Below, one piece after another: positions 1-64,000 of a stretch of DNA of 64,000 bases; the stretch's first letter is position 1; each line of letters opens with the position of its first letter. Where the stretch lies: assembly GCA_905210485.1 (NCBI GenBank), contig CAJLXA010000003.1, positions 6,152 to 70,151 of the forward strand, written 5' to 3'. The notes under the pieces are model-generated. The model was given only the letters and a program-made list of their open reading frames with translations, did not search any database and had not been told where the DNA came from. This DNA comes from an uncultured Eubacteriales bacterium (GTDB lineage: Bacteria; Bacillota; Clostridia; Oscillospirales; CAG-272). The position numbers were made by a program, and so were the translations under genes.

Positions 1-89
1 ACAATGCGTATCAGTTCTTTCTTTGGGAAGTGTGCGCCGCAACCGATACAGCGGCGTTCGGGAATTTTCCTTTGCTTTTGTTCCTGCAT
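1..89 (-). CDS. ylxR: YlxR/RnpM-like (DUF448) protein, first 29 codons only (runs off window)
   Basis: Not in the ORF track because it is open at the window edge. A minus-strand ATG at 89 lies 3 nt after the nusA stop. My translation MQEQKQRKIPERRCIGCGAHFPKKELIRIV has the P-x-R-x-C-x-G-C...K-x-E-L-x-R signature, and the gene sits in the canonical position downstream of nusA. Confidence 0.6.
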   Translation of the reverse strand, partial: MQEQKQRKIPERRCIGCGAHFPKKELIRI

Positions 90-92
90 ACC

Positions 93-1139
93 TTAAGCCT
101 TTATATCAATTTTATAACCTGTGAGTTTTGCCGCAAGTTTGGCATTCTGACCTTCGCGGCCGATGGCGAGAGAAAGCTGATCGGGAGCCACCTGTACTTT
201 GCAGACGCGCTCACCGTCATAATCTACGGAAATCACTTTTGCGGGGGCAAGGGCGGCCGCCACATATTCTTCGGGGTTTTCGCTGTAGCGGATAACATCT
301 ACCTTTTCATTGCCGAGTTCTTCAAGTATCGAGGCGATACGCATACCGCGCGGGCCGATACAGGTGCCCACGGGGTCGACATTTTCATCGCGGGACATCA
401 CGGCAATCTTTGTACGGGAACCGGCGTCGCGGGAAATACCTTTGATGATCACGGTACCGTCCTGAATCTCCGGAATCTGCAATTCAAAGAGGCGCTGTAC
501 AAGGCCGGGGTGAATACGGGAAAGCGTTACGATGGGGCCGTGCGCTTCGCCGCTGTGTACTTCGGAGACAAATACCTTGAGGCGGTCGCCGACGCGGTAT
601 TCTTCACCGGGGATCTGATCGTTTTTCAGGAGCGTTGCGCGACCTGTGCCCGTGTCGAGGATAAGGTTTCCGTTCATGGTGTCCACTTTATCGACAACAG
701 CGGTAAGGATTTCGCCTTTCTTTTCTTCATAAGCGCGCGTCATATTGGAGCGCTCGGCTTCACGGATCGCCTGAATGATGATCTGCTTTCCGGCCTGCGC
801 GGCAAGGCGGCGGAAGTTTTTCGGGTCCACTTTGGTTTCAATGACCGAGCCGACTTTATAGCGCTTTGAAATGTTCTTTGCGTCTTCAAGAGAAATTTCG
901 GAAGTGGGATCGGTGACCTCGTCAACAACGGTTTTCTGTTGGAGGACTTTCATATCCTTTTTCTGCGGGTCAAGAACAATCCGCACACTTTCGGAGCCGA
1001 TCTGGCGTTTGTAAGCAGCGGTGAGAGCGGCTTCCACTTTCGGAAGCATATAGTCGCTCGGAATTCCTTTTTCCTTTTCGAGAAGTTCCAGGGCGTTGAA
1101 AAATTCTGCGTTCATGGTCGTCTTTCCGTGACTGTTCAC
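93..1139 (-). CDS. nusA: Transcription termination/antitermination factor NusA
   Basis: 348-aa ORF with a NusA N-terminus (NAEFFNALELLEKEKGI), an S1 region and two KH regions (GPRGMRIASILEELG; AIGREGQNAKLAAKLTGYKIDI). It follows rimP. The start is ambiguous between GTG 1139 and ATG 1115. Confidence 0.95.
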   Translation of the reverse strand: MNSHGKTTMNAEFFNALELLEKEKGIPSDYMLPKVEAALTAAYKRQIGSESVRIVLDPQKKDMKVLQQKTVVDEVTDPTSEISLEDAKNISKRYKVGSVIETKVDPKNFRRLAAQAGKQIIIQAIREAERSNMTRAYEEKKGEILTAVVDKVDTMNGNLILDTGTGRATLLKNDQIPGEEYRVGDRLKVFVSEVHSGEAHGPIVTLSRIHPGLVQRLFELQIPEIQDGTVIIKGISRDAGSRTKIAVMSRDENVDPVGTCIGPRGMRIASILEELGNEKVDVIRYSENPEEYVAAALAPAKVISVDYDGERVCKVQVAPDQLSLAIGREGQNAKLAAKLTGYKIDIKA

Positions 1140-1159
1140 GTTATCCTTTCAAAAGTTCC

Positions 1160-1624
1160 TTATTCATTCCATAAAAATTTGGTTTCGATGCGGGAGGCGG
1201 CGCTGCGGTCGATTTTGATACTGCCGCTGTCTGTGTCCAATGTGAGAACGCCTCCGTCGTAATCCGTCAATGTTCCGACATAGACTTTTTTACCCGCGAG
1301 AGGGGCGAAAAGCCGCACTTCCACCGTATCGCCGATGCAGGATTCAATATGAAAATCCGTACGCAGTTCGCGTTCGATGCCGGGGGAAGAAACATTCAAG
1401 CGATAGGAGCCCTCGATAGGGTCGTGTTCGTCCAGAATGGGATCAATGGCGCGATGCACTTTTTCGCAATCCTCAATAGTGATGCCGTCGTTATTGTCGA
1501 TGGTAACGGTGAGATTCCAGTCGGCGCCTTCTTTGGCGTATTCCACGTCCCACACAACGTATCCGAGGGCGAGGACAGTCGGTTCGATGAGTTCGCGAAC
1601 CGTTGTGGCAATGTTTTTTTTCAA
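1160..1624 (-). CDS. rimP: Ribosome maturation factor RimP
   Basis: RimP-like sequence (ELIEPTVLALGYVVWDVEY...NVSSPGIEREL) immediately upstream of nusA. I prefer the in-frame TTG at 1624, with AAGGAG 8 nt upstream, over the track ATG at 1654. Confidence 0.88.
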   Translation of the reverse strand: MKKNIATTVRELIEPTVLALGYVVWDVEYAKEGADWNLTVTIDNNDGITIEDCEKVHRAIDPILDEHDPIEGSYRLNVSSPGIERELRTDFHIESCIGDTVEVRLFAPLAGKKVYVGTLTDYDGGVLTLDTDSGSIKIDRSAASRIETKFLWNE

Positions 1625-1650
1625 ATGACAGTCTCCTTTTCGTGACCGCA

Positions 1651-1685
1651 ACATAAAAGGAAGAGTGGATTCACACCCACTCTTC
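1651..1685 (-). promoter_or_regulatory. Leader hairpin with a short U tract upstream of rimP-nusA (possible attenuator)
   Basis: On the minus strand, GAAGAGTGG-8 nt-CCACTCTTC forms a 9-bp perfect stem (1660-1685). It is followed by CUUUUAU, about 30 nt before the rimP start and downstream of a TTGATT-16-TATACT promoter-like pair. Confidence 0.35.
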
Positions 1686-1793
1686 TACATTCTATATTAC
1701 ATCATACAATAGTATAGCACGGTTTTTTGAAAAATCAAGAGTTTTTTCAAAAATATTTATAAAATAATGAAAAATTATGAATCCGCGTTGTTT

Positions 1794-2351
1794 TTACGCA
1801 TCCGAACGGCCTTTTTTCCATGCGGCAAGAAAGCGGTGGTATTTGCCTGTCACCGGGCGCGAAAAATCAATACCGGCGGAGAGAACTTCTGCCGGGAGCG
1901 GCAGTGCTCCGGGCGTTTCCACCTCAATTTCATAGTCGGTAAGGCCGAGATAATCGCTTTTATCCAAAGAAACAACGGAATTTCCGATGCGGAAATCGGT
2001 GCGAGCGGTCGTCAGTGTGCCGAGCGGCAGGAAAACCAGAGCCGGATCGGTTCCCGGCAACATGTCGCCGCCGATTTTTGCGGGAACGGCGTCGATCTTA
2101 CGGTTATCTTCAATGGCACAGCGGATATCGCCCGCTTGCTTTTGATTATGTTTATATTGCAGGGAAAGACCTTTTTCATTTTCGCGGACGCGTAAGGTGG
2201 CGCCGACGCGGGAAAGGAGAAGATCCGTCGTATCGTAGTAGTGGTTTTTCTGAATATAAGAACGTCCCGGAATGGTCTTGCCGAAGAAGGTGAGAAGCCG
2301 TTCATACGTTTTACGGTCAAGCAGTGCTTTGCGTTCAAATTCCTGTTCCAT
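1794..2351 (-). CDS. CYTH-domain protein (triphosphate tunnel metalloenzyme family)
   Basis: 185 aa. It has an N-terminal EFERK (ExExK) motif and a C-terminal EIEVE acidic strand pattern typical of CYTH/class IV cyclase-like folds. Confidence 0.7.
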   Translation of the reverse strand: MEQEFERKALLDRKTYERLLTFFGKTIPGRSYIQKNHYYDTTDLLLSRVGATLRVRENEKGLSLQYKHNQKQAGDIRCAIEDNRKIDAVPAKIGGDMLPGTDPALVFLPLGTLTTARTDFRIGNSVVSLDKSDYLGLTDYEIEVETPGALPLPAEVLSAGIDFSRPVTGKYHRFLAAWKKGRSDA

Positions 2352-2373
2352 TTTCGGGTATCCTTTTTCGTTG

Positions 2374-3438
2374 TCAGTGAATACGGGGAAAGAGTTTTTC
2401 CCGGTCGATAAGTTTCATGATTGACATAGCCATGGCATAAAAACCGAGGTCGTTCGGGTGAGTGCCGTCGACGGTGCAGGAATCAGGGCAGATTACTGCG
2501 TCGAAGAGTTCAAGGCCAGAAAGAAAATAAACGTTATCGTCGCCGTTTTTCTTCGCGGTTTCATAAGTATCGCGCACAACGCGGAGTCTGTCTTCCGATT
2601 CCTTTTCGCCGCAGTCGCGTGTCGGCCGGGAGAGCATGAGAATCGGGATGCCGGGGTGTGCCGCGCGGATCGTACGGTAAAAGTTTGCGTGTGTGCTCTG
2701 CAATTCTTCAACGGTTCTGGCGTTGTGATCGTAATCGAGAATGAAGAAAGACATAGAAAGACCCGCAAGATAGTCGGCCATTGCTTGTTCGCCGCGCGCG
2801 TTCCCGGAAAATCCGAAGTTGAGATAATCGGCGTCGTAGGCGCGTTCGATATAAGCCTGATACTGATTGCCGGGTCGGGAAGAGCATCCACCCTGTGTAA
2901 TGGACGAACCGTAATAGACAAACGGCTTTTCAATGCTGTACGGTTTCGGTGTCTCCACGGAGGCGGTTTCGGAAAGGCCGACATACAAAGTATCTACGTC
3001 GCTGTATGTCGGAAAGTTCAGTTCAATGTCCTGCATGACAGGTTTTTTATAAACTACGGCGCCGTAGCCGTTCGGATCTTTCTTCGGACGATAAACGCCG
3101 GCGAAAATGCCATCTGCATACACATCGAAGCCGGTGCTACCGGTGCGTGGCATATGTGGCATATCGCAATAGGATCCCATTTTGGCAAACACCGTGATAT
3201 AGGGAGAATCGGTACGGAAACGCACACGACCGCCTGCCGTATTGCGGTGCAGGTCAAAAACACCTTGTGAAACTTTCATTGCCACTTCGTCTGGGAGACG
3301 CGTATAACCGCGGCCGTCATAAAAGATGCCGTGAAGCTGGAAAGGAGTCTCTTTCGGATCATACATTTTCATGCCGGCGATACGCCAGTCGGCTGCGCTG
3401 AAATTCTTGTCGATTTCTTCGATGTTAACAATTTTCAT
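2374..3438 (-). CDS. SGNH/GDSL-family hydrolase (carbohydrate-esterase-like)
   Basis: 354 aa. GSSITQGG matches block I with the catalytic Ser, and VDGTHPND matches block V (D-x-x-H). An N-terminal beta-sandwich-like extension is present. GGAG lies upstream of the ATG. Confidence 0.75.
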   Translation of the reverse strand: MKIVNIEEIDKNFSAADWRIAGMKMYDPKETPFQLHGIFYDGRGYTRLPDEVAMKVSQGVFDLHRNTAGGRVRFRTDSPYITVFAKMGSYCDMPHMPRTGSTGFDVYADGIFAGVYRPKKDPNGYGAVVYKKPVMQDIELNFPTYSDVDTLYVGLSETASVETPKPYSIEKPFVYYGSSITQGGCSSRPGNQYQAYIERAYDADYLNFGFSGNARGEQAMADYLAGLSMSFFILDYDHNARTVEELQSTHANFYRTIRAAHPGIPILMLSRPTRDCGEKESEDRLRVVRDTYETAKKNGDDNVYFLSGLELFDAVICPDSCTVDGTHPNDLGFYAMAMSIMKLIDREKLFPRIH

Positions 3439-3569
3439 GATTTTTCTCCGTCGAGCAAATTTATACAGATATAAATTTATATATCAGTATAACAAATATA
3501 GCAGAAAAAAATCTTGCAAGCAAGAAAGTGTATTGCTTTGCTTTGTTACTATGTTGCGTTTTTTTGAGA

Positions 3570-4844
3570 TCACATACGGGTGTATACCGTTTTCAGCGGA
3601 ACGTCACTGCGTTTGGCAAAAGCGTTGCAGGCATAAACGCAGACATCGTATGTACCCGGCGCGAGATCGGGAACAGGTTTATCAATAACTTCGCTTTGCT
3701 TTTCCAAGAAGTAATCGGTGGGGTAGGTGACGGTATATGTTTTTCCGTCCGCACGGTTTTGAAATGTCACGGTATAGTATTTGATACAGTGGGGATAAGG
3801 TAAAAAATCCTGTGTGATGCGAAGATGGGCGGCACCGTCATCTGCTGGTGTCACGGTAACCGACGCGGATGAGGCAAAGTCGGGAGCCGGCCATGCGTTA
3901 TGCGCCTTGTCGGTATAGAGATAGGGGGTCGTTCCTTTTACAAGTCCCTCCGTGTCGATCTCCCAACGGTTAACTTCTTTGCCGGTGAAATTGTTATAAC
4001 TGACGATGGTGACCTTATGGCGGCGGACGGTGATTCTTACGGACTGACTTTTCCCGAAAACATTGCCGTAATCGTTTCGGAAGTTTTCCGTGTTGTTTCC
4101 GTCAAAGCGCATATAGCCGACGGCCACGATCGGTATGTTTACCTGTGTGTAACCGCACTGATAGATACAGGAATCGTCTTCGTTGATATTGTGGCAATGC
4201 CCCGACAGAACGATGACCTGCGGTTTTGTATGCAGCCAGTCTATGAAGCGGTCGCTGTATTGTCCGACGGTATATTTTCCCGAATAGGTGGTCGTGCCGG
4301 GAATAGGGTTATGGAGCATGACAAAAACGGGATTATACGGATTTTCCGCAATGGCTTCTTCGGCAGCTTTCATAATAAAGGCTTCGTTCTCGTCGGATTG
4401 CGGTATTTTCCACGAGAGAATGGAAGCGCCGATAATGTGGTAACCATTGATTTTGCTGTGAAAACGAAGTTCCTGACCAAAATATTCGGTAAAAAGGCGC
4501 TGGGCTTCTTTTGTGATTGCCGGTTCGTCGTTACACTGCGGATATTCATGATTTCCCATCACAAAGAAGCGGGGCGTATCGGGAATATACTGTGCAAAAA
4601 GATGGTTTGTGCGGGTATAGATTTCCGTGTAGAGACGTTCGCACACGGACTTGGCGGAAGATTCCACCTGATACACCGTGTCGCCCGTAAAAAGAAAGGC
4701 GTCTGCCGGTGGCAGTTTTTCCGTGTGAAATGCGAGAGCACGTTCGAGATTTTCGTAGCCTTCATAATGATATTCGTCAAACCATGTGACGTGGATGTCG
4801 CTCATCACCGAGAGGGTGAGGCCGTCTTTTTTATCAGGGGTCAT
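3570..4844 (-). CDS. Calcineurin-like metallophosphoesterase
   Basis: 424 aa with the ordered motif series SDIHV, GDTVY, GNHEY, MLHNP and GHCHN. Confidence 0.75.
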   Translation of the reverse strand: MTPDKKDGLTLSVMSDIHVTWFDEYHYEGYENLERALAFHTEKLPPADAFLFTGDTVYQVESSAKSVCERLYTEIYTRTNHLFAQYIPDTPRFFVMGNHEYPQCNDEPAITKEAQRLFTEYFGQELRFHSKINGYHIIGASILSWKIPQSDENEAFIMKAAEEAIAENPYNPVFVMLHNPIPGTTTYSGKYTVGQYSDRFIDWLHTKPQVIVLSGHCHNINEDDSCIYQCGYTQVNIPIVAVGYMRFDGNNTENFRNDYGNVFGKSQSVRITVRRHKVTIVSYNNFTGKEVNRWEIDTEGLVKGTTPYLYTDKAHNAWPAPDFASSASVTVTPADDGAAHLRITQDFLPYPHCIKYYTVTFQNRADGKTYTVTYPTDYFLEKQSEVIDKPVPDLAPGTYDVCVYACNAFAKRSDVPLKTVYTRM

Positions 4845-5060
4845 GGATTTACCTCGTATGCTGAAGTTTTACGTATGCACAAGCGCGGCGCGCTTGCCGC
4901 ATACAAAGAAAATTATATCTTATTATATCCGGAAATGCAAGAGGTTCATTGAAAATTATTCGGAATATATTGAAGATACGATGAGAGGAAAAATACAGAG
5001 ACAGCGTTGTCCGATGTGATGTATTGTATGGATAAGTATAACTTTTTGTTTTACAAATTG

Positions 5061-5525
5061 TTAGTTACTATGGATTTTTCTGCAATAAGACAAAAAGAGA
5101 TCAAACTCGTCTTCCGTGAAAACGGGAATATTGCGGGAAAGGAGAAGCGCGGCGGTAATACCGTTTCCGGCGACCTTTCTTTTATTAAAGGTTCCGTCAT
5201 AGATACAGCCTTTGCCGCAGGAGGGGCTGTTGCTTTTCAGAAGAGCGGCGCAACAATGGTATTGCCGATACAGACCAAGCGCATTTTCCGCTCCTCGCCG
5301 ATAGGCGTCTGTACACTCTGTCCCGTCGCGGCGGAAAACGCCGCCGTTCCGTATTTCCGCCGCGGGGCGCGGGATGGGAAGGCCGCCGGAAACTTCGGGA
5401 CATACGGGGATCGGTCGTATATTATATTTTTGCAATTCATCATCCGTGAAGACGCCCTTTGCTTTCCCGTCATAGCGGCAGGGAAAACCGAGGAGACAGG
5501 CACTGATCAGAACGGGGATCTGCAT
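5061..5525 (-). CDS. DUF523 / TudS-like (2-thiouracil desulfurase family) protein
   Basis: 154 aa. The N-terminus ISACLLGFPCRYDGK and later Cys residues match the DUF523 pattern. Confidence 0.65.
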   Translation of the reverse strand: MQIPVLISACLLGFPCRYDGKAKGVFTDDELQKYNIRPIPVCPEVSGGLPIPRPAAEIRNGGVFRRDGTECTDAYRRGAENALGLYRQYHCCAALLKSNSPSCGKGCIYDGTFNKRKVAGNGITAALLLSRNIPVFTEDEFDLFLSYCRKIHSN

Positions 5526-5634
5526 GTTATCGCACCTCCGCGTTTTTTATTTCAGTATAACGAAGAAAAAGGGGCATGTCAATACATAGAACCGTTTTTT
5601 ACGGCATAGATTTTTGTGAAAGGAATAAGACGAA

Positions 5635-7242
5635 ATGACAAAATTACAGAAATTCGTAATGAATGCGTTGGTATTGGCCGTTTCCACACTGGTTATGCGG
5701 ACGGTCGGCGTGGCGTTCAACGCCTATATTTCTTCAAAAATCGGCGCGGAAGGCATGGGCCTTTTCACGCTTGTTATGAGCGTTTACGGTTTTGCCGTAA
5801 CGCTGGCTACTTCGGGCATCGGTCTTGCGACTATGCGACTTGTGGCCGACGCTCTCGGAAAAGACGACATCGGTCTCAGACGTGCTTATCTGCGCCGCTG
5901 TCTGCTGTATGCGGCGTTTTTCGGAGGCTTGTCGGCTCTTCTTGTCGGCGTGTTTTCCCGTCCGATCGGTGAAAATCTTCTGGGGGACGCACGTACCGTT
6001 CCGTCGCTGCGTCTCTTTTCTTTTTCACTGTTGCCCATGGCGTTTTCAGGAGTGTTTTGCGGATATTTCAATGCCATGCGGCGATCGGCACGCAATGCCG
6101 CCGCTCAGATCTTCGATCAGACGGTACAGATTTTTCTGACGGTTTTTCTCCTTACGCTATTGCTTCCCAAAGGATTGGAATATGCCTGCATTGCGCTTGT
6201 TCTCGGCGGAACGATTTCCGAAATTCTATCCTGTCTTTTCCTGTTTGCGGAATATGAAATAGATATTCACAAGGAAAAAATCAAAACATGTGAAATGCAT
6301 AAATGTGATGTTAATAGCAACAGAAAAGGACTTTTACATAAACTTATTTGCATTTCTATGCCTGTTGCGTTCAGCGCATACGTACGGTCGGGACTTGTCA
6401 CGGTGGAACATGTTCTGATTCCGCGCTGTCTGTTCCGATCCGGACAATCGAAAGAAGAGGCGCTTTCCTCGTACGGCGCTTTGCACGGTATGGCTATTCC
6501 TATCCTTTTGTATCCGGCGGCTATACTCTCGTCTTTTACCGGTCTTTTGCTTCCCGAAACAGCGGAAAGTCTGTCCCGGGGAGAGAAGAGGCGAATCCGT
6601 TATATTACGGAGCGCGCGCTGTCTTTTGCATTTTTCTTTTCCGTTACGGCGGCCGGGGCAATGTTTTTGCTCGCCGACGAACTTGGGGCGCTTATTTATC
6701 ACAACAGCGAAGTTTCTTTTTATGTGATGTGTCTTGTTCCGCTTGTCCCCGTCATGTATCTGGACACGACGGTGGATAATATTCTGAAGGGAATCGGCGA
6801 ACAATTCTATTGCATGTGTGTAAATGTAGCGGACGCGGCGGCTTCCGTCATTCTGGTGTTGATTTTTCTGCCGAAATACGGCGCGGTCGGTTATGTGGCG
6901 GTGCTTCTTATTTCCGAAGTTTTCAATTTTTCGCTCAGTATCGCGCGCCTGTACCGGCGTGTGCATTTTTCATTCGGTCTTTTCCGCGATTTTCTGCTTC
7001 CGCTTCTTCTGACCGTCGCTTCCGTGCTTTGCAGTTCGCTTGTTTTTGCACCGTTTGCGATGACAGCGGGAAATTCGCTCCTGAAATGCGGCCTGTTCTT
7101 TCTGCTCTCGCTTTTGTTTTACGTCGGTTTCGGCGTTCTCGGACGCGAAAGAAGAGATTTTCTTCTTCGCGCATGGCCGTTGCGTGGAAAAAAATCCGGC
7201 TCCGACGTTCCGCCACTTGACAAAGCGCATAATATCATGTAA
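5635..7242 (+). CDS. spoVB: MOP-superfamily polysaccharide/lipid II flippase, SpoVB-like
   Basis: 535 aa with about 14 predicted TM segments. The N-terminus (VGVAFNAYISSKIGAEGMGLFTLVMSVYGF) resembles SpoVB/MurJ-type flippases. Confidence 0.75.
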   Translation: MTKLQKFVMNALVLAVSTLVMRTVGVAFNAYISSKIGAEGMGLFTLVMSVYGFAVTLATSGIGLATMRLVADALGKDDIGLRRAYLRRCLLYAAFFGGLSALLVGVFSRPIGENLLGDARTVPSLRLFSFSLLPMAFSGVFCGYFNAMRRSARNAAAQIFDQTVQIFLTVFLLTLLLPKGLEYACIALVLGGTISEILSCLFLFAEYEIDIHKEKIKTCEMHKCDVNSNRKGLLHKLICISMPVAFSAYVRSGLVTVEHVLIPRCLFRSGQSKEEALSSYGALHGMAIPILLYPAAILSSFTGLLLPETAESLSRGEKRRIRYITERALSFAFFFSVTAAGAMFLLADELGALIYHNSEVSFYVMCLVPLVPVMYLDTTVDNILKGIGEQFYCMCVNVADAAASVILVLIFLPKYGAVGYVAVLLISEVFNFSLSIARLYRRVHFSFGLFRDFLLPLLLTVASVLCSSLVFAPFAMTAGNSLLKCGLFFLLSLLFYVGFGVLGRERRDFLLRAWPLRGKKSGSDVPPLDKAHNIM

Positions 7243-7342
7243 AATAATATAATATGTGATATTATGACGTTTTGTGCGCGACAGGCAAAAAGCGCCCAGG
7301 CGATTCCCGCATGGCGCGGCAATCGGGAAAGGACGGTTTGTA

Positions 7343-8659
7343 ATGGTAAAAATCACCGGCGTTGAACCGTGTTCCCGCGCCGAAAAAGCGGGTATACTGC
7401 CCGGAGATATTCTTTTGTCGGTGAACGGTAACGAAATCGCCGACGTTCTTGACTATCGTTATTACCTTGCGGAAGAACGCGTGACGCTTTCCGTAAAACG
7501 GGGAAACGAAGAAATCGGCGTTACCATCAAAAAGGATATGTACGACGATATCGGCCTTGATTTCGAGACGCCGCTGATGGATAAAAAGCATGCTTGCGCG
7601 AACAGGTGCATTTTCTGCTTTATTGATCAGTTGCCGGACGGCTTACGTCCCACGCTCTATTTCAAGGACGACGACTCCCGCCTTTCGTTTCTGCACGGAA
7701 ACTATATCACCCTGACCAATCTGTTTGATAAAGATATTGACCGCATCATCAAAATGCGCTTTTCACCGATCAATATATCGGTGCATACGACGAACCCCGA
7801 ACTGCGCGTTCGTATGATGAAAAACCGCCGCGCCGGCGAAGTTCTCGATTACATTCGACGTATTGCGGAGGCCGGCCTCTCCATTCACGCGCAGATCGTG
7901 CTGTGCAAAGGTTGGAACGACGGCGGAGAACTTTTGCGGACGATGAACGACCTTGCGCGGTATCATGAAGCGATCGACAGCGTGTCGGTCGTGCCGGCAG
8001 GGTTGACAAAATTCCGTCAGAATCTGACGCCGCTTGAAACCTTTTCGCCTGCCGAATGCGCCGATGTGATCGCTACCGTGCGCGATTTCGGAGACGGCAT
8101 GATAAAGAAATGCGGCCGCCGTATCTTTGCCTGCGCCGACGAGTTTTATGTAAAGGCAGGACTGCCGCTCCCCGACGCTTCCTATTATGAGGATTATCCG
8201 CAGATCGAAAACGGCGTGGGCATGATGACCTCGATGAAAGACGAGTTTGACGACGCTTTGGATATCGCAAAGGATACGCCGGAACTTCATACTGTGTCCC
8301 GCACCGTTTCTTTGGCGACGGGCATGGCGGCATATCGGTATTTTACCGTGCTTTCGGAAAAAGTACACACGGCTTTCCCGAAAATTACGATACACGTATA
8401 CGGCATCGTCAATCACTTTTTCGGTGAAGAAGTCACGGTAGCGGGGCTTCTGACGGGGAAAGATTATAAAGAGCAGTTGAGGGACAAGCCGCTCGGCGAA
8501 GCGCTTCTCATCAGCAAAAATTCCGCACGGAACGACGAGGGATTGTTCCTTTGTGGTATGACGGTGAAGGAGCTGGCGGCGGCGCTCGGTGTACCGGTTG
8601 TTCTGGTGGAGTCCGACGGTTATGCGGTTCTTGAGGCGATATTCGGCCGGACAATATAA
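7343..8659 (+). CDS. PDZ + radical-SAM-type + DUF512 protein
   Basis: A PDZ-like segment (GILPGDILLSVNGNEI) is followed by CANRCIFC (CxxxCxxC). The gene sits just upstream of der. The start is moved from the track's 7274 to ATG 7343 (MVKITGV). Confidence 0.7.
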   Translation: MVKITGVEPCSRAEKAGILPGDILLSVNGNEIADVLDYRYYLAEERVTLSVKRGNEEIGVTIKKDMYDDIGLDFETPLMDKKHACANRCIFCFIDQLPDGLRPTLYFKDDDSRLSFLHGNYITLTNLFDKDIDRIIKMRFSPINISVHTTNPELRVRMMKNRRAGEVLDYIRRIAEAGLSIHAQIVLCKGWNDGGELLRTMNDLARYHEAIDSVSVVPAGLTKFRQNLTPLETFSPAECADVIATVRDFGDGMIKKCGRRIFACADEFYVKAGLPLPDASYYEDYPQIENGVGMMTSMKDEFDDALDIAKDTPELHTVSRTVSLATGMAAYRYFTVLSEKVHTAFPKITIHVYGIVNHFFGEEVTVAGLLTGKDYKEQLRDKPLGEALLISKNSARNDEGLFLCGMTVKELAAALGVPVVLVESDGYAVLEAIFGRTI

Positions 8660-8688
8660 AGAGATCCCTTAGGAAAGAGAGGACAAAG

Positions 8689-10026
8689 ATGTCAAAACCT
8701 GTTATTGCGATTGTCGGCAGACCGAATGTCGGCAAATCCACATTGTTCAATAAACTGATCGGCGAACGCCGTTCCATTGTCGAAGATACGCCGGGTGTGA
8801 CGCGCGACCGTATTTACGGGGAAGGCGAATGGTGCGGTAAACGTTTTATTCTGATTGATACGGGCGGTATTGAGCCGAAAACCGACAATGTGATCCTGCG
8901 CCAGATGAAAGATCAGGCGGAGATTGCCATACGCACAGCCGATGTGATTCTTTTCCTGTGCGACGTCAACGCGGGACTTCTGGCAGACGACCGCGAAATT
9001 GCCGTTATGCTGAAAAAAAGCGGAAAACCCGTCATTCCGTGCATCAATAAAGCCGACCGCGTCGGAGAACCGCCGCTTTCGTTTTACGAATTCTATGAAT
9101 TGGGATTTGATGAAGAACCGATGGCGATTTCCGCGCTTCACGGCAGCGGCAGCGGCGATCTGCTTGACCGTATTTTTGAAAAACTGCCCGAACAAACGGA
9201 AGAAGAGGCGGACGACGGAACAATCAACGTGGCGGTCATCGGGAAACCGAATGCCGGAAAATCTTCGATCATCAACCGTATGGTCGGCGAAAAGCGGCTC
9301 ATTGTTTCGGATATTGCCGGAACGACGCGCGACGCGGTGGATACGCGGGTGGAAAATGCCTACGGTGTGTTCAATTTTATAGATACCGCGGGAATCCGCC
9401 GCCGCAGTAAAGTGGAAGACCGCATTGAGAAATTCAGCGTGCTCCGCGCGCATATGGCTGTGGAACGCGCAGATGTCTGTATTCTGCTGATCGACGGCAG
9501 TGAGGGCATCACGGAGCAGGACGAGCATATCGCCGGCATCGCGCACGACGCCGGGAAATGCGTTATCATCGCGGTGAATAAATGGGATCTTGTCGAGAAA
9601 GACAACAATACGGTGAAGGAATTTACCGACCGTATCCGGACGGCGCTTGCTTATATGCCGTATGCTCCCATCGTTTTTCTCTCTGCTCTTACGGGTCAGC
9701 GTGTGACGAATCTTTATCAATTGATCACCGAAGTTTACGCAGAAGCGCGTAAACGCGTTACGACCGGCGTTCTGAACGATCTTCTGAACGACGCTATGAC
9801 GCGTGTGCAACCGCCATCCGACAAAGGACGTCGGCTGAAGATTTATTATATGACGCAATCGGCCGTAACGCCGCCGACTTTCGTTATTTTCTGTAACAGT
9901 GCGGAACTGTTCCATTTTTCCTATCAGCGTTATATTGAAAACTGCCTGCGCGAAACTTTCGGATTCAAAGGTACACCGGTGAAAATCGTCGTGCGTCAGC
10001 GCGGAGAAAAGGATGGCGGCGTGTAA
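8689..10026 (+). CDS. der: Ribosome-associated GTPase Der/EngA
   Basis: Two tandem G domains (GRPNVGKS...DTGG and GKPNAGKS...DTAG...NKWD) plus a KH-like C-terminus. Confidence 0.95.
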   Translation: MSKPVIAIVGRPNVGKSTLFNKLIGERRSIVEDTPGVTRDRIYGEGEWCGKRFILIDTGGIEPKTDNVILRQMKDQAEIAIRTADVILFLCDVNAGLLADDREIAVMLKKSGKPVIPCINKADRVGEPPLSFYEFYELGFDEEPMAISALHGSGSGDLLDRIFEKLPEQTEEEADDGTINVAVIGKPNAGKSSIINRMVGEKRLIVSDIAGTTRDAVDTRVENAYGVFNFIDTAGIRRRSKVEDRIEKFSVLRAHMAVERADVCILLIDGSEGITEQDEHIAGIAHDAGKCVIIAVNKWDLVEKDNNTVKEFTDRIRTALAYMPYAPIVFLSALTGQRVTNLYQLITEVYAEARKRVTTGVLNDLLNDAMTRVQPPSDKGRRLKIYYMTQSAVTPPTFVIFCNSAELFHFSYQRYIENCLRETFGFKGTPVKIVVRQRGEKDGGV

Positions 10027-10027
10027 T

Positions 10028-11308
10028 ATGTTCGTCGATAATGTAAAAATTTATATTAAAGCCGGAAACGGCGGCGACGGCGCCGTTTCTTTCCACCGCG
10101 AAAAATTTGTTGCCGCAGGCGGTCCCGACGGCGGCGACGGCGGCCGCGGGGGAAATATCGTTTTCCGCGTTGATGAAGGCGCCAATACGCTCCTTGCATT
10201 CCGTTATAAGAGAAAATTTGTTGCCGAAAACGGTGAAAACGGAAAAGGGGACAAGTTTCACGGGAAAAGCGGAAGCGACACAGTGGTGCTGGTACCTCCG
10301 GGAACTCTGCTTCGTGACGCGGCAAGCGGCAAGATCATTTTTGATATGGCCGAAAATCCGGAGTTCATTGCCGCGAAAGGCGGCCGCGGCGGTTTCGGCA
10401 ACCGCCATTTCGCCACGCCTACGCGTCAGATTCCGCGCTTTGCCAAAAAGGGCACGGCAGGGGAAGAACGCGAACTGGTTCTGGAACTGAAAATGATTGC
10501 CGACGTGGGCCTTATCGGCTACCCGAGCGTCGGGAAGTCTTCGATTCTCGCAAGGGTATCGGCGGCGCGGCCGAAGATAGCGGCTTACCATTTTACGACG
10601 CTTTCGCCGAATCTCGGCGTGGTATCGGTCGGCGAGGGAAAAGGTTTCGTGATGGCGGATATACCGGGTCTTATCGCCGGTGCTTCCGAGGGACTTGGCC
10701 TCGGCCACGCGTTTTTAAGGCATGTTGACCGTTGCCGGCTTCTTCTGCATGTGGTCGATATTGCCGCAACGGAAGGGCGCAACCCGACAGAGGATCTGCG
10801 CATGATCGACACCGAACTTTTACGTTACAGTCCCGAGCTTTCCGGGCGCCCTCAGATCATTGTGGCAAATAAATGCGACGCTCTTGATCCCGAAGCTCCG
10901 TATCTTGACGAGTTTCGCGCATATGCGGCGGCAACGGGACGCGATATTCTTTTTGTTTCCGCGGCGACGGGGGAGGGACTGCCCGTTCTTCTGAACACCG
11001 TCAGAGAAAAACTGAAAGAACTTCCCGAAGTAACGGTTTATCAGCCCGAATATACGGCATTCGATGCGGCGGCAGACGCGGTTGACGTAAAGGCAACGAC
11101 CGTGCGCCGTGAAAATGATACGTATTTCGTTGAGGGGCAGTGGCTTCTGAATTTCATGGGACAGATCAATTTTGACGATTATGAATCGCTGAATTTCTTC
11201 CAGCGCGTGTTGCAGAAAAACGGCGTTTTCGATCTGTTGCGCGAAAAAGGCATTAAGGACGGAGACACGGTAAACATTTACGATTTTGAGTTTGAATTCA
11301 TCTACTAA
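10028..11308 (+). CDS. obg: GTPase Obg/CgtA
   Basis: Obg-fold N-terminus MFVDNVKIYIKAGNGGDGAVSFHREKF, with GYPSVGKS, DIPGLI and NKCD motifs. The ATG at 10028 lies 1 nt after the der stop. Confidence 0.95.
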   Translation: MFVDNVKIYIKAGNGGDGAVSFHREKFVAAGGPDGGDGGRGGNIVFRVDEGANTLLAFRYKRKFVAENGENGKGDKFHGKSGSDTVVLVPPGTLLRDAASGKIIFDMAENPEFIAAKGGRGGFGNRHFATPTRQIPRFAKKGTAGEERELVLELKMIADVGLIGYPSVGKSSILARVSAARPKIAAYHFTTLSPNLGVVSVGEGKGFVMADIPGLIAGASEGLGLGHAFLRHVDRCRLLLHVVDIAATEGRNPTEDLRMIDTELLRYSPELSGRPQIIVANKCDALDPEAPYLDEFRAYAAATGRDILFVSAATGEGLPVLLNTVREKLKELPEVTVYQPEYTAFDAAADAVDVKATTVRRENDTYFVEGQWLLNFMGQINFDDYESLNFFQRVLQKNGVFDLLREKGIKDGDTVNIYDFEFEFIY

Positions 11309-11408
11309 TGTCGCCTTTGGTTTACAAAAATAAAGATATTCCGCACAATATCACTGCAGGTGCAGTTAAAAAATAACGGTACAGTAAAAACACATATTGG
11401 GAGGCTTT

Positions 11409-12230
11409 ATGCAAAACACGGAAAAACAGGAACTGGAGCGTATTGCCCGCGAGGTACGCATCGGTATTATCGAGGGAGTGTATCACGCGGGATGCGGTCA
11501 TCCGGGCGGTTCGCTCTCCATTGCGGACATGATCACCTATCTTTACTTCAAAGAAATGAATATTGATCCCGCCCGTCCCAAAATGCACGACAGAGATCGC
11601 TTCGTTCTCTCCAAGGGACACACGGCGCCCGCCTTGTATGCGGCGCTTGCTCTGCGCGGGTATTTCCCGGTAGAGGATCTGAAAACACTGCGTAAGATTC
11701 ATTCGCATTTGCAGGGACATCCCGATATGAACAGCACGCCCGGCGTAGATATGTCGGCCGGCTCTCTCGGCCTTGGTATCTCCTCCGCCTGCGGCATGGC
11801 TCTCGCCGCTAAAATTTCAGGCGACAAGTACCGTGTGTATACGATTCTCGGCGACGGTGAAACCGAAGAGGGACAGGTGTGGGAAGCGGCGATGTTTGCG
11901 GCTCACTATAAACTGGACAACCTTTGCGCCATTGTGGACTGGAACGGCTTACAGATCGACGGTCCGATTGCCGAAGTGATGAATCCCGCGCCTCATGACG
12001 AAAAATTCCGCGCTTTCGGATGGAATGTCGTGTCCATTGACGGGCACAATTTCGATGAAATCGAAAAAGCGCTGAAGATCGCACGCGAAACCAAGGGCAA
12101 ACCCACGGTCATCATCATGAAGACCGTGAAAGGCAAAGGCGTTTCCTATATGGAAAACAAGGTGGAATGGCATGGGGCCGCTCCTAAAGAAGAACAGTAT
12201 AAACAGGCAATGGCCGAGCTTACAAAGTAA
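11409..12230 (+). CDS. tkt: Transketolase, N-terminal (TPP-binding) subunit
   Basis: HPGGSLSIADM and GDGETEEGQVWEA motifs. GGGAGG lies 6 nt before ATG 11409. Confidence 0.9.
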   Translation: MQNTEKQELERIAREVRIGIIEGVYHAGCGHPGGSLSIADMITYLYFKEMNIDPARPKMHDRDRFVLSKGHTAPALYAALALRGYFPVEDLKTLRKIHSHLQGHPDMNSTPGVDMSAGSLGLGISSACGMALAAKISGDKYRVYTILGDGETEEGQVWEAAMFAAHYKLDNLCAIVDWNGLQIDGPIAEVMNPAPHDEKFRAFGWNVVSIDGHNFDEIEKALKIARETKGKPTVIIMKTVKGKGVSYMENKVEWHGAAPKEEQYKQAMAELTK

Positions 12231-12245
12231 GGGAGTCGTACGGAT

Positions 12246-13190
12246 ATGGAAAAAATGGCAACAAGAGAAGGCTACGGCAAGGCGCTTGCCGAACTTGGAG
12301 AAAAATATGATTTTGTGGTTTTGGACGCGGATCTTGCCGCGGCAACCAAAACAGGCGTTTTCAAGAAAAAATTTCCCGACCGCTTCTTTGACTGCGGTAT
12401 TGCGGAAGGCAACATGATGAGCGTTGCCGCCGGCATTGCCACCACGGGTCGGATCCCGTTTGTGTCCACATTCGCCATGTTTGCCGCCGGACGTGCATTT
12501 GAACAGGTGCGCAATTCCATCGGTTATCCGCATCTCAATGTGAAAATCGGTGCAACGCATGCGGGGATCACGGTAGGCGAAGACGGCGCAACGCATCAAT
12601 GCAACGAAGACATTGCGCTCATGCGTACGATTCCCGGCATGACGATCTTAAATCCCTGCGACGCCAATGAGGCGCACGCCGTTGTGGAGGCGGCGCTTCA
12701 CATCGACGGTCCCGTGTATATGCGTTTCGGCCGTTTTGCCGTGCCGGATCTGACGTCGGAGCGCGCGGATTACCGCTTTGAAGTCGGAAAAGGCGTTGTT
12801 CTTGCCGACGGTAAGGACGTAACGATTGTTGCCACCGGCTTTATGGTGCATCTTGCGTTGGAGGCGCGCGCTATGCTTGCCGAAGAGGGAATTTGTGCGG
12901 CGGTGCTGAATATCCACACGATCAAACCGCTTGACGGCGCTTTGATTGCGGCATATGCCGAAAAGACAGGCGCTGTAGTCACCGCAGAGGAACACAGCAT
13001 TATCGGCGGCCTCGGCGGCGCGGTGGCGGAATATCTCTCCGAAAACCGCCCGACCCCTGTTGTGCGCGTCGGCGTCAATGATCGGTACGGTCATTCGGGC
13101 AGCGTTCCGGAACTTCTGGAAATGTACGGCCTGACGGCGAAGAATATCGCGGCACAGGCAAAAAAAGCCATCGGCATGAAAACAAAATAA
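12246..13190 (+). CDS. tkt: Transketolase, C-terminal (pyrimidine-binding) subunit
   Basis: FDCGIAEGNMMSVAAG and GATHQCNEDIALMR motifs. It directly follows the N-terminal subunit. Confidence 0.9.
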   Translation: MEKMATREGYGKALAELGEKYDFVVLDADLAAATKTGVFKKKFPDRFFDCGIAEGNMMSVAAGIATTGRIPFVSTFAMFAAGRAFEQVRNSIGYPHLNVKIGATHAGITVGEDGATHQCNEDIALMRTIPGMTILNPCDANEAHAVVEAALHIDGPVYMRFGRFAVPDLTSERADYRFEVGKGVVLADGKDVTIVATGFMVHLALEARAMLAEEGICAAVLNIHTIKPLDGALIAAYAEKTGAVVTAEEHSIIGGLGGAVAEYLSENRPTPVVRVGVNDRYGHSGSVPELLEMYGLTAKNIAAQAKKAIGMKTK

Positions 13191-13214
13191 AAGAAGGCGC
13201 GATCTTCTTGAAAA

Positions 13215-13250
13215 CGGCGGAAACGGAAATAACCGTTTCCGCCGCTTTTT
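13215..13250 (+). terminator. Rho-independent terminator after tkt
   Basis: 12-bp perfect stem CGGCGGAAACGG/CCGTTTCCGCCG with a 6-nt loop, followed by a run of 5 T. Confidence 0.8.
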
Positions 13251-13301
13251 ACGTCATAGACGTCCGGCGCCGGGCATATGGTAGAAGAGCGAGGTATATA
13301 T

Positions 13302-14378
13302 ATGAAGACATTGCTCTACATTCTGGGAACGCGCCCGGAGGCCGTGAAAATGTGTCCGCTGATCCGAACGATCAAAAACAGAAATATATGCCATAACACG
13401 GTGTTTCTGACAGGACAACACGGTCGCGCGGCAAGCGAGGTACTCGATTTTTTTGAAGTTGCGGCGCATATAACATCGGAGGCCGTCCATGCGCCGTCAT
13501 TATATATGCTGACGGATGAACTTTTTCGCAGAGCGGAAAAAACGCTTGCCGAAACAAATCCCGATTATGTTGCGGTTCACGGTGATACCGCTTCCGCTTT
13601 TACGGGAGCAATGGCGGCATTTTACAGAAAGATCCCCATTCTGCATATAGAAGCGGGATTGCGGACATATCGGAAATATATGCCGTATCCGGAGGAATTT
13701 TTTCGCCGTGCCATCGCCGCTATGGCGGAGTACCATTTTGCGCCGACAGAAGAGGCGCGACGGCATCTGTTGTCCGAAGGCGTTGCCGACGACAGAATTT
13801 TTGTGACAGGGAACACTATACGGGACGCCATTGACTACGGTGCAGGAAAATCCCATATTCACTGTCCGGAAAAACCGTATGCATTGCTGACGGTACATCG
13901 GCGCGAAAACCGCGGCGAACCGATGGAACGCATCTTCTCGGCAATTGCCGGGATTGCCGGCGCTATGCCGGAATTGCGGATAGTATATCCCGTCCATCCG
14001 AATCCTGCGGTAGGGCGGGCGGCGGCCACGGCGTTTATGCATATTCCCTCGGTGACTCTTCTTTCTCCGTTGCCGTTTTACGATTTTCATGCACTTCTGA
14101 AAGAAGCCCTTTGCGTATTTACGGACAGCGGCGGCGTACAGGAAGAGGCGGCCGCTTTCGGTGTTCCCGCTATTGTTCTGCGCGACGAAACGGAAAGGGA
14201 AGAAGAGAAAAAGAACGGCGCCCTGTATCTTGTGGGAAGCGACAGCGGAAAAATTATGGACGCTTTTTTCAAAGTTTATCGTCACCGCGATGATAATCGT
14301 ATGCCGTGCCTCTATGAATCCTCTCCATCCGAAAAAATAGCGGATATATTGGAAAATATGTTTAAATGTAAACTTTGA
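13302..14378 (+). CDS. wecB: UDP-N-acetylglucosamine 2-epimerase (non-hydrolysing)
   Basis: MKTLLYILGTRPEAVKM, HRRENRGEP and DSGGVQEEAAAFGVP motifs. The start is at ATG 13302, after GAGG. Confidence 0.85.
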   Translation: MKTLLYILGTRPEAVKMCPLIRTIKNRNICHNTVFLTGQHGRAASEVLDFFEVAAHITSEAVHAPSLYMLTDELFRRAEKTLAETNPDYVAVHGDTASAFTGAMAAFYRKIPILHIEAGLRTYRKYMPYPEEFFRRAIAAMAEYHFAPTEEARRHLLSEGVADDRIFVTGNTIRDAIDYGAGKSHIHCPEKPYALLTVHRRENRGEPMERIFSAIAGIAGAMPELRIVYPVHPNPAVGRAAATAFMHIPSVTLLSPLPFYDFHALLKEALCVFTDSGGVQEEAAAFGVPAIVLRDETEREEEKKNGALYLVGSDSGKIMDAFFKVYRHRDDNRMPCLYESSPSEKIADILENMFKCKL

Positions 14379-14484
14379 ATTGCATTTTGGCGAAAAAATA
14401 GGAAACACTGTTTGTGAAAAACAAAAGGCTTCATGCGAAATTCGACCGTTTTTATTTTCTTTTTTCTTTTTTCGACATTAAATC

Positions 14485-14512
14485 TTGACAAGTCGAAAGA
14501 AAGTGTTATAAT
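14485..14512 (+). promoter_or_regulatory. Sigma-A-type promoter
   Basis: TTGACA (14485-14490), 16-nt spacer, extended -10 TGtTATAAT (14504-14512). Confidence 0.55.
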
Positions 14513-14568
14513 TATATTGTAAATACTTGACGGTTCGGGCGACCGCAACCGCTCTATGAGGTGAATGT

Positions 14569-15888
14569 ATGTTGAATTTTGCTCTCATTTTTGCATCTTC
14601 CGACAACTGGCTTCCCATGCTTATCGTTGCCGCCGTAGCGGTGGTTCTCGTCGGCGTGTCGGCCGCCATTACGGTGTCGCGCAAGAAGGCTAAAAGCAAG
14701 AAAAATGAAAATTCCGTCGTATCCGATGCGGTTGATACAAGTGCTTCCGACGCGACCGACACGACTGAAAACGCGCCTGCCGCCGATACGGTGAACGTTG
14801 CGGAGGAAACAGTCGCGGAAACATCTGCCGATACGGAAAAAACTGCAGAGAACGTCGAAGCAGAACCCGTCGCGGACGATGCCGTTGCGTCCGAGGAAAA
14901 AGCCGATGCGGAGCCGGCGGCCGAAACTGCTGAAGAAGCGATTCCCGAAGCCGTTACAGAAAACACGGAAAACGTTGCAGTTGAGGAAACGGAGACCGCA
15001 GAAACCGTGAAAGAATCGCAGGAAGACGCCGCCGATGCGCTTCCCGCGGATACGCAGGAAACCGGCGAAGAATCGTCCGAGACTCCCGCGGCGGCCGAAG
15101 TTGTGGCTAAAAATGCCGGCAAATACGATTTTATTCTCGGCCTTGACGGCTATCATTATTGCCTGATTGCCAACAACGGACAGCTTCTTTACGAAAGCGT
15201 TGGATATACCAGTTATGAGGGCGCCAAAAACGCTGTTGATACTTTCCGTCATGCAGTGGAAGTGGGACACTTCCAGATCCGTTCCGACCGCGGCGGCCGC
15301 TACAGTTTCGTTGTCGGCGGGAAATTCTACGGTGAAGGTTATACCAGTTATGCGCAGTGCGAGCGCGCAATTGAATCGGTGAAGCATTTTGCCCCGACAA
15401 AAAATATGGTTGAACCCGTGTTCACGCCCGAGGCCGAGCAGGCTTACCTCGATGCCCGTAACAGCCTGAAAAAAGCAAGTTCGGTGAATTGGGATGATAT
15501 TGCCGCCAAAGAGGCTTCTGTCAAGAAGTCCGGTAAATTTATCGTCGAACCCGAAGAGGGCGGCGCTTCGTTTGCCCTTATCGCCAATAACGGCCTTTGC
15601 CTTTACACGAGCCGCATTTACAGTGATCTGAAATCCGCAACCAATGCGGTAGACGCCTTTAAAAAGGCGGTGTATATCGGTAACTTCTTCGCCACAGATG
15701 ACAAATTCGGTAACTACCGTTTTGCATTGAAAGGCGCGGGAACCAACTGGTATGTCGGCGATTCCTATGCCGCAAAAGATCGTTGTCTGAATGCCATTGA
15801 ATCGGTGAAACGCTTTGTCGCTACCGCCGATATTGTGGTGAATAAAGAGCAGAACGAAGAAAATAAAGAAGAGGAAGCGGCGGAGTAA
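14569..15888 (+). CDS. Membrane-anchored protein with an acidic low-complexity linker and four YegP/DUF1508-like repeats
   Basis: 439 aa. An N-terminal TM segment (LPMLIVAAVAVVLVGVSAAI) is followed by about 140 aa rich in E/A/T/D. Four repeats then fit the YegP pattern (e.g. YHYCLIANNGQLLYESVGYTSYEGAKNAVDTFRHAV; ASFALIANNGLCLYTSRIYSDLKSATNAVDAFKKAV; GNYRFALKGAG...AKDRCLNAIESVKRF). Confidence 0.7.
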   Translation: MLNFALIFASSDNWLPMLIVAAVAVVLVGVSAAITVSRKKAKSKKNENSVVSDAVDTSASDATDTTENAPAADTVNVAEETVAETSADTEKTAENVEAEPVADDAVASEEKADAEPAAETAEEAIPEAVTENTENVAVEETETAETVKESQEDAADALPADTQETGEESSETPAAAEVVAKNAGKYDFILGLDGYHYCLIANNGQLLYESVGYTSYEGAKNAVDTFRHAVEVGHFQIRSDRGGRYSFVVGGKFYGEGYTSYAQCERAIESVKHFAPTKNMVEPVFTPEAEQAYLDARNSLKKASSVNWDDIAAKEASVKKSGKFIVEPEEGGASFALIANNGLCLYTSRIYSDLKSATNAVDAFKKAVYIGNFFATDDKFGNYRFALKGAGTNWYVGDSYAAKDRCLNAIESVKRFVATADIVVNKEQNEENKEEEAAE

Positions 15889-15906
15889 TCCGCAGTTATT
15901 GAAAAG

Positions 15907-15942
15907 CATCGGCAGGAGAGTGTTCTTCTGCCGATGTTTTTT
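15907..15942 (+). terminator. Rho-independent terminator
   Basis: CATCGGCAG/CTGCCGATG stem followed by a run of 6 T. Confidence 0.75.
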
Positions 15943-16164
15943 ATATATCGAAAATCATGCGATAGGCGCATGACTAATATAACAAAAAATAATTTTTCAT
16001 TTGTGAAATGTAGAAAAAAGATAAGTGACGCGACAGGGAGTGGCACAATTCCATCAAAAAACGAACTTCTTGCATACCTATTGACTTATTGCTAACGCAG
16101 GAGTATAATAAAATTGTTTCCCATTTTATTCCTATAAATAATACATATTTCGGAGGCAAGACAA

Positions 16165-16753
16165 ATAAAGCAATCGCCAGAACTACGCACCTTTTTTATA
16201 CTTATCGCAATAGCGATCTTCTTATGGACGATGCTATTTGTACTGTCGAATACCACACCGCCCGATGACAGTACATCACAAAGCGAGCAGGAGTCACAAA
16301 GTGAGCAGGAATCTTTGCAGACGGAAGAGCACACACATACATTTGCGAACGCATGGTCGTATGACGATACATATCACTGGCATGCCGCAACTTGTGAACA
16401 CACAAGCGAGGTTGACGGAAAAGCAGAGCATAGCCTCGTGAAAGGCGTTTGCTCTGTATGCAATATAAAGATAGCCTCCGAAGGTCTGGCGGTATGAATT
16501 GACTGCGGATCAGACTGCATATATCGTGATCGGTTATGGCGATTGCGTCGATACCAATGTTATTATTCCGGCTTCTTATAACGGACTGCCGGTGGTAGGT
16601 ATCGGAGACGAGGCATTTTCCGGTTGTAGCAGTTTCACAAGCATCACCTATACCGGCACAAAAGCGGAGTGGGAAAAAATAGAAAGATCCGCGTCCGGCA
16701 TAACCTGTACGGTTATTTGTTCTGACGGAACCATTGAAGACTGCGCATTCTGA
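16165..16753 (+). pseudogene. BspA-type leucine-rich-repeat surface protein gene with a non-canonical ATA start and a 1-nt frameshift
   Basis: An intact promoter (TTGACT 16081-17 nt-TATAAT 16104) and GGAGG (16152-16156) are present. The codon 8 nt downstream of GGAGG is ATA, not ATG, and opens a plausible signal-anchor MKQSPELRTFFILIAIAIFLWTMLFVLS. The frame ends at TGA 16495-16497 (..SEGLAV*). The +1 frame continues YELTADQTAYIVIGYG...IPASYNGLPVVGIGDEAFSGCSSFTSI...GTKAEWEKI. One extra G near 16491 explains the split. Confidence 0.6.
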
Positions 16754-16766
16754 CATATTCCAATAT

Positions 16767-16810
16767 AAAAAGCAGCGGGCGAACGCTATGCGTTTGCCCG
16801 TTGTAGTTTT
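16767..16810. terminator. Bidirectional terminator between the LRR gene and mnmG
   Basis: 11-bp stem CGGGCGAACGC/GCGTTTGCCCG with a 3-nt loop. An A-run lies upstream and T-rich sequence downstream. Confidence 0.7.
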
Positions 16811-16833
16811 ATACAGGTATGTGTATCTGAAGT

Positions 16834-18705
16834 TCAGCGGAGGTAGATCAGAAGTACGGAAATGTCGGCGGGGTTCACGCCGCTGATGCGCGACGCCTGT
16901 CCGAGATTCAGGGGACGGACGAGATTCAGTTTTTGCGCCGCTTCGATGCGGAGCCCTTTTATTTTCATGTAATCCAGATCAGCAGGAAGCAATTTGTTTT
17001 CCAGTTTTTCATGCCGTGCGACTTCGGCGAGTTCACGGCGGATATACCCTTCGTACTTGATCTGAATTTCGGCCGTGACCGTTACGGAACGGGGAAGGGA
17101 CGGACGTTCGGGGTCAAGCGGTAGCAGGGCGGTATAGTCAAGTTCCGGCCGGCGGAGAATTTCTGCAAGTTTGCATCCGTTTGCGAGCGGCGCCGTGCCG
17201 AGAGCAGAAAGAACACGATTGGTTTCCGCAGACGGTGCAACCGTTACGCGGGCAAGACGTGCAATCTCATCGTCTATGGCCTTTTTCTTTTCGAGAAAAC
17301 GTTGATAACGTTCTTCGTCTATCAGGCCGACGCGATGTCCCATTTCCGTCAGACGAAGATCGGCGTTATCCTGACGCAGGAGAAGACGGTATTCACTGCG
17401 CGAAGTCATAATGCGGTAGGGTTCGTTTGTACCCTTGGTGACAAGGTCGTCAATCAGGGTGCCGATATAGGAGGAACTGCGGGAGAGGATCAGCGGCGGT
17501 TCGTTTTTTACGGCCAATGCGGCGTTGATGCCGGCGACAAGGCCTTGCGCGGCGGCTTCTTCATAGCCGGACGTGCCGTTGAACTGTCCGGCGCCGTAGA
17601 GACCGTGAATCTCCTTGAATTCCAGCGTCGGGAGGAGCGACGTCGGGTCTACGCAATCATATTCAATGGCATAGGCGTAACGCATGACTTCCGCATTTTC
17701 AAATCCGGGCAGGGAGTGCAACATCTGAATTTGCAGATAGGTCGGCATAGAGGTGGAAAAACCTTGAATATACATCTCCTCGGTTTCCGCACCGCAGGGC
17801 TCCACAAAGAGTTGATGGCGATCTTTATCGGCAAAACGGACGACTTTATCTTCAATGGAGGGGCAGTAACGCGGCCCGGTGGCATGGATACGACCGCCGT
17901 ACATGGCGCTTTCCTCCAGGTTTTCACGGATCAGACGGTGCGTATTTTCATTTGTATAAACAATATGGCAGGGAATCTGTTCTATGTTGTTCAGCGCCGC
18001 GGCGTCGGAGCGTACGGAAAAGGGAATAACGGGATGTTCGCCGGGTTGAATTTCAAGTTTGGAAAAGTCAATACTGCGTTTGGCAACGCGTGCAGGCGTG
18101 CCGGTTTTGAAACGCATCAGGCGAACGCCTTCGCGGCGCAGGGAGTCCGACAGACCCTTTGCGGGGAGCATACCGTCCGGCCCTCCCTCATAAGAGGCGT
18201 GGCCGACAAAAATTTTTCCTTCCAGATAGGTACCGGCGGCAATAATGACCTTTTCACAATGAAAAGTATCGCCGAGGCGCGTGACGAGGCCTGTGACGCG
18301 CTTTCCGCGTTCATCGGATTCGGTGATGAGAGAAACCACTTCGGCCTGTAGAATACGAAGATTTTCGGTTTTTTCCAGCGTATGTTTCATATGGAGGCGA
18401 TAGGCCATGCGGTCAGCCTGTATGCGCTTGGAATGAACGGCCGCACCCTTGCCCAAATTCAGCGTGCGGGATTGCAACATTACATGGTCGGCACAAGCGC
18501 CCATTTCGCCGCCGAGAGCGTCAATTTCAAAGACGAGGTGACCTTTTCCGCTTCCGCCGATCGAGGGGTTGCAGGGCATATTGGCAATAGCGTCGAGGTT
18601 GATGGTAAAAAGAAAGGTAGGAAGGCCGAGGCGTGCCGTTGCCAGCGCCGCCTCCACACCGGCATGTCCCGCGCCGATGACCGCGACGGTTGTGGTGAAT
18701 TCCAT
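16834..18705 (-). CDS. mnmG: tRNA uridine-5-carboxymethylaminomethyl modification enzyme MnmG (GidA)
   Basis: MEFTTTVAVIGAGHAGVEAALATARLG is the FAD-binding N-terminus. The length is 623 aa from ATG 18705. The track's extension to 19020 overlaps glmS and is rejected. Confidence 0.93.
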   Translation of the reverse strand: MEFTTTVAVIGAGHAGVEAALATARLGLPTFLFTINLDAIANMPCNPSIGGSGKGHLVFEIDALGGEMGACADHVMLQSRTLNLGKGAAVHSKRIQADRMAYRLHMKHTLEKTENLRILQAEVVSLITESDERGKRVTGLVTRLGDTFHCEKVIIAAGTYLEGKIFVGHASYEGGPDGMLPAKGLSDSLRREGVRLMRFKTGTPARVAKRSIDFSKLEIQPGEHPVIPFSVRSDAAALNNIEQIPCHIVYTNENTHRLIRENLEESAMYGGRIHATGPRYCPSIEDKVVRFADKDRHQLFVEPCGAETEEMYIQGFSTSMPTYLQIQMLHSLPGFENAEVMRYAYAIEYDCVDPTSLLPTLEFKEIHGLYGAGQFNGTSGYEEAAAQGLVAGINAALAVKNEPPLILSRSSSYIGTLIDDLVTKGTNEPYRIMTSRSEYRLLLRQDNADLRLTEMGHRVGLIDEERYQRFLEKKKAIDDEIARLARVTVAPSAETNRVLSALGTAPLANGCKLAEILRRPELDYTALLPLDPERPSLPRSVTVTAEIQIKYEGYIRRELAEVARHEKLENKLLPADLDYMKIKGLRIEAAQKLNLVRPLNLGQASRISGVNPADISVLLIYLR

Positions 18706-18895
18706 ATGTTTTCGCTCCGAAAAATAAAATACAACTATTATTTTAACATGCTTTCGGCAAAAAGACAAGTATTCCGATAAAAAAAGATGTGACGGAATAC
18801 AGGTTATTGCAAAGAACGGGGCTGTATCTTCCGAAAATATAGTAAACCGGGGGATAAGCGCACACTTATCCCCCGGTTTTATGTTTTGCGGAGCG

Positions 18896-20725
18896 TTATT
18901 CCACAGTAACGGATTTTGCGAGATTACGCGGGCGATCGACATCGCAACCGCGCAGAGAGGCCACGTGATAGGCCAGAAGCTGTAACGCCGTTGCCGATAC
19001 GATCGGCGCAATGAATTCATTGCACGGCGGCAGAACGATGGAAACGGTGGCCAGAGACTCCACGTCCTTCGACGGCGTTCCGATTGTATAAAGCGTTGCG
19101 CCGCGGGCGAGGACTTCTTTCATATTGCTGATCGTTTTTTCGCGGACGGATTCCACAGTGGAGAGCGCGATAACGGGCGTTTCATCTTCGATGAGCGAAA
19201 TGGTACCGTGTTTCAGTTCTCCCGCCGCATAGGCTTCGCTATGGATATAGGAGATCTCTTTCAGTTTCAGGGAACCCTCCAGAGCGGTGACGTAATCGGT
19301 GTTACGGCCAATGAAGAAAACGTCCTCCGCACCGATCAGCGTACTTGCCACACCGCGAATAGCGTCGGACAGTGCAAGTGTGCGGCGAACGGCGTCGGGA
19401 AGGGAGGTGAGCAGGAGCGCCGTTTTCTCACGGGCTTCTTCTTCCGAGATGTTTGATGACAAAAGCGCGAGTTTTACGGCCAGAAGCGAAAGCAGAGCCG
19501 TCTGTACGGTATAGGCTTTTGTGGAGGCAACCGCGATTTCCGGGCCGGCAAGCGTCGGAAGAACGGCATCGGCTTCACGCGCTATGGAAGAACCGATGAC
19601 ATTTACGACGGCGATAACATAGGCGCCGGCCTGTTTTGCAAGTCTCAAAGCGGCGAGGCTGTCGGCGGTCTCTCCGGATTGGGAAATGATTAGTACAACG
19701 TCATTCTTGCCGATGAGAGGATCGCTGTAGCGGAATTCGGAGGCAATCTCCGCATGTGCCGGGATTCTTGCGATTTTTTCGATCAGATATTTGCCGTAAT
19801 AACCGGCGTGATAGGCGGTACCGCATGCGACGACCGTGATCTTCTTTGCTTCGGAAAGGCGCTTTTCGTCAAGTCCGTCATTCCGGAAGTCGGGGAGCCC
19901 GTCGCGTATGCGCGGCGAAAGCGTCTTTACGATGGCGTCCGGCTCCTCATTCATTTCTTTTTCCATGAAACAGGAGAAACCGCCGCGTTCGGCCGCTTGC
20001 ATATCCCAGAGCGCCACTTCTTCTTTTTTGGCGACAGGCAGATTATTTTTGTCTAAAAATGTAATGTTATCTTTACAAATTATGGCTATTTCGCCTTGGT
20101 CAAGCCGGAAATAGTGATTGGTGTCCGGCAGAAAAGCCGTGAGATCGGAGGCAATGAAATTTTCGTTTTTTCCGATACCGATCAGAAGCGGACTTTCCCG
20201 TCTCACAGCATAGATTTTATCCGGTTCATCGCAGAACAGAACACCGAATGCATAAGAACCGCGGATTTTTTCTTCGGTTTTCCTTATGGCGGTGACGGGA
20301 TCGGCATACTGCTTATAGTAACAGTCAATCAGTTTGGCGGCCACCTCGGTGTCGGTATCCGAATAGAAAGTATATCCCTGTTCTCTCAGAAATTGACGAA
20401 GTTCCTCGTAATTTTCGATGATACCGTTATGTACAAGCTGTACATGCGCTGTTCCGTGCGGGTGAGAGTTTTCGTCCGACGGGGCGCCGTGCGTTGCCCA
20501 GCGGGTGTGCCCGATGGCGCAATGCGTCGTGATCGCCGGCATGGCGGCGATCTTTTTTTCAACGTTTTCGATTTTACCTTTTGCTTTGACGGTAGTGAGG
20601 CTTCCGTCATTGTCGAAGTAGGCAATTCCCGCAGAATCGTATCCGCGGTATTCGAGTGCATGCAACCCCGTTATTACCTTGTCGACGGCATTTTTTGTAC
20701 CTGTATAACCAATGATACCGCACAT
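18896..20725 (-). CDS. glmS: Glutamine--fructose-6-phosphate aminotransferase
   Basis: MCGIIGYTG gives the Ntn catalytic Cys2. Two SIS domains follow, and the C-terminus is NLAKSVTVE. The true start is ATG 20725. Confidence 0.95.
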   Translation of the reverse strand: MCGIIGYTGTKNAVDKVITGLHALEYRGYDSAGIAYFDNDGSLTTVKAKGKIENVEKKIAAMPAITTHCAIGHTRWATHGAPSDENSHPHGTAHVQLVHNGIIENYEELRQFLREQGYTFYSDTDTEVAAKLIDCYYKQYADPVTAIRKTEEKIRGSYAFGVLFCDEPDKIYAVRRESPLLIGIGKNENFIASDLTAFLPDTNHYFRLDQGEIAIICKDNITFLDKNNLPVAKKEEVALWDMQAAERGGFSCFMEKEMNEEPDAIVKTLSPRIRDGLPDFRNDGLDEKRLSEAKKITVVACGTAYHAGYYGKYLIEKIARIPAHAEIASEFRYSDPLIGKNDVVLIISQSGETADSLAALRLAKQAGAYVIAVVNVIGSSIAREADAVLPTLAGPEIAVASTKAYTVQTALLSLLAVKLALLSSNISEEEAREKTALLLTSLPDAVRRTLALSDAIRGVASTLIGAEDVFFIGRNTDYVTALEGSLKLKEISYIHSEAYAAGELKHGTISLIEDETPVIALSTVESVREKTISNMKEVLARGATLYTIGTPSKDVESLATVSIVLPPCNEFIAPIVSATALQLLAYHVASLRGCDVDRPRNLAKSVTVE

Positions 20726-20744
20726 ATATTGTTTATCCTTTCTC

Positions 20745-22100
20745 TCAATAAGCCGCGAGTTTTTCGGCAATGGCCGCGGCGACGCGTTCGGTCATGGCGC
20801 GTACCTTTTCTTCGTCCGCACCCTCCATCATAACGCGCAGAAGCGGTTCCGTGCCGGAAGGACGGACAACAAGACGACCGTTGTCACCGATCTCTTTTTC
20901 CGCGTCCGCGATGATGGCACGTACGTCACGGTCGGTATAAAACGCGATTTTCCCTTCGGGAGATACGCGGAGATTGACCAGATATTGCGGATAGCGGCGC
21001 ATAGTTTTTTTCAGTTCGGACAGCGGCTTTTTCGTGTTTGCCATCATGGACAGGACGTGTGCCGCCGTAAGTTGACCGTCGCCGGTCGTGGCGTAGTCAC
21101 GCAGGATCAGATGACCGGACTGTTCGCCGCCGAAAGAGAGGTCTTCCAGATTCAGCGTTTCCAGAACATAACGGTCGCCGACCTTGGCGGGAATAAACGT
21201 AAGGCCGTTTTCTTCACAGAATTTTGAAAAGCCGAAGTTGGTCATAATGGTGCCCACAACGGTATTTTTCTTGAGTTTGCCGCGTTTCTTCATATCAAGA
21301 GCCATCATGGCCATGATCATGTCGCCGTCGATTTCTTCACCGTTTTCGTCGACCATCAGGCAACGGTCGGCATCGCCGTCAAATGCGGCGCCGCCGTCAA
21401 GCTTATGGCGTTTGACATAAGCGGAAAGCTGTTCAAGATGCGTGGAACCGCATTTGTCATTGATATTGATGCCGTCGGGATTGTCGGACAGCATGACGCA
21501 CTCCGCTCCGAGAGAAGTGAAGAAGGTTTCGGCGCTGCGGGAAGCAGAGCCGTTGGCACAGTCCAGCGCGATGCGAAGTCCGTCGAAACGGGTGGGCGTG
21601 GATTCGCGCAAATGTTCGATATAGTCCCGCACAGCCGAATCCTCAATATATATACGTCCGATCTGACGGCTTGCGGCGTGCGCCGGTTCGGGAGAATGAT
21701 CGAGAACAATGGATTCAATCTGTTCTTCCAGTTCATCGGGAAGTTTGAAGCCGTCGCCGCCGAATATCTTAATGCCGTTGTATTCATAGGCATTGTGCGA
21801 CGCGGAGATCATGATGCCTGCCGTGGCGGCATATTTTCCTACAAGATAGGCGATGGCCGGTGTGGGCACAACGCCCAAAATCACAACGTCCGCACCCACC
21901 GAGCAAAGACCTGCGGCAAGCGCCGAAGCGAGCATTTCCGAGGAAATACGGGTATCGTATCCGACGATCACCTTGGATTTATAATGTTTTTGCCCGGAAA
22001 GAACGGTGGCGGCCGCACGGCCGATCTCCAGAGCCATTTCGCAGGTCAGGAATTCATTGGCGACACCGCGGACGCCGTCTGTACCGAATAATCTTCTCAT
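20745..22100 (-). CDS. glmM: Phosphoglucosamine mutase
   Basis: FGTDGVRG, the ISASHNAYEYNGIK phosphoserine loop and FDGDADR are present. Confidence 0.95.
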   Translation of the reverse strand: MRRLFGTDGVRGVANEFLTCEMALEIGRAAATVLSGQKHYKSKVIVGYDTRISSEMLASALAAGLCSVGADVVILGVVPTPAIAYLVGKYAATAGIMISASHNAYEYNGIKIFGGDGFKLPDELEEQIESIVLDHSPEPAHAASRQIGRIYIEDSAVRDYIEHLRESTPTRFDGLRIALDCANGSASRSAETFFTSLGAECVMLSDNPDGININDKCGSTHLEQLSAYVKRHKLDGGAAFDGDADRCLMVDENGEEIDGDMIMAMMALDMKKRGKLKKNTVVGTIMTNFGFSKFCEENGLTFIPAKVGDRYVLETLNLEDLSFGGEQSGHLILRDYATTGDGQLTAAHVLSMMANTKKPLSELKKTMRRYPQYLVNLRVSPEGKIAFYTDRDVRAIIADAEKEIGDNGRLVVRPSGTEPLLRVMMEGADEEKVRAMTERVAAAIAEKLAAY

Positions 22101-22121
22101 ATAGGTTGCTCCGTTTCTGGT

Positions 22122-22805
22122 TTATATAATCGTATTTTCTTCTTTGCGGGGGACAATATGCTTTTCATCTTTATAGATTACATGGGCGGGAATGATGCCG
22201 CGGACGCGTGAAAGCGGGTAAATAATGCTTTTACGTCCGATGACGGAGCCGGGGCAGAGAACGGAGTTACAACCGACTTCGGCGTAATCGCCGAGCATGA
22301 CGCCGAGTTTGCGGAGACCTGTCGGATAATCGCTTTCCCCGTGTACGGTAATGCCGGCTTTATCGGAACGGAAGTTGGATGCGATGCTTCCGGCTCCCAT
22401 ATGCGATTTATAGCCGAGCACAGAGTCGCCGACATAATTATAATGCGGGATCTGTACGCCGTCCATAATGACGGCATTTTTGATTTCGGTGGAATTTCCG
22501 ACGACGCACCCTTCGCCGATCAGGGCCGAACCGCGTATAAACGCGCAGTGACGTACCTCGGTGTTTTTACCGATGATGGTGGGGCCGTCAATGCATGCCG
22601 TGGGACTGATGACGGCGTCGTTATGTATATAGACATCGCCCGGTAAGGCACGGTATTCCGCGGGGTTCAGAGATTTTCCGAGCGTGCGGATAAATTCAGA
22701 CAGACCGGGAAGAACCTCCCACGGGTACCGCGCGGTAAGGAAAAGCGATTTTGCCAATGTATGCGACAAATCAAACAGTTCTTCTGTTTTCGGTGTGTTT
22801 GCCAT
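22122..22805 (-). CDS. Left-handed beta-helix (hexapeptide) acyltransferase resembling the GlmU C-terminal half
   Basis: 227 aa of hexapeptide repeats (IGKNTEVRHCAFIRGSALIGEGCVVGNSTEIKNAVIMDG...VGDSVLGYKSHMGAGSIASN...VGCNSVLCPGSVIG). No nucleotidyltransferase domain is present. It is the first gene of the glmM-glmS operon. Confidence 0.65.
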   Translation of the reverse strand: MANTPKTEELFDLSHTLAKSLFLTARYPWEVLPGLSEFIRTLGKSLNPAEYRALPGDVYIHNDAVISPTACIDGPTIIGKNTEVRHCAFIRGSALIGEGCVVGNSTEIKNAVIMDGVQIPHYNYVGDSVLGYKSHMGAGSIASNFRSDKAGITVHGESDYPTGLRKLGVMLGDYAEVGCNSVLCPGSVIGRKSIIYPLSRVRGIIPAHVIYKDEKHIVPRKEENTII

Positions 22806-22847
22806 CGTATTACCTCTTTTAACACAAAAATAATCAAAATCAACACT

Positions 22848-22876
22848 ATTTTATCATATATGTCTTGAAAAGTCAA
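22848..22876 (-). promoter_or_regulatory. Sigma-A-type promoter of the LbH-glmM-glmS operon
   Basis: Minus strand: TTGACT (22876-22871), 17-nt spacer, TAAAAT (22853-22848). Confidence 0.55.
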
Positions 22877-22987
22877 TCCGATTCTTACTTTTAGCAACAT
22901 TGTGTTATAATTAAACCCTGTAAAAATGGTTTCGTGCGATTCCGACAAAGACTTCTGCAGAAATCTTGAAAATCTTTTAAAAACCTA

Positions 22988-23036
22988 TTGACAAAAATGT
23001 ACGAATATGCTATCATACGTTTGAACAAATGTTCAA
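22988..23036 (+). promoter_or_regulatory. Promoter plus ArsR/SmtB-type operator palindrome
   Basis: TTGACA (22988-22993), 17-nt spacer, TATCAT (23011-23016). The 7-2-7 inverted repeat TTGAACA-AA-TGTTCAA follows immediately at 23021-23036. Confidence 0.6.
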
Positions 23037-23055
23037 GTGTTGAAAGGAGGGGGCC

Positions 23056-23442
23056 ATGACAGACCACACGGAAACTACGGAAAACACGGAAGAAATGCCC
23101 CATTGCGATTATAAACATGCGCACGGTGCACTGATTGAAAAACTGAAAGCCGATACGCCCGCGAGAGAAACGCTGAATAAACTTTCGGATTTGTATAAGG
23201 TTTTCGGCGATGAAACGCGTATCCGGATTCTGTACGCGCTTTTTGAAAGCGAACTTTGCGTATGCGATATTGCGCAGCTTTTATCCCTGACGGTTTCTGC
23301 CGTTTCCCATCAGTTGCGGATCCTGAAACAGGCGAGGCTCGTCGACTATCGAAGGAGCGGTAAAGCCGTATTTTACTCGCTTGCGGACGCACATGTGCGT
23401 TTGATTATCGCGCAGGGAATCGATCACGTCAGCGAGAGATGA
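23056..23442 (+). CDS. ArsR/SmtB-family metal-sensing repressor (CadC/CzrA-like)
   Basis: ETRIRILYALFESELCVCDIAQLL...SHQLRILKQARLV...GKAVFYSL forms a winged HTH with a CVC alpha-3 metal site. Confidence 0.85.
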   Translation: MTDHTETTENTEEMPHCDYKHAHGALIEKLKADTPARETLNKLSDLYKVFGDETRIRILYALFESELCVCDIAQLLSLTVSAVSHQLRILKQARLVDYRRSGKAVFYSLADAHVRLIIAQGIDHVSER

Positions 23443-23502
23443 ATTTTTGTTTTATCTGAATTCTTATCAAAAACAGTATATGAAAAGGAGAGTTTTAACG
23501 TT

Positions 23503-23724
23503 ATGAAAAAATCATTTGCCATTGAAGACCTGGATTGCGCACATTGCGCGTCGAAAATCGAAGAAGGGATCAAAAAAATCGAGGGCGTTGAATCCGCCAG
23601 CGTTAACTTCCTTGCGGCAAAGTTCACGCTGACTGCCGACGACGCCGTATTTTCCTCGGTACTGGAAAAAGCGTTGGCCGTGTTCAAAAAGATCGAGCCG
23701 GATTGCCGGGTGATTGTTAAATGA
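23503..23724 (+). CDS. Heavy-metal-associated (HMA) domain protein
   Basis: 73 aa in a ferredoxin-like HMA pattern with DCAHCASKIE (CxxC). Its stop overlaps the ATPase start (ATGA). Confidence 0.8.
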   Translation: MKKSFAIEDLDCAHCASKIEEGIKKIEGVESASVNFLAAKFTLTADDAVFSSVLEKALAVFKKIEPDCRVIVK

Positions 23725-25604
23725 AGAAGAAACAAAAACGGGTACTCCTGCGCATTATACTGTCGGCGGTGCTTCTGCTGACATTGGCGATACTTGAAAA
23801 ATTTCCGCTGAAGGATGCGCCGCGGCTTCTTTTGTTCTTCCTTTATTGTGTTCCGTATCTCATTATCGGTTACGATGTTTTGCTTCGTGCGGGCAAGAAC
23901 ATTGTAAACGGTAATCTGTTTGACGAAAACTTTCTTATGTCCATTGCCACGATCGGCGCGTTCGCCGTCAGTTTTCTCGGCGATAAGGTGGAGTTTGAAG
24001 AAGCGGTATTCGTCATGCTCTTTTACCAGGTGGGCGAACTGTTCCAAAGTATTGCCGTGGGCAGAAGCCGCAATGCGATTTCCGACCTGATGAACATACG
24101 CCCGGATTATGCGAACCTTGAGCGCGACGGGGAAGTGACGCGCGTCGCCCCCGAAGAGGTGGCAGTCGGCGATGTGATTGTTATCCGCCCCGGTGAAAAG
24201 ATTCCGCTTGACGGTACGATTATCGAAGGCACTTCGGACGTGAACACCGCCGCATTGACCGGCGAATCGTTTCCGCGTGCGGTCGGCGCCGGCGACGCCG
24301 TATACAGCGGCTGTGTAAACGGCGCCGGTTTACTGCGCATGAAGGCCGATAAACCCTATGAAGATTCCACGGTAGCGCGGATCCTGTCGCTTGTGGAAAA
24401 TGCGGCGTCACGCAAATCGAAAAGTGAAAATTTCATTACGGTCTTTGCCCGGTATTATACGCCGACCGTTGTTTTCCTCTCGGTTTTACTGGCTTTTCTT
24501 CCGCCGCTCATTTCCGGGAACTTTGCGGCCAATTTTATTACATGGTTGACGCGGGCGCTTATGTTTCTCGTTGTTTCCTGTCCCTGCGCCCTGGTTATTT
24601 CGGTACCGCTTTCTTTCTTCGGCGGTATCGGCGCCGCTTCCCGCCGCGGTATTCTCGTCAAAGGCTCTATGTATCTTGAGGGACTTTCGTCCGTGAAAAC
24701 GGTCGTTTTCGATAAGACCGGTACGCTGACCGTCGGCAACTTTTCGGTGACCGAGGTTGCGCCCGTCGGTATGACGGAAACGGAATTGCTGTATTATGCC
24801 GCGGCGGCCGAAAGTTACTCCACGCATCCGATCGCGCTTGCATTGCGCAAAGCGGCCAAAACCGACGGTGCGGTCGTGAGCGACGTGACGGAGATTCCCG
24901 CGCACGGCCTGTCCGCAACGGTGGACGGTAAAAAAATTCTTGCGGGAAACCGTGCGTTGATGGACAAAGAGGGCATCGCTTTCACGCCCTATTCCGGTGA
25001 CGGCAGTGTTGTCTACATTGCCTGCGACGGCGTTTACTGCGGTTATGTCGCTGTGGCGGACGTAGTGAAGCCGGATGCCGATTCGGCAATCGGCGATTTG
25101 AAAATGAGGGGAATCCGTACCGTAATGCTGACGGGCGACCGCGAAAAAGCGGGGCGCGCGGTGGCAGAGCAACTGGAACTTGACGAATATCATACGGAAC
25201 TGCTTGCCGCCGATAAGGTTGAAAAGGTCGAAGAAATGCTTTCTTCGATGCCTCACGGCAAAAAGTTGATGTTTGTCGGCGACGGTGTAAATGACGCGCC
25301 GGTTCTGTCACGGGCGGATATCGGCGTTGCGATGGGGGGACTCGGTTCGGACGCCGCCATTGAGGCCGCGGATATTGTGCTGATGGACGATAATCCCGAA
25401 AAAATCGCCGAGGCAATCGAAATATCCAAATCGACCTTGCAGATTGTACGGGAGAATATTATTTTCGCTCTCGGCGTCAAGGTAGCGGTTCTGATATTGT
25501 CGGCAATCGGTCTGACGGATCTCCGGCTTGCGGTATTTGCCGATGTCGGTGTGGCGGTACTGGCCATTATCAACGCTATGCGTGCGTTGCGATTCAATAA
25601 ATAA
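23721..25604 (+). CDS. cadA: P1B-type heavy-metal (Cd/Zn/Co-type) translocating ATPase
   Basis: SCPCALVIS (CPC), DKTGTLT, MLTGD and VGDGVNDAP motifs. The protein itself has no N-terminal HMA domain. Confidence 0.9.
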   Translation: MKKKQKRVLLRIILSAVLLLTLAILEKFPLKDAPRLLLFFLYCVPYLIIGYDVLLRAGKNIVNGNLFDENFLMSIATIGAFAVSFLGDKVEFEEAVFVMLFYQVGELFQSIAVGRSRNAISDLMNIRPDYANLERDGEVTRVAPEEVAVGDVIVIRPGEKIPLDGTIIEGTSDVNTAALTGESFPRAVGAGDAVYSGCVNGAGLLRMKADKPYEDSTVARILSLVENAASRKSKSENFITVFARYYTPTVVFLSVLLAFLPPLISGNFAANFITWLTRALMFLVVSCPCALVISVPLSFFGGIGAASRRGILVKGSMYLEGLSSVKTVVFDKTGTLTVGNFSVTEVAPVGMTETELLYYAAAAESYSTHPIALALRKAAKTDGAVVSDVTEIPAHGLSATVDGKKILAGNRALMDKEGIAFTPYSGDGSVVYIACDGVYCGYVAVADVVKPDADSAIGDLKMRGIRTVMLTGDREKAGRAVAEQLELDEYHTELLAADKVEKVEEMLSSMPHGKKLMFVGDGVNDAPVLSRADIGVAMGGLGSDAAIEAADIVLMDDNPEKIAEAIEISKSTLQIVRENIIFALGVKVAVLILSAIGLTDLRLAVFADVGVAVLAIINAMRALRFNK

Positions 25605-25649
25605 AGCCGTAAATAAGTAAATATTTATTTACAGCATGCCTGCTTTTCA

Positions 25650-25691
25650 AAAGAAAGAATCCGAACGGCGAAAACCGTTCGGATTCTTTTT
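25650..25691. terminator. Bidirectional terminator between the ATPase and thrS
   Basis: 12-bp perfect stem GAATCCGAACGG/CCGTTCGGATTC flanked by an A-run and a T-run. Confidence 0.8.
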
Positions 25692-25706
25692 ATCATTATG
25701 GGAGCA

Positions 25707-27473
25707 TCAACTCTTGCGGGTAGCGATTTCGTCTTTCAGTTTGGCGATGAATTCGTCAAGCGTCATGGTGACGGTCTCGGCAGTATCGCGGTTGCGGACA
25801 GAGACCGTGCCGTTTTCGGCTTCCTGCTGGCCGATAATCACCATATAAGGAACGCGGTCAACGACCTGCGCTTCACGGATCATATAACCGATCTTTTCAT
25901 TGCGGTCGTCCAGTTCGACGCGGATTTTCTCGTTACGGAGTTTTTCATATACCGTGCGGCCGTATGCTGCGCATTTTTCGGAAACAAGAAGTACCTTTGC
26001 CTGCGTCGGAGCCAGCCATGCAGGGAATTTACCGGCGTAATGTTCCGTCAGGATACCGATAAAGCGTTCGATGGAGCCGAAGCATACACGGTGCACCATG
26101 ATCGGACGTTCTTTTTGTCCGCTTTCCGCGGTATATTCCAGTCCGAAGTTGAGAGGCATCTGGAAGTCGAGCTGGATAGTGCCGCATTGCCAGGTTCTTC
26201 CCAGCGAATCTTCAAGGTGAAAATCAATTTTCGGTCCGTAGAACGCGCCGTCTCCTTCGTTTATCACATAAGGAAGACCGATCTTTTCCAATGCGGTAAT
26301 AAGACCGTTTGTGGCTGCTTCCCAGTCCTCGTCGCTGCCCATACTGTTTTCGGGACGTGTGGAGAGTTCGACATGGTACTTGAAGCCGAATTTGTTATAT
26401 ACTTCGTTGATAAGATTGACAACGCCGATGATCTCGTCGGTAATCTGGTCGCGGCGCATGAAGATATGCGCGTCGTCCTGCGTGAAGCAACGGACACGGA
26501 ACAGACCGTGGAGCGCGCCTTTCAGCTCATGGCGGTGAACCAGACCCAGTTCGCCGGCACGGATCGGCAGATCGCGGTAACTGTGAAGCTGGCTTTTGTA
26601 AACCATAACGCCGCCGGGACAGTTCATCGGTTTGATGCAATAGACTTCGTCATCAATCATGGTGGAGTACATGTTGTCTTTATAGTGATCCCAGTGGCCG
26701 CTGGTTTCCCACAGATGACGATTCATGATAAGCGGTGTGGATATTTCCACATAATTTTCGCGGGTATGAATTTCGCGCCAGTAATCAATCAGCGCATTGC
26801 GGAGCTGCATACCTTTCGGCAGGAAAAAGGGGAAGCCGGGGGCTTCGTCGCAAAGCATGAAAAGATTCATTTCCTTGCCGATACGGCGGTGATCGCGTTT
26901 CTCCGCTTCTTCAAGAAGACGGAGATAGTTGTCCAGCTCTTCCTGCGTGCGGAAAGCGATACCCTTAATACGGGTAAGCATTTTATTGTTTTTGTCGTTT
27001 TTCCAGTATGCGCCCGATTGCCCCATCAGTTTGAAGGCTTTCAGCGCTTTTGTATAGCACAGGTGAGGGCCGACGCACATGTCCACATATTCGCCCTGTT
27101 TATAGAAACTGATAACGGCATCTTCGGGGAGATCGCCGATGTGTTCCACCTTGTATTTTTCGCCGCGGGCTTCCATGTCGGCGATCGCTTCGGCACGGGG
27201 GAGCGTATAGGGTTTGATCGGCAGGTTTTCTTTTACGATCTTTTTCATTTCCTTTTCGATGTTGGCAAGATCGTCTTCCGAAAGTTTGGTTTCGCCGAGG
27301 TCAATATCGTAGTAGAATCCTTTTTCGTTTGCGGGGCCGTACGCAAAGTTGGCGTGCGGATACAGTCGTTTTACGGCCTGCGCGAGAATATGAGCGGCTG
27401 TATGGCGCAGAATGTGCAGTTCTTCTTCGGGGGCACATTCGGCTACATGGCCGTCGTTGTAGATGACTTTCAT
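25707..27473 (-). CDS. thrS: Threonine--tRNA ligase (short form, TGS domain essentially absent)
   Basis: An editing-domain start (LRHTAAHILAQA) appears only about 20 aa from the N-terminus. Class II core motifs are present (HRHELKGALHGLFRVRCFTQDDAHIF; GRTWQCGTIQLDF), followed by an anticodon-binding C-terminus. Confidence 0.93.
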   Translation of the reverse strand: MKVIYNDGHVAECAPEEELHILRHTAAHILAQAVKRLYPHANFAYGPANEKGFYYDIDLGETKLSEDDLANIEKEMKKIVKENLPIKPYTLPRAEAIADMEARGEKYKVEHIGDLPEDAVISFYKQGEYVDMCVGPHLCYTKALKAFKLMGQSGAYWKNDKNNKMLTRIKGIAFRTQEELDNYLRLLEEAEKRDHRRIGKEMNLFMLCDEAPGFPFFLPKGMQLRNALIDYWREIHTRENYVEISTPLIMNRHLWETSGHWDHYKDNMYSTMIDDEVYCIKPMNCPGGVMVYKSQLHSYRDLPIRAGELGLVHRHELKGALHGLFRVRCFTQDDAHIFMRRDQITDEIIGVVNLINEVYNKFGFKYHVELSTRPENSMGSDEDWEAATNGLITALEKIGLPYVINEGDGAFYGPKIDFHLEDSLGRTWQCGTIQLDFQMPLNFGLEYTAESGQKERPIMVHRVCFGSIERFIGILTEHYAGKFPAWLAPTQAKVLLVSEKCAAYGRTVYEKLRNEKIRVELDDRNEKIGYMIREAQVVDRVPYMVIIGQQEAENGTVSVRNRDTAETVTMTLDEFIAKLKDEIATRKS

Positions 27474-27499
27474 AAGTGATCTCCTTTATTTTGATGATG

Positions 27500-27755
27500 T
27501 TTTAAGTGCGGATAGATAATTGCATAAAAGAAATAAAAAAACCCTGACACAGCGCAAAACTGTTGTCAAGGGTGCGATAGGCACGGTTCCACCTTGAATT
27601 TTCACTCATTGAATATGCAATTATGAACGCAGGCGGTATCTTTCGGGACTTGTCGGCCATGTTTTCAGCAGTGCACGGCTCTCTGTGCGACGGTGACCCG
27701 CAGACATGTTCTGCGCTTCGGAACACACGGTTCCTTTCGATTGTTCGATTTACTT
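27500..27755 (-). promoter_or_regulatory. T-box leader (Thr) with terminator/antiterminator
   Basis: Minus-strand promoter TTGACA (27789-27784)-17-TATAAT (27766-27761). An AGAGAG box is present. The T-box sequence AAUUCAAGGUGGAACCGUGC is the revcomp of 27581-27600. A terminator stem (27542-27572) is followed by a U-run. A candidate ACC specifier lies at 27637-27635. Confidence 0.8.
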
Positions 27756-27880
27756 TTTTCATTATAACACGGTGAAATTTCTTTGTCAAGAAATTCGGAG
27801 AAAAAAGCGGGAGAAACGGCGACTTTTTTTCTTTTTCCCCAAAAGGTCGAAAAAGGGAATACGAAAATATGTCTTTTCCC

Positions 27881-27909
27881 TTGACATTACGAGCAATTTC
27901 GGATATAAT
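27881..27909 (+). promoter_or_regulatory. Sigma-A-type promoter
   Basis: TTGACA (27881-27886), 17-nt spacer, TATAAT (27904-27909). Confidence 0.6.
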
Positions 27910-27946
27910 ACCTATAAAAGGATATACGAGATACGGAGGATTTACG

Positions 27947-28180
27947 ATGACCAACATGTATATTCGCTTGCATACGATTGAAGATGTGCGCAAATTCGTG
28001 AATATTGTCACCGCGTCCGATTGTGAAATGGATCTCACGTCGGGGCGTTACATTGTCGACGCCAAGTCGATCATGGGCATTTTCAGTCTGGATCTGCTTT
28101 CGCCGATTCTGCTGACCATTCACGGCGAACCGACAGCGGATCTTTTGCAGGCGCTTCAGCCGTTCAAAGCAGAAAAATAA
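27947..28180 (+). CDS. HPr-fold protein lacking the His15 phosphorylation motif
   Basis: 77 aa from ATG 27947, with GGAGGA 6 nt upstream. IVDAKSIMGIFSLDL matches the HPr Ser46 region (KSIMG). The region that aligns with GIHARPA reads TIEDVRK. Confidence 0.6.
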   Translation: MTNMYIRLHTIEDVRKFVNIVTASDCEMDLTSGRYIVDAKSIMGIFSLDLLSPILLTIHGEPTADLLQALQPFKAEK

Positions 28181-28195
28181 ACGGAATTCCGTTTT

Positions 28196-28235
28196 GAAAA
28201 ATACAGCCGCGCAGATATGCGCGGCTGTATTTTTA
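28196..28235. terminator. Bidirectional terminator
   Basis: 12-bp perfect stem ATACAGCCGCGC/GCGCGGCTGTAT flanked by A- and T-runs. It overlaps the rsmI stop. Confidence 0.8.
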
Positions 28236-29132
28236 TTTATTCGTATGATTCAGCAGTTTGTACAGCGCGTTTTTCGGCATGCCGCGATCATGGGCGGCGG
28301 CTTTGATGGCGTCCATGCGGGAAAGACCGCTTCTTTCATAGTAGGCGACATGTTCTTCTTCCGTCAGTGAAAGGAGGGGATTTTCCTCCGCCGCAGGAAC
28401 GGCGTTTTCTCCGAAATGTTCGGCGGCGCCTTCAAGGATCAACACATATTCGCCGCGGGGCGATTCCTTTTCATAGTAAGCGGTTGCCTGCTTCAGGGAA
28501 AGACGCAGTATTTCTTCGTTCCGCTTCGTCAGTTCGCGGCAAAGCGCGATTCTGCGGTCACCGAAAACAGCGCAAAGGTCGTCAAGCGTTTCGGTGAGGC
28601 GGTGCGGCGCCTCATAAAAAATCAGCGTGCGCCGTTCGTTTTTCAAAGTTTCGAGGTAGCGGCAACGTTCCGTTTTCTTTTGCGGCAGAAATCCCTCAAA
28701 AGCAAAACGGCGCGTGGACAGTCCCGAAAGCGACAGGGCGTCGATTGCGGCACAGCATCCGGGTATCGCTGTCACGGGAATGTCGTTTTCGGCGCAGAGC
28801 CGTACAATGTCCTCACCGGGATCGCTGACGGCGGGGGTGCCGGCGTCGGTTATAAGTGCGCAGGATTCCCCTGCGAGAAGACGACGGACGATGCTTTCTC
28901 CGCGCATCTTTTTATTGTGTTCAAAATAACTTATCATCGGCTTTTTTATATGAAACACCGACAGAAGTTTCCCGGAATTGCGCGTGTCTTCGGCGGCCAC
29001 GAAATCCACTTCGGACAGCACTTTAACGGCGCGCGGCGATAGATCGGACAGATTGCCGATCGGCGTCGCAACAAGGTACAGCATACCGTGTTCAACGCGG
29101 TTTTTTTCTTCAGTATGGTTTATGTCTGACAT
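28233..29132 (-). CDS. rsmI: 16S rRNA (cytidine1402-2'-O)-methyltransferase
   Basis: LYLVATPIGNLSDLSPRAVKVL...AAEDTRNSGKLL shows the tetrapyrrole-methylase fold typical of RsmI. Confidence 0.9.
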   Translation of the reverse strand: MSDINHTEEKNRVEHGMLYLVATPIGNLSDLSPRAVKVLSEVDFVAAEDTRNSGKLLSVFHIKKPMISYFEHNKKMRGESIVRRLLAGESCALITDAGTPAVSDPGEDIVRLCAENDIPVTAIPGCCAAIDALSLSGLSTRRFAFEGFLPQKKTERCRYLETLKNERRTLIFYEAPHRLTETLDDLCAVFGDRRIALCRELTKRNEEILRLSLKQATAYYEKESPRGEYVLILEGAAEHFGENAVPAAEENPLLSLTEEEHVAYYERSGLSRMDAIKAAAHDRGMPKNALYKLLNHTNK

Positions 29133-29896
29133 GATGTATTCTCCGTAAAATTGCCGTTATGCAGGGCGGATTTGATGACTTCGGTTTCGTGAGTATGCGT
29201 TCTGTCTGTATAAAGCAGGATCGGCGCGGTTACGGCAACGCCCGGCTTTCCGCCGGCCGCCGCTTCGATCAACACAAGAGATGGCGCTTCCTCTGCCGAC
29301 GGTTGTATAAATGTCAGGCGTTTCGGCTCAAGTTTTTCACAGCGAAGGGCAAAGAGAAGATCGGTCAGACGATCGGGACGATGCACGCAGAAAAAACGTC
29401 CGCCGTAACGGAGAGCATAGGCCGCGGCATGGGCGAAGTCTTTGAATTCGCCGTGAACTTCGTGACGCGCAATGAAATTATCGTCGGTGGCATTGCGTGC
29501 GCCGCAGGACAGGGGCATATAGGGCGGATTTGAAAAAACAATATCGAACTTTTCCCGGGGAATACCGGCGGTAGACAGATCGCGGACATCGCCGCATATG
29601 ACGGTGATGCGCTCCGACAGCCGATTATATTCCACGTTGCGCGCGGCGAGCGACGCATATTTTTCCTGGATCTCGACCGCAGTGATGGCGCCTGCTTTTT
29701 TTCTTGCGGCGACCAGCATGGACAGAATACCGGTGCCTGCGCCGAGTTCCAGCGCGCGGAGATTCGGTTTGCCTTTGATGAAATAAGAAAGAAGAAGCGT
29801 ATCGGTGCCGAGGCTAAGACCGCTCTTGTCGGTTATCAGAACAAGATCTTCGTTTACACGATCGCATCTTTCGTTATCGGACAGTTCAGTTATCAT
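29120..29896 (-). CDS. SAM-dependent N6-adenine methyltransferase, TrmN6/YabB-like
   Basis: ELGAGTG SAM loop and FSNPPYMP (NPPY) motif. It overlaps rsmI by 13 nt. Confidence 0.75.
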   Translation of the reverse strand: MITELSDNERCDRVNEDLVLITDKSGLSLGTDTLLLSYFIKGKPNLRALELGAGTGILSMLVAARKKAGAITAVEIQEKYASLAARNVEYNRLSERITVICGDVRDLSTAGIPREKFDIVFSNPPYMPLSCGARNATDDNFIARHEVHGEFKDFAHAAAYALRYGGRFFCVHRPDRLTDLLFALRCEKLEPKRLTFIQPSAEEAPSLVLIEAAAGGKPGVAVTAPILLYTDRTHTHETEVIKSALHNGNFTENTSCQT

Positions 29897-29979
29897 AAGA
29901 TTCCTTTCGCGGTATAAAGAGAAAAGCGGAGAGGAGGATAGACCACCGACTCCGCTTTACGGATATGTCCCGCAAAGAA

Positions 29980-30153
29980 TCAATCTTCTTTTACAGGTGC
30001 GCCTACCGGGCAGGTATCGGCGCAGGTACCACATTCAACACATTCGGCAGCGTCGATAACGTATTTGCCGTCGCCTTCGGAAATGCAGGTGGTCGGGCAA
30101 GCGTCAGCGCAGGCGCCGCAGGAAATGCAATCATCACTGATTTTGTATGCCAT
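29980..30153 (-). CDS. fdx: 2x[4Fe-4S] clostridial-type ferredoxin (57 aa, below the ORF-track cutoff)
   Basis: My translation is MAYKISDDCISCGACADACPTTCISEGDGKYVIDAAECVECGTCADTCPVGAPVKED. It carries two CxxCxxCxxxCP motifs. AGGAGGA lies 7 nt upstream. It has its own promoter, TTGATT (30211-30206)-16-TAGAAT (30189-30184). Confidence 0.85.
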   Translation of the reverse strand: MAYKISDDCISCGACADACPTTCISEGDGKYVIDAAECVECGTCADTCPVGAPVKED

Positions 30154-30255
30154 GGTTCTGTCCTCCTATTAAGAATTATTTTAATTCTAACACATATTCA
30201 GAAAAAATCAAGGGGTTTCGTATAATTTCTGCAAACTTTTCGGTATTTTCCGATT

Positions 30256-31224
30256 TTATGTTTTATTTTTGTTGTTTTTGTCGGTTTTTTCGTTTTCGGT
30301 TTTCCGCGGCGGTTTGTTGTCGTTTTTCTTACCGCTGCGAATGACCGTAATGTCTTCGATGGAATAGAACTTCGGCTGTTCTTCCTTGTCGTCAAGACGA
30401 ACGCGGACGCTTTCATTCAACGGCTTGACTTCGACGACCGTACCGTTCCCGGCGGGCGTGGAAACGAGCGAACCTATCGGCGGCAAACGCTTCAGCGCGG
30501 CGGAATAAGTGTCGCTTTCATAACGGAGACAGCACATAAGACGGCCGCAACTGCCGGAAATCTTGGAAGAATTCAGAGAGAAGTTCTGTTCTTTTGCCAT
30601 TTTGATGGAAACCTGAACAAAATCGGAAAGGAAGCCGGAGCAACAGAAGGGGCGTCCGCAGGGGCCGAGGCCGCCGAGCATTTTGGCTTCGTCACGGATA
30701 CCGATCTGGCGAAGGTCGATGCGTACTTTGAATACAGAAGCAAGATCCTTTACAAGATCGCGGAAATCAACGCGTGCTTCCGACGTAAAATAGAAGTAGA
30801 GTTTGCGGTTATCGAATGTATATGCGGCGTCGACAAGATTCATGTCGAGTTTATGCGCCGCGATTTTTTCCCGGCATACCTGCATAGCGTATTTTTCCTG
30901 CGCACGGTTCGCTTCGTGGCGCTCAATGTCCTCGGCGGTGGCAATGCGGAGAAGAGGACGGAGCGGAGGAACGATATCCGACGTGGGAACTTCACGGCGC
31001 GCAAATTTGATTTTGCCGTATTCCGTGCCGCGCACGGTTTCGACGATGACGGCGTCTCCGACTGCGGGCGTAAGATTGCCCGGCGCAAAGTAGTATGCTT
31101 TGGGGGAAGAACGGAAGATCACGCCGACAACGGCGGTTTTTTCTTCTTTTTCCGGGGCGGGGGATCCGGGCTGATCGGCAGATTTATCTATCACTTCCGA
31201 CAGATCACAATTGTTATCGGTCAT
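30256..31224 (-). CDS. ricT: PSP1-domain protein RicT/YaaT
   Basis: VVGVIFRSSPKAYYFAPGNL...VIVETVRGTEYGK and the Cys cluster GPCGRPFCC...GSCGRLMCCLRYE are present. It sits immediately downstream of holB, as in Bacillus. Confidence 0.85.
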   Translation of the reverse strand: MTDNNCDLSEVIDKSADQPGSPAPEKEEKTAVVGVIFRSSPKAYYFAPGNLTPAVGDAVIVETVRGTEYGKIKFARREVPTSDIVPPLRPLLRIATAEDIERHEANRAQEKYAMQVCREKIAAHKLDMNLVDAAYTFDNRKLYFYFTSEARVDFRDLVKDLASVFKVRIDLRQIGIRDEAKMLGGLGPCGRPFCCSGFLSDFVQVSIKMAKEQNFSLNSSKISGSCGRLMCCLRYESDTYSAALKRLPPIGSLVSTPAGNGTVVEVKPLNESVRVRLDDKEEQPKFYSIEDITVIRSGKKNDNKPPRKTENEKTDKNNKNKT

Positions 31225-31234
31225 TTGTATATCC

Positions 31235-32257
31235 TCATAGATTTGATTTTATATCATCGGCAAGCGTTGTCAGCATTACATTGACATTGGCATTGTTTTC
31301 AAGATCGGTTATAATGCTGCACAAACGGTCGTACAGACGGAAAAGGCGTGCGCTACCGGCACGGGACGAAAGTTCGGACGCGGTTTCACGGTCGTAATAA
31401 TAGGCAAGATCGGCGTCATCGTCTTTTTGCAGACGAATGAGATCCGATAAAGCCACCGTAAAAAGCCGGAGAATCTCCGAGAGTTCCGCACGCTTTTGCG
31501 GCAAAGAAAATACGGCGTCACAGATGGCAGAGAAAGGTTTTCTTTCTATGGAAGCGGTCAGCAGAGCATCTGTCAATGCGCGCTTTTTCATAACGGCGTC
31601 GGCAGCGGAAGGGGAGAGCGCCTCTATGGCTTTGCCGATGGCGCCGCCCGCCGAACCGACGGCAGCATGAAATTTTTCGGGAGATTCTCTCAAAAGGCGC
31701 GCGGCCTCCGGACGCTTTTCCGAAAGATAAGTTTCCATTTCTTCACGGGAAAAGAGACTCATGCGTAAAAGCTGAGCGCGACTGCGGATTGTGGGAAGCA
31801 GGAGGTCGCTGCGTGACGTCAGCAAAAAGATAATGACGTTTTTCGGCGGCTCCTCCAAAACGATCAGCAGTGCATTCTGCGCCTGAGCCGTCATGGTCTC
31901 GGCGTCATCAATAATATAAACTTTATACTCGTTTTCGGTCGGCGAGAGATACATGTCCCGTTTCAGGTCGCGTATAGCGTCGATTTTGACAGAGGCTTCA
32001 CTGCCTTTATCGAGGATACGCACGTCCGTGCTGTTGTCGGAGAGGATTTTTTCGCAGGAGGGGCAAGTACCGCAAGGGACGTCGCCGCTTTTGTCCGTGC
32101 AGGAAAGTGCGGCCGCGATCAGGCGGGCAAACGCGCGTTTTCCGGTTCCTTCCGGCCCCTCAATGATAAAGGCGTGAGAGAGATTGCCGCAAGTCAGACT
32201 TTTGCGGATGCGCTCTTTCAGAGCGTCATTCCCGTATAATGTGGGGAAGTAAGACAC
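31235..32257 (-). CDS. holB: DNA polymerase III delta-prime subunit
   Basis: SHAFIIEGPEGTGKR, the CGTCPSC zinc module and IIDDAETMT are present. The start is GTG. Promoter: TTGACA (32361-32356)-17-TATAAT (32338-32333). Confidence 0.88.
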   Translation of the reverse strand: MSYFPTLYGNDALKERIRKSLTCGNLSHAFIIEGPEGTGKRAFARLIAAALSCTDKSGDVPCGTCPSCEKILSDNSTDVRILDKGSEASVKIDAIRDLKRDMYLSPTENEYKVYIIDDAETMTAQAQNALLIVLEEPPKNVIIFLLTSRSDLLLPTIRSRAQLLRMSLFSREEMETYLSEKRPEAARLLRESPEKFHAAVGSAGGAIGKAIEALSPSAADAVMKKRALTDALLTASIERKPFSAICDAVFSLPQKRAELSEILRLFTVALSDLIRLQKDDDADLAYYYDRETASELSSRAGSARLFRLYDRLCSIITDLENNANVNVMLTTLADDIKSNL

Positions 32258-32376
32258 GGCATATTTACCTCTTTCCCGTAGTGTGACGTTATATTGAAAA
32301 AGACCTGCTTTGACGATATAACTACTTTAATAATTATAACAAGTATTCAGGCATTTGTCAATAAGTCTTGCGCCGA

Positions 32377-32408
32377 TAAAAGAAAAAGGCACTGATTTAC
32401 AGTGCCTT
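32377..32408 (-). terminator. Rho-independent terminator after rpsR
   Basis: AAGGCACTG/CAGTGCCTT stem with a 5-nt loop, followed on the minus strand by UUUUCUUUU. Confidence 0.75.
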
Positions 32409-32422
32409 ATCCTTATTCCGAA

Positions 32423-32674
32423 TCAATCGGAAACGTACGGAAGAAGTGCCATGAAGCGCGCACGCTTGATCGCAATCGTCAGCTCGCGCTGATGTTTTGC
32501 GCAGGTGCCGGAGACACGGCGGGGAAGAATCTTCGCACGCTCGGAAATGTATTTTCTGAGTTTGCCTGCATCCTTGTAATCAATCACTTCATTCGCGTCG
32601 GTGCAGAAGACACAAACCTTCTTTTTCTTGCGAATGTTAGAACGGTAAGGACGCGGAGAATCGTTTCTATCCAT
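32423..32674 (-). CDS. rpsR: 30S ribosomal protein S18
   Basis: [56 protein letters not shown]. Confidence 0.95.
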
Positions 32675-32749
32675 TTTGGAATCCTAAACCTTTCCGATTC
32701 ACTGACTGTATTCCGGCGGCGCTGTGAATCTTACGCCGCGGAAGCCCTG

Positions 32750-33217
32750 TTAGAAGGGCAGACCGTCGTCATTTGACAGTTCCTCAAAACCGGAACTGTT
32801 GCCGTTTGAAAACGAAGGAGCGGAATAGGCGTCAGGCGTATAGTTTTCCTGACCGCCACCTGCGGGAACACCGTCGCCGGGTCTGCCGTTGCCGGAATCC
32901 ACAAAAGATACTTCATCGGCAAGTACTTCCGTCGCATAGTGTTTAACATTCTGATTGTCGGTCCATGATCTGGACTGGATCTGACCGCATACAAGAATCG
33001 GACGTCCCTTTTTGAAGAAACGGGCGACAAAATCCGCAGACTGTCTCCATGCAACGACCGTAATGAAGTCAGCAGTCTGCTGACCCTGATCCGCTTTGGC
33101 AAAACGACGGTTGACCGCCAAAGTGAACCGGCATACAGATACGCCGGAAGTTGTACGTTTCAGTTCGGGATCGGCGGTAAGATTACCGATCAGAATTACT
33201 TTGTTAAAACTTGCCAT
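32750..33217 (-). CDS. ssb: Single-stranded DNA-binding protein
   Basis: MASFNKVILIGNLTADPELK gives the OB fold. A Gly/Pro-rich tail ends in the acidic tip DDGLPF. Confidence 0.95.
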   Translation of the reverse strand: MASFNKVILIGNLTADPELKRTTSGVSVCRFTLAVNRRFAKADQGQQTADFITVVAWRQSADFVARFFKKGRPILVCGQIQSRSWTDNQNVKHYATEVLADEVSFVDSGNGRPGDGVPAGGGQENYTPDAYSAPSFSNGNSSGFEELSNDDGLPF

Positions 33218-33256
33218 GATTTCCGCCTCCAGTTTTCAGAACAAATCATAAAGAAA

Positions 33257-33601
33257 TTATTCAGCCGCCACGGTGGTTTCGGCTGCGGGAGCGACGGGCT
33301 TTTTCTTCTCATCGACGCGGACGACGATAGAACGGAGAATGGCATCGGAAATGCCGAACAGACGTTCAAGTTCCGCGGGGAAGTCAGCGCCGCTCTTGAA
33401 ATTAACGAGAACATAGTATCCTTCAACAATGTCGTTGATGGGATAGGTCAGTCTGCGTTTGCCCCACTCGTTCACATTCTCGATCGTGCCGTTTTCGGCG
33501 ATGAGAGCAGTGAATTTGTCTACGGTAGCCTTGATTTCCTCTTCGGGAAGAGTGGCGTTCACCGCAAACAGGGTTTCGTAAGAAGCCTGGATTTTTTCCA
33601 T
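33257..33601 (-). CDS. rpsF: 30S ribosomal protein S6
   Basis: MEKIQASYETLFAVNATL...YPINDIVEGYYVLVNF. The true ATG is at 33601, with AAGGAGGTG upstream. The track's longer start is rejected. Confidence 0.92.
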   Translation of the reverse strand: MEKIQASYETLFAVNATLPEEEIKATVDKFTALIAENGTIENVNEWGKRRLTYPINDIVEGYYVLVNFKSGADFPAELERLFGISDAILRSIVVRVDEKKKPVAPAAETTVAAE

Positions 33602-33767
33602 TGTGTTACACCTCCTTATGGACTTTGGCCGCGTAATGCGGCAAGGAAGACGAGCTATAGACTCGTAACCATGCGGATATTTTAACACATTTATTGTCAA
33701 ATGTCAAGAGATTTTTGAATATTTTTATATTTTTGGAAATAATTATATAGATTATCTGCGTCGCTAC

Positions 33768-33796
33768 TTGACAACGGCCGTTCAGTATATTATAAT
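33768..33796 (+). promoter_or_regulatory. Sigma-A-type promoter of ssrA
   Basis: TTGACA (33768-33773), 17-nt spacer, TATAAT (33791-33796). Confidence 0.65.
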
Positions 33797-33809
33797 AGGG
33801 AGACCGTAT

Positions 33810-34176
33810 GGGCCCGCACCGGATTTCGACGGGGGTTCTGAGGCACGATAAGCGCGACGAGCCGGGTAATCTCGTAAACTGCCCAAACTTTAAAATTAAA
33901 CGACAACAGAAAAGTTGCTCTGGCTGCCTAATCGGCAGTGCCGCGGCTGATGCCGCCCGTCGCTCCGGGGAGGACCGCGAACCCGGACCGGCGTCAATTC
34001 AGCGGTAAACGTGAATCGGAACTTCGCCCTTTGTCCGATCACGCCGAAAAGGGCTACCCAACGGAGATGCCTGTCGTTCGGCATACCGGAGGGGAATTAA
34101 AATAGATCGACTGCTCGCGGAGAAAGTTGTGTCAAGGGATTTTCGGACAGGGGTTCGACTCCCCTCGGGTCCACCA
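33810..34176 (+). ncRNA. ssrA: tmRNA (SsrA)
   Basis: The 5' GGGCCCG pairs with the 3' CGGGUCC-ACCA, including the G3:U wobble. GAUUUCGACGGGG lies at the 5' end and the T-arm GGGGUUCGACUCCCC at the 3' end. The internal tag frame ends ...K-V-A-L-A-A-stop (TAA 33929-33931). Length is 367 nt. Confidence 0.93.
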
Positions 34177-34464
34177 TTAGAGAGTAAACCGAACACAAAC
34201 GGTTTATGTTTCGCCTGCATTTACGCTCCGGATCTTTTTGGTTCGGAGCGCTTAAATTCGTGTGAAACGCTTAAAATGTTTAAATTCGCGTGAAAACCGA
34301 TCGCCGTACAATTTCCGGACGGTAATTTTTATGTTCACATTCCGGCAAACGCCATATGCGAAACGTCGGGCGGAAACGTGCAGAATACCGGCGTGGTTTT
34401 TCATAAGTAAAAAATGTACATAGAAAAGCAATGCCGCGCCGTAGAGCGGCGGGCGCTTTTGAAA

Positions 34465-34509
34465 ATGATAATATGATAAATGATAATATGATAAATGATA
34501 ATATGATAA
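34465..34509 (+). repeat. Perfect 15-nt x3 tandem repeat across the GNAT start region
   Basis: ATGATAATATGATAA occurs three times with no mismatch (34465-34479, 34480-34494, 34495-34509). Confidence 0.95.
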
Positions 34510-34955
34510 TTAAAGAATTTACCGAGAACGATAAAGATGCTTTTATGAAGCTTTGCGAAGACTTTTATTCTTCAAAGGCTACTCTGAAACCGTTTGATCC
34601 CCGTGTGGCGTACGCAACATTCTGCCGTGTGATGGAGAAACATGAAAACCTTTGGGGATACCTGTTTACGGACAGCGAAAGCGGCGAATATATCGGCTAT
34701 GCCCTTGTAACGTCATATTGGTGCAACGAAGAAGGCGGCAATGTCTTGATTCTGGATGAACTTTACATTTGTCCGACGAGTCGCCATCACGGATATGGAG
34801 AAAAATTTCTGAAATGGTTGGAAGAACGGTTTAAAGAACGCGCGGTCTCCATTACGCTGGAAGTTTTGACAACCAATCAGGACGCCCGTTCGTTCTATAA
34901 AAAAGACGGGCTGGTTCCGGATGGATTTATAACATATACAAAAAGTATTCGGTGA
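34503..34955 (+). CDS. GNAT-family N-acetyltransferase
   Basis: ILDELYICPTSRHHGYGEKFLKWLE is the acetyl-CoA-binding motif. The start is uncertain: in-frame ATGs lie at 34473, 34488 and 34503 inside the repeat, while the track uses 34431. Confidence 0.75.
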   Translation: MIIKEFTENDKDAFMKLCEDFYSSKATLKPFDPRVAYATFCRVMEKHENLWGYLFTDSESGEYIGYALVTSYWCNEEGGNVLILDELYICPTSRHHGYGEKFLKWLEERFKERAVSITLEVLTTNQDARSFYKKDGLVPDGFITYTKSIR

Positions 34956-34963
34956 TAATATGG

Positions 34964-34995
34964 AAAAACGGGTGCGGCGTGCCGCACCCGTTTTT
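34964..34995. terminator. Bidirectional terminator
   Basis: AAAAAC-GGGTGCGGC-GT-GCCGCACCC-GTTTTT forms a perfect 9-bp GC-rich stem. Confidence 0.85.
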
Positions 34996-35009
34996 CGTTA
35001 ATCGAAAAC

Positions 35010-35652
35010 TCATTTTTCGGTATTTATATGCGCCCTCGGAAGTTTCAGATGAAACACAGCGGACAGAATACGGACGATAAAAACAAACAGGAAGCAGAAA
35101 AGAATAGAAAAATCCATACCTATATGCGGATAGAGAAGCGCGCAAAGAAGCGCTCCGCCGAGCGACGCCACCGCATAAATATGTTTAACAAATATGTAAG
35201 GACGCTAACCGGCAAACAGGTCGCGCATAACGCCCCCGCCGACACCCGTGACCGCGGACACAAACACACAAAGAAATATGTTATCCGAAAAAACGCCCTC
35301 GACGGCGACTTTATATCCGTAAGCCGTAAATACGGCAAGACCGGCCGAGTCGGGAGAGGAGAAGTATGGTTTCGACGGAGCGTGCGTTGTGGAAGAGGAG
35401 TTTTTGCATGAACGGCAGAAAAACAAAAAGCGATGTAAAGAAAGCGACGGCCACGTAAAGCGGCTGCACAAAAGCCGAGACGGGAAACATGCCGAGAATA
35501 ATATCGCGGACAATTCCGCCGCCGACGGCGGTGGTGATACCGAGGATACAAACGCCGAACAGATCCATGTCACGGCGCATGGCGGTGACGGCACCCGACA
35601 CGGCAAAGGCAATTGTACCGATGATTTCCGCGCAGATGAGAAAGATATTCAT
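35010..35652 (-). pseudogene. TRIC/UPF0126 (YadS-like) membrane channel gene with one frameshift and one in-frame amber codon
   Basis: Start ATG 35652 (GGAGG upstream): MNIFLICAEIIGTIAFAVSGAVTAMRRDMDLFG...TAVGGGIVRD. The frame breaks near 35350-35365, where ...ILLLS in one frame continues as PDSAGLAVFTAYG in another. The second repeat GVGGGVMRDLFAG is followed by TAG (35207-35205). The same frame then continues RPYIFVKHIYAVASLGG...FHLKLPRA to TGA 35012-35010. Confidence 0.75.
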
Positions 35653-35744
35653 ATATTCCTCCGAAAGGACAAAACTTTTCTTTGAAATTATAATCAACTG
35701 GATTTTTATGGATATTTATTACTTTTTATCATGCGCTTTTGGTG

Positions 35745-36776
35745 TTATTCTTTTTCTTCCGGCGTGTGGATGGATACTTCGGAAAGAGGGTTTTTGTCCA
35801 TGGCATTTTTCATGTTTTCGTTGCTGACATGCGTATAGATCTGTGTGGTATTGAGTTGCTCGTGACCGAGAATATCTTTCAGCACACGGACGTCCACCTT
35901 TCCGCACTGATACATCAGTGTGGCGGCTGTATGGCGCAGTTTGTGTACGGAAAAACCGCGTCCGCCGAGTCCGGCGGCATCAAGATACTTGTAGACGATA
36001 TGCTGTACCGTTTTGACGCTGATGCGTTCGCCGCGGCCGCTGATAAAGAGGGCAGGGGTCTGCAAATCGCTTTTGTGTTGCTCCTGCCGTTCCCGGATAT
36101 AATCAATCAGCGCGGCTTTGCAGGCGTCATTCAGGTAGACAACGCGTTCTTTATGTCCCTTGCCGATGACGGTAAGCGAAACAAGACCGGGGCGGAGATC
36201 CGTCAGATTGATGGAAACAAGTTCCGATACACGCATACCGCAGTTCAGAAAAAGTGTGATGATCGCGTAATCGCGCAGTACGGTTTTTGACGCTTCGTCG
36301 TTTTTGACGGCGGAGAGAAGCATAAGCGATTCGTCAAGCGTCAGATATTTCGGAAGCGAAACCTGTCTTTTCGGACCTTCAATGTCCGCTGTCGGGTCTT
36401 TTTTCAACCATTTTTTCGTTTTGACAACAAATTTGAAAAACGATTTCAGCGAGGTGATTTTTCGCGCCCGCGCCGACCAGCCGTTATTCCGGTCGTTGGC
36501 AACAAAATTCAGAAATGCATAAATATCGCTCTCGCGTATGCCGGAAAGAAATTCGAGATCGACGCGGGAGATATCCGTGTTTTCAAACTCTTCGCCTTCG
36601 GTCGTCGTTCCGTTTTGCGTGGCAATCAGAAAACGGAAAAAGGTGCGCAAATCATAAAGATATTCGCACACGGTTTTTTCCGAACAGTTTTCGATGACCG
36701 ACTTGTGCGCCGCGAAGTCACGCATGATTTCGGGAAAAGATTTGAATTCTTCACTTTTTAAAGTCAGAACCGCCAT
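35745..36776 (-). CDS. Tyrosine-type site-specific recombinase (XerC/XerD/integrase family)
   Basis: 343 aa from ATG 36776, with GGGAGG upstream. GMRVSEL carries the Arg, HKLRHTAAT the HxxR motif, and LGHEQLNTTQIYTHV the His and Tyr nucleophile. Confidence 0.85.
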   Translation of the reverse strand: MAVLTLKSEEFKSFPEIMRDFAAHKSVIENCSEKTVCEYLYDLRTFFRFLIATQNGTTTEGEEFENTDISRVDLEFLSGIRESDIYAFLNFVANDRNNGWSARARKITSLKSFFKFVVKTKKWLKKDPTADIEGPKRQVSLPKYLTLDESLMLLSAVKNDEASKTVLRDYAIITLFLNCGMRVSELVSINLTDLRPGLVSLTVIGKGHKERVVYLNDACKAALIDYIRERQEQHKSDLQTPALFISGRGERISVKTVQHIVYKYLDAAGLGGRGFSVHKLRHTAATLMYQCGKVDVRVLKDILGHEQLNTTQIYTHVSNENMKNAMDKNPLSEVSIHTPEEKE

Positions 36777-36959
36777 AATAACCTCCCAACTTATCATTTT
36801 AATATCATTATACAAAATTTTAATAATATTTAGTGGATAAAGTGTAAATTTTTTATGATACAGATTGTTTTTTTACACACAATTCGCTAAAATGTATGTA
36901 AACACGCCTGAATATTCTGGAACGTGAAACCCCGATACCGAAACTTAAGGAAATATTCG

Positions 36960-37577
36960 ATGAATCGTATAAAAAGTCTGATAAAAGAAAACAGCAATCT
37001 CATCATCCGCCTGTTTGTCACCCATATCGGCATGATTATTTTCGGAACCGTTCTGGCAACGGCCTCGGCGTCTTACGACAATATTTTAATGTTTGTCAGC
37101 TTGTTTTCCATCTGCTTTTATATGGCGCTCCTGTATGTTTCCGCATGGGAGCAGGGATCAAAAGATGTGATCCGCGCCGATGCGGGACGTATTCCGCACC
37201 GTCCGTGTCTCGGTTTTCTCCTTGGTGCCGTCGCTTCGTCCGTGGGCTTCCTCCTCGTTTTTCTGATGCTGATCGGATACTTTTTCGGTTATGCGCCGCT
37301 TCACAGCGATTTCGGCATGGGTCTCTACGGCGTTTGCCGCGTGATCATCGCTTTCTGGCAGGCTCCGTATCTCGGTCTCGCCGGCACGTTTTTTTCAACC
37401 GGCACGGTATATACGGTATTCGGCGCCGTCGTCACCAGCGAGTGTTATTATCTTGTCAATATGCTGTTTTATTTCCTTACCACATTGCCGGCGGTGGCGT
37501 TTTCGGGCATCGGCTATCTGTTCGGATACAAGAATTTCCGTATTTTTTCTCCGATGAGCCGCAATACGAAAAAATAA
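36960..37577 (+). CDS. Hypothetical polytopic membrane protein
   Basis: About 205 aa with 5-6 hydrophobic segments. I recognise no motif. Confidence 0.5.
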   Translation: MNRIKSLIKENSNLIIRLFVTHIGMIIFGTVLATASASYDNILMFVSLFSICFYMALLYVSAWEQGSKDVIRADAGRIPHRPCLGFLLGAVASSVGFLLVFLMLIGYFFGYAPLHSDFGMGLYGVCRVIIAFWQAPYLGLAGTFFSTGTVYTVFGAVVTSECYYLVNMLFYFLTTLPAVAFSGIGYLFGYKNFRIFSPMSRNTKK

Positions 37578-37648
37578 CCCCGCCGCCATGCGGAATAGTC
37601 TGACAAAATCCCCCATACACTGATAAAAACGGTGCTTGGGGGTTTTTT

Positions 37649-38410
37649 ATGATTCGCGGTATCCTGTCATTCGGAAAAAGCGCTGCTGTCCGCGCCGGCG
37701 CGGCGGTTATGCTGATGTCGCTTTTGTTTTATATTTCGTCGCTTCTTATATCGGCAATTTCCTGGGATGAACCGATTCCGGCGGTCGGCACAGGGGATTA
37801 TGAGGGCAGAACGGTGATTCTGGACGCGGGTCACGGCGGGGAAGACAGCGGCGCTGTCGGCGTGAACGGTGTACCGGAAAAGGAACTGAATCTTGCCGTT
37901 ACCACGGCGCTCGCCGCCATGTTGCGCAGCGCCGGCGTGACCGTTATCGAAACGCGGACGGAGGATCGCCTTCTCTATCGCCCGGCGGAGAATATAAAGG
38001 GACAGAAAAAAATGTATGACCTACGCAACCGTCTGGCGGTGGCCGAAGAAAATCCCGACGCGCTTTTCATCAGCGTTCACATGAATACGTTTACCGACGC
38101 CAAATACAGCGGTTTTCAGATTTATTATTCCGAGAACCGGGAGAGCAGTCGTATTCTGGCAGGGGAATTGCAGGATCTTGTGAAAAAATACCTTCAGCCG
38201 GAGAATAACCGGAAAATCAAAGCGGCCGGGGACAATATCTATCTGCTCGACCGCGCAAAAGAGAATCCATCCATCCTGATTGAATGCGGATTTATCTCCA
38301 ATCCCGCGGAATGTGAAAAACTTTCTTCGGAAGATTACAGAAAACAGTTGAGTTTTATTCTGTTTTGTGGTATCATGAATTATATGACAGAAAACAAAAC
38401 GAGTCCGTAG
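37649..38410 (+). CDS. cwlD: N-acetylmuramoyl-L-alanine amidase, CwlD-like
   Basis: An N-terminal TM segment is followed by ILDAGHGGEDSGAVG, SVHMN and IECGFISNP (Amidase_3 zinc ligand pattern). Confidence 0.8.
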   Translation: MIRGILSFGKSAAVRAGAAVMLMSLLFYISSLLISAISWDEPIPAVGTGDYEGRTVILDAGHGGEDSGAVGVNGVPEKELNLAVTTALAAMLRSAGVTVIETRTEDRLLYRPAENIKGQKKMYDLRNRLAVAEENPDALFISVHMNTFTDAKYSGFQIYYSENRESSRILAGELQDLVKKYLQPENNRKIKAAGDNIYLLDRAKENPSILIECGFISNPAECEKLSSEDYRKQLSFILFCGIMNYMTENKTSP

Positions 38411-38425
38411 AAAGGAACGTCGGAA

Positions 38426-39808
38426 GTGAAAAATAGAAAAAGTCTGTTTGTTTGCACGGAATGCGACTATCAGAGTCCGCGATGGCTCGGCCGATGTCCG
38501 GAATGCGGCGCGTGGAACACGCTCGAAGAGCGTGAAAATCTGCCGGAAACTCCGGCTCCGGCGACCCATACCCGCACCAAAGCGCCGGTTCCCGCGGAAA
38601 AAATCCGCGATATGGAACTTCCGGCATATATGCGCTCGAAAACCGGCATGGGCGAACTTGACCGCGTTCTCGGCGGCGGGCTTGTGCAAGGTTCGGTCGT
38701 GCTCCTCAGCGGTGAACCGGGGATCGGCAAATCCACGCTTCTTATGCAGATCGGCGGCGTGCTCAGCCGTCATGCGACGGTATTATACATATCGGGAGAA
38801 GAATCCGGCGGTCAGCTGAAACTCCGTGCGGAACGGCTTTCTCTTGCAACGGAGGATATGTATCTTCTGACCGAGACGTCGGTCGACGCTTTGCTTCAGG
38901 AATGTAAAAGGCTGTCGCCGGACGTGGTCATTGTGGATTCAATCCAAACGGTATACAGCGATAAACTTTCCTCTTCACCGGGGTCTCTGGCGCAGGTGCG
39001 CGAGAGCGCGATGGCGTTTATCGCCTATGCGAAATCCGAGGGATGCGCCGTTTTTCTTGTCGGACATGTCAACAAGGAAGGCGGCATTTCCGGCCCGAAA
39101 ATACTGGAACACATGGTGGACGCCGTTCTGTATTTTGAGGGGGACAAGCGCCTTTCTTATCGTATGATACGCGCCATGAAAAACCGTTACGGTTCCACAA
39201 ACGAGATCGGTGTTTTTGAAATGACCGATCGCGGACTTGAGGAGGTTCCGAATCCCTCTGAGGCAATGCTGGAGGGAAGAGTGACCGACGCTTCCGGCAG
39301 TGCGATCGGTTGCGTCATGGAGGGAACGCGCCCCCTTATCTGCGAAGTACAGTCCCTTGTTTCGCAGACGGTGTTCCCGGCTCCCCGCAGAACGGCGGAC
39401 GGCTTTGACTATAACCGCATGTGCCTTTTGCTTGCCGTTCTTGAAAAGCGTATCGGCCTGCGTTTTTCCGCGAATGACGTATATCTGAATGTGGCGGGTG
39501 GTCTCAGAATCGACGAACCCGCCGTAGACCTGACGGTGGCGCTGTCGCTGATATCGAGCATAACCGATCACGCGATTCCGCCGGGATTTATCGCATTCGG
39601 CGAGATTGGACTTTCGGGAGAGGTGCGGAGCGTTTCTCATGCGGAAAATCGTGTGCGCGAGGCCATTCGCCTTGGCTTTCGGAAAATTGTGATGCCGGCA
39701 CGGGATGTAAGAAAGAATATGGTGTTGCCGGATGGTGCGGAACTGATCGGTATCCGCAGTATGCTGGAACTTTTACCGCTTCTGAAAAAGAGCGACAAAA
39801 CTCTTTGA
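38426..39808 (+). CDS. radA: DNA repair protein RadA/Sms
   Basis: CTECDYQSPRWLGRCPECGAW zinc finger, GEPGIGKST Walker A, KNRYG motif and a Lon-protease-like C-terminus. The start is GTG. Confidence 0.95.
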   Translation: MKNRKSLFVCTECDYQSPRWLGRCPECGAWNTLEERENLPETPAPATHTRTKAPVPAEKIRDMELPAYMRSKTGMGELDRVLGGGLVQGSVVLLSGEPGIGKSTLLMQIGGVLSRHATVLYISGEESGGQLKLRAERLSLATEDMYLLTETSVDALLQECKRLSPDVVIVDSIQTVYSDKLSSSPGSLAQVRESAMAFIAYAKSEGCAVFLVGHVNKEGGISGPKILEHMVDAVLYFEGDKRLSYRMIRAMKNRYGSTNEIGVFEMTDRGLEEVPNPSEAMLEGRVTDASGSAIGCVMEGTRPLICEVQSLVSQTVFPAPRRTADGFDYNRMCLLLAVLEKRIGLRFSANDVYLNVAGGLRIDEPAVDLTVALSLISSITDHAIPPGFIAFGEIGLSGEVRSVSHAENRVREAIRLGFRKIVMPARDVRKNMVLPDGAELIGIRSMLELLPLLKKSDKTL

Positions 39809-39812
39809 AAAA

Positions 39813-39845
39813 CAGGGAACGCCCGGTGGCGTTCTCTGTTTTTTT
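39813..39845 (+). terminator. Rho-independent terminator after radA
   Basis: 11-bp stem CAGGGAACGCC/GGCGTTCTCTG with a 4-nt loop, followed by a run of 7 T. Confidence 0.85.
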
Positions 39846-39887
39846 GGTAGCGGCGGCACATCATTTTGAACAACTCATAAAAAAATG

Positions 39888-39916
39888 TTGATTTTTTTAT
39901 GAGTGAATGATATAAT
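39888..39916 (+). promoter_or_regulatory. Sigma-A-type promoter ahead of a 375-nt leader
   Basis: TTGATT (39888-39893), 17-nt spacer, TATAAT (39911-39916). Confidence 0.6.
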
Positions 39917-40306
39917 ACAAGCGATAAAGAATGATGAAAAGGAGCAAACGCTCGCAACCTGAAACCGTTCGTTCCGAATGTTTTGCATGCGAAAACGGCA
40001 AATCAAAGCGCAAAACGAAAATCGGCTCCGAACGCCTCACACTGCTGAAAGAACGCCGGGTCGAACGAAAGTATAACGAGAATGTTTCATGTGTCGGAGT
40101 CGGGGCGTATCATGGCGGCAGTTGATGTTATAGCAACAATTGCGGCGACAGTCTCCGGAGCTTAATTTATATAAGAATTTCAAAGCAACGCAGAAAACAC
40201 AGCAATATTTTTGCCGTAATACGGTCAATAATTATAAAAAAGTCAATGTGTCGCCGGCGGCAAAAACTTATTCTGTATCTTACATTGCGATTGAGGAGTG
40301 GGAAGC

Positions 40307-41347
40307 ATGGCCAAGGAAAAAATCCTGTTGAAGGAAAACGATCTGCTTATTGAAGAAAAGGACAGCGTCATGGATATCCGTGATCTGGAGATAGAAAACA
40401 ATGCCACCGTCGCCCCGGACGATTCGGAATCCTATGAAGGGGGAGACGAAGCGGCAACAGAAATGCCCGCCGTTAAAAAAGAAAGAAAAAAGCGGTGGGG
40501 GGATCGTTGCGACGGTCGGTTGCTTCGCACGTTAACGCCCTTTTCAAGGGTCATTCCATTTATTATGCCGCGCCGCTCCGACGCGCAGAATTACTTTGAA
40601 GATATTATTGATATTACCGCCATTGAAGATTACATTGCCGAAAAGCATGCCGCGGGGTATAAAAACGTCGGACTTCTTCATGTCATTATCGCGGCGTATG
40701 TACGCACGATTGCCCAGCGACCGGGCGTCAATCGTTTTGTAGCAGGGCAACGCGTCTATGCACGGAAAGGCATCACCGGCGTTATGACAATCAAGAAATA
40801 CCTGGCCGTTGATTCGCCGGATACGTCGATCAAGGTGAATTTTGATCCCTATGATACGGTTTTGGATGTCTGCCGCAAATTTACGGATACGGCGGAAAAG
40901 GCGCTTTCCGCAAATACAGACTTTGACAAAACGGCGGCAAAACTCGTGAAAATGCCGCGTTTCCTGTTCCGCGCCGCCATCAGATTCCTGATGTGGCTTG
41001 ATTACCACGGTCGTCTTCCGAAATCGCTTCTGAATGTCAGCCCTTTTCACGGCTCGTTTGTCATTACCAGTATGGGGTCGCTCGGTATTGATGCCATATA
41101 TCATCATATATATGACTTCGGCAACCTGCCGGTGTTTATTTCTTACGGTAAGAAAATCACGCGCAACGTTATTGAAAAGGACGGCACGGTTACCGCGCAT
41201 CATTACATCACGTTCCGCGTGGTTACGGACGAGCGTATATGCGACGGATATTATTACGCATCGGCGTTTAAATTGCTGAAACGATACATGCTTCATCCCG
41301 ATTGGCTTGATGTGCCGCCGCGCGAAATATTGGAAGACATTGACTGA
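40307..41347 (+). CDS. 2-oxoacid dehydrogenase E2-like (CAT-fold) acyltransferase catalytic domain, with no lipoyl domain
   Basis: An acidic N-terminus is followed by ...HVIIAAYVRTIAQRPGVNRF... and ...VVTDERICDGYYYASAF (compare the E2 DHRxxDG motif). ATG 40307 lies 9 nt after GAGGAG. Confidence 0.6.
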   Translation: MAKEKILLKENDLLIEEKDSVMDIRDLEIENNATVAPDDSESYEGGDEAATEMPAVKKERKKRWGDRCDGRLLRTLTPFSRVIPFIMPRRSDAQNYFEDIIDITAIEDYIAEKHAAGYKNVGLLHVIIAAYVRTIAQRPGVNRFVAGQRVYARKGITGVMTIKKYLAVDSPDTSIKVNFDPYDTVLDVCRKFTDTAEKALSANTDFDKTAAKLVKMPRFLFRAAIRFLMWLDYHGRLPKSLLNVSPFHGSFVITSMGSLGIDAIYHHIYDFGNLPVFISYGKKITRNVIEKDGTVTAHHYITFRVVTDERICDGYYYASAFKLLKRYMLHPDWLDVPPREILEDID

Positions 41348-41429
41348 GCGCGGCCAATCGTTTACGGGCACTATGCGGGCAGGGAATCGGAAAAATTTGA
41401 AAAAATATATAAAAAATATGTTTTTGCTC

Positions 41430-41458
41430 TTGCAAAACGCAAAAACATATGATATACT
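41430..41458 (+). promoter_or_regulatory. Sigma-A-type promoter of tRNA-Ser
   Basis: TTGCAA (41430-41435), 17-nt spacer, TATACT (41453-41458). Confidence 0.6.
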
Positions 41459-41480
41459 ATACAAGTACCGATTCCGATAC

Positions 41481-41569
41481 GGAGAGATATCGAAGTGGTC
41501 ATAACGGCCCTGACTCGAAATCAGGTAACCCGAAAGGGTGCGAGGGTTCGAATCCCTCTCTCTCCGCCA
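41481..41569 (+). tRNA. tRNA-Ser (anticodon CGA), with encoded CCA
   Basis: Acceptor stem GGAGAGA/TCTCTCC. Anticodon stem CCTGA/TCAGG with loop CTCGAAA. A long variable arm (TAACCCGAAAGGGTGC) is present. T-arm GAGGG-TTCGAAT-CCCTC. Discriminator G followed by CCA. Confidence 0.9.
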
Positions 41570-41571
41570 AA

Positions 41572-41596
41572 AAGCACGCAACAGCGTGCTTTTTTC
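41572..41596 (+). terminator. Rho-independent terminator after tRNA-Ser
   Basis: AAGCACGC/GCGTGCTT stem followed by a T-run. Confidence 0.75.
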
Positions 41597-41796
41597 ATAA
41601 GCGGCGATAAACAAAAGAATATACATGTTAAAATGAGCGAGCCGCCGCACAAGTCATTGCGTTTGTGCATTAAGAACATAAAATGTAAACTGCAGTTTGC
41701 ATTTTATAGGAATTTGCGCTTTGCACGGCGTTTGTTGTCATTTCGCCGGCATAATGCCGGCGCCGGAAATACACAGGAGAAAAGGAGATTACCAAA

Positions 41797-42291
41797 GTGA
41801 AACGTGCCGAATACATTAGCTGGGACGAGTACTTCATGGGAGTTGCGCTTCTGGCGGCGCAACGCAGTAAAGATCCGAATACCCAAGTGGGAGCGTGCAT
41901 CGTGAACACGGATAACCGCATTTTATCCACGGGATACAACGGCTTTCCGTATGGTTGCTCGGACGATGAGTTTCCCTGGGACAGAAACGGTGAAGACGCC
42001 AACAATACAAAATATCCTTTTGTCGTCCATGCCGAACTTAACGCGATATTGAACGCGCGGGGGAAGTCTCTCGCAGGCGCCCGGATATATGTAGCGCTTT
42101 TTCCCTGCAATGAATGCGCAAAGGCCATTATACAGTCGGGAATCAAAGAAGTAGTCTATCTTTCGGATAAATACGCCGACACTTCCGCAACGCAGGCATC
42201 AAAGAAAATGCTCACCTTTGCCGGCGTGAAACTGACGCGTCTTTCCGTTTCCCGGAAAACGATTGTTCTCGATTTTGATGTTGAAAAATGA
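41797..42291 (+). CDS. comEB: dCMP deaminase (ComEB-type)
   Basis: ISWDEYFMGVALLAAQRSKDP, HAELNAI and PCNECAK zinc motifs. GTG start after AAAGGAG. Confidence 0.88.
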   Translation: MKRAEYISWDEYFMGVALLAAQRSKDPNTQVGACIVNTDNRILSTGYNGFPYGCSDDEFPWDRNGEDANNTKYPFVVHAELNAILNARGKSLAGARIYVALFPCNECAKAIIQSGIKEVVYLSDKYADTSATQASKKMLTFAGVKLTRLSVSRKTIVLDFDVEK

Positions 42292-42325
42292 GCATATCGG
42301 TCTTTTGAATGAAAAAGACATCGGT

Positions 42326-42364
42326 AAAAATGCCCGGCGCAAACATGCGTCGGGCATTTTTGTA
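42326..42364 (+). terminator. Rho-independent terminator after comEB
   Basis: ATGCCCGGCG/CGTCGGGCAT stem flanked by an A-run and a T-run. Confidence 0.75.
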
Positions 42365-42658
42365 TGAATAGGGGAGCATGATGTTTATGGGGTGCAAAAA
42401 GCATAGTGGCGAATTGTCTTCTGATTTTCCGAAGAAGAAATATCTGAAAACATTTTGTTATATATGGCCGGGAGGCGGTAACATCGCAATTGAAAAATAG
42501 AAGAAATTGTCAATTGCTTTTTGGAATCGGTTGCCTGATTTTTTGAAAATCAATTCTGCTTATTGGCATTGTGCTGAAAAAATAAAAGGAATAAATTTCT
42601 ATTTTTTGTGTGTTTAATTCCATTTTCTACCTTATACACAAATTTTTCAATTTTTCTC

Positions 42659-42715
42659 TTGACAAATTGTCATTGCTGTGCTAAAATACAACATAGGTAC
42701 GGAAACCTATGTTGT
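42659..42715 (+). promoter_or_regulatory. Consensus-like promoter plus a 5'-terminal 11-bp hairpin
   Basis: TTGACA (42659-42664), 17-nt spacer, TAAAAT (42682-42687). The perfect hairpin ACAACATAGGT-ACGGAA-ACCTATGTTGT follows immediately at 42688-42715. Confidence 0.65.
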
Positions 42716-42731
42716 ATTGGAGGAAACGGCT

Positions 42732-42863
42732 ATGAAAAACACTTATGAAACCCCTGATTTTGAGGAAATTGTTCCTGTCACCGACACGAATGGTAACGTG
42801 ACCTCTACAGAGAACGACAACATGGAAAATATCGGCACGATTATGCCGCCGAAGTCCCTGTAA
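42732..42863 (+). CDS. 43-aa acidic small peptide of unknown function
   Basis: GGAGGA (42719-42724) lies 7 nt before the ATG. Sequence: MKNTYETPDFEEIVPVTDTNGNVTSTENDNMENIGTIMPPKSL. It has its own promoter and terminator (42915-42944). The track's longer 61-aa start lies inside the hairpin. Confidence 0.5.
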   Translation: MKNTYETPDFEEIVPVTDTNGNVTSTENDNMENIGTIMPPKSL

Positions 42864-42914
42864 TATTCGACAATACATATTGAGCGGATTTTTATATCAA
42901 TAAAGTTTTTCCCG

Positions 42915-42944
42915 AAAAAGGCAAAGTGAACGCTTTGCCTTTTC
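42915..42944 (+). terminator. Rho-independent terminator of the small-peptide transcript
   Basis: AAGGCAAAG/CTTTGCCTT stem with a 6-nt loop, followed by a T-run. Confidence 0.7.
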
Positions 42945-42972
42945 GCCGTTAACCTGAAACCGAAAATATAAT

Positions 42973-43010
42973 AAACAGAGAAGCACCGCAAACGCGGTGC
43001 TTCTCTGTTT
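42973..43010. terminator. Bidirectional terminator (serves glcK)
   Basis: 17-bp perfect inverted repeat AAACAGAGAAGCACCGC/GCGGTGCTTCTCTGTTT with a 4-nt loop. Confidence 0.85.
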
Positions 43011-43018
43011 GAATCTGA

Positions 43019-43984
43019 TTATTGTTTGATGCCGAGGCCGGCGGCGCCGATGATGCCGGCGTCGTTGCCCAGTTCGGCAATGACGACCTTTGTTTTTTTC
43101 ACATTATTGCGGGTGTACTGTTCTTTGTCCATAATGGCGAGCAGGGGATTCAGGAGGTATTCGCGTTCGTTGCAGATGCCGCCGCCGATAGAGAGGACTT
43201 CCGGTTGGAAAATATTGATCATGTTGACAAGTCCGCAGGCAAGCAGGGCGATATATTCGTCGACAACCGCTTTTGCCGCAACGTCGCCTTGCTTCATGGC
43301 GGAAAATGCCGTGCGTGCCGTGACGTGATTGCCGTTGTCGCTGTCCGCAAGCATCAGGGTCGGAATGTCTTTGAGGCGACATTCGGTAATCTTTTCCTTT
43401 GTCATATTGGTGAGACCGGTCGCGGAGGAATACGCTTCAAAGCAACCGCGCCGTCCGCAGGAGCACTGACGACCGTTATATACGATTACGGTGTGACCGA
43501 GTTCGGCGCCCGCATGATTGAATCCGGAATAGACCTTTCCGTCGATGATGATGCCGCCGCCGACGCCGGTGCCGAGCGTAATCATGACGGAATTACGCGT
43601 TCCTTTTGCCGCGCCGACGAGTGCTTCCGCCAATGCGGCCGCGTTGGCGTCGTTTTCAATCAACACCTTTTTTACGGGAAGATACTTCTTAAAGATGTCG
43701 GCGATAGGGAAGTTCCTGAAAGGGAGGTTGTTGGCATATTCCACAACGCCGGTGTCGCAATTGGCAATGCCGGGAGTGGCGATACCGACATAAGCGACTT
43801 CGGAAAGAGGAATACCGGCTTCGTTAAGCAGTTTTTCCGTGAGAGCAGCCATGTCTTTGACGATCAGATCGCCGTCCCGGTTGGCGCCGGTGGGAACACT
43901 GCCTTTTTTTACAATCTTGAGACTTTCGTTGACAATACCGACGGCGATATTCGTGCCGCCGAGATCAACACCGATATAATACAT
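43019..43984 (-). CDS. glcK: ROK-family glucokinase
   Basis: MYYIGVDLGGTNIAVG, the GHTVIVYNGRQCSCGRRGCFEAY zinc motif, and ELGNDAGIIGAA. Confidence 0.88.
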   Translation of the reverse strand: MYYIGVDLGGTNIAVGIVNESLKIVKKGSVPTGANRDGDLIVKDMAALTEKLLNEAGIPLSEVAYVGIATPGIANCDTGVVEYANNLPFRNFPIADIFKKYLPVKKVLIENDANAAALAEALVGAAKGTRNSVMITLGTGVGGGIIIDGKVYSGFNHAGAELGHTVIVYNGRQCSCGRRGCFEAYSSATGLTNMTKEKITECRLKDIPTLMLADSDNGNHVTARTAFSAMKQGDVAAKAVVDEYIALLACGLVNMINIFQPEVLSIGGGICNEREYLLNPLLAIMDKEQYTRNNVKKTKVVIAELGNDAGIIGAAGLGIKQ

Positions 43985-44565
43985 AGAAGTACTCCTTTAC
44001 ATAAACCGATCTTTACGGTTTCATTATCCCTATTATAATAGGAAGAATCGGGCCTGTCAAGAGGTATTCCGGCATTTTCGGATCTGCCGGCGACCTTTTT
44101 TGTATTCTTGATCGGAAATTGCGTTATTTGACAAAATTGTTGCTGAACGGTGTAAAGGCTGCGTGAAAATCACGTGAAAAATCATTTTTGTGCAACTTGC
44201 TACTTCGTAAAAAAAACGACCTGTTTTTTGTGCAAAATGACGTTGAAAAATAGCCTTTGCCGGCATGAAAATCACCCCTTCCGCACGATTGTTAAGTAAT
44301 TGATAATTACCCGATTGAAAAACAGGAAAGAATTCTATCTGTAATATGGCACTTTTTGTTACGTTTTATCGCGAAAATACAAGGAAAAACGCAAAATATT
44401 TAAGGGAGCAACATTCAAAACATGTTCGCAATTTAAAATTACTATCAAAATCACGAAGAACGGTCGCAAAGCGAACGTTAACAAAAAGTTCATATTTCTC
44501 ATAAAAAACACAAAGGAAATCGGAGAAACGCTTGTTATATTTTGGTTTTGCAGGCTTTTTTACTC

Positions 44566-44594
44566 TTGACAAGCAAGGCTTGCTGTGATATTAT
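44566..44594 (+). promoter_or_regulatory. Sigma-A-type promoter of the 7-gene cluster, with a palindromic spacer
   Basis: TTGACA (44566-44571), 17-nt spacer containing AGCAAG-G-CTTGCT, then TATTAT (44589-44594). It is followed by a roughly 115-nt structured leader. Confidence 0.55.
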
Positions 44595-44715
44595 TTTCAT
44601 ATGTTTAATGGCTATCTATGCCCATATTATACATAAATAGTCTATTAGGAATTCCGCTTTGGCGCTCTGCACTGTGCGCCACACGGTATTCTTCCGCAAA
44701 TTTTAGGAGGAGCAA

Positions 44716-47700
44716 TTGTCAATGAAAAAAGCAAAGTTCACCCGCGCGGCGGCGTTCTTACTTGCCATGATTATGGCGGTAGGTTCTCTTTTCACTCTCG
44801 CCTCCGCCTCTACGGAGTATGAGGACAACACGGGAAATACGGGTACGATCACGACACCGACGTATTCTTCCACCTCGTACGCCGCTTATCTGGCTGCACA
44901 GGCGGCGCTTCGCCGTCCGGCGCACTCCACGGCATCGGATGCCGAGATCATCAAGCAGAACAAAGGAAAGAACGAAATTTACCTTTCGCTCGGTGATTAT
45001 ACGGTCGACGCCGTTTCCACAAGAAGAGGCGTCTATCTCAACGGTATCAATGCCTCCGATCCTTCCGTAACGCTGGCGGGTTATGCTGCCGCCGTCGAGA
45101 ATCTTCCCGACGGGACAACGACGATCTATCTTCCCGAATCCGGCTCGGTTTCCTGGAAGATCAATGTGCCTGACGCAGGATTCTACGGTGTGCGTATCGA
45201 GTATTATCCTCTCGCTGTTGACGGTAAAATTTCTTCCGCCGAAAAGAAACTTCTGGTGGACGGGGAACTCCTTTTCAGCGAATGTACCTCACTTGCTTTT
45301 GACAAACTCTGGACCTATCAATACGTTTATCGGGAAAATGAAAACGGTGCTTACATTTTCGTTGCCGATGAGAACGGTACATATACCTTGTCTGTGAACG
45401 GCGCGGATGTGAAAGGCGAATATTACCTTGCCACGTTGGCGGATTCCCAGAACAAGACTTCGGCCGACGGTAAAAAATACGAGCGTGGATTTGCGCAGGA
45501 TATCAACGGGAACGATATGCGTTCGGATTGCGCGCAGAACCCCGCATGGCTTACATACACGCTTCAGGATCCGAACGGTCTTTATACCGAAGATCTTCAG
45601 ATTTATTTCAGTGCGGGCGAGCACGAACTGACGCTCGGCGGTATCCGCGAAGGATTGCTTGTCAAGTCCATCGTCCTTTTCCCGACCGAAGATCAGCTGA
45701 CGTATGCCGACTACAGCGATAAGGTGAAAGATCTTCCCGATCATTCCGGAGACGGAAGCATCATCAGGATCGAAGCGGAAAAACCCGACCTGATCTCCGA
45801 TTCTTCCGTTTATCCGACAAACGACCGCAGTTCTTCTCTCAACAGCCCGACGAATCCTTCTTCCCAGCTTCTCAACGTTATCGGTAAAGAAGGCTATTCG
45901 ACGGCAGGGCAGTGGGCTTCGTACACGTTCGCCGTGACCAAATCCGGTTACTATAATTTTGTATCCCGCTTCAAACAGACCACGCTTGAAGGTATGTTTG
46001 CGACCCGCGCTTTGAAACTCTGGTCTTCGGACGGTGAGTTCGGCCTTGTGGACGGAACCGCAACGGCGCCTTTCGCCGAGGCCAATAATATACGTTTCAA
46101 TTATGCCAACGCATGGCAGACGACAAAGTTCGGTTATTACGACGCCGATAACGCTTTCCATGAATTTACCTTCTATTTAAAGGAAGGCGTGGAATACCAC
46201 ATAGTTCTTGAGGTCAGCCTCGGCGATATGGCTACGGTTATTGATACCGTTGAAAATTCTTTGTCCGTTATCAACGATTGCTACCTTAATATATTGAAAC
46301 TCACCGGCACACAACCCGATGAATACCGTTCCTACAACTTCAACCGCGTCATGCCGAATACGGTGCGCAACCTGAAGAACCAGGCCGCCGTACTGACGGG
46401 CGTTGTTGACGAGATGAAACGTATCTGCGGCGTGTCCGGCTCCAACACCGCAACGCTGAATACCATTGCGATTCTGCTTGAGAAGATGGGCAGTGACGAA
46501 GATGAAATCGCGCCCAATCTCGGCAACCTCAAGTCTTACATCGGTAACCTCGGTACGTGGCTGAACACGGCAAAACAGCAAATGATCATGATTGACTATA
46601 TGACGGTACAGCCCACGGACGCAAAACTTCCCCGCGCCAATTCAAACTTCTTCCAGTCCGCATGGTTTGAAATCCGCGCATTTGTTTCCAGTTTCTTTAC
46701 CGATTATAACGCTATGGGCGTTACCTCGGAAATGTCCAAAGAAAACAGCATTGACGTATGGCTTGCCTACGGTCGTGACCAGTCGCAGATCTGGCGTAAC
46801 CTTATCGACGACGATTTCACTTCCGAAACCGGTATCCCTGTCACATTGAAACTGGTTACAGCCGGTACGCTTCTGCCTTCCGTTCTTTGCGGCAAAGGCC
46901 CTGACGTTTACATCGGCCTTGCGGCGGGCGACACTATCAACTATGCAATCCGCAGCGCCATCACCCCGCTCTCGCAATTTGAAGATCTGAATGATTTTGT
47001 TATCGGCCCCGACGCCGAAAATCCCCGTTTTGCCCCCTCCGCACTGGTTCCGCTTCAACTTTACGGCGAAACGTACGGTATTCCCGAAACTTCTTCCTTC
47101 TCCATGATGTTCATACGTAACGACATTCTGGAAAACCTCGGCATAGCGGTTCCCGAAACATGGGACGATCTTCTTGCCGCCGTTCCTGTTCTGCAGGCGA
47201 ACAACATGCAGATCGGTACTTCCTATGCTTCTCAGTTCAATATGTATCTCTATCAGCGCGGCGGCGGTCTGTGGCTCTATAACGGCACGGACGGCTATGC
47301 GTATGACGATGACTACGCCGGCGCACAGATCGGATACGGCACCAACACGGCGCTGGACGCTTTCGCCGATGTCTGCCGTTTGTATACCGACCTTTCTTTC
47401 CCGGTAACGTTTGACGCGGCCAACCGTTTCCGTACGGGCGAAGTTCCGCTTATGATTGCCGACTACGTGACTACTTACAACCAGTTGACGGTTTTTGCAA
47501 CCGAAATCGCCGGTATGTGGCAGTTCACGCTGATCCCCGGAACAGAGAAATCGATTTACGATGAAAACGGCGATCCTGTATATGACGTTGAGACCGGCCT
47601 GCAGAAAACCTATGTTGATCACACATCCATGACGACGGTGACGGCAACGGTTATGCTGCATAATGACAAACGCAGTGCAGAGGATACGCTCCACGCGTGG

Positions 47701-48090
47701 GAGTTCATGAAGTGGCAGGGCGGTGATAAGGCGCAGGCCACTTACGGTAACAAGATGGTTGCCCTTATCGGTCCTTCCGCCAAATATGCCAGTGCCAACA
47801 CGGTCGCTATCAGCAACCTTTCCTGGACGGCAACGGAACTTGCAAATATCAAGGCACAGCTTAACGAACTTGCCGCCATTGAAAACTACCCCGGTTCTTA
47901 TTATGTGGCCCGTTATGTACAGTTTGCCTTCTACAATGTCGTGAATGACGGCGCCGATCCTGCAGATGCTTTGCAGAGTTACATCAATACGATCAATAAA
48001 GAAATCACCCGTAAACGTCAGGAGTTTGAATTGCCGACTCTGGATATCGGTCAGACTCCCGAACAGGCCAGAAAAGCGGCCGGCAACTGA
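44716..48090 (+). CDS. Giant secreted ABC substrate-binding protein: signal peptide + two CBM-like beta-sandwich modules + helical spacer + family-1 SBP domain
   Basis: 1124 aa. Signal MSMKKAKFTRAAAFLLAMIMAVGSLFTLASAS with no Cys. CBM-like segments GSVSWKINVPDAGFYGVRIEYYPL and IRIEAEKPD...GQWASYTFAVTKSGYYNFVSRF. The C-terminal ~480 aa are SBP-like (IDVWLAYGRDQSQIWRNLIDDDF...GKGPDVYIGLAAGDT). Confidence 0.7.
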   Translation: MSMKKAKFTRAAAFLLAMIMAVGSLFTLASASTEYEDNTGNTGTITTPTYSSTSYAAYLAAQAALRRPAHSTASDAEIIKQNKGKNEIYLSLGDYTVDAVSTRRGVYLNGINASDPSVTLAGYAAAVENLPDGTTTIYLPESGSVSWKINVPDAGFYGVRIEYYPLAVDGKISSAEKKLLVDGELLFSECTSLAFDKLWTYQYVYRENENGAYIFVADENGTYTLSVNGADVKGEYYLATLADSQNKTSADGKKYERGFAQDINGNDMRSDCAQNPAWLTYTLQDPNGLYTEDLQIYFSAGEHELTLGGIREGLLVKSIVLFPTEDQLTYADYSDKVKDLPDHSGDGSIIRIEAEKPDLISDSSVYPTNDRSSSLNSPTNPSSQLLNVIGKEGYSTAGQWASYTFAVTKSGYYNFVSRFKQTTLEGMFATRALKLWSSDGEFGLVDGTATAPFAEANNIRFNYANAWQTTKFGYYDADNAFHEFTFYLKEGVEYHIVLEVSLGDMATVIDTVENSLSVINDCYLNILKLTGTQPDEYRSYNFNRVMPNTVRNLKNQAAVLTGVVDEMKRICGVSGSNTATLNTIAILLEKMGSDEDEIAPNLGNLKSYIGNLGTWLNTAKQQMIMIDYMTVQPTDAKLPRANSNFFQSAWFEIRAFVSSFFTDYNAMGVTSEMSKENSIDVWLAYGRDQSQIWRNLIDDDFTSETGIPVTLKLVTAGTLLPSVLCGKGPDVYIGLAAGDTINYAIRSAITPLSQFEDLNDFVIGPDAENPRFAPSALVPLQLYGETYGIPETSSFSMMFIRNDILENLGIAVPETWDDLLAAVPVLQANNMQIGTSYASQFNMYLYQRGGGLWLYNGTDGYAYDDDYAGAQIGYGTNTALDAFADVCRLYTDLSFPVTFDAANRFRTGEVPLMIADYVTTYNQLTVFATEIAGMWQFTLIPGTEKSIYDENGDPVYDVETGLQKTYVDHTSMTTVTATVMLHNDKRSAEDTLHAWEFMKWQGGDKAQATYGNKMVALIGPSAKYASANTVAISNLSWTATELANIKAQLNELAAIENYPGSYYVARYVQFAFYNVVNDGADPADALQSYINTINKEITRKRQEFELPTLDIGQTPEQARKAAGN

Positions 48091-48131
48091 CGGCCGCCTC
48101 TGCAAGCAAAAACTATTGAAGGAGATAAGTC

Positions 48132-49079
48132 ATGCCACAAATAAATGAGACAAAGCGCCCGGTATCCCGCAAGGATATGACGAGAGCGCAGTGGACATGG
48201 AAAGAAATAAAGAACAACAAAGTCGCGTATCTGATGGTGGCGCCGTTCTTTATTCTCTTCGTTGTCTTCACTGTATTCCCGGTTATTTTGTCTATGTTCC
48301 TGAGCCTTACGGAATTCAACCTTTTGGAAATGCCGAAATGGGTTGGTCTGCAGAACTATATCCGGCTCTTCCTTGACGACGATATTTTTATCATTGCATG
48401 TAAAAACACACTGATCTTCGCGGCGATCACGGGACCCGTTTCCTACATCATGTCGTTTCTCGTCGCATGGTTCATTAACGAACTTCCTCCCAAGATCCGT
48501 GCGGTTGTTACGCTGGTCTTCTACGCACCGTCCATTTCCGGCTCGGTGTATATGGTTTGGAAGATTCTGTTCTCCAGTGACTCTTACGGCTGGGTCAACG
48601 GTCTTCTTATTAAGTATAACATTATTGACAGCCCAATCCTGTGGTTTGAAAATGCCAGTTACGTTATGCCGCTCTGTATTGTGGTGGCATTGTGGACATC
48701 GCTCGGTACGGCGTTCCTGTCTTTTATCGCCGGTCTTCAGACCGTGGACAGAAGCCTTTACGAAGCGGCGGCCGTGGACGGTATCAAAAACCGTTGGCAG
48801 GAAGTGTGGTACATAACGCTTCCGAAGATGCGTCCGCAGTTGATGTTCGGTGCCGTTCTTTCCATTACAAACGCGTTTGGTTTCGGTGCGGTTGTTACGG
48901 CGCTTGCCGGTTTCCCGTCCGTCGACTATGCGGCATGGACGATCATGCACCATCTTGACGACTACGGCGGACAACGTTACGAAGTCGGCTATGCTTCGGC
49001 AATCGCCGTATTCCTGTTCGTAATCATGATCGGCAGTAACATACTGATCAAGAAGATACTTTCAAAGGTGGGACAATAA
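48132..49079 (+). CDS. ABC sugar-type permease (MalF/LplB-like), pair 1
   Basis: 315 aa with 6 TM segments. EAA loop SLYEAAAVDGIKNRWQEVWYITLP. Confidence 0.88.
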   Translation: MPQINETKRPVSRKDMTRAQWTWKEIKNNKVAYLMVAPFFILFVVFTVFPVILSMFLSLTEFNLLEMPKWVGLQNYIRLFLDDDIFIIACKNTLIFAAITGPVSYIMSFLVAWFINELPPKIRAVVTLVFYAPSISGSVYMVWKILFSSDSYGWVNGLLIKYNIIDSPILWFENASYVMPLCIVVALWTSLGTAFLSFIAGLQTVDRSLYEAAAVDGIKNRWQEVWYITLPKMRPQLMFGAVLSITNAFGFGAVVTALAGFPSVDYAAWTIMHHLDDYGGQRYEVGYASAIAVFLFVIMIGSNILIKKILSKVGQ

Positions 49080-49080
49080 T

Positions 49081-49968
49081 ATGGCGAGACAAAAATTGCA
49101 GAAATTAAGAACCCGCAATCATCGCGTTGTCCTTAACCGTTCCTACGGCGGCGACGCCGGCATTACGTTTTTCCTCGTCATCATGGGCGCTTTCATGTTC
49201 CTGCCGATGCTTTACCTCATTCTGCAGTCGCTGAAGCCTCTTGATGAACTCTGGATTTTTCCGCCGAGATTCTATGTTGTGAATCCGACGCTCCAGAATT
49301 TCGCCGACCTGTTCTCCCTTATGAACGACTCGTGGGTACCGTTTTCGCGTTACATATTCAACACCGTTTTCATTACGGTGTGCGGTACTTTCGGCAACCT
49401 GATCATCGGATCGCTCGGCGCTTATGCGTTGGCAAAGATGAAATTCCCGGGACGTCAGTTCATCTTCCAGATTATCGTGCTTTCGCTGATGTTCCATCAG
49501 ACGGTAAACCAGGTGGCGCACTTCATTATCCTCGGCGCGCTCGGTTGGGTCGACACCTATCTTGCCATCATCGTTCCGGCCCTGGCAACGACGATGGGCG
49601 TTTACCTGATGAAGCAGTTTATGGAATCTTCGGTTTCCGACGCGGTTCTCGAAAGCGCGCGTCTTGACGGCGCAAGCGAATTCCGGATCTTCCTTACCAT
49701 CGCCATGCCGATGGTAAAGCCGGCCTGGCTGACGCTGATCATCGAATCGTTCCGCGGCCTTTGGAACACCGGCGCTTCGATTTACATTCATTCGGAACAG
49801 TTGAAAACTTTCAACTATGCCATTACGCAGATCGTTGCCGGCGGTATTGCCCGTACCGGTGCGTCGGCGGCCGCTTCCGTGGTCATGATGCTCGTTCCGA
49901 TTACCGTATTTGTTATTAACCAGAGTAAAGTCATCGAAACGATGGGTACTTCGGGTATGAAAGATTAA
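49081..49968 (+). CDS. ABC sugar-type permease (MalG/LplC-like), pair 1
   Basis: 295 aa with 6 TM segments. EAA loop AVLESARLDGASEFRIFLTIAMP. It starts 1 nt after the preceding stop. Confidence 0.88.
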   Translation: MARQKLQKLRTRNHRVVLNRSYGGDAGITFFLVIMGAFMFLPMLYLILQSLKPLDELWIFPPRFYVVNPTLQNFADLFSLMNDSWVPFSRYIFNTVFITVCGTFGNLIIGSLGAYALAKMKFPGRQFIFQIIVLSLMFHQTVNQVAHFIILGALGWVDTYLAIIVPALATTMGVYLMKQFMESSVSDAVLESARLDGASEFRIFLTIAMPMVKPAWLTLIIESFRGLWNTGASIYIHSEQLKTFNYAITQIVAGGIARTGASAAASVVMMLVPITVFVINQSKVIETMGTSGMKD

Positions 49969-49984
49969 AAAGGAGAGAAGAGAA

Positions 49985-52171
49985 ATGAAAAAGAAAATTT
50001 CCGCATTGTTGCTTTTTCTCCTTTGTGCGGTGATGCTTTTCGGAACGGTATCTTCCGTTGCCGTAGAGCCTTACCAGACATACACGTATTCCATCGACGG
50101 CAAGGCTCTGTATTCTCCGGCGGCGTATACGCCCGCTATGACGGTTGATTACAAGTATATGGGACTTGCCAACAACTTTCAGTCGGTTGACGATCTTTTC
50201 GTAGGTCCGGATAACCGAGTATATCTTGTTGATGCCGGTGCCAGCTCCGTTTACGTGCTGTCTCCCTATTATCAAATTGAGAAGAAATCCGACGGCAAAG
50301 ATTTTGTGCTGAATACGTTTTATAACGGGACTTCGCAGGATAAACTCAACAGTCCTAAAGGCGTCTTTGTCAACGACGAATGTATTTATGTATGCGACAC
50401 CGAAAATTACCGCATTGTTGTGTTTGATCTTGACGGTAATTTCCTGCGCATCATTCCTCGTCCGCAGTCCTCGCTTTTCGGAACCGATTCCACGTATAAA
50501 CCCGTTGCTATGGCTGTTGACCAGTACGGACGTCTTTTCGTGATTTCCTCAACAACCTATCAGGGCGTCATTGTTATGACCGAAGACGGAACATTTACCG
50601 GCTTTATCGGCGCTCAATCGGTTACATACTCCATTGTGGATATTATCTGGCGCCGTTTCCAGACAAAGGAACAGCGCGAGAATTCGGTGCAGTATGTTTC
50701 TACCGAATATAATAACATCACGATCGACGACGACGGATTCATCTACGTTACGATTCAACAGCAGGATCTTGAAAAACAGCAGGCTTCTCTGGAAGCGAAA
50801 GACTATGAGTATGCCCCTGTCAAAAAACTGAACTCCTCCGGCTCCGAGATCATGAAGCGTAACGGTTTCTTCGGACCGGGCGGTGACGTTGACGTGCAGA
50901 ATTCCACGACCGAAAGCGGCGTACCTACAGGTCCGTCCATTATTGAGGACGTGGCTATCGGCCCGGAACAAACCTATTCGATCATTGATACCAAGCGTAA
51001 TAAGATTTTTACGTATGACCAGAACGGCAACCTGCTCTTCGCGTTCGGCGACAGCGGTATTCAGCTCGGCAATACGGCAAAACTGAATGCCATCACCTAT
51101 CAGAAATACGGTGACGCAGGAAAAGACGGAACGGTTAAGCATAAACTTCTGACGCTGGACAGTTCGACAAAAATGATTACGGTCTTCACATGTACGGAAT
51201 ACGGCAATCTTCTTTATTCCGCACTGAATTATGAAAACAATCGTGATTATGTCAATTCGGTCATAGCGTGGAAGAGCGTTCTTGCCCGCAACAATAACTT
51301 TGACGCGGCGTATATCGGCGTCGGTAAGGCTTATTACCGTGAGGGCGAGTACGAGCAGGCTATGGAATATTTCAAAGCCGCTTACGATACCGAAAACTAT
51401 TCCAATGCGTACTCCGAAGTACGTAAAGAGTGGGTTTCCAAGTACCTTATCGTGATTCCGATTGTGGTCATCGTTGTGTTGTTCGCGCTTCTGAAACTGG
51501 GGGCTTATGCAAACAAAGTCAATGTGGCCACAGCGACGAAAGGCGGCAAACGCACTTTCAAAGAGGAACTTCTGTATTCTTTCCATCTGAAGTACCACCC
51601 GTTTGACGGCTACTGGGATCTGAAACATGAAAAACGCGGCTCGGTTCGCGCGGCGTTGGTGATCCTCGTTGTGACGATCCTGTGCTTCTACTATCAATCG
51701 GTCGGCACCGGCTATCTTCTGAATCCGGAGGGAACCTATTCCACAATCTGGGTACAGCTCATTGCCGTAATAATCCCGCTTTTGTTGTGGGTCGTCGCCA
51801 ACTGGTGTCTTACCACATTGTTCGACGGTGAGGGTTCGCTGAAGGACGTATTTGTCGCTTCGTGCTACAGTCTGGCGCCTCTTCCGCTTCTTCTCATCCT
51901 CTCGACGGCATTGTCCAACATCGTTACGAGCGCTGAAGCGCAGATCGTGCAGTTCCTGATTGTCCTCGGCTATATCTGGGTGGGATTCCTCCTGTTCTTC
52001 GGTACCATGGTGACGCACGACTATTCGCTCGGTAAAAACTTCATTACCGTCATCGGAACGATTGTCGGTATGTGTATTATTATGTTCGTAGCCGTTCTGT
52101 TCTCAAGCCTTCTCGGAAAGATGATATCTTTCGTGTCCAACATCATCGTTGAAATCAACTATCGTCTATAA
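49985..52171 (+). CDS. Signal peptide + six-bladed NHL-repeat propeller + TPR + Yip1-family membrane domain fusion
   Basis: 728 aa. NHL blades are visible (LNSPKGVFVNDECIYVCDTENYRIVVFDLDGNF; YGRLFVISSTTYQGVIVMTEDGTF; IIDTKRNKIFTYDQNGNLLFAFG). A TPR-like segment follows (GVGKAYYREGEYEQAMEYFKAAYD), then a TM segment, then HPFDGYWDLKHEKRGS and 5 TM segments (Yip1-like). Confidence 0.65.
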   Translation: MKKKISALLLFLLCAVMLFGTVSSVAVEPYQTYTYSIDGKALYSPAAYTPAMTVDYKYMGLANNFQSVDDLFVGPDNRVYLVDAGASSVYVLSPYYQIEKKSDGKDFVLNTFYNGTSQDKLNSPKGVFVNDECIYVCDTENYRIVVFDLDGNFLRIIPRPQSSLFGTDSTYKPVAMAVDQYGRLFVISSTTYQGVIVMTEDGTFTGFIGAQSVTYSIVDIIWRRFQTKEQRENSVQYVSTEYNNITIDDDGFIYVTIQQQDLEKQQASLEAKDYEYAPVKKLNSSGSEIMKRNGFFGPGGDVDVQNSTTESGVPTGPSIIEDVAIGPEQTYSIIDTKRNKIFTYDQNGNLLFAFGDSGIQLGNTAKLNAITYQKYGDAGKDGTVKHKLLTLDSSTKMITVFTCTEYGNLLYSALNYENNRDYVNSVIAWKSVLARNNNFDAAYIGVGKAYYREGEYEQAMEYFKAAYDTENYSNAYSEVRKEWVSKYLIVIPIVVIVVLFALLKLGAYANKVNVATATKGGKRTFKEELLYSFHLKYHPFDGYWDLKHEKRGSVRAALVILVVTILCFYYQSVGTGYLLNPEGTYSTIWVQLIAVIIPLLLWVVANWCLTTLFDGEGSLKDVFVASCYSLAPLPLLLILSTALSNIVTSAEAQIVQFLIVLGYIWVGFLLFFGTMVTHDYSLGKNFITVIGTIVGMCIIMFVAVLFSSLLGKMISFVSNIIVEINYRL

Positions 52172-52196
52172 CGGTAAACGCATAGGAGTGAATAAA

Positions 52197-55100
52197 ATGA
52201 AAATGAAAAATATATTGTCTATGCTTCTTGCCGTCGTCATGGTGTTTGCTTGCGTAAGCGGACTTTTCGGTACCGTTTCCGTGAAAGCGGCCGATGATAC
52301 GGACGATGGCGAAGAAGATCTGAAGCCTTATGAAGTGGCGGCGGCCGCGGCATTGCAAAATGCCTATACGTCGATCAGCGAGAAAGTTCGCCGCGAAAAT
52401 ACTGCCGGATATACCCGCCTTGTGGCAACATCCGCGGACGGCAGTTATGAGCTTCACGCCAATGTGTACACCGGTGAAGTGTACTATAAAAACACAAAAA
52501 CCGGTCAGTTCCTGTCCACAAACCCGGCTTCGCTTTCCAGTGTGGCAACAGCGCAGAAGCCGTTGGCTTTGTCACAGCTCAGCGTCAAGTATATGGATCT
52601 CACCGGCACTACCGCTACTATGGTCAGTTTTACGGAGGCGGCACAGCGCGGTCAGGTTACCATCAAACAGATTCGTAACGGTATACGCGTCGAATATACC
52701 ATCGGCCGTACCGATACGAACTATCTGTTGCCCGGCTGGATTACCGAGGACCGTTTTGAATCCCTGATTCTGACGCCTATCTGCAACTACATTCTTCAGA
52801 TCATTTCCGACGAAGCATATGAAGATGTAGATATTGAAGTTCTTCAGAACAAATATGCGGAGTATGTAGCCGAGTATGAAGAAAATCCCAAATTGCACGC
52901 GGAAAGCTATGCCGATCAGTACGCATTGCTTTCTGTGGGTGACGAATACGGCGTGGATCTTACCGATTCCACGTACTCCAAAGCCGCCAATATCGCGTAC
53001 TTCCAGTACATGAGAATCCGCGCAACGTATGCGTTGCAGGATCCGAATGACCTGGCGGACGGCAGCGACGCAAAGATCGAGCTTCTTGCCAAGTATAAAA
53101 TCTGCTCGCAGGTCGATAAGGATACGGGTAAGTTTTATGTGATTTATACGGTTGACGACACGTTGCCCGATAAATCGAAAAAACTTTACGAATCGTATAT
53201 CAAAACCTACTGTGCCGAAACGTATACGTACGACGACAAGGCGTACGATACCGAAGAAACTGGTTATGTTTCAACGGACGAGGCGCCGGCGTTCTTCCGT
53301 ATGGCATTGGAATATTCCATTGCCGATGACGGAACGCTTTCGGTTCGCCTGCCCGCGAACAGTATCCGCTATGACAGCACGAACTTCACCCTTCTCAGCG
53401 TGGACGTTCTGCCGTTCTTCGGAGCCGGTAATGTCAATGACGAGGGATATGCTTTCTATCCGGACGGAAGCGGCGCGCTCCTTGAGTTTTCCGACCTCCG
53501 TTCTCAGGTGTCTGCCGGTTCGCTGACAAACCGTGTATACGGCGAAGATTATGTTTACTACAAAATTTCCGCCAAACACCAGGAATCCATTCGTATGCCT
53601 GTGTACGGTATTGTCGATACGTCGAAGAGAACGACGCAGATTACCGAACTGGACTATGACCGCGTCACCGGCGAAATTATTGAGACAAAGAAAGATATTG
53701 TCACTTCCGAAACGACAGGATTTGTCGCTTATCTTACGGAAGGCGAAGCACTTGCCTCGCTGACAGTGGCTTTCGGCGGTTCGAGCGCACATAACTATAC
53801 GTCGATCTATCCGACGTATACACCGACGCCAACCGACTCTTATAAACTCGTCGACGCTATCTCGGTCAGCACGGACGCGACCGAATGGACAGTGGCATCC
53901 AAGAAAAAATATACCGATAATTTCACGATCCAGATCCAGATGCTGAGTGATACGGCGAAAGCCACCGAAGCCGGAATCACGAATTATTACGAAGCTTCGT
54001 GGATCGGCATGGCTCAGGCTTATCGTGACTTTATATGGAAAGGGAAGAATTCGTTTACTTCCGCCGATGTCTCGGACTCTCTGCCTTTGTACATCGAATC
54101 GTTCGGTACGGTAAAGGCGACCGACAAAATCCTGTCGATTCCTGTCACCGTCGACAAAGCGCTGACCACGTTTGACGATGTTATCACCATGTATAAGGAA
54201 CTTTCCGCATATAAAACCGATTGTGAAGCCAAAGCGGCCGAATATGTGCAAAAAGCCGCGGCCGCACGCAACGAAAACAATATCATATTGGCGGAAGAAT
54301 ATGAAAAGACGGCAGCGGAGTACGCCGAAAAAGCCGCCGCATCTTCCGATATGTCCAATATCAAGTTCAAGTTGACTGGTTTTGCAAACGGCGGTATGAC
54401 CGCTACATATCCGAACAAGGTAAAATGGATGAAGTCCGTAGGCGGCGCTCGCGGCTTTGAAAAACTGCTCAACTATGCCGCAAACGATACAAACGGCAAA
54501 CTCGGCATTTATCCCGAATTTGAATTTTCGTATGTAGCGAACAAAAAGTCTTTTGACGGCATTTCGCTGAAAGCGGACGCCGCACGTTCGGTCGACAACC
54601 GCTATGCAAGCCAGGCTGTGTATGACTGTGTGTATCAGACATTCACGACCTACTTCCATGTGCTGATGTCTCCCGACGCCATCGCCAAGCATTACGCGAA
54701 ATTCACGAAATCCTATAGCAAGAATAAAGGTGTGACCGGTATTTCGGCTTCCTCGCTCGGCAGCGACCTCAACTCTTCGTTCTCGGAAGACAATCCGCAG
54801 AACCGTGAAGACTCCAAGTCGATTCTGTCCGACGTACTGGCCGATATGAAAGAAGAATACGGTTCGGTCATGATTTCCGGCGGCAATGCTTATACATTGA
54901 AATTCGCCGATCATATCATTGACATTCCGCTTGACAGTTCCAACTACAAGTACTCGTCGAGGACAATACCGTTCATCGGTATGGTGCTTCACGGCTACGT
55001 GAACTATGCGGGCGGCGCTACCAACGAAGCAGGCGACAGTAAGTATCAGCTTCTGCGCTCGATCGAAAACGGCGCGTCTCTCTATTACATTCTTTCGTAT

Positions 55101-56537
55101 GCCAATACCACGATTCTGAAAGACGACCTTCTTCTTAACACGTACTATTCCATTCGTTACGATATCTGGGTCGACGACCTTGCCCGTCAGTATCACACGC
55201 TGAACAGTGCCATCGGTTCGCTTCAGACGTATCTCATTCAAAACGAGATTTCCGTTATTGCGGAACGTATTCCCGACAGCGCGGAACTTACCCGGTACCG
55301 CAAACTCCTGACTGACAATGCGGTTCTGGCATTGCAGACGGCCATTACCGACGCAAGAGACAATGCATACCGTGACATGCGCTTCCAGAACACCATGAAG
55401 GTTCTTTTTGAAAACAAGGATCTGATCGGTAATGCACAGAATCTGTACGCTGAAAAACTGGCGGCTGCCAAACTGCTGTATGACGCCATCAACGACGAAA
55501 CGCTGGACAGTGAAAACGGCGGAACGTGGAAACAACTTCGCGACGATGTAGCCGCATATCAGAGCGCGGTGGACGAAGCCGGCGATAATGCAACAGCCGA
55601 GCAACTGTTACGGCTTGAAGCCGCTAAACTGCGTCTCTCCTACAACATTGATCTTGCTACTCAGGCATATAGCGCCTACAATACCGATACGGCAAACGGC
55701 GTTTACAATGAAGAGTTGCTGATCGGTGCGGCAGAAGAAATCGTAACGTCTTCGTGGGGAACTCTTTCCGATTCGGAAAAAGCGCTCCTCAAGAATATGT
55801 ACGACGTCTATAAGGCGGGCGGCACATGGGCGAACCAGATCGGCAAAACGGTGACGGTTTCCGTCGACCGCAATGCGGTTCTGAACAGCGTGAAGGCCGC
55901 TTATGACGCACAGACCAAATATTTCACCGAGGCCGCTCTTCTTGATTTCCACACGGCATTGGCCGGTGCGATTGATGAAGCCATCGCGAGCTATTATGCC
56001 GAATTCGTAAACGCTTATATCGAAACCCTGACGTATACGTCGCAGAACGGTCAACCGGTTTATGAAACGTTGACGACATATGAATATGCCGCGCTTCGCG
56101 ACGCTCTTGTACGTTTCTATGTGGCGAAGACCGAAGAAGCAACGCAGGCAAATGTCGAAGCGTTTGTTAAGAACTTCCTGAATAATGCCAACGGCAACAG
56201 CGAAGAACTGACAAATGTTCAGAAGTCGATTATCCGTGATACAATCGCATATCTTACCGGCGCAGGTTTTGCCGGCGATAAAGTGGTGGATCTTACCGCC
56301 ATCGAAGTAACGCCGGACATCATCTTCACCGAAGAAGACGCGACCGACGCCGAATATGTCGGCACACCGTATACCGTGAATGACGATTCGGTAGTGATGG
56401 TGATCTACGAAAGCGCCGATAAAACGCAGCGCAAAGGATTTATCCTGAACTATAACGTATTTGATGTGACGGTTCGTTATAACGGTACGGTCTACACTAT
56501 TTCGTCCTACGGTTTTGCAACCGTGAATCTTGATTAA
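52197..56537 (+). CDS. 1446-aa N-terminally anchored extracytoplasmic protein, DUF5696-like (uncharacterised)
   Basis: AGGAGTG lies upstream of ATG 52197. Signal/anchor MKMKNILSMLLAVVMVFACVSGLFGTVSVKA. I recognise no characterised catalytic motif. Conserved-looking blocks are GYAFYPDGSGALLEF, LTGFANGGM, IYPEFEF and IPFIGMVLHGYVNYAGG. The DUF5696 label comes from memory of similar neighbourhoods and is not verified. Confidence 0.5.
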   Translation: MKMKNILSMLLAVVMVFACVSGLFGTVSVKAADDTDDGEEDLKPYEVAAAAALQNAYTSISEKVRRENTAGYTRLVATSADGSYELHANVYTGEVYYKNTKTGQFLSTNPASLSSVATAQKPLALSQLSVKYMDLTGTTATMVSFTEAAQRGQVTIKQIRNGIRVEYTIGRTDTNYLLPGWITEDRFESLILTPICNYILQIISDEAYEDVDIEVLQNKYAEYVAEYEENPKLHAESYADQYALLSVGDEYGVDLTDSTYSKAANIAYFQYMRIRATYALQDPNDLADGSDAKIELLAKYKICSQVDKDTGKFYVIYTVDDTLPDKSKKLYESYIKTYCAETYTYDDKAYDTEETGYVSTDEAPAFFRMALEYSIADDGTLSVRLPANSIRYDSTNFTLLSVDVLPFFGAGNVNDEGYAFYPDGSGALLEFSDLRSQVSAGSLTNRVYGEDYVYYKISAKHQESIRMPVYGIVDTSKRTTQITELDYDRVTGEIIETKKDIVTSETTGFVAYLTEGEALASLTVAFGGSSAHNYTSIYPTYTPTPTDSYKLVDAISVSTDATEWTVASKKKYTDNFTIQIQMLSDTAKATEAGITNYYEASWIGMAQAYRDFIWKGKNSFTSADVSDSLPLYIESFGTVKATDKILSIPVTVDKALTTFDDVITMYKELSAYKTDCEAKAAEYVQKAAAARNENNIILAEEYEKTAAEYAEKAAASSDMSNIKFKLTGFANGGMTATYPNKVKWMKSVGGARGFEKLLNYAANDTNGKLGIYPEFEFSYVANKKSFDGISLKADAARSVDNRYASQAVYDCVYQTFTTYFHVLMSPDAIAKHYAKFTKSYSKNKGVTGISASSLGSDLNSSFSEDNPQNREDSKSILSDVLADMKEEYGSVMISGGNAYTLKFADHIIDIPLDSSNYKYSSRTIPFIGMVLHGYVNYAGGATNEAGDSKYQLLRSIENGASLYYILSYANTTILKDDLLLNTYYSIRYDIWVDDLARQYHTLNSAIGSLQTYLIQNEISVIAERIPDSAELTRYRKLLTDNAVLALQTAITDARDNAYRDMRFQNTMKVLFENKDLIGNAQNLYAEKLAAAKLLYDAINDETLDSENGGTWKQLRDDVAAYQSAVDEAGDNATAEQLLRLEAAKLRLSYNIDLATQAYSAYNTDTANGVYNEELLIGAAEEIVTSSWGTLSDSEKALLKNMYDVYKAGGTWANQIGKTVTVSVDRNAVLNSVKAAYDAQTKYFTEAALLDFHTALAGAIDEAIASYYAEFVNAYIETLTYTSQNGQPVYETLTTYEYAALRDALVRFYVAKTEEATQANVEAFVKNFLNNANGNSEELTNVQKSIIRDTIAYLTGAGFAGDKVVDLTAIEVTPDIIFTEEDATDAEYVGTPYTVNDDSVVMVIYESADKTQRKGFILNYNVFDVTVRYNGTVYTISSYGFATVNLD

Positions 56538-56553
56538 AGGAGGGAACTGAATA

Positions 56554-57522
56554 ATGAAAAATACAACTATGGCTATTCCTTCCGTCAAGAAGCATAAGAA
56601 GGCCTCGCTCGACGCGCGCAAAGCGCGCGCGGGCTGGTTCTTCGTCCTGCCTTTCGTAATCGGTCTTGTTCTGATTTATCTGCCGATCGTTATCGACTCG
56701 ATCTGGTTCAGTTTTAACACAATCAAACCGATTCCGGTGCGTGAAGGCGGCGGTTATCAGCTGGTTTTTGAAGGTTGGAACTTCTATCGCTCCGCTTTGG
56801 TCGGCGATATGTCCACAACGTATCTGCAAAAACTTCTTTCCGGTATTCAGCAACTGGTTCTGGATGTTCCCGCGATCGTCATTTTCTCTCTCTTCATCGC
56901 GGTTATTCTGAATCAGAAGATGGTCGGACGCGCCGCATTCCGCGCAATCTTCTTCATACCGGTTATTATCGCTACCGGCCTTATGGAAACGATCAATGCC
57001 GCGGATACGCTGGCATCTTCCATGGAGAACGGTACGTCGATGGGTGAAGAGACCAGTGCGACAACGCAGATCATCTCCACAATGGACGTGGAACGCTTGT
57101 TTGAAAACATGAAAGTCGGTAAAGAACTGGTTATATACATCACGAACCTTGTTAACAGTATTTATAATATCGTTAACCGTTCGGGCGTACAGATGCTGAT
57201 CTTCCTTGCCGGTCTTCAGTCCATTTCCCCCGCGATTTACGAAGCCTGTGAAATTGAAGGCGCGACCGCATGGGAAACTTTCTGGAAGATTACTTTCCCG
57301 ATGATAAGTCCGATGATACTTGTCAACGCTATTTACACGATTATCGACTCTTTCACAACCAACACGAACGTTGTTATGTCGTACATTTCCTCTGAAGTAT
57401 ACAACAGCAGTCAGGGTGTGGCGACAGCAATGTCATGGATATACTTCGTTGTCATAATGGCCATTATCGGTCTTGTGACGCTGATATGTTCCAGTTTCGT
57501 GTTCTACCAGAAACGTAATTAA
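56554..57522 (+). CDS. ABC sugar-type permease (MalF-like), pair 2
   Basis: 322 aa. EAA loop IYEACEIEGATAWETFWKITFP. An extracytoplasmic insert is present (NAADTLASSMENGTSMGEETSATTQ...). Confidence 0.85.
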   Translation: MKNTTMAIPSVKKHKKASLDARKARAGWFFVLPFVIGLVLIYLPIVIDSIWFSFNTIKPIPVREGGGYQLVFEGWNFYRSALVGDMSTTYLQKLLSGIQQLVLDVPAIVIFSLFIAVILNQKMVGRAAFRAIFFIPVIIATGLMETINAADTLASSMENGTSMGEETSATTQIISTMDVERLFENMKVGKELVIYITNLVNSIYNIVNRSGVQMLIFLAGLQSISPAIYEACEIEGATAWETFWKITFPMISPMILVNAIYTIIDSFTTNTNVVMSYISSEVYNSSQGVATAMSWIYFVVIMAIIGLVTLICSSFVFYQKRN

Positions 57523-57535
57523 GGAGGCGGAAAAG

Positions 57536-58624
57536 ATGGATGCACAAAAAATGAAAGCTCCGAAAAAAGTCTATAATAAAGACGGCTACATCGTTTCCTT
57601 TGAAGATAAGGTTCCGTTCTGGGAAAGACTGAAGGGAAAAGTATTCTCCACATACTTCCTTACCAACGTTGTCTGGTACATTTTCCGTCTTGTACTGATG
57701 ATCGGTATTTCTTTCGTGATTCTGTACCCGTTTATCTCCAAGATCGCGGGTTCGTTCATGGCTCCCGAAGATTTCAAAGACGCGACGGTCAATATCATTC
57801 CGAAGCACTTCACGATCGGTACGTATAAGGCTATCTTCCTTGAGAATCATTATATGTCCGCCTTTGTCAACACTTTGCTTCTGTCGTTACTCTGCGCATT
57901 GCTGCAAACGTTTATTTGCTGTCTTGTCGGGTACGGCCTTGCCAAGTTCAAATTCAAAGGTAACAAACTGATTCTTCTCATGGTCGTTCTGACCATGATT
58001 ATCCCGCACGGAACGCTCCGCCTTTCCATGTTCCTGCATTTTGAATATTTCAACCCCGGCAGTATTTCCGGCTGGAATGTTCCCGGTATCCTGACGCCGT
58101 TTATCTGGTTTATCAATCTCTTCCGTTCGACACCGTTGACGGGCGTGTCTCTGACGGATACCTATTGGCCGCTGATTCTTCTTTCGCTGTTCGGTCTCGG
58201 CTTCAAGAACGGTCTTTACATCTTCATGATGCGGCAGTTCTTCCATGGCGTGCCCGATGAACTTGAGGAATCTGCGTACGTGGACGGTTCCACGACGATG
58301 CGTACGTTTTTCCAGATCATCATTCCGCTTTCGATACCGATGATGATCACGATCTTCCTGTTCGCGTTTTCGTGGCAGTGGACGGATAACTTCTACACGG
58401 AACTGTTCTTCATTTCGGGCAGTGACATCATTCTGATGCCTGACCTTTTGGAATCGGTTCCGCCGACCCTGTTGGCAAACAAACCGTTTACCGACTGGTC
58501 GCTGTATGAAACGGCCATTCGCAATACGTGCGGTCTTATGATCATTCTGCCGCTTGTCATTCTCTATCTCTTCTGCCAGAAGTACCTGGTGCAGGGTATT
58601 GAACGCAGCGGTATCGTAGGCTGA
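57536..58624 (+). CDS. ABC sugar-type permease (MalG-like), pair 2
   Basis: 362 aa. EAA loop LEESAYVDGSTTMRTFFQIIIP. It has a 50-aa cytoplasmic N-terminal extension. Confidence 0.85.
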   Translation: MDAQKMKAPKKVYNKDGYIVSFEDKVPFWERLKGKVFSTYFLTNVVWYIFRLVLMIGISFVILYPFISKIAGSFMAPEDFKDATVNIIPKHFTIGTYKAIFLENHYMSAFVNTLLLSLLCALLQTFICCLVGYGLAKFKFKGNKLILLMVVLTMIIPHGTLRLSMFLHFEYFNPGSISGWNVPGILTPFIWFINLFRSTPLTGVSLTDTYWPLILLSLFGLGFKNGLYIFMMRQFFHGVPDELEESAYVDGSTTMRTFFQIIIPLSIPMMITIFLFAFSWQWTDNFYTELFFISGSDIILMPDLLESVPPTLLANKPFTDWSLYETAIRNTCGLMIILPLVILYLFCQKYLVQGIERSGIVG

Positions 58625-58651
58625 CCTTTTGTAAAGGATCGTCTACTCCAC

Positions 58652-58688
58652 AAAAACACCGAAGAACTTTTGGTCTTCGGTGTTTTTC
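58652..58688 (+). terminator. Rho-independent terminator closing the 7-gene cluster
   Basis: 10-bp stem ACACCGAAGA/TCTTCGGTGT with an A-run before it and a T-run after it. Confidence 0.8.
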
Positions 58689-58713
58689 TTCTACGCCTAA
58701 AGACGGCAATAAG

Positions 58714-58756
58714 AAAAGCGCCCGCAAATTCGGATGAATCCGATGCGGACGCTTTT
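58714..58756. terminator. Long compound hairpin terminator (serves yajC)
   Basis: AAAAGCG-CCGCA...TTCGGA-TGAA-TCCGA...TGCGG-CGCTTTT forms a nested stem with A/T flanks. Confidence 0.65.
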
Positions 58757-58778
58757 TGTGTACAACACGAACAGGGAA

Positions 58779-59201
58779 TTACTGTGCGTCGGTCGGCGTG
58801 GTGCTGTCGGCTTCGGCGGTTGTGTCGGCCGGTGCAACGGGTTCCACGTCGTTCGCTTTAACGGCTTCTTTTCCTGCGGGAACTTCGCCGTTTGCTTTAA
58901 CATCAACGTTGCGGATCGCGTTTTTCAGGAAACGGATCTTGGTCTTGTCCTTACTGGTAACGATGGTTACGGTTTCGCCCTTGATACTGACGATCTGACC
59001 GATGATGCCACCGATCGTGGTGACTTCATCGCCTACAGCCAGATTATCACGCATGGCGGAAGCCTCGCGCTCCTGTTTTTTCTGCGGTCTGATGATGAAG
59101 AAATAGAACACCACCACCACAAGAACGAGGATACCGAGCGTCATGACACTGCTCCACGGACTGGCGGTCGCTTCGTCGGCAAACAAAAATAAATTCTGCA
59201 T
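58779..59201 (-). CDS. yajC: Preprotein translocase subunit YajC with an acidic/Ala-rich C-terminal extension
   Basis: TM segment plus FFIIRPQKKQ...GDEVTTIGGIIGQIVSI core. About 45 extra C-terminal residues follow. Confidence 0.85.
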   Translation of the reverse strand: MQNLFLFADEATASPWSSVMTLGILVLVVVVFYFFIIRPQKKQEREASAMRDNLAVGDEVTTIGGIIGQIVSIKGETVTIVTSKDKTKIRFLKNAIRNVDVKANGEVPAGKEAVKANDVEPVAPADTTAEADSTTPTDAQ

Positions 59202-59310
59202 TTTGTGTACTCCTTAATTTTATATGTACCTATTCTATCATATATATCTTGTTTTTTCAAGAGTATTCACAAAACAATTCGGAAAAATTTCAGAAAATTT
59301 AAAATACCTA

Positions 59311-59340
59311 TTGACAAAACGTGACGAAACGTGGTATAAT
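59311..59340 (+). promoter_or_regulatory. Sigma-A-type promoter (extended -10)
   Basis: TTGACA (59311-59316), 18-nt spacer, TGgTATAAT (59332-59340). Confidence 0.6.
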
Positions 59341-59360
59341 ACGCAAGGTTAGACAAATAG

Positions 59361-59461
59361 ATCTTTAAGTCACGGTACAGAGATGCCGGCAAGATTTATA
59401 CATAGGGTGTCCTTTACGGGAGTATGTTGGGATTTTGCCGCACGCGCAAAATCCTTTTTTT
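59361..59461 (+). promoter_or_regulatory. PyrR-type transcription attenuator (binding hairpin + intrinsic terminator)
   Basis: Hairpin AUCUU-UAAGUCA-CGG-UACAGAGAUG-CCG-GC-AAGAU (59361-59395) has a CAGAGA-containing loop resembling the PyrR binding loop. Terminator GGATTTTGC/GCAAAATCC (59430-59454) is followed by a run of 7 T. The element lies directly upstream of a uracil-permease-like gene. Confidence 0.55.
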
Positions 59462-59522
59462 ATGCCTGCGGCTTCCGATATCTGTTTGCCAACTGAAAAA
59501 TTTATATTCGGAGGATATCCAA

Positions 59523-61004
59523 ATGGAACTCGTCTACAAAGTAGAAGACGTACCGAAGCTGAGAAAGCTGATCGTCTTCGCCCTTCAGCAGCTGCTTGCC
59601 ATCATGGCCGCCACGATCGCGGTACCGGCCATCATCAACAGCTCCTATCCCCAGATGCATATGACCGCGTCGGCCGCGCTGTTTGGTGCCGGTTGCGGTA
59701 CGATCGTCTACTTACTCTTCACGAAGTTCAGAAGCCCCGTATTCCTCGGTTCGTCCTTTGCATTCCTCGGCTCCATGGCCGCCGCCTGCGCGGGCGCCGT
59801 TTCGGTATCGGTAGGCTACCTCGGATTCATTATCGGCGCTGTCTTTGCCGGCCTTGTCTATGTAGGCATCGCACTGGTCATTAAGTTCTGCGGCGTTAAA
59901 TGGATTGACAAGCTGATGCCCGCCGTGGTTATCGGCCCGACGGTTTCCATTATCGGTCTTTCTCTTGCCGGCAACGCCATCGGCGACCTTGTTTCCGGCA
60001 GTTATAAAGTCGGCTCCACCGGCTATGAAATCGTCACCAATGCGCAGGGAATTCCTACCGGCATTGAAGCTGTGACGAACTATGTTCCCACCGCCAACAC
60101 TTTCCTCTGCCTCCTTTGCGGACTTGTGACGCTGTTCACGGTTATTCTTTGCTCGGTCTTCGGCAAAAAAATGATGAAACTGATCCCGTTCGTCATCGGT
60201 ATCGCCGCCGGTTATGTGCTGGCCGCTATCTTCTCGATCATCGGTATCGTCGCCGATATTCCCGCACTGCACATCATCAACTTTGAACCGCTGACCTCGC
60301 TCTTCACCGACTTCAGCTTCACCTCGATCCTGAATTACCCCGACTGGTCTTTCCTTGAAGCTTTCAAGGGCGGATTCGACTTCGGTGAATTCGGTTCCTT
60401 CGGCGTCTACCTCGGCACCGTGGCGGTCGCTTATATTCCGGTTGCATTCGTAGTCTTCGCAGAACATATCGCTGACCACAAGAACCTCTCTTCGGTTATC
60501 GGTAAAGATCTTCTTGCCGATCCCGGTCTGGACAAAACTCTTCTCGGCGACGGCGTCGGTTCCATGGTCGGTGCGTTCTTCGGCGGTTGCCCGAACACCA
60601 CCTACGGTGAATCGGTCGGTTGCGTAGCCATTACGAGAAACGCTTCCGTAGCCACGATTCTCGGAGCCTCCGTCATGGCCATTGCCATCTCCTTTGTAAG
60701 TCCTTTCGTCGGACTTCTGGCTACCATTCCCGCCTGCGTCATGGGCGGCGTCTGCATGGCTCTGTACGGATTCATCGCGGTATCCGGTCTGAAGATGATT
60801 CAGAAGGTCGACCTCGATGACAGCAAGAACCTGTTTACCGTATCCGCTATTCTGATCGCAGGTATCGGTTCGCTTACGCTGACGATCGGCAAGGTCACTC
60901 TGACCTCCATCGCCTGCGCACTGATCCTCGGTATCTTCATCAACGTTACGCTGAACGCTATTGAAAAGAAAAAAGGCAACAAGAACGATAGCGGTGAAAA
61001 TTGA
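59523..61004 (+). CDS. pyrP: NCS2-family nucleobase (uracil/xanthine) permease
   Basis: 493 aa from ATG 59523, with GGAGGA 7 nt upstream. About 13-14 TM segments. NCS2-like segments are LGDGVGSMVGAFFGGCPNTTYGESVG. The uracil assignment comes from the upstream attenuator. Confidence 0.75.
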   Translation: MELVYKVEDVPKLRKLIVFALQQLLAIMAATIAVPAIINSSYPQMHMTASAALFGAGCGTIVYLLFTKFRSPVFLGSSFAFLGSMAAACAGAVSVSVGYLGFIIGAVFAGLVYVGIALVIKFCGVKWIDKLMPAVVIGPTVSIIGLSLAGNAIGDLVSGSYKVGSTGYEIVTNAQGIPTGIEAVTNYVPTANTFLCLLCGLVTLFTVILCSVFGKKMMKLIPFVIGIAAGYVLAAIFSIIGIVADIPALHIINFEPLTSLFTDFSFTSILNYPDWSFLEAFKGGFDFGEFGSFGVYLGTVAVAYIPVAFVVFAEHIADHKNLSSVIGKDLLADPGLDKTLLGDGVGSMVGAFFGGCPNTTYGESVGCVAITRNASVATILGASVMAIAISFVSPFVGLLATIPACVMGGVCMALYGFIAVSGLKMIQKVDLDDSKNLFTVSAILIAGIGSLTLTIGKVTLTSIACALILGIFINVTLNAIEKKKGNKNDSGEN

Positions 61005-61036
61005 TAAGCCGTCACACGGACTGCTTATTTCCCGGG

Positions 61037-61080
61037 AAAAATCGAAGGACGCTTCGGCGTCTTTCGATTTTTCTTTTTTT
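61037..61080 (+). terminator. Rho-independent terminator after pyrP
   Basis: ATCGAAGGACGC-TTCG-GCGTCTTTCGAT stem followed by a long T-rich run. Confidence 0.8.
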
Positions 61081-61090
61081 CGGAAAACTA

Positions 61091-61119
61091 TTGCATTTTA
61101 CGACTTCATATGCTATAAT
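61091..61119 (+). promoter_or_regulatory. Sigma-A-type promoter
   Basis: TTGCAT (61091-61096), 17-nt spacer, TATAAT (61114-61119). Confidence 0.6.
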
Positions 61120-61176
61120 AACGCATTGGTATGAAAAGTATAACAAGTATGACTTGTGTGAAAACGGAGGTGCTGT

Positions 61177-61428
61177 ATGCCGCCAAAAGGGAAACAGGTT
61201 CTCGGCATGCCGAAAGGAAAGCATTTCTTCGGTACGGCTAAGGTTGGCGAAAAGGGGCAGATCGTGATTCCGAAAGAGGCAAGAGACGTATTTTCCATTG
61301 CTCCGGGAGATACGCTTCTGATTTTCGGAGATGAGGAGAGCGGTATACTGGTTACCAGAACCGATGTGCTCAGCGATCTTGCTACGGACATTCTGAACAA
61401 ATCGAAGAGAAACGGAGAAGAGAAATGA
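61177..61428 (+). CDS. AbrB/MazE/SpoVT-family DNA-binding domain protein
   Basis: 83 aa. GTAKVGEKGQIVIPKEARDVFSIAPGDTLLIFGDE fits the swapped-hairpin barrel pattern. GGAGGTG lies upstream. The stop overlaps the next start (ATGA). Confidence 0.75.
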   Translation: MPPKGKQVLGMPKGKHFFGTAKVGEKGQIVIPKEARDVFSIAPGDTLLIFGDEESGILVTRTDVLSDLATDILNKSKRNGEEK

Positions 61429-62705
61429 CAACGGAAAATATATATAAAGAAATGGGTATTTCGGAGGCGGTGTATCGCTTCGGCGAGGATATACTCGAAA
61501 AGTTGGTCGATCGCTTTCGCGGAATAGACGAAGTGGCGGAATACAATCAGCAGAAAGTGACGCTGGCCATGCATAAAAACCGCGTGGACGCGACCTGTTT
61601 TGCCGCGTCGACCGGGTATGGATACAATGACGCCGGACGCGATAAACTGGAACGCGTGTATGCCGATACGTTTCACACCGAAGCGGCGCTTGTGCGGCCG
61701 CAGATCACCTGCGGCACACATGCATTGGCAGTGGCGCTTTCGGCTAATCTGAGACCGGGGGACGAGCTTCTGTCGCCTGTCGGCAAACCCTATGATACGC
61801 TGGAAGAGGTCATCGGCATCCGTGATTCCAAATGTTCGCTGAAGGAATACGGCGTTACGTACCGTCAGGTCGATCTGACTCCGGACGGCGGTTTCGATTA
61901 CGACGCTATACGCGCCGCCATCAACGAAAAAACAAAACTGGTAACCATTCAGCGTTCAAAAGGGTACGCTACGCGAAAGACCTTTTCGGTTGCCGAGATC
62001 GGCGAACTGATTGCGTTTATAAAGAGCGTAAAACCCGGTCTTGTTTGTATGGTAGACAATTGCTACGGTGAATTTGTCGAGCGACAGGAGCCGAGCGATG
62101 TCGGCGCGGACATGATCGTCGGTTCGCTTATAAAGAATCCGGGCGGCGGACTTGCGCCGATCGGCGGCTATATCTGCGGCAAGCAGGAATGTATCGACCG
62201 TTGCGCCTATCGGTTGTCGGCACCCGGCCTCGGCCAGGAAGTCGGCGCCAGTCTTGGAGTTCTGACATCCTTTTATCAAGGCTTTTTCCTTGCGCCGACC
62301 GTTGTGGCCGGAGCGCTGAAAGGCGCGATATTTGCTGCCAATGTATATGCGCATTTCGGTTTCCATGTGGTTCCTGACGAGAAGGAATCGCGGCATGACA
62401 TTATTCAGGCGGTGGAACTCGGAACAAAGGAAGGGATGGTCGCTTTCTGCAAGGGAATACAGGCCGCGGCACCCGTTGACAGTTATGTTACGCCTGTCCC
62501 GTGGGCCATGCCCGGATACGACTCCGACGTCATCATGGCGGCCGGCGCTTTTGTACAGGGTTCTTCGATTGAACTTTCCGCAGACGGTCCTATCCGTCCG
62601 CCATACGCCGTTTATTTTCAGGGGGGACTTACGTTCTATCATGCCAAACTCGGTATTCTGATGTCCCTGCAGAAAATGCTTGACGCCGGACTTGTCCGTC
62701 TTTGA
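61425..62705 (+). CDS. ynbB: YnbB-type PLP-dependent C-S lyase family protein ('aluminium resistance' family)
   Basis: 426 aa. ...ASTGYGYNDAGRDKLERVYADTFHTEAALVRPQITCGTHAL...GSLIKNPGGGLAPIGGY (PLP-Lys context). Confidence 0.75.
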   Translation: MTTENIYKEMGISEAVYRFGEDILEKLVDRFRGIDEVAEYNQQKVTLAMHKNRVDATCFAASTGYGYNDAGRDKLERVYADTFHTEAALVRPQITCGTHALAVALSANLRPGDELLSPVGKPYDTLEEVIGIRDSKCSLKEYGVTYRQVDLTPDGGFDYDAIRAAINEKTKLVTIQRSKGYATRKTFSVAEIGELIAFIKSVKPGLVCMVDNCYGEFVERQEPSDVGADMIVGSLIKNPGGGLAPIGGYICGKQECIDRCAYRLSAPGLGQEVGASLGVLTSFYQGFFLAPTVVAGALKGAIFAANVYAHFGFHVVPDEKESRHDIIQAVELGTKEGMVAFCKGIQAAAPVDSYVTPVPWAMPGYDSDVIMAAGAFVQGSSIELSADGPIRPPYAVYFQGGLTFYHAKLGILMSLQKMLDAGLVRL

Positions 62706-62746
62706 TTTTAACATTATTGATTTTAACAATATAAGGAGAAAATATC

Positions 62747-63655
62747 GTGTCTTGGCTTGTACTTGCTTTAATTGCGCTTTTTTGCTGGAGCGGATCGGAT
62801 TTCTTTTCCAAACTCGGCTCACGTCCCGACGATAAATACAGTCATCTGAAAATGGTGATTGCCGTCGGCCTTGTCATGGGTATTCACGCTGTGATTTTGG
62901 TAGCGACAGGTAATGTTAAGTTTACATTTTCAGCAATCATCACCTATTTACCGGCATCGGTGCTGTATATTGCGGCCATGGTGATCGGTTACATAACGCT
63001 ACGCTATATCGAACTTTCGCTCTCGTCGCCGGTGTGCAATGCTTCGGGCGCCGTTGCGGCGGTGTTCTGCTTTGTTTTTCTGAAACAGACCATAGAAGGC
63101 ATGAATCTTATCGGCGTGATACTGGTTTGTGCCGGCGTTATTCTGCTCGGCGTGGTGGAATTTACGGAAAACGACGAAGCGCGCGCTTTGCGTCAGGAAA
63201 AATCCAACGTCAAATACGCGAAAAGCTTTGTGGCAATCCTGTTGCCGATCTTCTATTGTCTTATCGACGCGGCGGGCACCGTTGCCGACACCATCATTCT
63301 GGAAACGCTCGACGAAAATGTCGCCAATGTGGCGTATGAATTTACGTTTTTGTTTCTCGGTGTTCTTGCGGCGATTTATGTCTACGGCATTAAACGGGAA
63401 AAAGCGGAAATCCGCCGTGAATTGCCGAAACTTGCGGGCGGCGTTTGCGAAACGGCAGGGCAGCTTGCCTACATCAACGCTATTGCGCAGTATGCGGTCG
63501 GCGCGGCGCCGGTCATCTCAGCCTACTGTATGCTTTCCGTAATATGGAGCCATATTTTCCTCGGCGAAAAACTGTCGTGGAAGCATTATGCGACGATTGC
63601 CGTTGTGGTGGCCGGCATTGTCGTTCTCGGTGTGGCGGAAGGATTTGCCGAATAA
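62747..63655 (+). CDS. DMT-superfamily (EamA-type) transporter
   Basis: 302 aa with 10 predicted TM segments in two EamA-like halves. GTG start after AAGGAGA. Confidence 0.75.
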   Translation: MSWLVLALIALFCWSGSDFFSKLGSRPDDKYSHLKMVIAVGLVMGIHAVILVATGNVKFTFSAIITYLPASVLYIAAMVIGYITLRYIELSLSSPVCNASGAVAAVFCFVFLKQTIEGMNLIGVILVCAGVILLGVVEFTENDEARALRQEKSNVKYAKSFVAILLPIFYCLIDAAGTVADTIILETLDENVANVAYEFTFLFLGVLAAIYVYGIKREKAEIRRELPKLAGGVCETAGQLAYINAIAQYAVGAAPVISAYCMLSVIWSHIFLGEKLSWKHYATIAVVVAGIVVLGVAEGFAE

Positions 63656-63739
63656 GGATCCGGATAAAAACGAAAAACAAGGTTGTCGCAAAAGCGGCAG
63701 CCTTTTTCGATAAAATCGCAAAAAAGTCGGCAAAATTTC

Positions 63740-63768
63740 TTTACAAAGCAATAATTCTGTGTTACAAT
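63740..63768 (+). promoter_or_regulatory. Sigma-A-type promoter of galT
   Basis: TTTACA (63740-63745), 17-nt spacer, TGtTACAAT (63760-63768). Confidence 0.5.
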
Positions 63769-63823
63769 GTTGAAGTAATATACTATTTTATGCGCCGATA
63801 AATGCGCCTTGGGAGGAATCGCC

Positions 63824-64000
63824 TTGAATTCTATCTGTCTTACCGTCAAAAATCTCGTATCCTATGCTGTCCGCGAAGGACTTTCCGACGCGGCTGACGA
63901 AGTTTATCTTCGTAACCGTCTTCTTGATCTGTTACAACTGGATGATTACACGGAGCCGGACACCGTGAAAGAACAATCTCTTGAAGAAATGCTGTCCGAT
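63824..64000 (+). CDS. galT: Galactose-1-phosphate uridylyltransferase (type 2), first 59 codons (runs off window)
   Basis: Not in the track because it is open at the edge. The TTG start follows GGGAGGA. My translation MNSICLTVKNLVSYAVREGLSDAADEVYLRNRLLDLLQLDDYTEP resembles the Firmicutes GalT N-terminus (...L..Y......L....D..Y.RN.LL..L.L..). Confidence 0.6.
   Translation, partial: MNSICLTVKNLVSYAVREGLSDAADEVYLRNRLLDLLQLDDYTEPDTVKEQSLEEMLSD

Follow-up and report, generated by a model that had tools for sequence, protein, structure and literature searches.

Carbohydrate importers of the CUT1 type in Firmicutes (MalFGK2/UgpAEC-like) can share an orphan ATPase, as with MsmX in Bacillus subtilis and MsmK in streptococci, and the combination of MalF/MalG-type permeases carrying EAA loops with a family-1 binding protein is the hallmark of a type I importer. 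The seven-gene locus analyzed here resembles these systems in its family-1 binding domain, in its MalF/MalG permeases with EAA loops, in lacking an ATPase gene within the operon, and in having a UgpC/MsmX-type ATPase gene next to its orthologue in Paenibacillus. However, it combines two permease pairs with one binding protein, a nonlipoprotein of ~1,120 aa that carries a fusion to two CBM-fold modules plus a helical domain, and it adds conserved NHL-TPR-Yip1 and DUF5696 subunits between the pairs. Gram-positive polysaccharide utilization loci (gpPULs) and, as functional analogues, the Sus-like systems of Bacteroidetes likewise bring together transport genes, glycan-binding modules, and a GH-fold protein. 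The glycosidase family GH129 includes the alpha-N-acetylgalactosaminidase NagBb of Bifidobacterium bifidum and the 3,6-anhydro-D-galactosidase ZgGH129 of Zobellia. Lastly, the Yip1-family protein YknW has been reported to modulate assembly of the ABC transporter YknXYZ (PMC4887032). We consider the chances even that g1 to g7 encode one conserved cell envelope apparatus for the capture, processing, and import of a glycan, powered by a shared ATPase.

Within the 64-kb window, by which we mean the whole stretch of DNA analyzed, seven tightly spaced plus-strand genes (g1 to g7) occupy positions 44716/44722 to 58624, preceded by a near-consensus promoter and followed by a strong terminator (Table 1). 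All seven ORFs lie where the initial annotation had placed them, and the gaps that it gave (41, 1, 16, 25, 16, and 13 nt from g1 to g7) are exact. Its single promoter and single strong terminator were also recovered. The promoter-like site matches the consensus at 11 of 12 positions and ranks third in the promoter scan, and it presumably acts as a promoter. Orthologous loci carry a near-consensus TTGAC(A/T)...TATAAT 90 to 130 nt upstream, together with a strong GGAGGA ribosome-binding site. The terminator is absent from the hits of the pattern scan for such sites but can be seen in the sequence itself; its fold has a free energy of -19 kcal/mol (z = -5.74), with none of 200 shuffled sequences as stable. 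Internal promoters may also exist within the operon.

Table 1. Coordinates of features in and beside the seven-gene operon, numbered along the window
Feature	Position	Strand	Basis or detail
ROK-family glucokinase-like sugar kinase, no HTH	43019..43984	-	Pfam ROK, E 5e-63
Promoter-like site	44566..44594	+	TTGACA-17-TATTAT with TG extension, ~120 nt 5' of g1
g1, secreted giant binding protein	44716..48090	+	SPase-I type signal, no lipobox
g1, two CBM6/CBM35-fold beta-sandwiches (approx. aa 130-325, 350-500)	45103..46218	+	AF2 model; borders approximate
g1, conserved helical domain (approx. aa 505-620) between CBM-like and binding domains	46228..46575	+	DSSP of model
g1, C-terminal family-1 (cluster D type) sugar-binding domain	46588..48087	+	phmmer and profile searches
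g2, MalF/UgpA-type ABC permease, pair 1	48132..49079	+	EAA loop EAAAVDGIKNRW
g3, MalG/UgpE-type ABC permease, pair 1	49081..49968	+	EAA loop ESARLDGASEFR
g4, NHL-TPR-TM-Yip1 protein with signal peptide	49985..52171	+	Pfam, PDB profile, hydropathy, alignment
g5, secreted 1,446-aa DUF5696 protein	52197..56537	+	Pfam DUF5696, E 1.3e-117
g5, core of beta-sandwich and (beta/alpha)8 barrel (approx. aa 366-1010)	53292..55226	+	AF2, GH129/GH31/GH101-like fold
g5, variable, presumably helical region (approx. aa 1050-1350)	55344..56246	+	Coverage profile, homologue lengths
g5, conserved C-terminal domain, ~95 aa	56247..56534	+	Conserved in most homologues
g6, MalF-type ABC permease, pair 2	56554..57522	+	EAA loop EACEIEGATAWE
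g7, MalG-type ABC permease, pair 2, N-terminal extension	57536..58624	+	EAA loop ESAYVDGSTTMR
Intrinsic terminator	58652..58688	+	14-bp stem then U-run

In the window's clade the operon lies amid housekeeping genes and contains no regulator and no other CAZyme, a combination unusual for a polysaccharide utilization locus; the locus in the window likewise lacks a transcriptional regulator. The sugar kinase gene, divergent from the operon and outside it, is a possible functional partner. Its product scored 239.8 bits against TIGR00744 (cutoff, 260), and a ROK gene was found in the retrieved upstream flank of 21 of 92 loci on the opposite strand and of two on the same strand. The adjacency is not uniform, as MnmA lies in between at one locus (L003).

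The apparatus proposed for the seven genes is built on CUT1-type (MalFG-like) ABC importer parts. BPD_transp_1 was found in four proteins (g3 falls slightly below the Pfam cutoff yet matches UgpE/MalG in NCBIfam), and the four EAA loops quoted in the initial annotation are present verbatim in the translations. Across loci, g2 and g3 each show a median identity of 74%. The pair 2 permease g6 has an ~100-aa extracellular insert from TM3 to TM4, and its orthologue permC shares 42% identity in Butyrivibrio and 32% in Paenibacillus. Identity between the two pairs is 24 to 34% over partial lengths, with the g2/g6 alignment covering only 58 aa and g3/g7 sharing 24%; g2/g3 and g6/g7 are two distinct pairs that diverged anciently, and the duplication that had been suggested is not supported as a recent event. 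No ORF of the entire window combines Walker A with LSGGQ, which bears out the description of the cluster as lacking an ATPase, and neither the window nor the Clostridia loci contain a sugar-type ATPase; the nearby ATPases examined belong to a Liv amino acid system. In the orthologous locus of Paenibacillus, ugpC, encoding a UgpC/MsmX-type ATPase, precedes the module on the same strand at a distance of 37 nt. Because this gene adjoins the orthologous locus, the absent ATPase can be explained as a shared one, as had been guessed.

The length of g1 depends on the start codon, being 1,124 aa from the TTG at 44716, as first annotated, and 1,122 aa from the ATG at 44722. The ATG is the more likely start, because homologues begin with MKK and a length of 1,122 aa is given in the public gene call; the earlier view that the protein is secreted was retained. 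A lipobox-like Cys was found in just one of 75 homologues and LPxTG in none. The AF2 model of the N-terminal part (pLDDT 91.7) matched stand-alone CBM35/CBM6 modules in Foldseek (2w1w, 2cdp, and 2vzr; TMt 0.6 to 0.68, prob 1.0), and a Pfam search of the beta-sandwich region returned no match; the label "CBM-bearing" is thus supported by the fold and not by the sequence. The helical domain that follows has a strongly conserved consensus across 57 homologues, and a docking role is inferred for it. The assignment of the C terminus to the family-1 sugar-binding proteins was supported by a match to Lin1841 (PDB 5ysb) with an E value of 8e-8 in phmmer and 1.5e-25 in the profile search, followed by many sugar-binding SBPs, and SBP_bac_1/SBP_bac_8 domains are present in g1 homologues.

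The order of the seven genes is conserved in many gut and soil Firmicutes. Among the 80 species-level genomes of Clostridia MAGs, order and strand were the same in all ~69 complete loci, that is, those for which enough DNA was retrieved, with median gaps of 38, 1, 14, 21, 17, and 14 nt. One-to-one orthologues of all seven proteins were also identified in Butyrivibrio fibrisolvens D1 and Paenibacillus cellulosilyticus, representing cultured genera of different classes. The synteny of DUF5696 and Yip1 genes with ABC permeases that had been proposed is therefore well founded, and annotated Clostridia and Paenibacillus records confirm the initial statement that a "YIP1 family protein" and a "DUF5696 domain-containing protein" recur beside sugar ABC genes. 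Genes accompanying the module differ by lineage, from none, as in the window's clade, to GH43 with HK/RR, to GH20 and GH3 with GHL10 and a NagB-like gene, or to GH115 with an esterase and AraC. These genes tie the module to carbohydrates, and their diversity suggests that it is probably a generic chassis of variable substrate specificity. Such settings (GH43/HK-RR, GH20/GH3, or GH115/AraC) recall gpPULs, whereas the window has neither a regulator nor a CAZyme recognizable by sequence, and a seven-gene core recurring with varied accessory enzymes is nearer to the conserved core of Sus-type systems than to the idiosyncratic gpPULs.

It is unlikely that g1-g2-g3 form an ordinary sugar importer and g4-g5-g6-g7 a second, independent unit that merely travels with it. 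The great divergence of the permease pairs (24 to 34% identity over partial lengths) would fit such an arrangement, as would the two ordinary SBPs encoded after pair 2 in Butyrivibrio, which could by themselves serve that pair, and the sequence of g1 does not in itself demand other proteins. Yet no split or partial version was seen in the ~69 complete loci or in the two cultured genera, the gaps are only 1 to 38 nt, and there is a single near-consensus promoter upstream and a terminator only after g7. Moreover, the Butyrivibrio SBPs are lipoproteins, whereas g1 and g5 have neither a lipobox nor LPxTG, and g1, as an atypical nonlipidated SBP, needs something to retain it. We regard as very improbable a module that does not import at all and instead exports or assembles a cell surface glycan or wall polymer. 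GH-like proteins do participate in exopolysaccharide processing in other systems, and the housekeeping surroundings, the strong, constitutive-looking promoter, and the lack of catabolic genes in the window's clade are compatible with this role. In contrast, the permeases and binding protein bear the type I importer hallmark, related loci carry catabolic GH20, GH3, NagB-like, and GH43 genes, and the genes conserved alongside it include none for a glycosyltransferase.

The candidate processing enzyme of the proposed uptake apparatus is g5. Where sources name its homologues (375 in all), the name never indicates a function, DUF5696 proteins form 5,460 clusters at 50% identity, and the literature searched contained no mention of DUF5696 or PF18952. 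Its description as an anchored, DUF5696-like protein stood for the domain and not for the anchoring, since the N-terminal signal carries AXA-type sites and no C-terminal TM helix, LPxTG, or lipobox was found. The AF2 model (pLDDT 89.8, pTM 0.81) gave its best Foldseek matches to GH129 (5opq/8rzk, E 1.7e-19, TMt 0.59 to 0.62; 5wzr, E 1e-14), followed by GH31 (5aeg, E 3e-10) and GH101 (E 1e-9), with GH66 and GH36 also matched. Thus, the absence of a recognizable glycoside hydrolase noted initially applies to sequence and not to fold, where the model of g5 resembles characterized enzyme families, with no known pathway. It is this resemblance, in a predicted beta-sandwich and (beta/alpha)8 barrel with a target-normalized TM of ~0.6 to GH129, that makes g5 a candidate enzyme. 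Unlike GH129, GH101, and GH31 proteins, to which no link at the sequence or HMM level was found (identity to the fold matches, ~9 to 10%), g5 adds an N-terminal domain, the variable helical region, and the C-terminal domain, and DUF5696 is obligately associated with ABC permeases and Yip1. Short homologues lack the variable region, and homologues as long as 2,545 aa have an expanded one, with no additional domain found by Pfam in the long forms; the model terminates in long helices, and this region is inferred to be helical and to work as a "stalk." In the C-terminal domain, the conservation of Y1404, N1418, and Y1419 extends to a broad alignment.

The acidic position that closes barrel strand 4 and corresponds to the GH31/GH129-type nucleophile, placed from secondary structure and not by superposition, is replaced in ~10% of close homologues and also in Butyrivibrio, Paenibacillus, and the GH20-linked clade. 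Because it is not conserved, g5 may be noncatalytic or use another active site. A less probable but credible reading is therefore that DUF5696 is a noncatalytic subunit derived from a glycosidase, such as a glycan-binding protein at the cell surface or a substrate delivery partner of pair 2, and that the module imports oligosaccharides made by other enzymes or organisms. Family-wide, only D423, D451, N943, and E957 are invariant, two of them in the beta-sandwich and not in the barrel; unrelated GHs (GH43, GH20/GH3, and GH115) accompany the module by lineage, which fits a generic structural role; and the window's two permease pairs have a single binding protein. On the other hand, ~60 positions of g5 are invariant within the window's clade. 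Many of these are polar or aromatic and lie in loops of the barrel (among them E634, D800, R870, H906, H932, and E957), a pattern typical of active or ligand sites. The nearest folds are all active glycosidases, and the window's operon offers no other candidate enzyme although g1 has polymer-type CBM-like modules.

The NHL/TPR/Yip1 fusion recognized initially in g4 was corroborated by profile searches against the PDB for the NHL propeller (E 2.6e-31) and TPR (E 5e-25) and by Pfam for Yip1 (E 1.3e-14). An extracellular six-blade propeller (aa ~30 to 400) and the TPR (aa ~400 to 475) precede a TM helix (488 to 506), the cytoplasmic motif HPFDG(F/Y)WDLKHEKRGS, and a five-TM Yip1 domain (538 to 705). 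With identities of 47 to 73%, g4 is more conserved than g1 or g5, and in other lineages its counterpart is a separate pair of NHL and YIP1 genes with overlapping stop and start. Like YknW, it is a membrane protein of the Yip1 family encoded with an ABC transporter (PMC4887032); however, YknXYZ, which includes a membrane fusion protein, belongs to the MacB-type exporters, whereas the partners here are type I importer permeases, and Yip1 comes with an extracellular NHL-TPR module to which it is fused or coupled. Mycobacterium tuberculosis PknD likewise carries an extracellular six-blade NHL propeller on one TM helix but has a kinase domain in place of the TPR and Yip1 domain. Profile searches matched the propeller to PknD itself and to designs derived from its sensor. 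This match, the near-invariant cytoplasmic motif HPFDGFWDLKHEKRGS, also present in Butyrivibrio, and a locus without a transcriptional regulator in the window could point to a primarily sensing or regulatory module, in which the NHL domain detects a surface or environmental ligand and gates both transporters through Yip1 and the motif. We think this quite improbable, as Pfam revealed no kinase, HTH, or other output domain in g4 and the sole characterized role of a bacterial Yip1 protein is modulation of assembly, not signaling (PMC4887032); such sensing would in any case be compatible with an uptake apparatus.

If the seven proteins do form one uptake apparatus, the CBM-like modules of g1 would hold a polymeric glycan at the cell surface, where g5 would trim it or at minimum bind it. 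The binding domain of g1 would pass products to pair 1, its conserved neighbor, and pair 2 would import a second product or work with g5 or, as in Butyrivibrio, with extra binding proteins. Energy for both pairs would come in trans from a shared ATPase of the MsmX/UgpC type whose gene lies elsewhere. As a membrane-embedded organizer, g4 would retain the unanchored extracellular proteins g1 and g5, control assembly in the manner of YknW, or both, and a kinase, for instance the neighboring ROK enzyme, would phosphorylate the imported hexose. The seven-gene module may represent a new kind of Gram-positive carbohydrate uptake machine.

Recomputation of the seven ORFs proposed in the initial annotation returned identical genes and identical gaps of 41, 1, 16, 25, 16 and 13 nt, and the promoter-like site and the terminator assigned to the operon are both present, the latter with a folding energy of -19 kcal/mol (z = -5.7). 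The ORF of g1, which encodes the giant secreted binding protein, begins at TTG 44716 in the mechanical gene call; ATG 44722 has the better spacing to the AGGAGG RBS (44705-44710) and is more likely to be the true start, because the public gene call is 1,122 aa long and homologues begin MKK. A search of Rfam upstream of g1 matched no leader RNA or riboswitch, and the k-mers common to the upstream regions of g1 orthologues comprised the promoter and RBS only.

Genes, signals and neighbouring features, by window position
Feature	Positions	Strand	Description
g1	44716-48090	+	giant secreted binding protein (mechanically called ORF)
g2	48132-49079	+	permease, pair 1
g3	49081-49968	+	permease, pair 1
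g4	49985-52171	+	NHL-TPR-Yip1 protein
g5	52197-56537	+	1,446-aa DUF5696 protein
g6	56554-57522	+	permease, pair 2
g7	57536-58624	+	permease, pair 2
Promoter-like site	44566-44594		TTGACA-17-TATTAT, TG-extended; within top three matches of promoter scan
Terminator	58652-58688		plain in sequence; missed by pattern scan
ROK promoter	44060-44032	-	12/12 consensus
Palindromic motif	44606-44628		just 3' of -10 box of g1 promoter
AT-rich stretch	44070-44560		between ROK and g1 promoters
RF01074 match	48887-48916	-	antisense inside g2
Sigma-70 promoter	59311-59340		TTGACA-18-TATAAT, perfect; ahead of Xan_ur_permease gene
Leader side region	59311-59522		leader of ~180 nt after the sigma-70 promoter
RF00515 match	59358-59461		PyrR binding site
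Terminator hairpin	59429-59455		within leader
Tyrosine recombinase gene	35745-36815	-	phage-integrase family
450-aa ORF	14554-15909	-	
593-aa ORF	25698-27479	+	
367-aa ORF	40544-41650	-	

The partly palindromic motif ATGGCnnTnTATGCCCAT beside the g1 promoter recurs, as ATGGC...TATGCCC, at a similar position in only approximately 6 to 9 of 66 orthologous upstream regions (including those of loci L007, L009, L010, L018 and L030), and it may be a lineage-specific candidate operator for a putative repressor. The AT-rich stretch of approximately 490 nt between the two divergent promoters contains no noteworthy ORF and matched nothing in Rfam; among loci with gene calls checked, long gaps (0.5 to 0.7 kb) 5' of g1 were also seen in L002, L087 and L088. 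The antisense match to RF01074, a viral frameshift element (30.6 bits, gathering score 40, E = 0.049), is almost certainly due to chance. Downstream of the operon, a riboswitch-like leader was considered and rejected as part of it, as it is instead a PyrR site of the neighboring permease: a focused Rfam search matched RF00515 at 41.5 bits (gathering score 54, E = 1e-4). Since the leader matches this site, the Xan_ur_permease gene probably encodes a PyrR-attenuated uracil permease, with its start probably at 59523 and not 59424. Elsewhere in the window, the tyrosine recombinase gene, situated in a stretch poor in long ORFs (approximately 32.3 to 37 kb), may belong to an integrated element or encode a Xer-type recombinase. 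The 450-aa and 593-aa ORFs had no Pfam match at E ≤ 1e-5, and the 367-aa ORF had none at E ≤ 1e-3.

In a profile search of 1.84 billion cluster representatives for relatives of g5, 5,460 were retrieved at E ≤ 1e-3 (approximately 5,460 clusters at 50% identity), and a scan with one genome per species placed a DUF5696 relative in at least 564 genomes. Close homologues of g5 numbered 375, and all of those given a name by their source are called "hypothetical protein." Using the best 80 loci, it was found that all of the approximately 69 with enough flanking DNA carry g1 to g7 in the same order and on the same strand (median gaps of 38, 1, 14, 21, 17 and 14 nt), so that the conserved synteny of DUF5696 and Yip1 genes with ABC permeases anticipated by the initial annotation is present in every one. 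Median identity to the proteins of the window is highest for g2 and g3 (74%), followed by g6 and g7 (57 to 60%), g4 (52%), g1 (41%) and g5 (37%).

Loci in cultured hosts were found by tblastn of annotated plasmids and chromids. On plasmid pNP243 of Butyrivibrio fibrisolvens D1, the order is HK/RR, GH43, a 977-aa SBP, two permeases, an "NHL repeat-containing protein," a "YIP1 family protein," a "DUF5696 domain-containing protein" and two further permeases, followed by a pair of ordinary SBPs that are lipoproteins. The locus of Paenibacillus cellulosilyticus KACC 14175 carries ugpC, a 986-aa SBP, two permeases, a 719-aa "YIP1 family protein," DUF5696 and two permeases. All seven proteins have one-to-one orthologs in both loci by BLAST, and the product names bear out the initial statement that YIP1 and DUF5696 proteins are annotated beside ABC genes. 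In a distant metagenomic clade, NHL and Yip1 are encoded by separate, translationally coupled genes, and the module lies between GHL10 and GH20 on one side and GH3, a NagB-like gene and an acetyltransferase on the other; a homologue search with this GH20-linked DUF5696, aimed at cultured organisms, returned only nine proteins, none of them named. A Lachnospiraceae variant adjoins AraC, GH115 and an esterase. In the window's own clade, the flanks are housekeeping genes that differ between genomes (NifS/U, MnmA, shikimate pathway, Liv system, YajC and pyrP), and the module is therefore self-contained. The occurrence of the same core with different or no accessory enzymes suggests that it behaves as a generic chassis and not as a locus tied to one substrate. 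A role in exporting or assembling a surface polymer is very improbable, as both the importer-type parts and the catabolic neighbors in other lineages speak against it.

A CUT1 importer requires a family-1 extracytoplasmic sugar-binding protein, and g1 supplies one. Its C-terminal portion of approximately 500 aa (aa ~625 to 1124) matches solved family-1 (cluster D) sugar-binding proteins, as initially read, with the match to PDB 5ysb (Lin1841) rising from E = 8e-8 with a single sequence to E = 1.5e-25 with a profile that also matches dozens of sugar SBPs. PF01547/PF13416 are present in g1 homologues, and g1 itself has no Pfam match over its whole length. The description of g1 as CBM-bearing held at the level of fold but not of sequence, since its N-terminal 630 aa matched nothing in Pfam even at E = 10 and PF25275 is carried by a single distant homologue, whereas Foldseek matched two beta-sandwiches in a model of residues 30 to 650 (alignment of 57 homologues, pLDDT 91.7) to the stand-alone CBM35/CBM6 modules 2w1w, 2cdp, 2vzr and 5fui (TMt 0.6 to 0.68, prob 1.0). 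The sandwiches thus have the jelly-roll fold of CBM6/CBM35, and in the model they are followed by a helical domain.

The second CUT1 requirement, two MalF/MalG-type subunits with an EAA coupling loop, is present twice, in pair 1 (g2/g3) and pair 2 (g6/g7). All four proteins were identified by Pfam and NCBIfam as BPD_transp_1 permeases of UgpA/MalF and UgpE/MalG types, the assignment initially expected, and the four EAA loops first quoted occur verbatim in the translations. The two pairs share only remote kinship and therefore do not derive from a recent duplication. That they belong to two independent systems merely co-localised is unlikely, as the invariant linkage of g1 to g7 speaks against it. 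The third requirement, a MalK/MsmX-type nucleotide-binding subunit, is absent: no ORF of the 64-kb window combines Walker A with LSGGQ, in agreement with the first reading, and no sugar-type ATPase was found in the Clostridia loci. The missing subunit is presumably supplied in trans, which is supported by the ugpC gene of the Paenibacillus locus, encoding Walker A and LSGGQ and lying 37 nt upstream of the module on the same strand. ABC ATPases 4 kb downstream in some of the examined loci were rejected as partners, being LivG/LivF of an amino-acid system. In the Butyrivibrio locus (L091, 16003-19433), the two lipoprotein SBPs, of 501 and 536 aa, lie directly 3' of pair 2, and for this reason pair 2 may have its own binding proteins in some lineages.

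The DUF5696-like identity initially proposed for g5 was borne out by Pfam (PF18952, 394 bits, cut-off 25.6, E = 1.3e-117). An AF2 model of residues 40 to 1060 (80 sequences, pLDDT 89.8, pTM 0.81) gave as its best Foldseek matches only glycosidases with a beta-sandwich and (beta/alpha)8 barrel: GH129 enzymes ZgGH129 (5opq/8rzk, E = 1.7e-19, target TM ~0.6) and NagBb (5wzr, E = 1e-14), a GH31 sulfoquinovosidase (E = 3e-10), GH101 endo-alpha-GalNAc-ases (E = 1e-9) and, lower ranked, GH66 and GH36. Identity to the matched glycosidases is only 9 to 10%, and sequence and profile searches of PDB with g5 found no GH, giving only a spurious interferon-gamma match. Pfam scans found DUF5696 alone in 34 homologues at E ≤ 1 and no anchoring or catalytic add-ons in four very long homologues (2,112 to 2,545 aa). 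The initial conclusion that the operon encodes no recognizable glycoside hydrolase thus stands by sequence but not by fold, where g5 is predicted to resemble GH129, GH31 and GH101.

Approximately 60 positions of g5 are invariant in the window's clade, many of them polar (E634, D800, R870, H906, H932 and E957), and only D423, D451, N943 and E957 are invariant across the DUF5696 family. The nucleophile of GH31/GH129-type enzymes is an acidic residue after barrel strand 4; the residue so placed in g5 by secondary-structure order only, D857, shows 82% conservation among close homologues, with R, Q, S, K, N, T or A taking its place in others. As D857 is replaced in approximately 10% of close and in all distant homologues, D857 and D913 were dropped as a catalytic pair, and a [DE]-F-[DE]-F motif that follows strand 3 is not universal either. 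For want of sequence similarity, g5 is not classed with GH129, whose fold it is predicted to share. At the level of predicted fold, DUF5696 is a candidate for a new family of glycoside hydrolases or for a pseudo-enzyme derived from a GH; that it is non-catalytic is a real possibility, though we think it improbable. Homologues range from 757 to 2,545 aa in total length. Residues ~1050 to 1350 (55344-56246) form a region of hypervariable length with no recognizable domain that is missing in homologues of 757 to 1,100 aa and expanded in those of up to 2,545 aa. The model ends in long helices, and this region may form a putative helical stalk spanning the cell wall, ahead of a conserved C-terminal domain of approximately 95 aa.

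The anchoring initially ascribed to g5 found no support as a membrane anchor. Among 75 g1 homologues, a lipobox-like Cys was found in one and LPxTG in none, and g5 is similar. In the Butyrivibrio locus, the lipobox Cys is present in the ordinary SBPs and absent from the giant one. Both g1 and g5 therefore need a non-covalent tether in a monoderm cell, for which we infer as candidates the conserved helical domain of g1 and the extracellular NHL-TPR part of g4.

The reading of g4 as an NHL/TPR/Yip1 fusion was upheld. Its five-TM Yip1 domain (PF04893) scored 54.9 bits (cut-off 28.6, E = 1.3e-14) over aa 538 to 703, and a profile of 35 orthologues matched Pizza/PknD-derived six-blade propellers in PDB over five to six stretches (E = 2.6e-31), as well as TRIM71, Brat and PknD, and TPR proteins (E = 5e-25). 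Multiple propeller blades are thus present, of which Pfam detected a single NHL repeat (21.3 bits, cut-off 20). Hydropathy indicated a signal peptide, one TM helix (488 to 506), a basic loop and five Yip1 TM segments (556 to 705), a topology that places the propeller and TPR outside the cell and a near-invariant motif, HPFDG(F/Y)WDLKHEKRGS, on the cytoplasmic side. A function of g4 in sensing or gating is quite unlikely, although it would be compatible with the main model of carbohydrate import. In the literature searched, the only functional precedent for bacterial Yip1 proteins was YknW, a Yip1 family member reported as a modulator of YknXYZ ABC transporter assembly in Bacillus (PMC4887032).

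Domain identities, synteny and the association with an ATPase gene are direct observations, and the module's role as an apparatus for carbohydrate capture, processing and import is one to which we give roughly even weight. Such an apparatus would work like CUT1 importers with a shared ATPase: g1 would hold the glycan via its CBM-fold modules and pass products to pair 1, g5 would trim or bind the glycan, pair 2 would carry a second product or cooperate with g5 or with further binding proteins, g4 would organize and retain the extracellular subunits, and a shared MsmX/UgpC ATPase would energize both pairs. A ROK glucokinase-like gene lies divergently upstream in the window, and its product could phosphorylate imported hexose. 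Of 92 loci, 21 have a ROK gene on the opposite strand within the retrieved upstream flank, and two have one on the same strand. The module would also work like a Gram-positive PUL, but neither a transcriptional regulator nor a recognized CAZyme was found in the window or in the loci of its clade. Gram-positive PULs are defined by a co-localized transporter, regulator and polysaccharide-degrading enzyme, and the Butyrivibrio version has a regulator and a recognized CAZyme in HK/RR and GH43.

A more far-reaching proposal, which we regard as possible but rather doubtful, is that all seven proteins assemble in fixed stoichiometry into a single envelope supercomplex, a Gram-positive Sus counterpart that physically couples capture, cleavage and import of a polymer, and that this conserved chassis is re-tooled per glycan across thousands of Bacillota, with DUF5696 a new GH family or GH-derived pseudo-enzyme. 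The NHL-TPR-Yip1 protein would then hold the non-lipidated CBM-SBP and the GH129-fold DUF5696 above two distinct ABC translocators. Nothing relevant came up in literature searches for DUF5696, PF18952, or Yip1 with NHL and ABC, and the searched literature held no counterpart to two pairs of translocators accompanied by a single giant CBM-SBP fusion that is not lipidated, or to an obligatory NHL-TPR-Yip1 or GH129-fold DUF5696 subunit.

Clostridia of the gut (Oscillospiraceae, Lachnospiraceae and their relatives) are major degraders of fiber and mucin, yet much less is known of their glycan-uptake machinery than of the Sus systems in Bacteroidetes. The best-matching loci examined have a fixed seven-gene architecture with two uncharacterized subunits, and B. 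fibrisolvens D1 (WAA20_RS20510-RS20550) and P. cellulosilyticus KACC 14175 (HUB94_RS00490-RS00525) are cultured, potentially tractable hosts. Should DUF5696 prove active, it would define a new family of glycoside hydrolases, fold kin of GH129, GH31 and GH101. If the proteins assemble, they would constitute the first Yip1-organized ABC importer complex with two translocators, and Yip1 and NHL proteins of bacteria would thereby gain a concrete function.

Follow-up and report, generated by a model that had tools for sequence, protein, structure and literature searches.

Described CUT1 systems (TC 3.A.1.1) have one permease pair, their binding protein is a lipoprotein of some 420 aa, and we know of none that includes a propeller-Yip1 or a DUF5696 subunit. 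The Yip1 family is conserved across all three domains of life and lacks a mechanism; how its fold works in eukaryotic ER-Golgi traffic is likewise without a mechanistic explanation. Eukaryotic YIPF proteins act in this traffic, assemble into hetero-oligomers, and bind Rab GTPases through a cytosolic N-terminal domain (PMC6682643). For bacteria, two reports, citing Yamada et al. 2012, describe Bacillus subtilis YknW as a member of the Yip1 family that serves the YknXYZ ABC transporter as an accessory subunit and modulates its assembly (PMC4887032, PMC4338810); YknW is a counterexample to the view of the initial annotation that bacterial Yip1 proteins are essentially uncharacterised, which does not wholly stand. 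Searches of the literature returned no paper on a propeller-Yip1 family, none mentioning DUF5696, and none joining Yip1, NHL repeat, and ABC permease or solute-binding protein. A search for "YIP1 family protein" gave eukaryotic, bacteriocin-cluster, and YknW mentions only, and one for DUF624, another membrane accessory of sugar ABC operons, yielded nothing of use.

The window analyzed here is a stretch of 64,000 nucleotides from an uncultured Eubacteriales bacterium, and its propeller-Yip1 gene is a fixed yet unstudied member of a seven-gene sugar-uptake operon of many gut Gram-positive bacteria (Table 1). This gene is the fourth in a cassette with the order giant binding protein, permease pair, propeller-Yip1, DUF5696, and second permease pair. 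The intergenic gaps measure 1 to 41 nt, the DUF5696 ATG at 52197 lying 25 nt past the propeller-Yip1 stop and following an AGGAG site, and the operon has a single strong promoter-like site and a single terminator. Since the flanking open reading frames are BPD_transp_1 permeases, the initial annotation was right to place the gene inside an ABC operon. Neither an ATPase nor a glycoside hydrolase gene is found in the operon, and the cassette contains no MacB or membrane fusion protein genes; one MalK/MsmK-type ATPase gene is present in trans, as a 377-aa open reading frame with OB_MalK on another contig (C12). The four BPD_transp_1 permeases together with a MalK-type ATPase in the genome fit a CUT1-type system. 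The importer assignment comes mainly from the four permeases because the giant binding-protein-like protein of this window has no Pfam or NCBIfam match at E ≤ 0.01. The giant binding protein, DUF5696, and the propeller-Yip1 protein carry mostly AxA signal peptides rather than lipoboxes, and AxA-type N termini are common to homologues of the propeller-Yip1 protein. By a crude regular expression, most members of these three secreted families lack a lipobox, the matches obtained (12/89, 5/86, and 19/100) being mostly false patterns inside signal peptides.

Table 1. Features of the propeller-Yip1 gene and its operon (positions in the window; aa, residues of the propeller-Yip1 protein unless a length is given)
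Feature	Position	Strand	Description
Candidate operon promoter	44566..44594	+	TTGACA-17-TATTAT with TG extension; 11/12 consensus match, consensus match only
Operon gene 1, secreted giant binding-protein-like protein	44716..48090	+	1124 aa; without lipobox; collinear in every complete locus
Operon genes 2-3, first CUT1-type permease pair	48132..49968	+	BPD_transp_1; NCBIfam UgpA/UgpE/MalG-type partial matches
UgpA/MalF-like permease of first pair	48132-49079	+	
UgpE/MalG-like permease of first pair	49081-49968	+	
Propeller-Yip1 open reading frame	49985-52171	+	728 aa; AGGAG ribosome-binding site 11 nt 5' of ATG
Signal peptide, type I, without lipobox	49985..50065	+	aa 1-27, MKKKISALLLFLLCAVMLFGTVSSVAV; hydropathy peak 2.46; AF2 helix 2-20
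Extracytoplasmic six-bladed NHL beta-propeller	50066..51196	+	aa ~28-404; Pfam NHL, AF2 strands, Foldseek, profile, conservation
TPR-like helical module	51197..51442	+	aa 405-486; five helices, ~2.5 repeats; runs directly into TM1
TM1, out-to-in anchor helix	51443..51502	+	aa 487-506; hydropathy 2.98; AF2 helix 490-518
K/R-rich cytoplasmic linker	51503..51583	+	aa 507-533; gene-fission site in split-gene relatives
Yip1 domain	51584..52168	+	aa 534-728; juxtamembrane motif and five TM helices, N-in/C-out, C-terminal extracytoplasmic helix
Motif HPFDGYWDLKHEKRGS	51596..51643	+	aa 538-553; predicted cytoplasmic, just ahead of first Yip1 TM
Motif NWCLTTLFDGEGS	51800..51838	+	aa 606-618; predicted cytoplasmic end of second Yip1 TM
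Operon gene 5, DUF5696 exoprotein	52197..56537	+	PF18952, E 1.4e-117
Operon genes 6-7, second permease pair	56554..58624	+	56554-57522 and 57536-58624; BPD_transp_1; collinear in every complete locus
Intrinsic terminator past last permease gene	58652..58690	+	ACACCGAAGA...TCTTCGGTGT then TTTTTCTTCT

More than 4594 full-length homologues were found, and the architecture is therefore not a product of chance; the family comprises 1373 clusters at 50% identity (E ≤ 1e-30). In a domain scan of longer relatives, of 757 to 998 aa, the sole addition is extra NHL repeats. The gene occurs in 84 of 399 Clostridia species, about one fifth of those sampled, in animal and human guts, and the cassette is present in other Bacillota too. 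Its gene order is identical in all 103 loci inspected (20/20, 80/80, and 3/3), which belong to many families of Bacillota, and DUF5696 co-occurs in 82 of the 84 carrier genomes, both exceptions being contig-end fragments. A survey of fusion versus adjacency, as advised in the initial annotation, was carried out on 400 Clostridia species: the two halves, propeller and Yip1, form one fused gene at 60 loci and two split genes at 34. Split halves are always adjacent genes that overlap by 4 to 22 nt, the break always falls in the cytoplasmic linker, and fused and split forms alternate across lineages. At the level of comparative genomics, the invariant order, the co-occurrence of DUF5696, and the fusion survey strongly support the earlier suggestion of a possible partnership between the protein and the permeases next to it.

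The protein consists of a signal peptide, a six-bladed NHL beta-propeller, a TPR module, a TM helix, a cytoplasmic linker, and a 5-TM Yip1 domain. The AF2 full-length model (pLDDT 81, pTM 0.65) resolves into six blades of four strands each, five helices of TPR type (405-487), and six TM helices, and hydropathy likewise delineates the signal peptide (1-27), TM1 (487-506), and five later TM segments (556-574, 587-605, 622-640, 654-672, and 687-705). Together, they agree with the initial reading of a signal peptide, about six NHL blades, and one TM segment followed by five; the peptides quoted at the time lie at residues 120-156, 171-204, 332-355, 442-468, and 538-561. Loop 507-553, which follows TM1, contains 11 K/R, indicating that it is cytoplasmic and hence that the propeller is outside. 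In the predicted topology, the propeller-TPR part is located outside the cell and the N terminus of Yip1 inside; hydropathy and the AF2 topology thus put the propeller on the extracytoplasmic side, as first proposed, and not in the cytoplasm, the placement set beforehand as the refutation of that proposal. Conservation in a sliding window falls to its minimum for the whole protein (0.26) in the linker.

In single-sequence Pfam searches, the NHL and Yip1 models each exceed their curated cut-offs, so that the lack of detection named beforehand as another refuting outcome did not occur; the former (PF01436) does so marginally, with one repeat at residues 121-147 scoring 21.3 bits versus a cut-off of 20. 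NHL scores in relatives range from 33 to 57 bits, and most homologues carry a precomputed NHL annotation. In the Foldseek comparison with the PDB, ranks 1 to 21 are all NHL domains (E 2e-13 to 5e-9), with target-normalized TM values mostly of 0.69 to 0.75 and of about 0.52 for the longer Lin41 filamin-NHL chains. A family profile built from 120 relatives for sequence search of the PDB matches the Pizza designs (E 7e-75), TRIM71 (E 5e-39), and the PknD sensor 1rwi (E 3e-31), as well as the Thin and Brat propellers. Each blade has one conserved Asp (D83, D138, D179, D248, D335, and D392), and the Gly-rich propeller loops 291-311 and 357-364 are conserved and modeled with low confidence. The propeller may act in recognition, as the initial annotation suggested. 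The adjoining TPR-like segment, which had been noticed at the outset, is substantiated by five antiparallel AF2 helices (405-418, 422-435, 440-452, 456-465, and 469-487) forming about 2.5 repeats and by consensus TPR proteins among the hits of the family profile (E 4e-45); single-sequence Pfam TPR models score 16 to 19 bits, under their cut-offs (best, 18.6 versus 27), and many homologues carry a precomputed TPR-family annotation. The propeller-plus-solenoid proteins of COPI, IFT-A, and HOPS appear at Foldseek ranks 29 to 35, and we take this likeness to coat proteins as architectural only, because the helical part here amounts to just five helices.

The Yip1 model PF04893 matches residues 538-703 over positions 6-172 of 173 (E 1.3e-14; 54.9 bits versus a cut-off of 28.6), and a six-frame search of the genome for Yip1 returned the same single match. 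The five-TM, N-in/C-out topology is reproduced by prediction, with five hydropathy peaks after the K/R-rich loop and five long helices in the AF2 models of both the full-length protein and the domain, and the split Yip1 open reading frames open with basic residues ahead of the first TM. The Yip1 TM domain is more conserved than the propeller. The window at motif NWCLTTLFDGEGS has the highest conservation in the protein (0.74) and that at HPFDGYWDLKHEKRGS the second highest (0.71), and both motifs are invariant in alignment A1; in alignment A2, the consensus FHPFDGFWDLKxEKRGS is retained at 29 to 51% identity, and G615 is 100% conserved. A separate AF2 model of the Yip1 domain is confident (pLDDT 87, pTM 0.81), and Foldseek finds no PDB look-alike for it (best E 0.59, TM < 0.25), so the domain is not assignable to a known transporter or channel fold. 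The sequence-profile search of the PDB also found no Yip1 relative.

On balance, we lean towards the propeller-Yip1 protein being a dedicated, probably non-catalytic accessory subunit of a seven-gene CUT1-type ABC glycan importer of gut Bacillota, a function that we infer. In this role, the Yip1 domain would abut one permease pair, or both, within the membrane and organize the complex, as YknW does for YknXYZ; the analogy is loose, since YknW serves a MacB-type exporter with a membrane fusion protein and not a type I importer. The most conserved face of Yip1 (HPFDG..RGS and NWCLTTLFDGEGS) would be cytoplasmic and might contact the cytoplasmic loops of the permeases or the shared ATPase, and the propeller-TPR part would stand on the membrane directly above TM1, where it would bind the glycan on its way in or else the cassette's two large ectoproteins, namely the giant binding protein and DUF5696. 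Since neither of these is lipid anchored, the propeller-TPR part could hold both at the translocators. A more far-reaching version, which we put forward tentatively, makes propeller-TPR-Yip1 the organizing hub of a hitherto unrecognized multi-subunit glycan capture-and-import machine of single-membrane bacteria, tethering the non-lipidated giant binding protein and the glycosidase-fold DUF5696 over two ABC translocators and coupling outside events to the transporters through the conserved cytoplasmic face of Yip1. The conserved cytoplasmic motifs, which overlap eukaryotic YIPF motifs in part, may also be fold determinants rather than an interaction surface.

The alternative that survives best, which we nevertheless regard as rather unlikely, is a transmembrane regulator or receptor, in which a ligand, or the binding protein in its loaded state, is sensed by the propeller outside the cell and the signal passes to the conserved cytoplasmic face of Yip1, there to gate a permease pair, the shared ATPase, or some other cytoplasmic factor, so that the function of the protein is control and not scaffolding. 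Among bacterial proteins, the propeller is closest in sequence to the extracellular sensor of the receptor kinase PknD, the two 15-aa windows of highest conservation map to the predicted cytoplasmic face of Yip1, and prokaryotic Yip1 proteins have been proposed as possible membrane receptors in a YIPF review (PMC6682643). However, neither the protein nor the cassette contains a kinase, HTH, or other output domain, and translational coupling joins the gene to structural transporter genes at every locus; the propeller half can moreover be a separate polypeptide, which fits assembly at least equally well.

An enzymatic propeller (lactonase, lyase, esterase, or amidating-lyase-like) that trims or modifies surface glycan before uptake, with Yip1 a mere anchor, appears improbable. 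Enzymes are known among six-bladed NHL/SGL-type propellers, and the conserved, flexible Gly-rich loops of low model confidence could be part of an active site; weak matches to SGL, ScyF, arylesterase, and phytase-like models were obtained, together with a profile match to the peptidylglycine amidating lyase 3fvz (E 1.7e-10) and the lactonases Drp35 and RPA3624 at Foldseek ranks 43 to 47. Every enzyme-family score, however, is under its curated cut-off (SGL PF08450, 20.0 bits versus 26.3), and the deeply conserved propeller residues form a per-blade structural Asp/Gly pattern and not a single metal site; for these reasons, we give a catalytic propeller low weight. Non-catalytic NHL domains are also far ahead by fold and by sequence, and a plain anchor would need no 5-TM domain that outdoes the propeller in conservation.

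Less probable still is a Yip1 domain that itself moves an ion or small solute beside the ABC translocators, as a channel or as a secondary transporter. Polar, invariant residues do occur in its TM helices (N606, T610, E651, and H678), and the YIPF review reports that profiles of the Yip1 clan resemble those of transporter families (PMC6682643), but the Foldseek comparison described above showed no fold likeness to a solved transporter or channel, five TM helices per copy are few for a pore, and YknW, the one bacterial member that has been studied, is a factor in assembly. We give least credence of all to a cassette that is no nutrient importer, with the protein serving instead in surface attachment or in the biogenesis of the envelope or of polysaccharide: the giant binding protein and DUF5696 of this window have no assignable family function and the operon has no ATPase or glycoside hydrolase gene, but its four permeases are of the UgpAE/MalFG-type BPD_transp_1 kind known only from importers, the MalK-type ATPase is available in trans, and a ROK sugar kinase gene adjoins the cassette here and in 27/80 related loci.

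Three of the seven cassette proteins are without known function, which means that part of the fiber and glycan uptake capacity of the gut microbiota uses undescribed machinery. Because Yip1 is here fused or translationally coupled to a propeller and fixed in an importer operon in hundreds of species, a transporter-adaptor or receptor role for the family becomes testable. If the hub proposal is true, the Yip1 fold would have served ancestrally as a membrane adaptor for transporters.

Comparison with known systems sets these features in context. The M. tuberculosis PknD sensor (1rwi/1rwl) is likewise an NHL propeller of six blades on the extracytoplasmic side, held to the membrane by one TM helix; among bacterial sequences it matches the family profile best, and the Pizza designs derive from its propeller. 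The PknD propeller is coupled to a cytoplasmic Ser/Thr kinase, whereas the propeller here is joined via the TPR module and a TM helix to Yip1, and the kinase is absent; we know of no ligand for PknD. For the cassette, the closest known systems are CUT1 importers of Firmicutes with an orphan MsmK/MsmX ATPase, which share the MalFG/UgpAE-type permeases and the lack of an operon ATPase, and Gram-positive polysaccharide utilization loci.

The eukaryotic YIPF proteins (Yip1p, Yif1p, and YIPF1-7) share with the present protein the PF04893 domain and five TM helices in N-in/C-out orientation (PMC6682643). YIPF motif 3 (phi-phi-G-Y-x-phi-phi-P) is seen in the third Yip1 TM as A-S-C-Y628-S-L-A-P632, the Gly position being Cys or variable and Y628 and P632 being conserved in 93% and 100% of 120 representatives, and the juxtamembrane phi-phi-x-P is seen as (I/K)(F/Y)-H-P539. 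Motif 2 (D-L/F-x-G/I-P) is not kept before the first TM, where the nearest stretch, D545-L546-K-H-E, has neither the G/I nor the P of the motif; since motif 2 has been defined solely for eukaryotic members, the Pfam Yip1 membership stands. The cytosolic N-terminal domain is absent from this Yip1 protein, for which the eukaryotic functions of Rab GTPase binding and vesicle budding would not be expected in a bacterium, and, unlike it, YIPF proteins have no lumenal propeller and no ABC-transporter context. YknW of the B. subtilis and B. amyloliquefaciens YknWXYZ systems is likewise a polytopic Yip1-family protein encoded within an ABC-transporter operon. It is small, stands alone without an ectodomain, and partners the MacB-type exporter YknYZ and the membrane fusion protein YknX in peptide-toxin resistance, whereas the Yip1 domain at the present locus carries or neighbors a propeller-TPR ectodomain and is accompanied by type I importer permeases, a giant binding protein, and DUF5696.

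The 728-residue product of the propeller-Yip1 ORF, whose ATG lies 11 nt downstream of an AGGAG, contains all of the peptides quoted in the initial annotation. By HMM definitions, it is a member of both the Yip1 and NHL families claimed there: residues 538 to 703 match Pfam PF04893 (model positions 6 to 172/173; E value, 1.3e-14; 54.9 bits against a cutoff of 28.6), and the single-sequence NHL score (21.3) is marginally over its cutoff of 20. The TPR-like pair stands in part; five antiparallel helices in the AF2 model and a profile match to consensus TPR proteins (E value, 4e-45) support it, whereas the single-sequence Pfam scores (16 to 19 bits) are under the cutoff. In NCBIfam, the only matches are partial ones to NHL and TPR models. 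Hydropathy places an N-terminal signal peptide at residues 1 to 27, TM1 at 487 to 506, and five further TM helices at 556 to 574, 587 to 605, 622 to 640, 654 to 672, and 687 to 705, the same one-plus-five count as first proposed. The loop after TM1 (507 to 553) carries 11 Lys/Arg and is therefore predicted to be cytoplasmic, which would leave the 460 residues from the signal peptide to TM1, and with them the propeller, outside the cell, as claimed. The predicted Yip1 topology is that of the eukaryotic YIPF proteins (five TM, N-in/C-out; PMC6682643).

The full-length AF2 model, built from 89 homologs (pLDDT, 81; pTM, 0.65), has six four-stranded blades (about residues 30 to 404) and membrane helices, with the five-helix segment (405 to 487) continuous with TM1. 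Foldseek ranks 1 to 21 against the PDB are NHL domains (Thin, TRIM71/Lin41, Brat, and TRIM2/3), with E values of 2e-13 to 5e-9 and target-normalized TM scores mostly of 0.69 to 0.75, consistent with the roughly six NHL-like blades originally read. A profile of 120 representatives (29 to 51% identity) retrieved Pizza propellers (E value, 7e-75) and TRIM71 (5e-39) from the PDB sequences. The full-length model also aligns weakly (ranks 29 to 35) to COPI alpha/beta', IFT-A, and HOPS, propeller-plus-solenoid vesicle-coat or tether proteins. With eukaryotic Yip1 acting in vesicle budding, this likeness is curious, but it is probably one of shared architecture only.

Conservation peaks where the Yip1 domain is predicted to face the cytoplasm, not in the extracellular propeller; of all 15-residue windows in the protein, 603 to 617 (VVANWCLTTLFDGEG) and 538 to 552 (HPFDGYWDLKHEKRG) rank highest, and both motifs are absent from a generic Yip1-like ORF that a relative carries at another locus (L154). 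YIPF motif 3 (G-Y-x-phi-phi-P, third TM), in which yeast mutations are temperature sensitive or lethal (PMC6682643), is recognizable as C-Y628-S-L-A-P632, with P632 invariant. Deep conservation in the propeller consists of one Asp per blade (D83, D138, D179, D248, D335, and D392) and Gly/Pro positions. The Gly-rich loops 291 to 311 and 357 to 364 are conserved but of low AF2 confidence and may become ordered upon binding something.

As the initial annotation stated, the gene lies inside an ABC operon: seven genes on the same strand, 1 to 41 nt apart, with permease pairs on both sides. Automatic ORF calling places the DUF5696 start at TTG 52149, inside the 3' end of propeller-Yip1 (52149 to 52171); the tabulated ATG, preceded by AGGAG and giving 1,446 aa, is the likelier start.

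Features of the propeller-Yip1 cassette and its most conserved motifs
Feature	Position	Strand	Remark
Candidate promoter	44566-44594		strong promoter-like
Secreted binding-protein-like protein, 1124 aa (giant binding protein)	44716-48090	+	
First permease pair	48132-49968	+	
Propeller-Yip1 gene	49985-52171	+	
HPFDGYWDLKHEKRG	51596-51643		predicted cytoplasmic face of Yip1 domain; conservation windows
VVANWCLTTLFDGEG	51800-51838		predicted cytoplasmic face of Yip1 domain; conservation windows
DUF5696	52197-56537	+	E 1.4e-117
Second permease pair	56554-58624	+	
Terminator	about 58652-58690		clear hairpin and T-run

No ATPase gene is present in the seven-gene cassette. The source genome, 1.76 Mb long and 95.6% complete, contains one Yip1 locus, one DUF5696 locus, and one MalK/MsmK-type ATPase ORF (377 aa, with an OB_MalK domain) on another contig (C12, about 1700 to 2850; locus L155, 1243 to 2376, minus strand), which presumably powers both permease pairs in trans. 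Upstream lies a divergent ROK-family sugar kinase gene (43019 to 43984, minus strand), and 27 of 80 related loci likewise have a ROK gene next to the cassette, a hint that the substrate is a glycan that yields hexose. Most homologs of the giant binding protein and DUF5696, the window copies included, have AxA-type signal peptides with no lipobox Cys, which is unusual for single-membrane surface proteins that must stay near a transporter. The propeller-Yip1 family, too, has mostly a type I signal peptide without lipobox.

A word-indexed search found more than 4,594 relatives, the best 120 of which (696 to 744 aa, 54 to 75% identity, plus one identical cluster) share the architecture, come from uncultured Clostridia, and are at most named "YIP1 family protein"; an exhaustive search of 50% clusters gave 10,156 at E ≤ 1e-3 and 1,373 at E ≤ 1e-30. 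The gene occurs in no fewer than 584 species-level genomes; most are MAGs from the gut of ruminants, horse, chicken, rabbit, and humans and belong to Eubacteriales and Oscillospiraceae, "Candidatus Flemingibacterium" among them. Of 400 evenly sampled Clostridia species, 84 are carriers (49 of 217 genera), as are 26 of 300 other Bacillota, some with up to five copies. Longer relatives (800 to 1,000 aa; proteins P0124, P0135, and P0172; loci in genomes G014, G054, G087, and G117; locus L039) have extra N-terminal NHL repeats before the common core, which may form a second propeller or add blades.

When the seven proteins were mapped onto the 20-kb surroundings of 20 diverse hits and the 22-kb surroundings of another 80, cassette order and strand were the same in 100 of 100 loci, incomplete only at contig ends, and order was unchanged in three further paralogous cassettes, one decaying. 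In the latter (L157; G257:C1:733000-752999), pair 1 has lost its second permease, only the last three blades of the propeller remain, with the Yip1 fusion kept (495 aa), and DUF5696 contains a stop codon. DUF5696 accompanies 82 of the 84 Clostridia carriers, the other two hits being on contig ends; 33 genomes have DUF5696 only, mostly a weakly matching short type (about 570 aa). The fused-versus-adjacent survey proposed initially counted, in the 400 species, 60 loci of the fused form (in 54 genomes) and 34 of the split form (in 31 genomes), with both forms in four genomes. Split loci have a propeller-TPR-TM1 ORF (about 500 aa) followed at once by a Yip1 ORF (about 207 to 250 aa), often overlapping by 4 to 22 nt. 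The split always falls in the cytoplasmic linker, a poorly conserved stretch, and topology is therefore preserved in both halves. Recurrent fusion and fission of this kind are classically taken as evidence that the halves act as one unit.

Computation demonstrates how the domains are ordered, the predicted topology, membership in the operon, co-occurrence, and fusion/fission; the mechanism beyond these we infer. We lean, by a little, toward an accessory subunit of an ABC importer, on the analogy of YknW. The Yip1 domain would dock to the permeases, its conserved cytoplasmic face touching either the loops that they expose to the cytoplasm or the shared ATPase. Because the two large ectoproteins lack a lipobox in a single-membrane bacterium, they require a tether at the transporter; the membrane-proximal TPR and propeller would be the obvious candidate tether for the giant binding protein and DUF5696, or the propeller might bind the glycan itself. 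A regulatory, receptor-like version is unlikely. The profile matches the extracellular sensor of PknD (E value, 3e-31), from which the Pizza proteins were designed; PknD's kinase is absent here, making PknD an analog only. Catalysis by the propeller is less probable still; lactonases first appear at Foldseek ranks 43 to 47, the SGL lactonase Pfam model scores 20 bits on the single sequence, under its cutoff, and the Asp and Gly/Pro pattern is an NHL structural signature with no obvious single active site. We give little credence to the Yip1 domain being a channel; it has no PDB match in the profile search, and its separate model (pLDDT, 87; pTM, 0.81) has no PDB fold match by Foldseek (best E value, 0.59; TM score, <0.25). 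A role other than import is the most improbable of all.

The literature search found no paper on the cassette, DUF5696, or a propeller-Yip1 protein, and a 2019 YIPF review states that prokaryotic members have no reported function (PMC6682643). YknW, the one bacterial Yip1-family protein studied so far, influences how the YknXYZ ABC transporter assembles, as an accessory subunit (Yamada et al. 2012, as cited in PMC4887032 and PMC4338810); it is an analog only, its exporter partners being unmatched here. We class propeller-Yip1 as a putative ABC-transporter accessory subunit in which familiar domains are combined in an arrangement and a setting not described before.

Follow-up and report, generated by a model that had tools for sequence, protein, structure and literature searches.

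What might a 1446-amino-acid (aa) protein with a glycosidase-like fold contribute to a sugar importer, if the residues that look catalytic in its distant relatives are replaced? This question is raised by a gene located at positions 52197 to 56537 (+) of a 64,000-nucleotide stretch of DNA (hereafter, the window).

The gene, its family, and the importer cassette

Translation of positions 52197 to 56537 (+) gave a single uninterrupted frame of 1446 aa plus a stop codon. As the first-pass annotation of the window had stated, this gene is the longest open reading frame in the window, and every block quoted in that annotation was found in the translation (i.e., GYAFYPDGSGALLEFSD, aa 417 to 433; LPLYIESFGT, aa 629 to 638; KFKLTGFANGGM, aa 722 to 733; GIYPEFEF, aa 770 to 777; ASSLGSDLN, aa 851 to 859; and IPFIGMVLHGYVNYAGGATNE, aa 924 to 944). 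The ATG at 52197 was favored as the start over an in-frame TTG at 52149 because it begins 8 nt past an AGGAG ribosome-binding site (52184 to 52188). The sole hydrophobic segment of the protein (aa 1 to 31; 52197 to 52289, +) looks like a Sec signal peptide, with a junction between VKA and AD that resembles a signal peptidase I site; alternatively, the segment may be an uncleaved signal anchor. A weak lipobox had been suspected at VFAC, which has Phe at position -2 compared with the lipobox L-[AS]-[GA]-C. Cys19 is not conserved, and the consensus of the homologues contains no Cys and ends in A-A near residue 30; a bacterial lipoprotein is thus unlikely.

The protein belongs to Pfam family DUF5696. 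Residues ~381 to 1016 matched the PF18952 HMM with 394.3 bits (E = 1.3e-117; gathering score, 25.6 bits), and PF18952 was present in 120 of 120 homologues among the matches listed. At 50% identity the family forms 5,512 clusters, and at least 576 species genomes encode members; the protein is therefore not, as had been proposed, the founding member of a new family. No paper was found in the literature under "DUF5696" or "PF18952", and "GH129-like" led to the DagB paper only. The family has no described function, but it is not unrelated to known families, as shown by a link to GH129. In homologues as long as 2545 aa, no Pfam domains beyond DUF5696 were present, and these longer proteins were discarded as a clue to substrate or anchor.

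The gene is part of a seven-gene cassette that encodes, in order, a giant binding protein (1124 aa; 44716 to 48090, +), a first CUT1-type ABC permease pair (315 and 295 aa; 48132 to 49968, +), an NHL-propeller/TPR/Yip1 membrane protein (728 aa; 49985 to 52171, +), the DUF5696 protein, and a second ABC permease pair (322 and 362 aa; 56554 to 58624, +). The binding protein has a family-1 sugar-binding fold at aa ~680 to 1100 (best PDB match, Lin1841; E = 8e-8), and its ~640 N-terminal aa have no assignment. Intergenic gaps within the cassette are 1 to 41 nt, a promoter-like TTGACA-17-TATTAT element (with TG) is located upstream of the binding-protein gene (44566 to 44594, +), and the + strand ahead of 58624 showed no terminator-like site of more than 8 stem pairs. 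A divergent ROK-family sugar kinase gene lies nearby (43019 to 43984, -), and a ROK neighbor was present in 12 of 82 related loci. Individual cassette genes were found in 66 to 81 of these 82 loci, and the order also holds in distant metagenomic members. The DUF5696 gene was always located within an ABC cassette of the sugar type that also encodes a sugar-binding protein. In the clade of the window protein (hereafter, the window clade), the operon includes no other enzyme and is flanked by housekeeping genes; distant cassettes adjoin GH10, GH43, GH130, GH36-like, and GH78 genes.

Fold and relationship to GH129

The AlphaFold2 model of the window protein (pLDDT, 87.7; pTM, 0.79) has a beta-sandwich that precedes a (beta/alpha)8 barrel. 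The beta-sandwich (aa 366 to 590; 53292 to 53966, +), which was delimited by the model and conservation, contains the most conserved acids, namely, D423 (YPDGSG), D451 (YGxDY), and D547. The barrel (aa ~600 to 1010; 53994 to 55226, +), which was also supported by Foldseek, has conserved residues E634, N731, E774, R870, N897, Y899, H932, N943, and E957. The blocks that had looked conserved in the single sequence proved to be so: P422, D423, G424, G426, D547, R870, N897, H932, N943, and E957 were invariant in 261 family proteins. Mapping of conserved acids across the homologues, as the first-pass annotation had suggested, identified D423, D451, D547, E634, D/E774, and E957 as invariant or nearly so in the family.

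An N-terminal beta region followed by a helical region (aa 32 to 365; 52290 to 53291, +; conserved S126, G170, and P179) lies outside the Pfam model, yet it is conserved across the family, and a sequence alignment pairs its first strands with the N terminus of DagB. According to the model and the alignment, an Ala/Glu-rich helical hairpin follows barrel helix 1 (aa 672 to 716; 54210 to 54344, +); this hairpin is filled in ~15% of aligned homologues on average. The alignment also located barrel strand 4 and its loop (GISASSLGSDLNSSFSEDNPQNRED; aa 848 to 872; 54738 to 54812, +). Beyond the barrel, the model has a long helical bundle (aa 1028 to 1360; 55278 to 56276, +), for which no structural match was found in the PDB, and the protein ends in a small conserved C-terminal beta domain (aa 1399 to 1446; 56391 to 56534, +; conserved Y1404, N1418, and N1420) that shows a weak alignment to DagB's C-terminal immunoglobulin-like domain. 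The best Foldseek match of the C-terminal region was no better than E = 0.03. Further strands are present in the secondary structure of the model (aa 1012 to 1024, 1219 to 1223, and 1362 to 1366). The last ~550 aa had been described as helical with a small beta domain at the end; both elements exist, but the helical part is only ~330 aa long, and the barrel reaches aa ~1010. Across the family, 99 to 1559 aa separate E957 from the C-terminal motif, and short members (~860 aa) lack the bundle and keep the cassette.

A Foldseek search with the predicted structure, also suggested at the outset, gave GH129-like DagB (5opq and 8rzk; E = 5e-18 to 8e-17) and GH129 NagBb (E = 2.5e-14) as the top matches, followed by GH31, GH36, and GH66 (E = 1e-10 to 1e-4). 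The initial impression of a TIM-barrel glycosidase is thus borne out at the level of the fold, but catalysis is doubtful. A profile of 31 distant DUF5696 members, searched against PDB sequences, matched DagB (E = 8.4e-11) and NagBb (E = 1.4e-5), and the DUF5696-GH129 relationship is therefore one of true homology. This is a confident link to a characterized GH family, an outcome that, according to the first-pass annotation, would make the protein known rather than novel. At the level of sequence profiles, the homology of the window protein to the GH129 superfamily is transitive via the DUF5696 family: it was seen with the distant-member profile and not with the window protein or the clade profile, both of which gave chance matches only among PDB sequences (beta-trefoil designs and interferon gamma). 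The Pfam GH129 model did not match the window protein, and a profile of the second half of the barrel from acid-bearing members had no GH129 match in the PDB and gave no residue-by-residue nucleophile alignment. Judging from the profiles and the model, DUF5696 represents a branch within the GH129 glycosidase superfamily that is both very large and divergent.

The architecture of beta-sandwich plus barrel is shared with the GH31 sulfoquinovosidase YihQ and with GH36 and GH66. Membership in GH31 (clan GH-D) was rejected. No match to PF01055 was detected up to E = 0.1, hhalign comparisons of the clade alignment with Escherichia coli YihQ alone and with a 50-sequence YihQ alignment gave probabilities of 0.1 to 0.2% and no usable residue mapping, and both the GH31 nucleophile motif (WMADFGE in YihQ) and the WxGD acid/base motif are absent from the window protein. 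Other GH31 enzymes have a nucleophile motif of the WIDMNE type.

Residues at the putative catalytic columns

The catalytic pairs of the two GH129 relatives are D435/E478 in NagBb (spacing, 43) and D486/E531 in DagB (spacing, 45) (PMC5698469). In many distant DUF5696 members, barrel strand 4 ends with R-D, and a second Asp frequently follows 45 residues farther on. The first of these positions, column 853, falls within a gap-free segment anchored by G848, G855, L858, and R870; 48 of 78 distant members have D/E there. Column 898 is D/E in 29 of the 78, 24 of which also have D/E853; D/E853 occurs together with D/E911 in 24. The 45-residue spacing between columns 853 and 898 matches those of the NagBb and DagB catalytic residues, and flanking alignment anchors put DagB D486 and NagBb D435 within a range that includes column 853. 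On the basis of strand position, spacing, and alignment offsets, column 853 looks like the equivalent of the GH129 nucleophile.

The window protein has S853 and A898 at these columns, compared with R-D at 853 in other subfamilies; neither the GH129 Asp nucleophile at the end of strand 4 nor the acid/base carboxylate ~43 to 45 residues past it is present. Within the window clade, column 853 is T in 209 and S in 46 of 261 proteins, column 898 is A, I, V, or S, and none of 16 metagenomic members has an acid at either column. Position 853 was never acidic in 277 clade sequences, and the acids at 898 and 911 were lost as well. In the tree, members with the column-853 acid lay on either side of the root. 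The window protein fell in a 17-row clade (SH-aLRT, 100), every member of which lacks the acid, and a second, independent clade had likewise lost it. The cassette order was retained with or without the acids. The gene is indeed the only enzyme-like gene of the cluster, as had been noted, but the Asp pair that appears catalytic in other DUF5696 branches is missing from the clade, and the designation of the window protein as an enzyme is therefore doubtful.

D857 is the sole acid among positions 853, 857, and 861 in the window protein, near the invariant R870. We rejected D857 as a canonical nucleophile (GSDLN being compared with D-x-N of GH31/GH36) because just 68% of the clade has Asp at this position (31 members have Ala and 10 have Tyr) and distant members do not conserve it. 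An acid at 857 or 861 was nevertheless kept by 252 of the 261 clade members (96.6%); the members with neither were rarer (9) than expected under independence (~20), and a shifted nucleophile (D857 in the window protein) is therefore possible. Catalytic residues can shift in the GH129 superfamily, given that an essential Asp of DagB is contributed by its N-terminal domain; in addition, the acid/base residue of NagBb is not conserved in DagB (PMC5698469).

Possible roles and comparison with known systems

Our preferred reading, which we consider about equally apt to be right or wrong, is that the window protein is a noncanonical, probably noncatalytic, glycan-binding subunit of the importer. The protein would be exported, with an N-terminal signal or anchor, as a fixed extracytoplasmic part of the seven-gene CUT1-type cassette. 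Because both Asp residues are replaced in the window clade (Ser/Thr for the strand-4 Asp and Ala/Ile/Val for the Asp 45 residues on), we infer that it is no longer a canonical retaining glycosidase. The protein keeps a conserved polar pocket (D423, D451, R870, N897, Y899, and N943), with which it would bind or orient the glycan that the giant binding protein captures, beside the two permease pairs and the NHL-Yip1 protein. The varied GH genes beside distant cassettes are more in keeping with a general accessory role than with a single substrate-specific enzyme. An extended version, in which one Gram-positive glycan capture-and-import machine is assembled from the DUF5696 protein, the NHL-TPR-Yip1 protein, the giant tethered binding protein, and both permease pairs, and in which its GH129-derived protein repeatedly lost catalysis and became a glycan clamp or gate, seems rather unlikely.

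It is possible, although we have considerable doubts, that the protein is instead an active extracellular glycosidase or transglycosylase of an unclassified GH family that uses noncanonical residues to cut the bound polymer into importable oligosaccharides. D857 (a nucleophile one helical turn off) and/or D423, D451, E634, E774, and E871/D872 would be the candidates. Fold and sequence homology point to genuine exo-alpha-glycosidases, invariant polar residues are dense around the C-terminal face of the barrel, and DagB sets a precedent for an N-terminal-domain Asp and for the absence of the NagBb acid/base residue. The retained 857/861 acid, the adjoining ROK kinase gene, the lack of any other enzyme-like gene in the cassette, and the large extra N-terminal region of the binding protein are also consistent with cleavage. 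However, the complete loss of acids at 853, together with those at 898 and 911, and the inconstancy of D857 argue against it, as does the survival of the cassette through two independent acid losses. Moreover, distant cassettes supply separate glycosidases that act on beta-linked xylan and mannan, and an alpha-glycosidase fold is not expected to cut these polymers.

We regard as improbable a mainly structural envelope role, in which the NHL-Yip1 protein or the permeases would be the docking site of the head, the length-variable helical bundle would traverse the cell wall as a stalk or spacer, and the old sugar pocket would recognize a wall polymer or a partner protein rather than a nutrient. 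Such a role would suit the helical insertion of variable length between two conserved flanking domains, the long homologues without additional Pfam domains, the housekeeping flanks without a regulator at the operon, and the invariant H932 and E957, which in the secondary structure of the model appear to lie at the N-terminal ends of barrel strands 7 and 8, i.e., on its bottom face. On the other hand, the gene never occurs outside sugar-type cassettes, the stalkless ~860-aa members retain them, and nothing links the protein to wall synthesis genes.

DUF5696, with its thousands of clusters, is among the larger glycosidase-fold families without an assigned function, and the window branch occurs in hundreds of uncultured gut and rumen Clostridia, always with a double ABC sugar importer. 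An enzyme would constitute a new CAZy family located at the point of uptake. A pseudoenzyme, as the residue pattern suggests, would be a new kind of transporter accessory, and the acid-bearing and acid-less branches would provide a natural series for the change from glycosidase to binding protein. Either outcome would alter the prediction of carbohydrate use from gut metagenomes, in which these genes are now labeled "hypothetical". If the capture-and-import machine exists, it would be a functional counterpart of the Bacteroidota Sus-type surface machinery.

The closest known protein is DagB/ZgGH129 (ZGAL_3152; PDB 5OPQ and 8RZK), a GH129-like alpha-1,3-(3,6-anhydro)-D-galactosidase, for which the Foldseek alignment spans nearly the entire model. 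DagB comprises an N-terminal beta-sandwich, a TIM barrel, and an immunoglobulin-like domain at the C terminus (PMC5698469), an order shared by the window protein with its C-terminal beta domain. The DUF5696 subfamily profile covers the N-terminal strands, the DYVDMAK barrel-entry helix, and, weakly, the C-terminal domain. The two proteins differ in that the structural alignment has ~9% identity, the window clade's own profile has no sequence match, and S853 is in the range expected for D486; the window protein also has ~330 extra N-terminal residues, the helical hairpin, and the 330-aa helical bundle. DagB is soluble and periplasmic and belongs to a Bacteroidota carrageenan locus, whereas the window protein belongs to a Clostridia ABC cassette.

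NagBb, the GH129 alpha-N-acetylgalactosaminidase of Bifidobacterium bifidum (PDB 5WZN), is an exo-enzyme of the cytoplasmic type that has a Ca2+ site (PMC8106489). The subfamily profile aligns to its residues 220 to 360 (E = 1.4e-5), and its D435-E478 spacing of 43 resembles the D853-D898 spacing of 45 in distant DUF5696 members; the window protein differs in having Ser and Ala at the two columns.

For the proposed binding role, the GH18 chitinase-like lectins offer an analogy, as they retain a TIM-barrel glycosidase fold with a sugar pocket after loss of the catalytic acid. They are catalytically inactive glycosidase-fold binding proteins. They differ in family and kingdom and are soluble and outside transporter operons.

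The permeases and binding protein of the window match those of CUT1 ABC sugar importers of Firmicutes (MalEFG/UgpABE type; Lin1841). The cassette has no ATPase gene, as is common for importers served by a shared MsmX/MsmK-type ATPase. Known CUT1 importers have one permease pair and neither a DUF5696 nor an NHL-Yip1 partner; in the window cassette, by comparison, two permease pairs flank the DUF5696 and NHL-Yip1 proteins in a fixed order.

The DUF5696 gene and its family

The gene at window positions 52197 to 56537 (+) forms a single open frame of 1,446 codons and is, as the first-pass annotation had stated, the largest in the window. Its ATG at 52197 is favored over an in-frame TTG at 52149 because AGGAG lies 8 nt upstream of the ATG. 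All six sequence blocks quoted in that annotation were located in the translation (aa 417 to 433, 629 to 638, 722 to 733, 770 to 777, 851 to 859, and 924 to 944). The sole hydrophobic segment (aa 1 to 31) is read as a putative signal peptide or signal anchor. The lipobox suggested earlier did not hold up: Cys19 is not conserved among the homologs, the consensus signal region of which ends in Ala-Ala near residue 30, and the lipoprotein reading was dropped.

The protein matched Pfam family DUF5696 (PF18952; 394 bits; E, 1.3e-117; aa about 381 to 1016), and an NCBIfam scan gave no match. More than 1,300 relatives were found in a word-indexed search; PF18952 was present in all 120 of those listed, of which the few named were all "hypothetical protein." Among the matches listed, the closest relatives beyond the protein's own 90% cluster shared 56 to 64% identity. 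Searching 1.84 billion representatives with a profile recovered 5,512 clusters at an E value of ≤1e-3 (3,074 at ≤1e-30). Relatives were encoded in at least 576 species genomes, the best 80 of which were nearly all from uncultured gut, rumen, or faecal Clostridia. A literature search for "DUF5696" and "PF18952" found no paper. Given the PF18952 match, the thousands of relatives, and the lack of a paper, the protein belongs to a catalogued, unstudied family and is not the founding member that it had been proposed to be.

Predicted fold and homology to GH129

An AlphaFold2 model of aa 32 to 1030 (60-sequence alignment; pLDDT, 87.7; pTM, 0.79) predicted a beta region and then a helical one (aa 32 to 365), an all-beta sandwich (aa about 366 to 590), and a barrel of eight beta/alpha units (aa about 600 to 1010). 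A Foldseek search of this model against the PDB matched the GH129-like alpha-1,3-(3,6-anhydro)-D-galactosidase DagB (5opq and 8rzk; E, 5e-18 to 8e-17), the alpha-N-acetylgalactosaminidase NagBb of GH129 (E, 2.5e-14), GH31 YihQ (E, 7e-10), GH36 (E, 4e-8), and GH66 (E, 2e-5), bearing out at the fold level the likeness to TIM-barrel glycosidases noted earlier. DagB consists of an N-terminal beta-sandwich, a TIM barrel, and, at the C terminus, an immunoglobulin-like domain (PMC5698469), and the window protein shares this domain order. GH31 membership was rejected, as the protein failed every GH31 test; hhalign against YihQ gave no usable alignment.

PDB sequence searches with the protein and with its clade profile found nothing. 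Distant relatives were sampled by using the invariant spacing P925-F926...H932...G939...N943...L953...E957-x-G959 as a search pattern on metagenome contigs. This identified DUF5696 proteins at 106 of 120 loci; their scores against the clade profile spanned 1,300 to about 40 bits. A profile built from 31 of these distant members matched both DagB (E, 8.4e-11) and NagBb (E, 1.4e-5) at the sequence level, which makes DUF5696 a true, if very divergent, relative of GH129, and the view that the protein matches no family is superseded. The aligned parts were the strands of the N terminus, the barrel-entry helix "DYVDMAK" (WIGMAQAYRD in the window protein), barrel units 1 and 2, and, weakly, the C-terminal domain.

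A second model (aa 1001 to 1446; pLDDT, 91) placed strands immediately after the barrel and at the extreme C terminus, with a bundle of long helices between them (aa about 1028 to 1360). In our reading of this model, the conserved C-terminal beta domain probably equates to the C-terminal domain found in GH129 enzymes, the helices being an insertion. This helical insertion (window positions 55278 to 56276) is hypervariable throughout the family. The C-terminal motif lies 99 to 1559 residues beyond E957 (median, 265; about 460 in the window protein). A PDB search with the helical region found no structural counterpart, and a Pfam scan of homologs of up to 2545 aa found no additional domain. Another helical element, the hairpin at aa 672 to 716, is sparsely occupied, with residues in only about 15% of the aligned homologs on average.

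Conserved residues and the GH129-like carboxylate positions

Across the 261 proteins of the window branch, P422, D423, G424, G426, D547, R870, N897, H932, N943, and E957 are invariant, and D451, E634, D/E774, D800, N859, and K975 are nearly so. D/E423, G424, G426, D451, R870, N897, and Y899 are still conserved in the distant sample, where H932, N943, and E957 were set by the search pattern and their constancy is uninformative.

Strand 4 of the modeled barrel is I849-S850 in the window protein, and the distant members' strand reads [SA]-[FL]-R-D. Column 853, part of a gap-free stretch with G848, G855, L858, and R870 as anchors, is D/E in 48 of 78 distant members; this acid co-occurs with D/E898 in 24, with D/E911 in 24, and with both in 21. 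The 853-to-898 spacing is 45 residues, compared with 43 in NagBb (D435 to E478) and 45 in DagB (D486 to E531) (PMC5698469). By flanking alignment anchors, D486 falls at profile positions 636 to 670 and D435 at 642 to 654, with column 853 at about 653. Strand position, spacing, and alignment offsets are thus consistent with column 853 being equivalent to DagB D486/NagBb D435 but fall short of proof; a half-barrel profile did not reach GH129.

The whole window branch lacks the two carboxylates that other branches have at these GH129-like positions. Among the 261 proteins, column 853 is occupied by Thr in 209 and by Ser in 46, with an acid in none; the residues at column 898 are Ala, Ile, Val, or Ser, and those at column 911 are Pro, Ala, or Ser. 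The branch's 16 metagenomic members show the same pattern, except for D/E911 in two. With S853, A898, and P911, the window protein fails the GH129 catalytic-residue tests (S853 and A898). In a midpoint-rooted tree built without columns 853, 898, and 911, the column 853 acid occurred on both sides of the root (minimum, 3 to 5 changes), and the 17-member clade of the window protein (SH-aLRT, 100) lacked it entirely. A second clade lost the acid independently, with N897 also altered in most members. The metagenome loci of this second clade (L100, L105, L128, L132, L167, and L186) have N, S, or T at column 853 and, in all six, F or H at the otherwise conserved N897; a GH130 mannooligosaccharide phosphorylase gene follows L100.

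The transporter cassette and proposed role

The DUF5696 gene is one of seven consecutive genes on the same strand, separated by 1 to 41 nt. A 1,124-aa binding protein (44716 to 48090), the last ~420 aa of which match a family-1 sugar-binding fold (Lin1841; E, 8e-8), is followed by two CUT1-type permeases (48132 to 49968), a single 728-aa NHL/TPR/Yip1 membrane protein (49985 to 52171), DUF5696, and two further permeases (56554 to 58624). Upstream of the first gene lies a near-consensus promoter-like site. In the binding protein, about 640 N-terminal residues lacking a Pfam match come before the sugar-binding fold, and the protein begins with a hydrophobic segment that has no Cys; its annotated TTG start may instead be an ATG two codons downstream (MKKAKF).

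No ATPase, regulator, or glycosidase gene was found in the cassette or the other scanned window ORFs, and no other enzyme gene is present in the operon, in agreement with the annotation of DUF5696 as the only plausible enzyme of the cluster. The other scanned ORFs are housekeeping genes, except for a divergent ROK-family kinase (43019 to 43984 [-]). Among 82 related loci, 12 have this same neighbor, and the remaining frequent neighbors are MnmA and AlaRS genes. Elsewhere in the window, an ORF of 593 aa (25698 to 27479 [+]) is overlapped on the other strand by one of almost equal length (588 aa; 25707 to 27473 [-]); the former has no Pfam match at an E value of ≤1e-5. The only match of the ORF at 40298 to 41347 is weak (E, 1.8e-6) and is to the 2-oxoacid dehydrogenase acyltransferase domain, in its C-terminal part, with no lipoyl domain seen in the same scan.

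Each cassette gene was detected in 66 to 81 of the 82 related loci, where permease identity is about 80% against about 40% for DUF5696. Identity to loci L001 to L083 was about 60 to 85% for the permeases (48132 to 49968 and 56554 to 58624) versus about 38 to 48% for DUF5696 and the giant binding protein; judged by these identities, the membrane core of the cassette is much more tightly constrained than its surface parts. Housekeeping functions (MnmA, AlaRS, ROK, and others) made up the 145 flanking genes, and the 25 most frequent families included no glycosidase. In distant members, the cassette order is kept down to about 170 bits, and NHL/TPR and Yip1 are often two genes; such split pairs (about 500 and 220 aa, adjacent) occur at L097, L100, L103, L105, L110, L189, L202, L203, and other loci. 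Distant cassettes are flanked by extra binding proteins, GH43 (4), GH10 (3), GH130 (2), one GH36-like, and one GH78 gene. The cassette thus serves as a general platform alongside different glycan systems.

The window protein is exported, belongs to the GH129 superfamily, and has a fixed position within a double ABC sugar-uptake cassette. We infer that the common task of DUF5696 in the cassette is independent of the 853/898 carboxylates. The conserved pocket may bind or position a glycan for the transporter, with the variable helical bundle serving as a spacer; we give this reading an even chance of being correct. Its main rival, a genuine glycosidase whose catalytic residues have moved, is possible but doubtful. 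An acid at 857 or 861, in the same loop as column 853, is retained in 252 of the 261 branch members (both missing in 9, versus about 20 expected; D857 only in the window protein), and a displaced nucleophile is therefore conceivable. This rival is also favored by the invariant Asp residues in the beta-sandwich, by DagB as a precedent (its N-domain Asp is essential), and by the lack of another enzyme in the operon. A mainly structural role in the envelope, the minor rival, seems improbable.

The GH129-type fold and homology are already known; we found no paper that describes the DUF5696 family, the pattern of its residues, or its constant position in a transporter cassette. If its pocket does bind or position a glycan for the transporter, the window protein would work like glycosidase-fold binding proteins.
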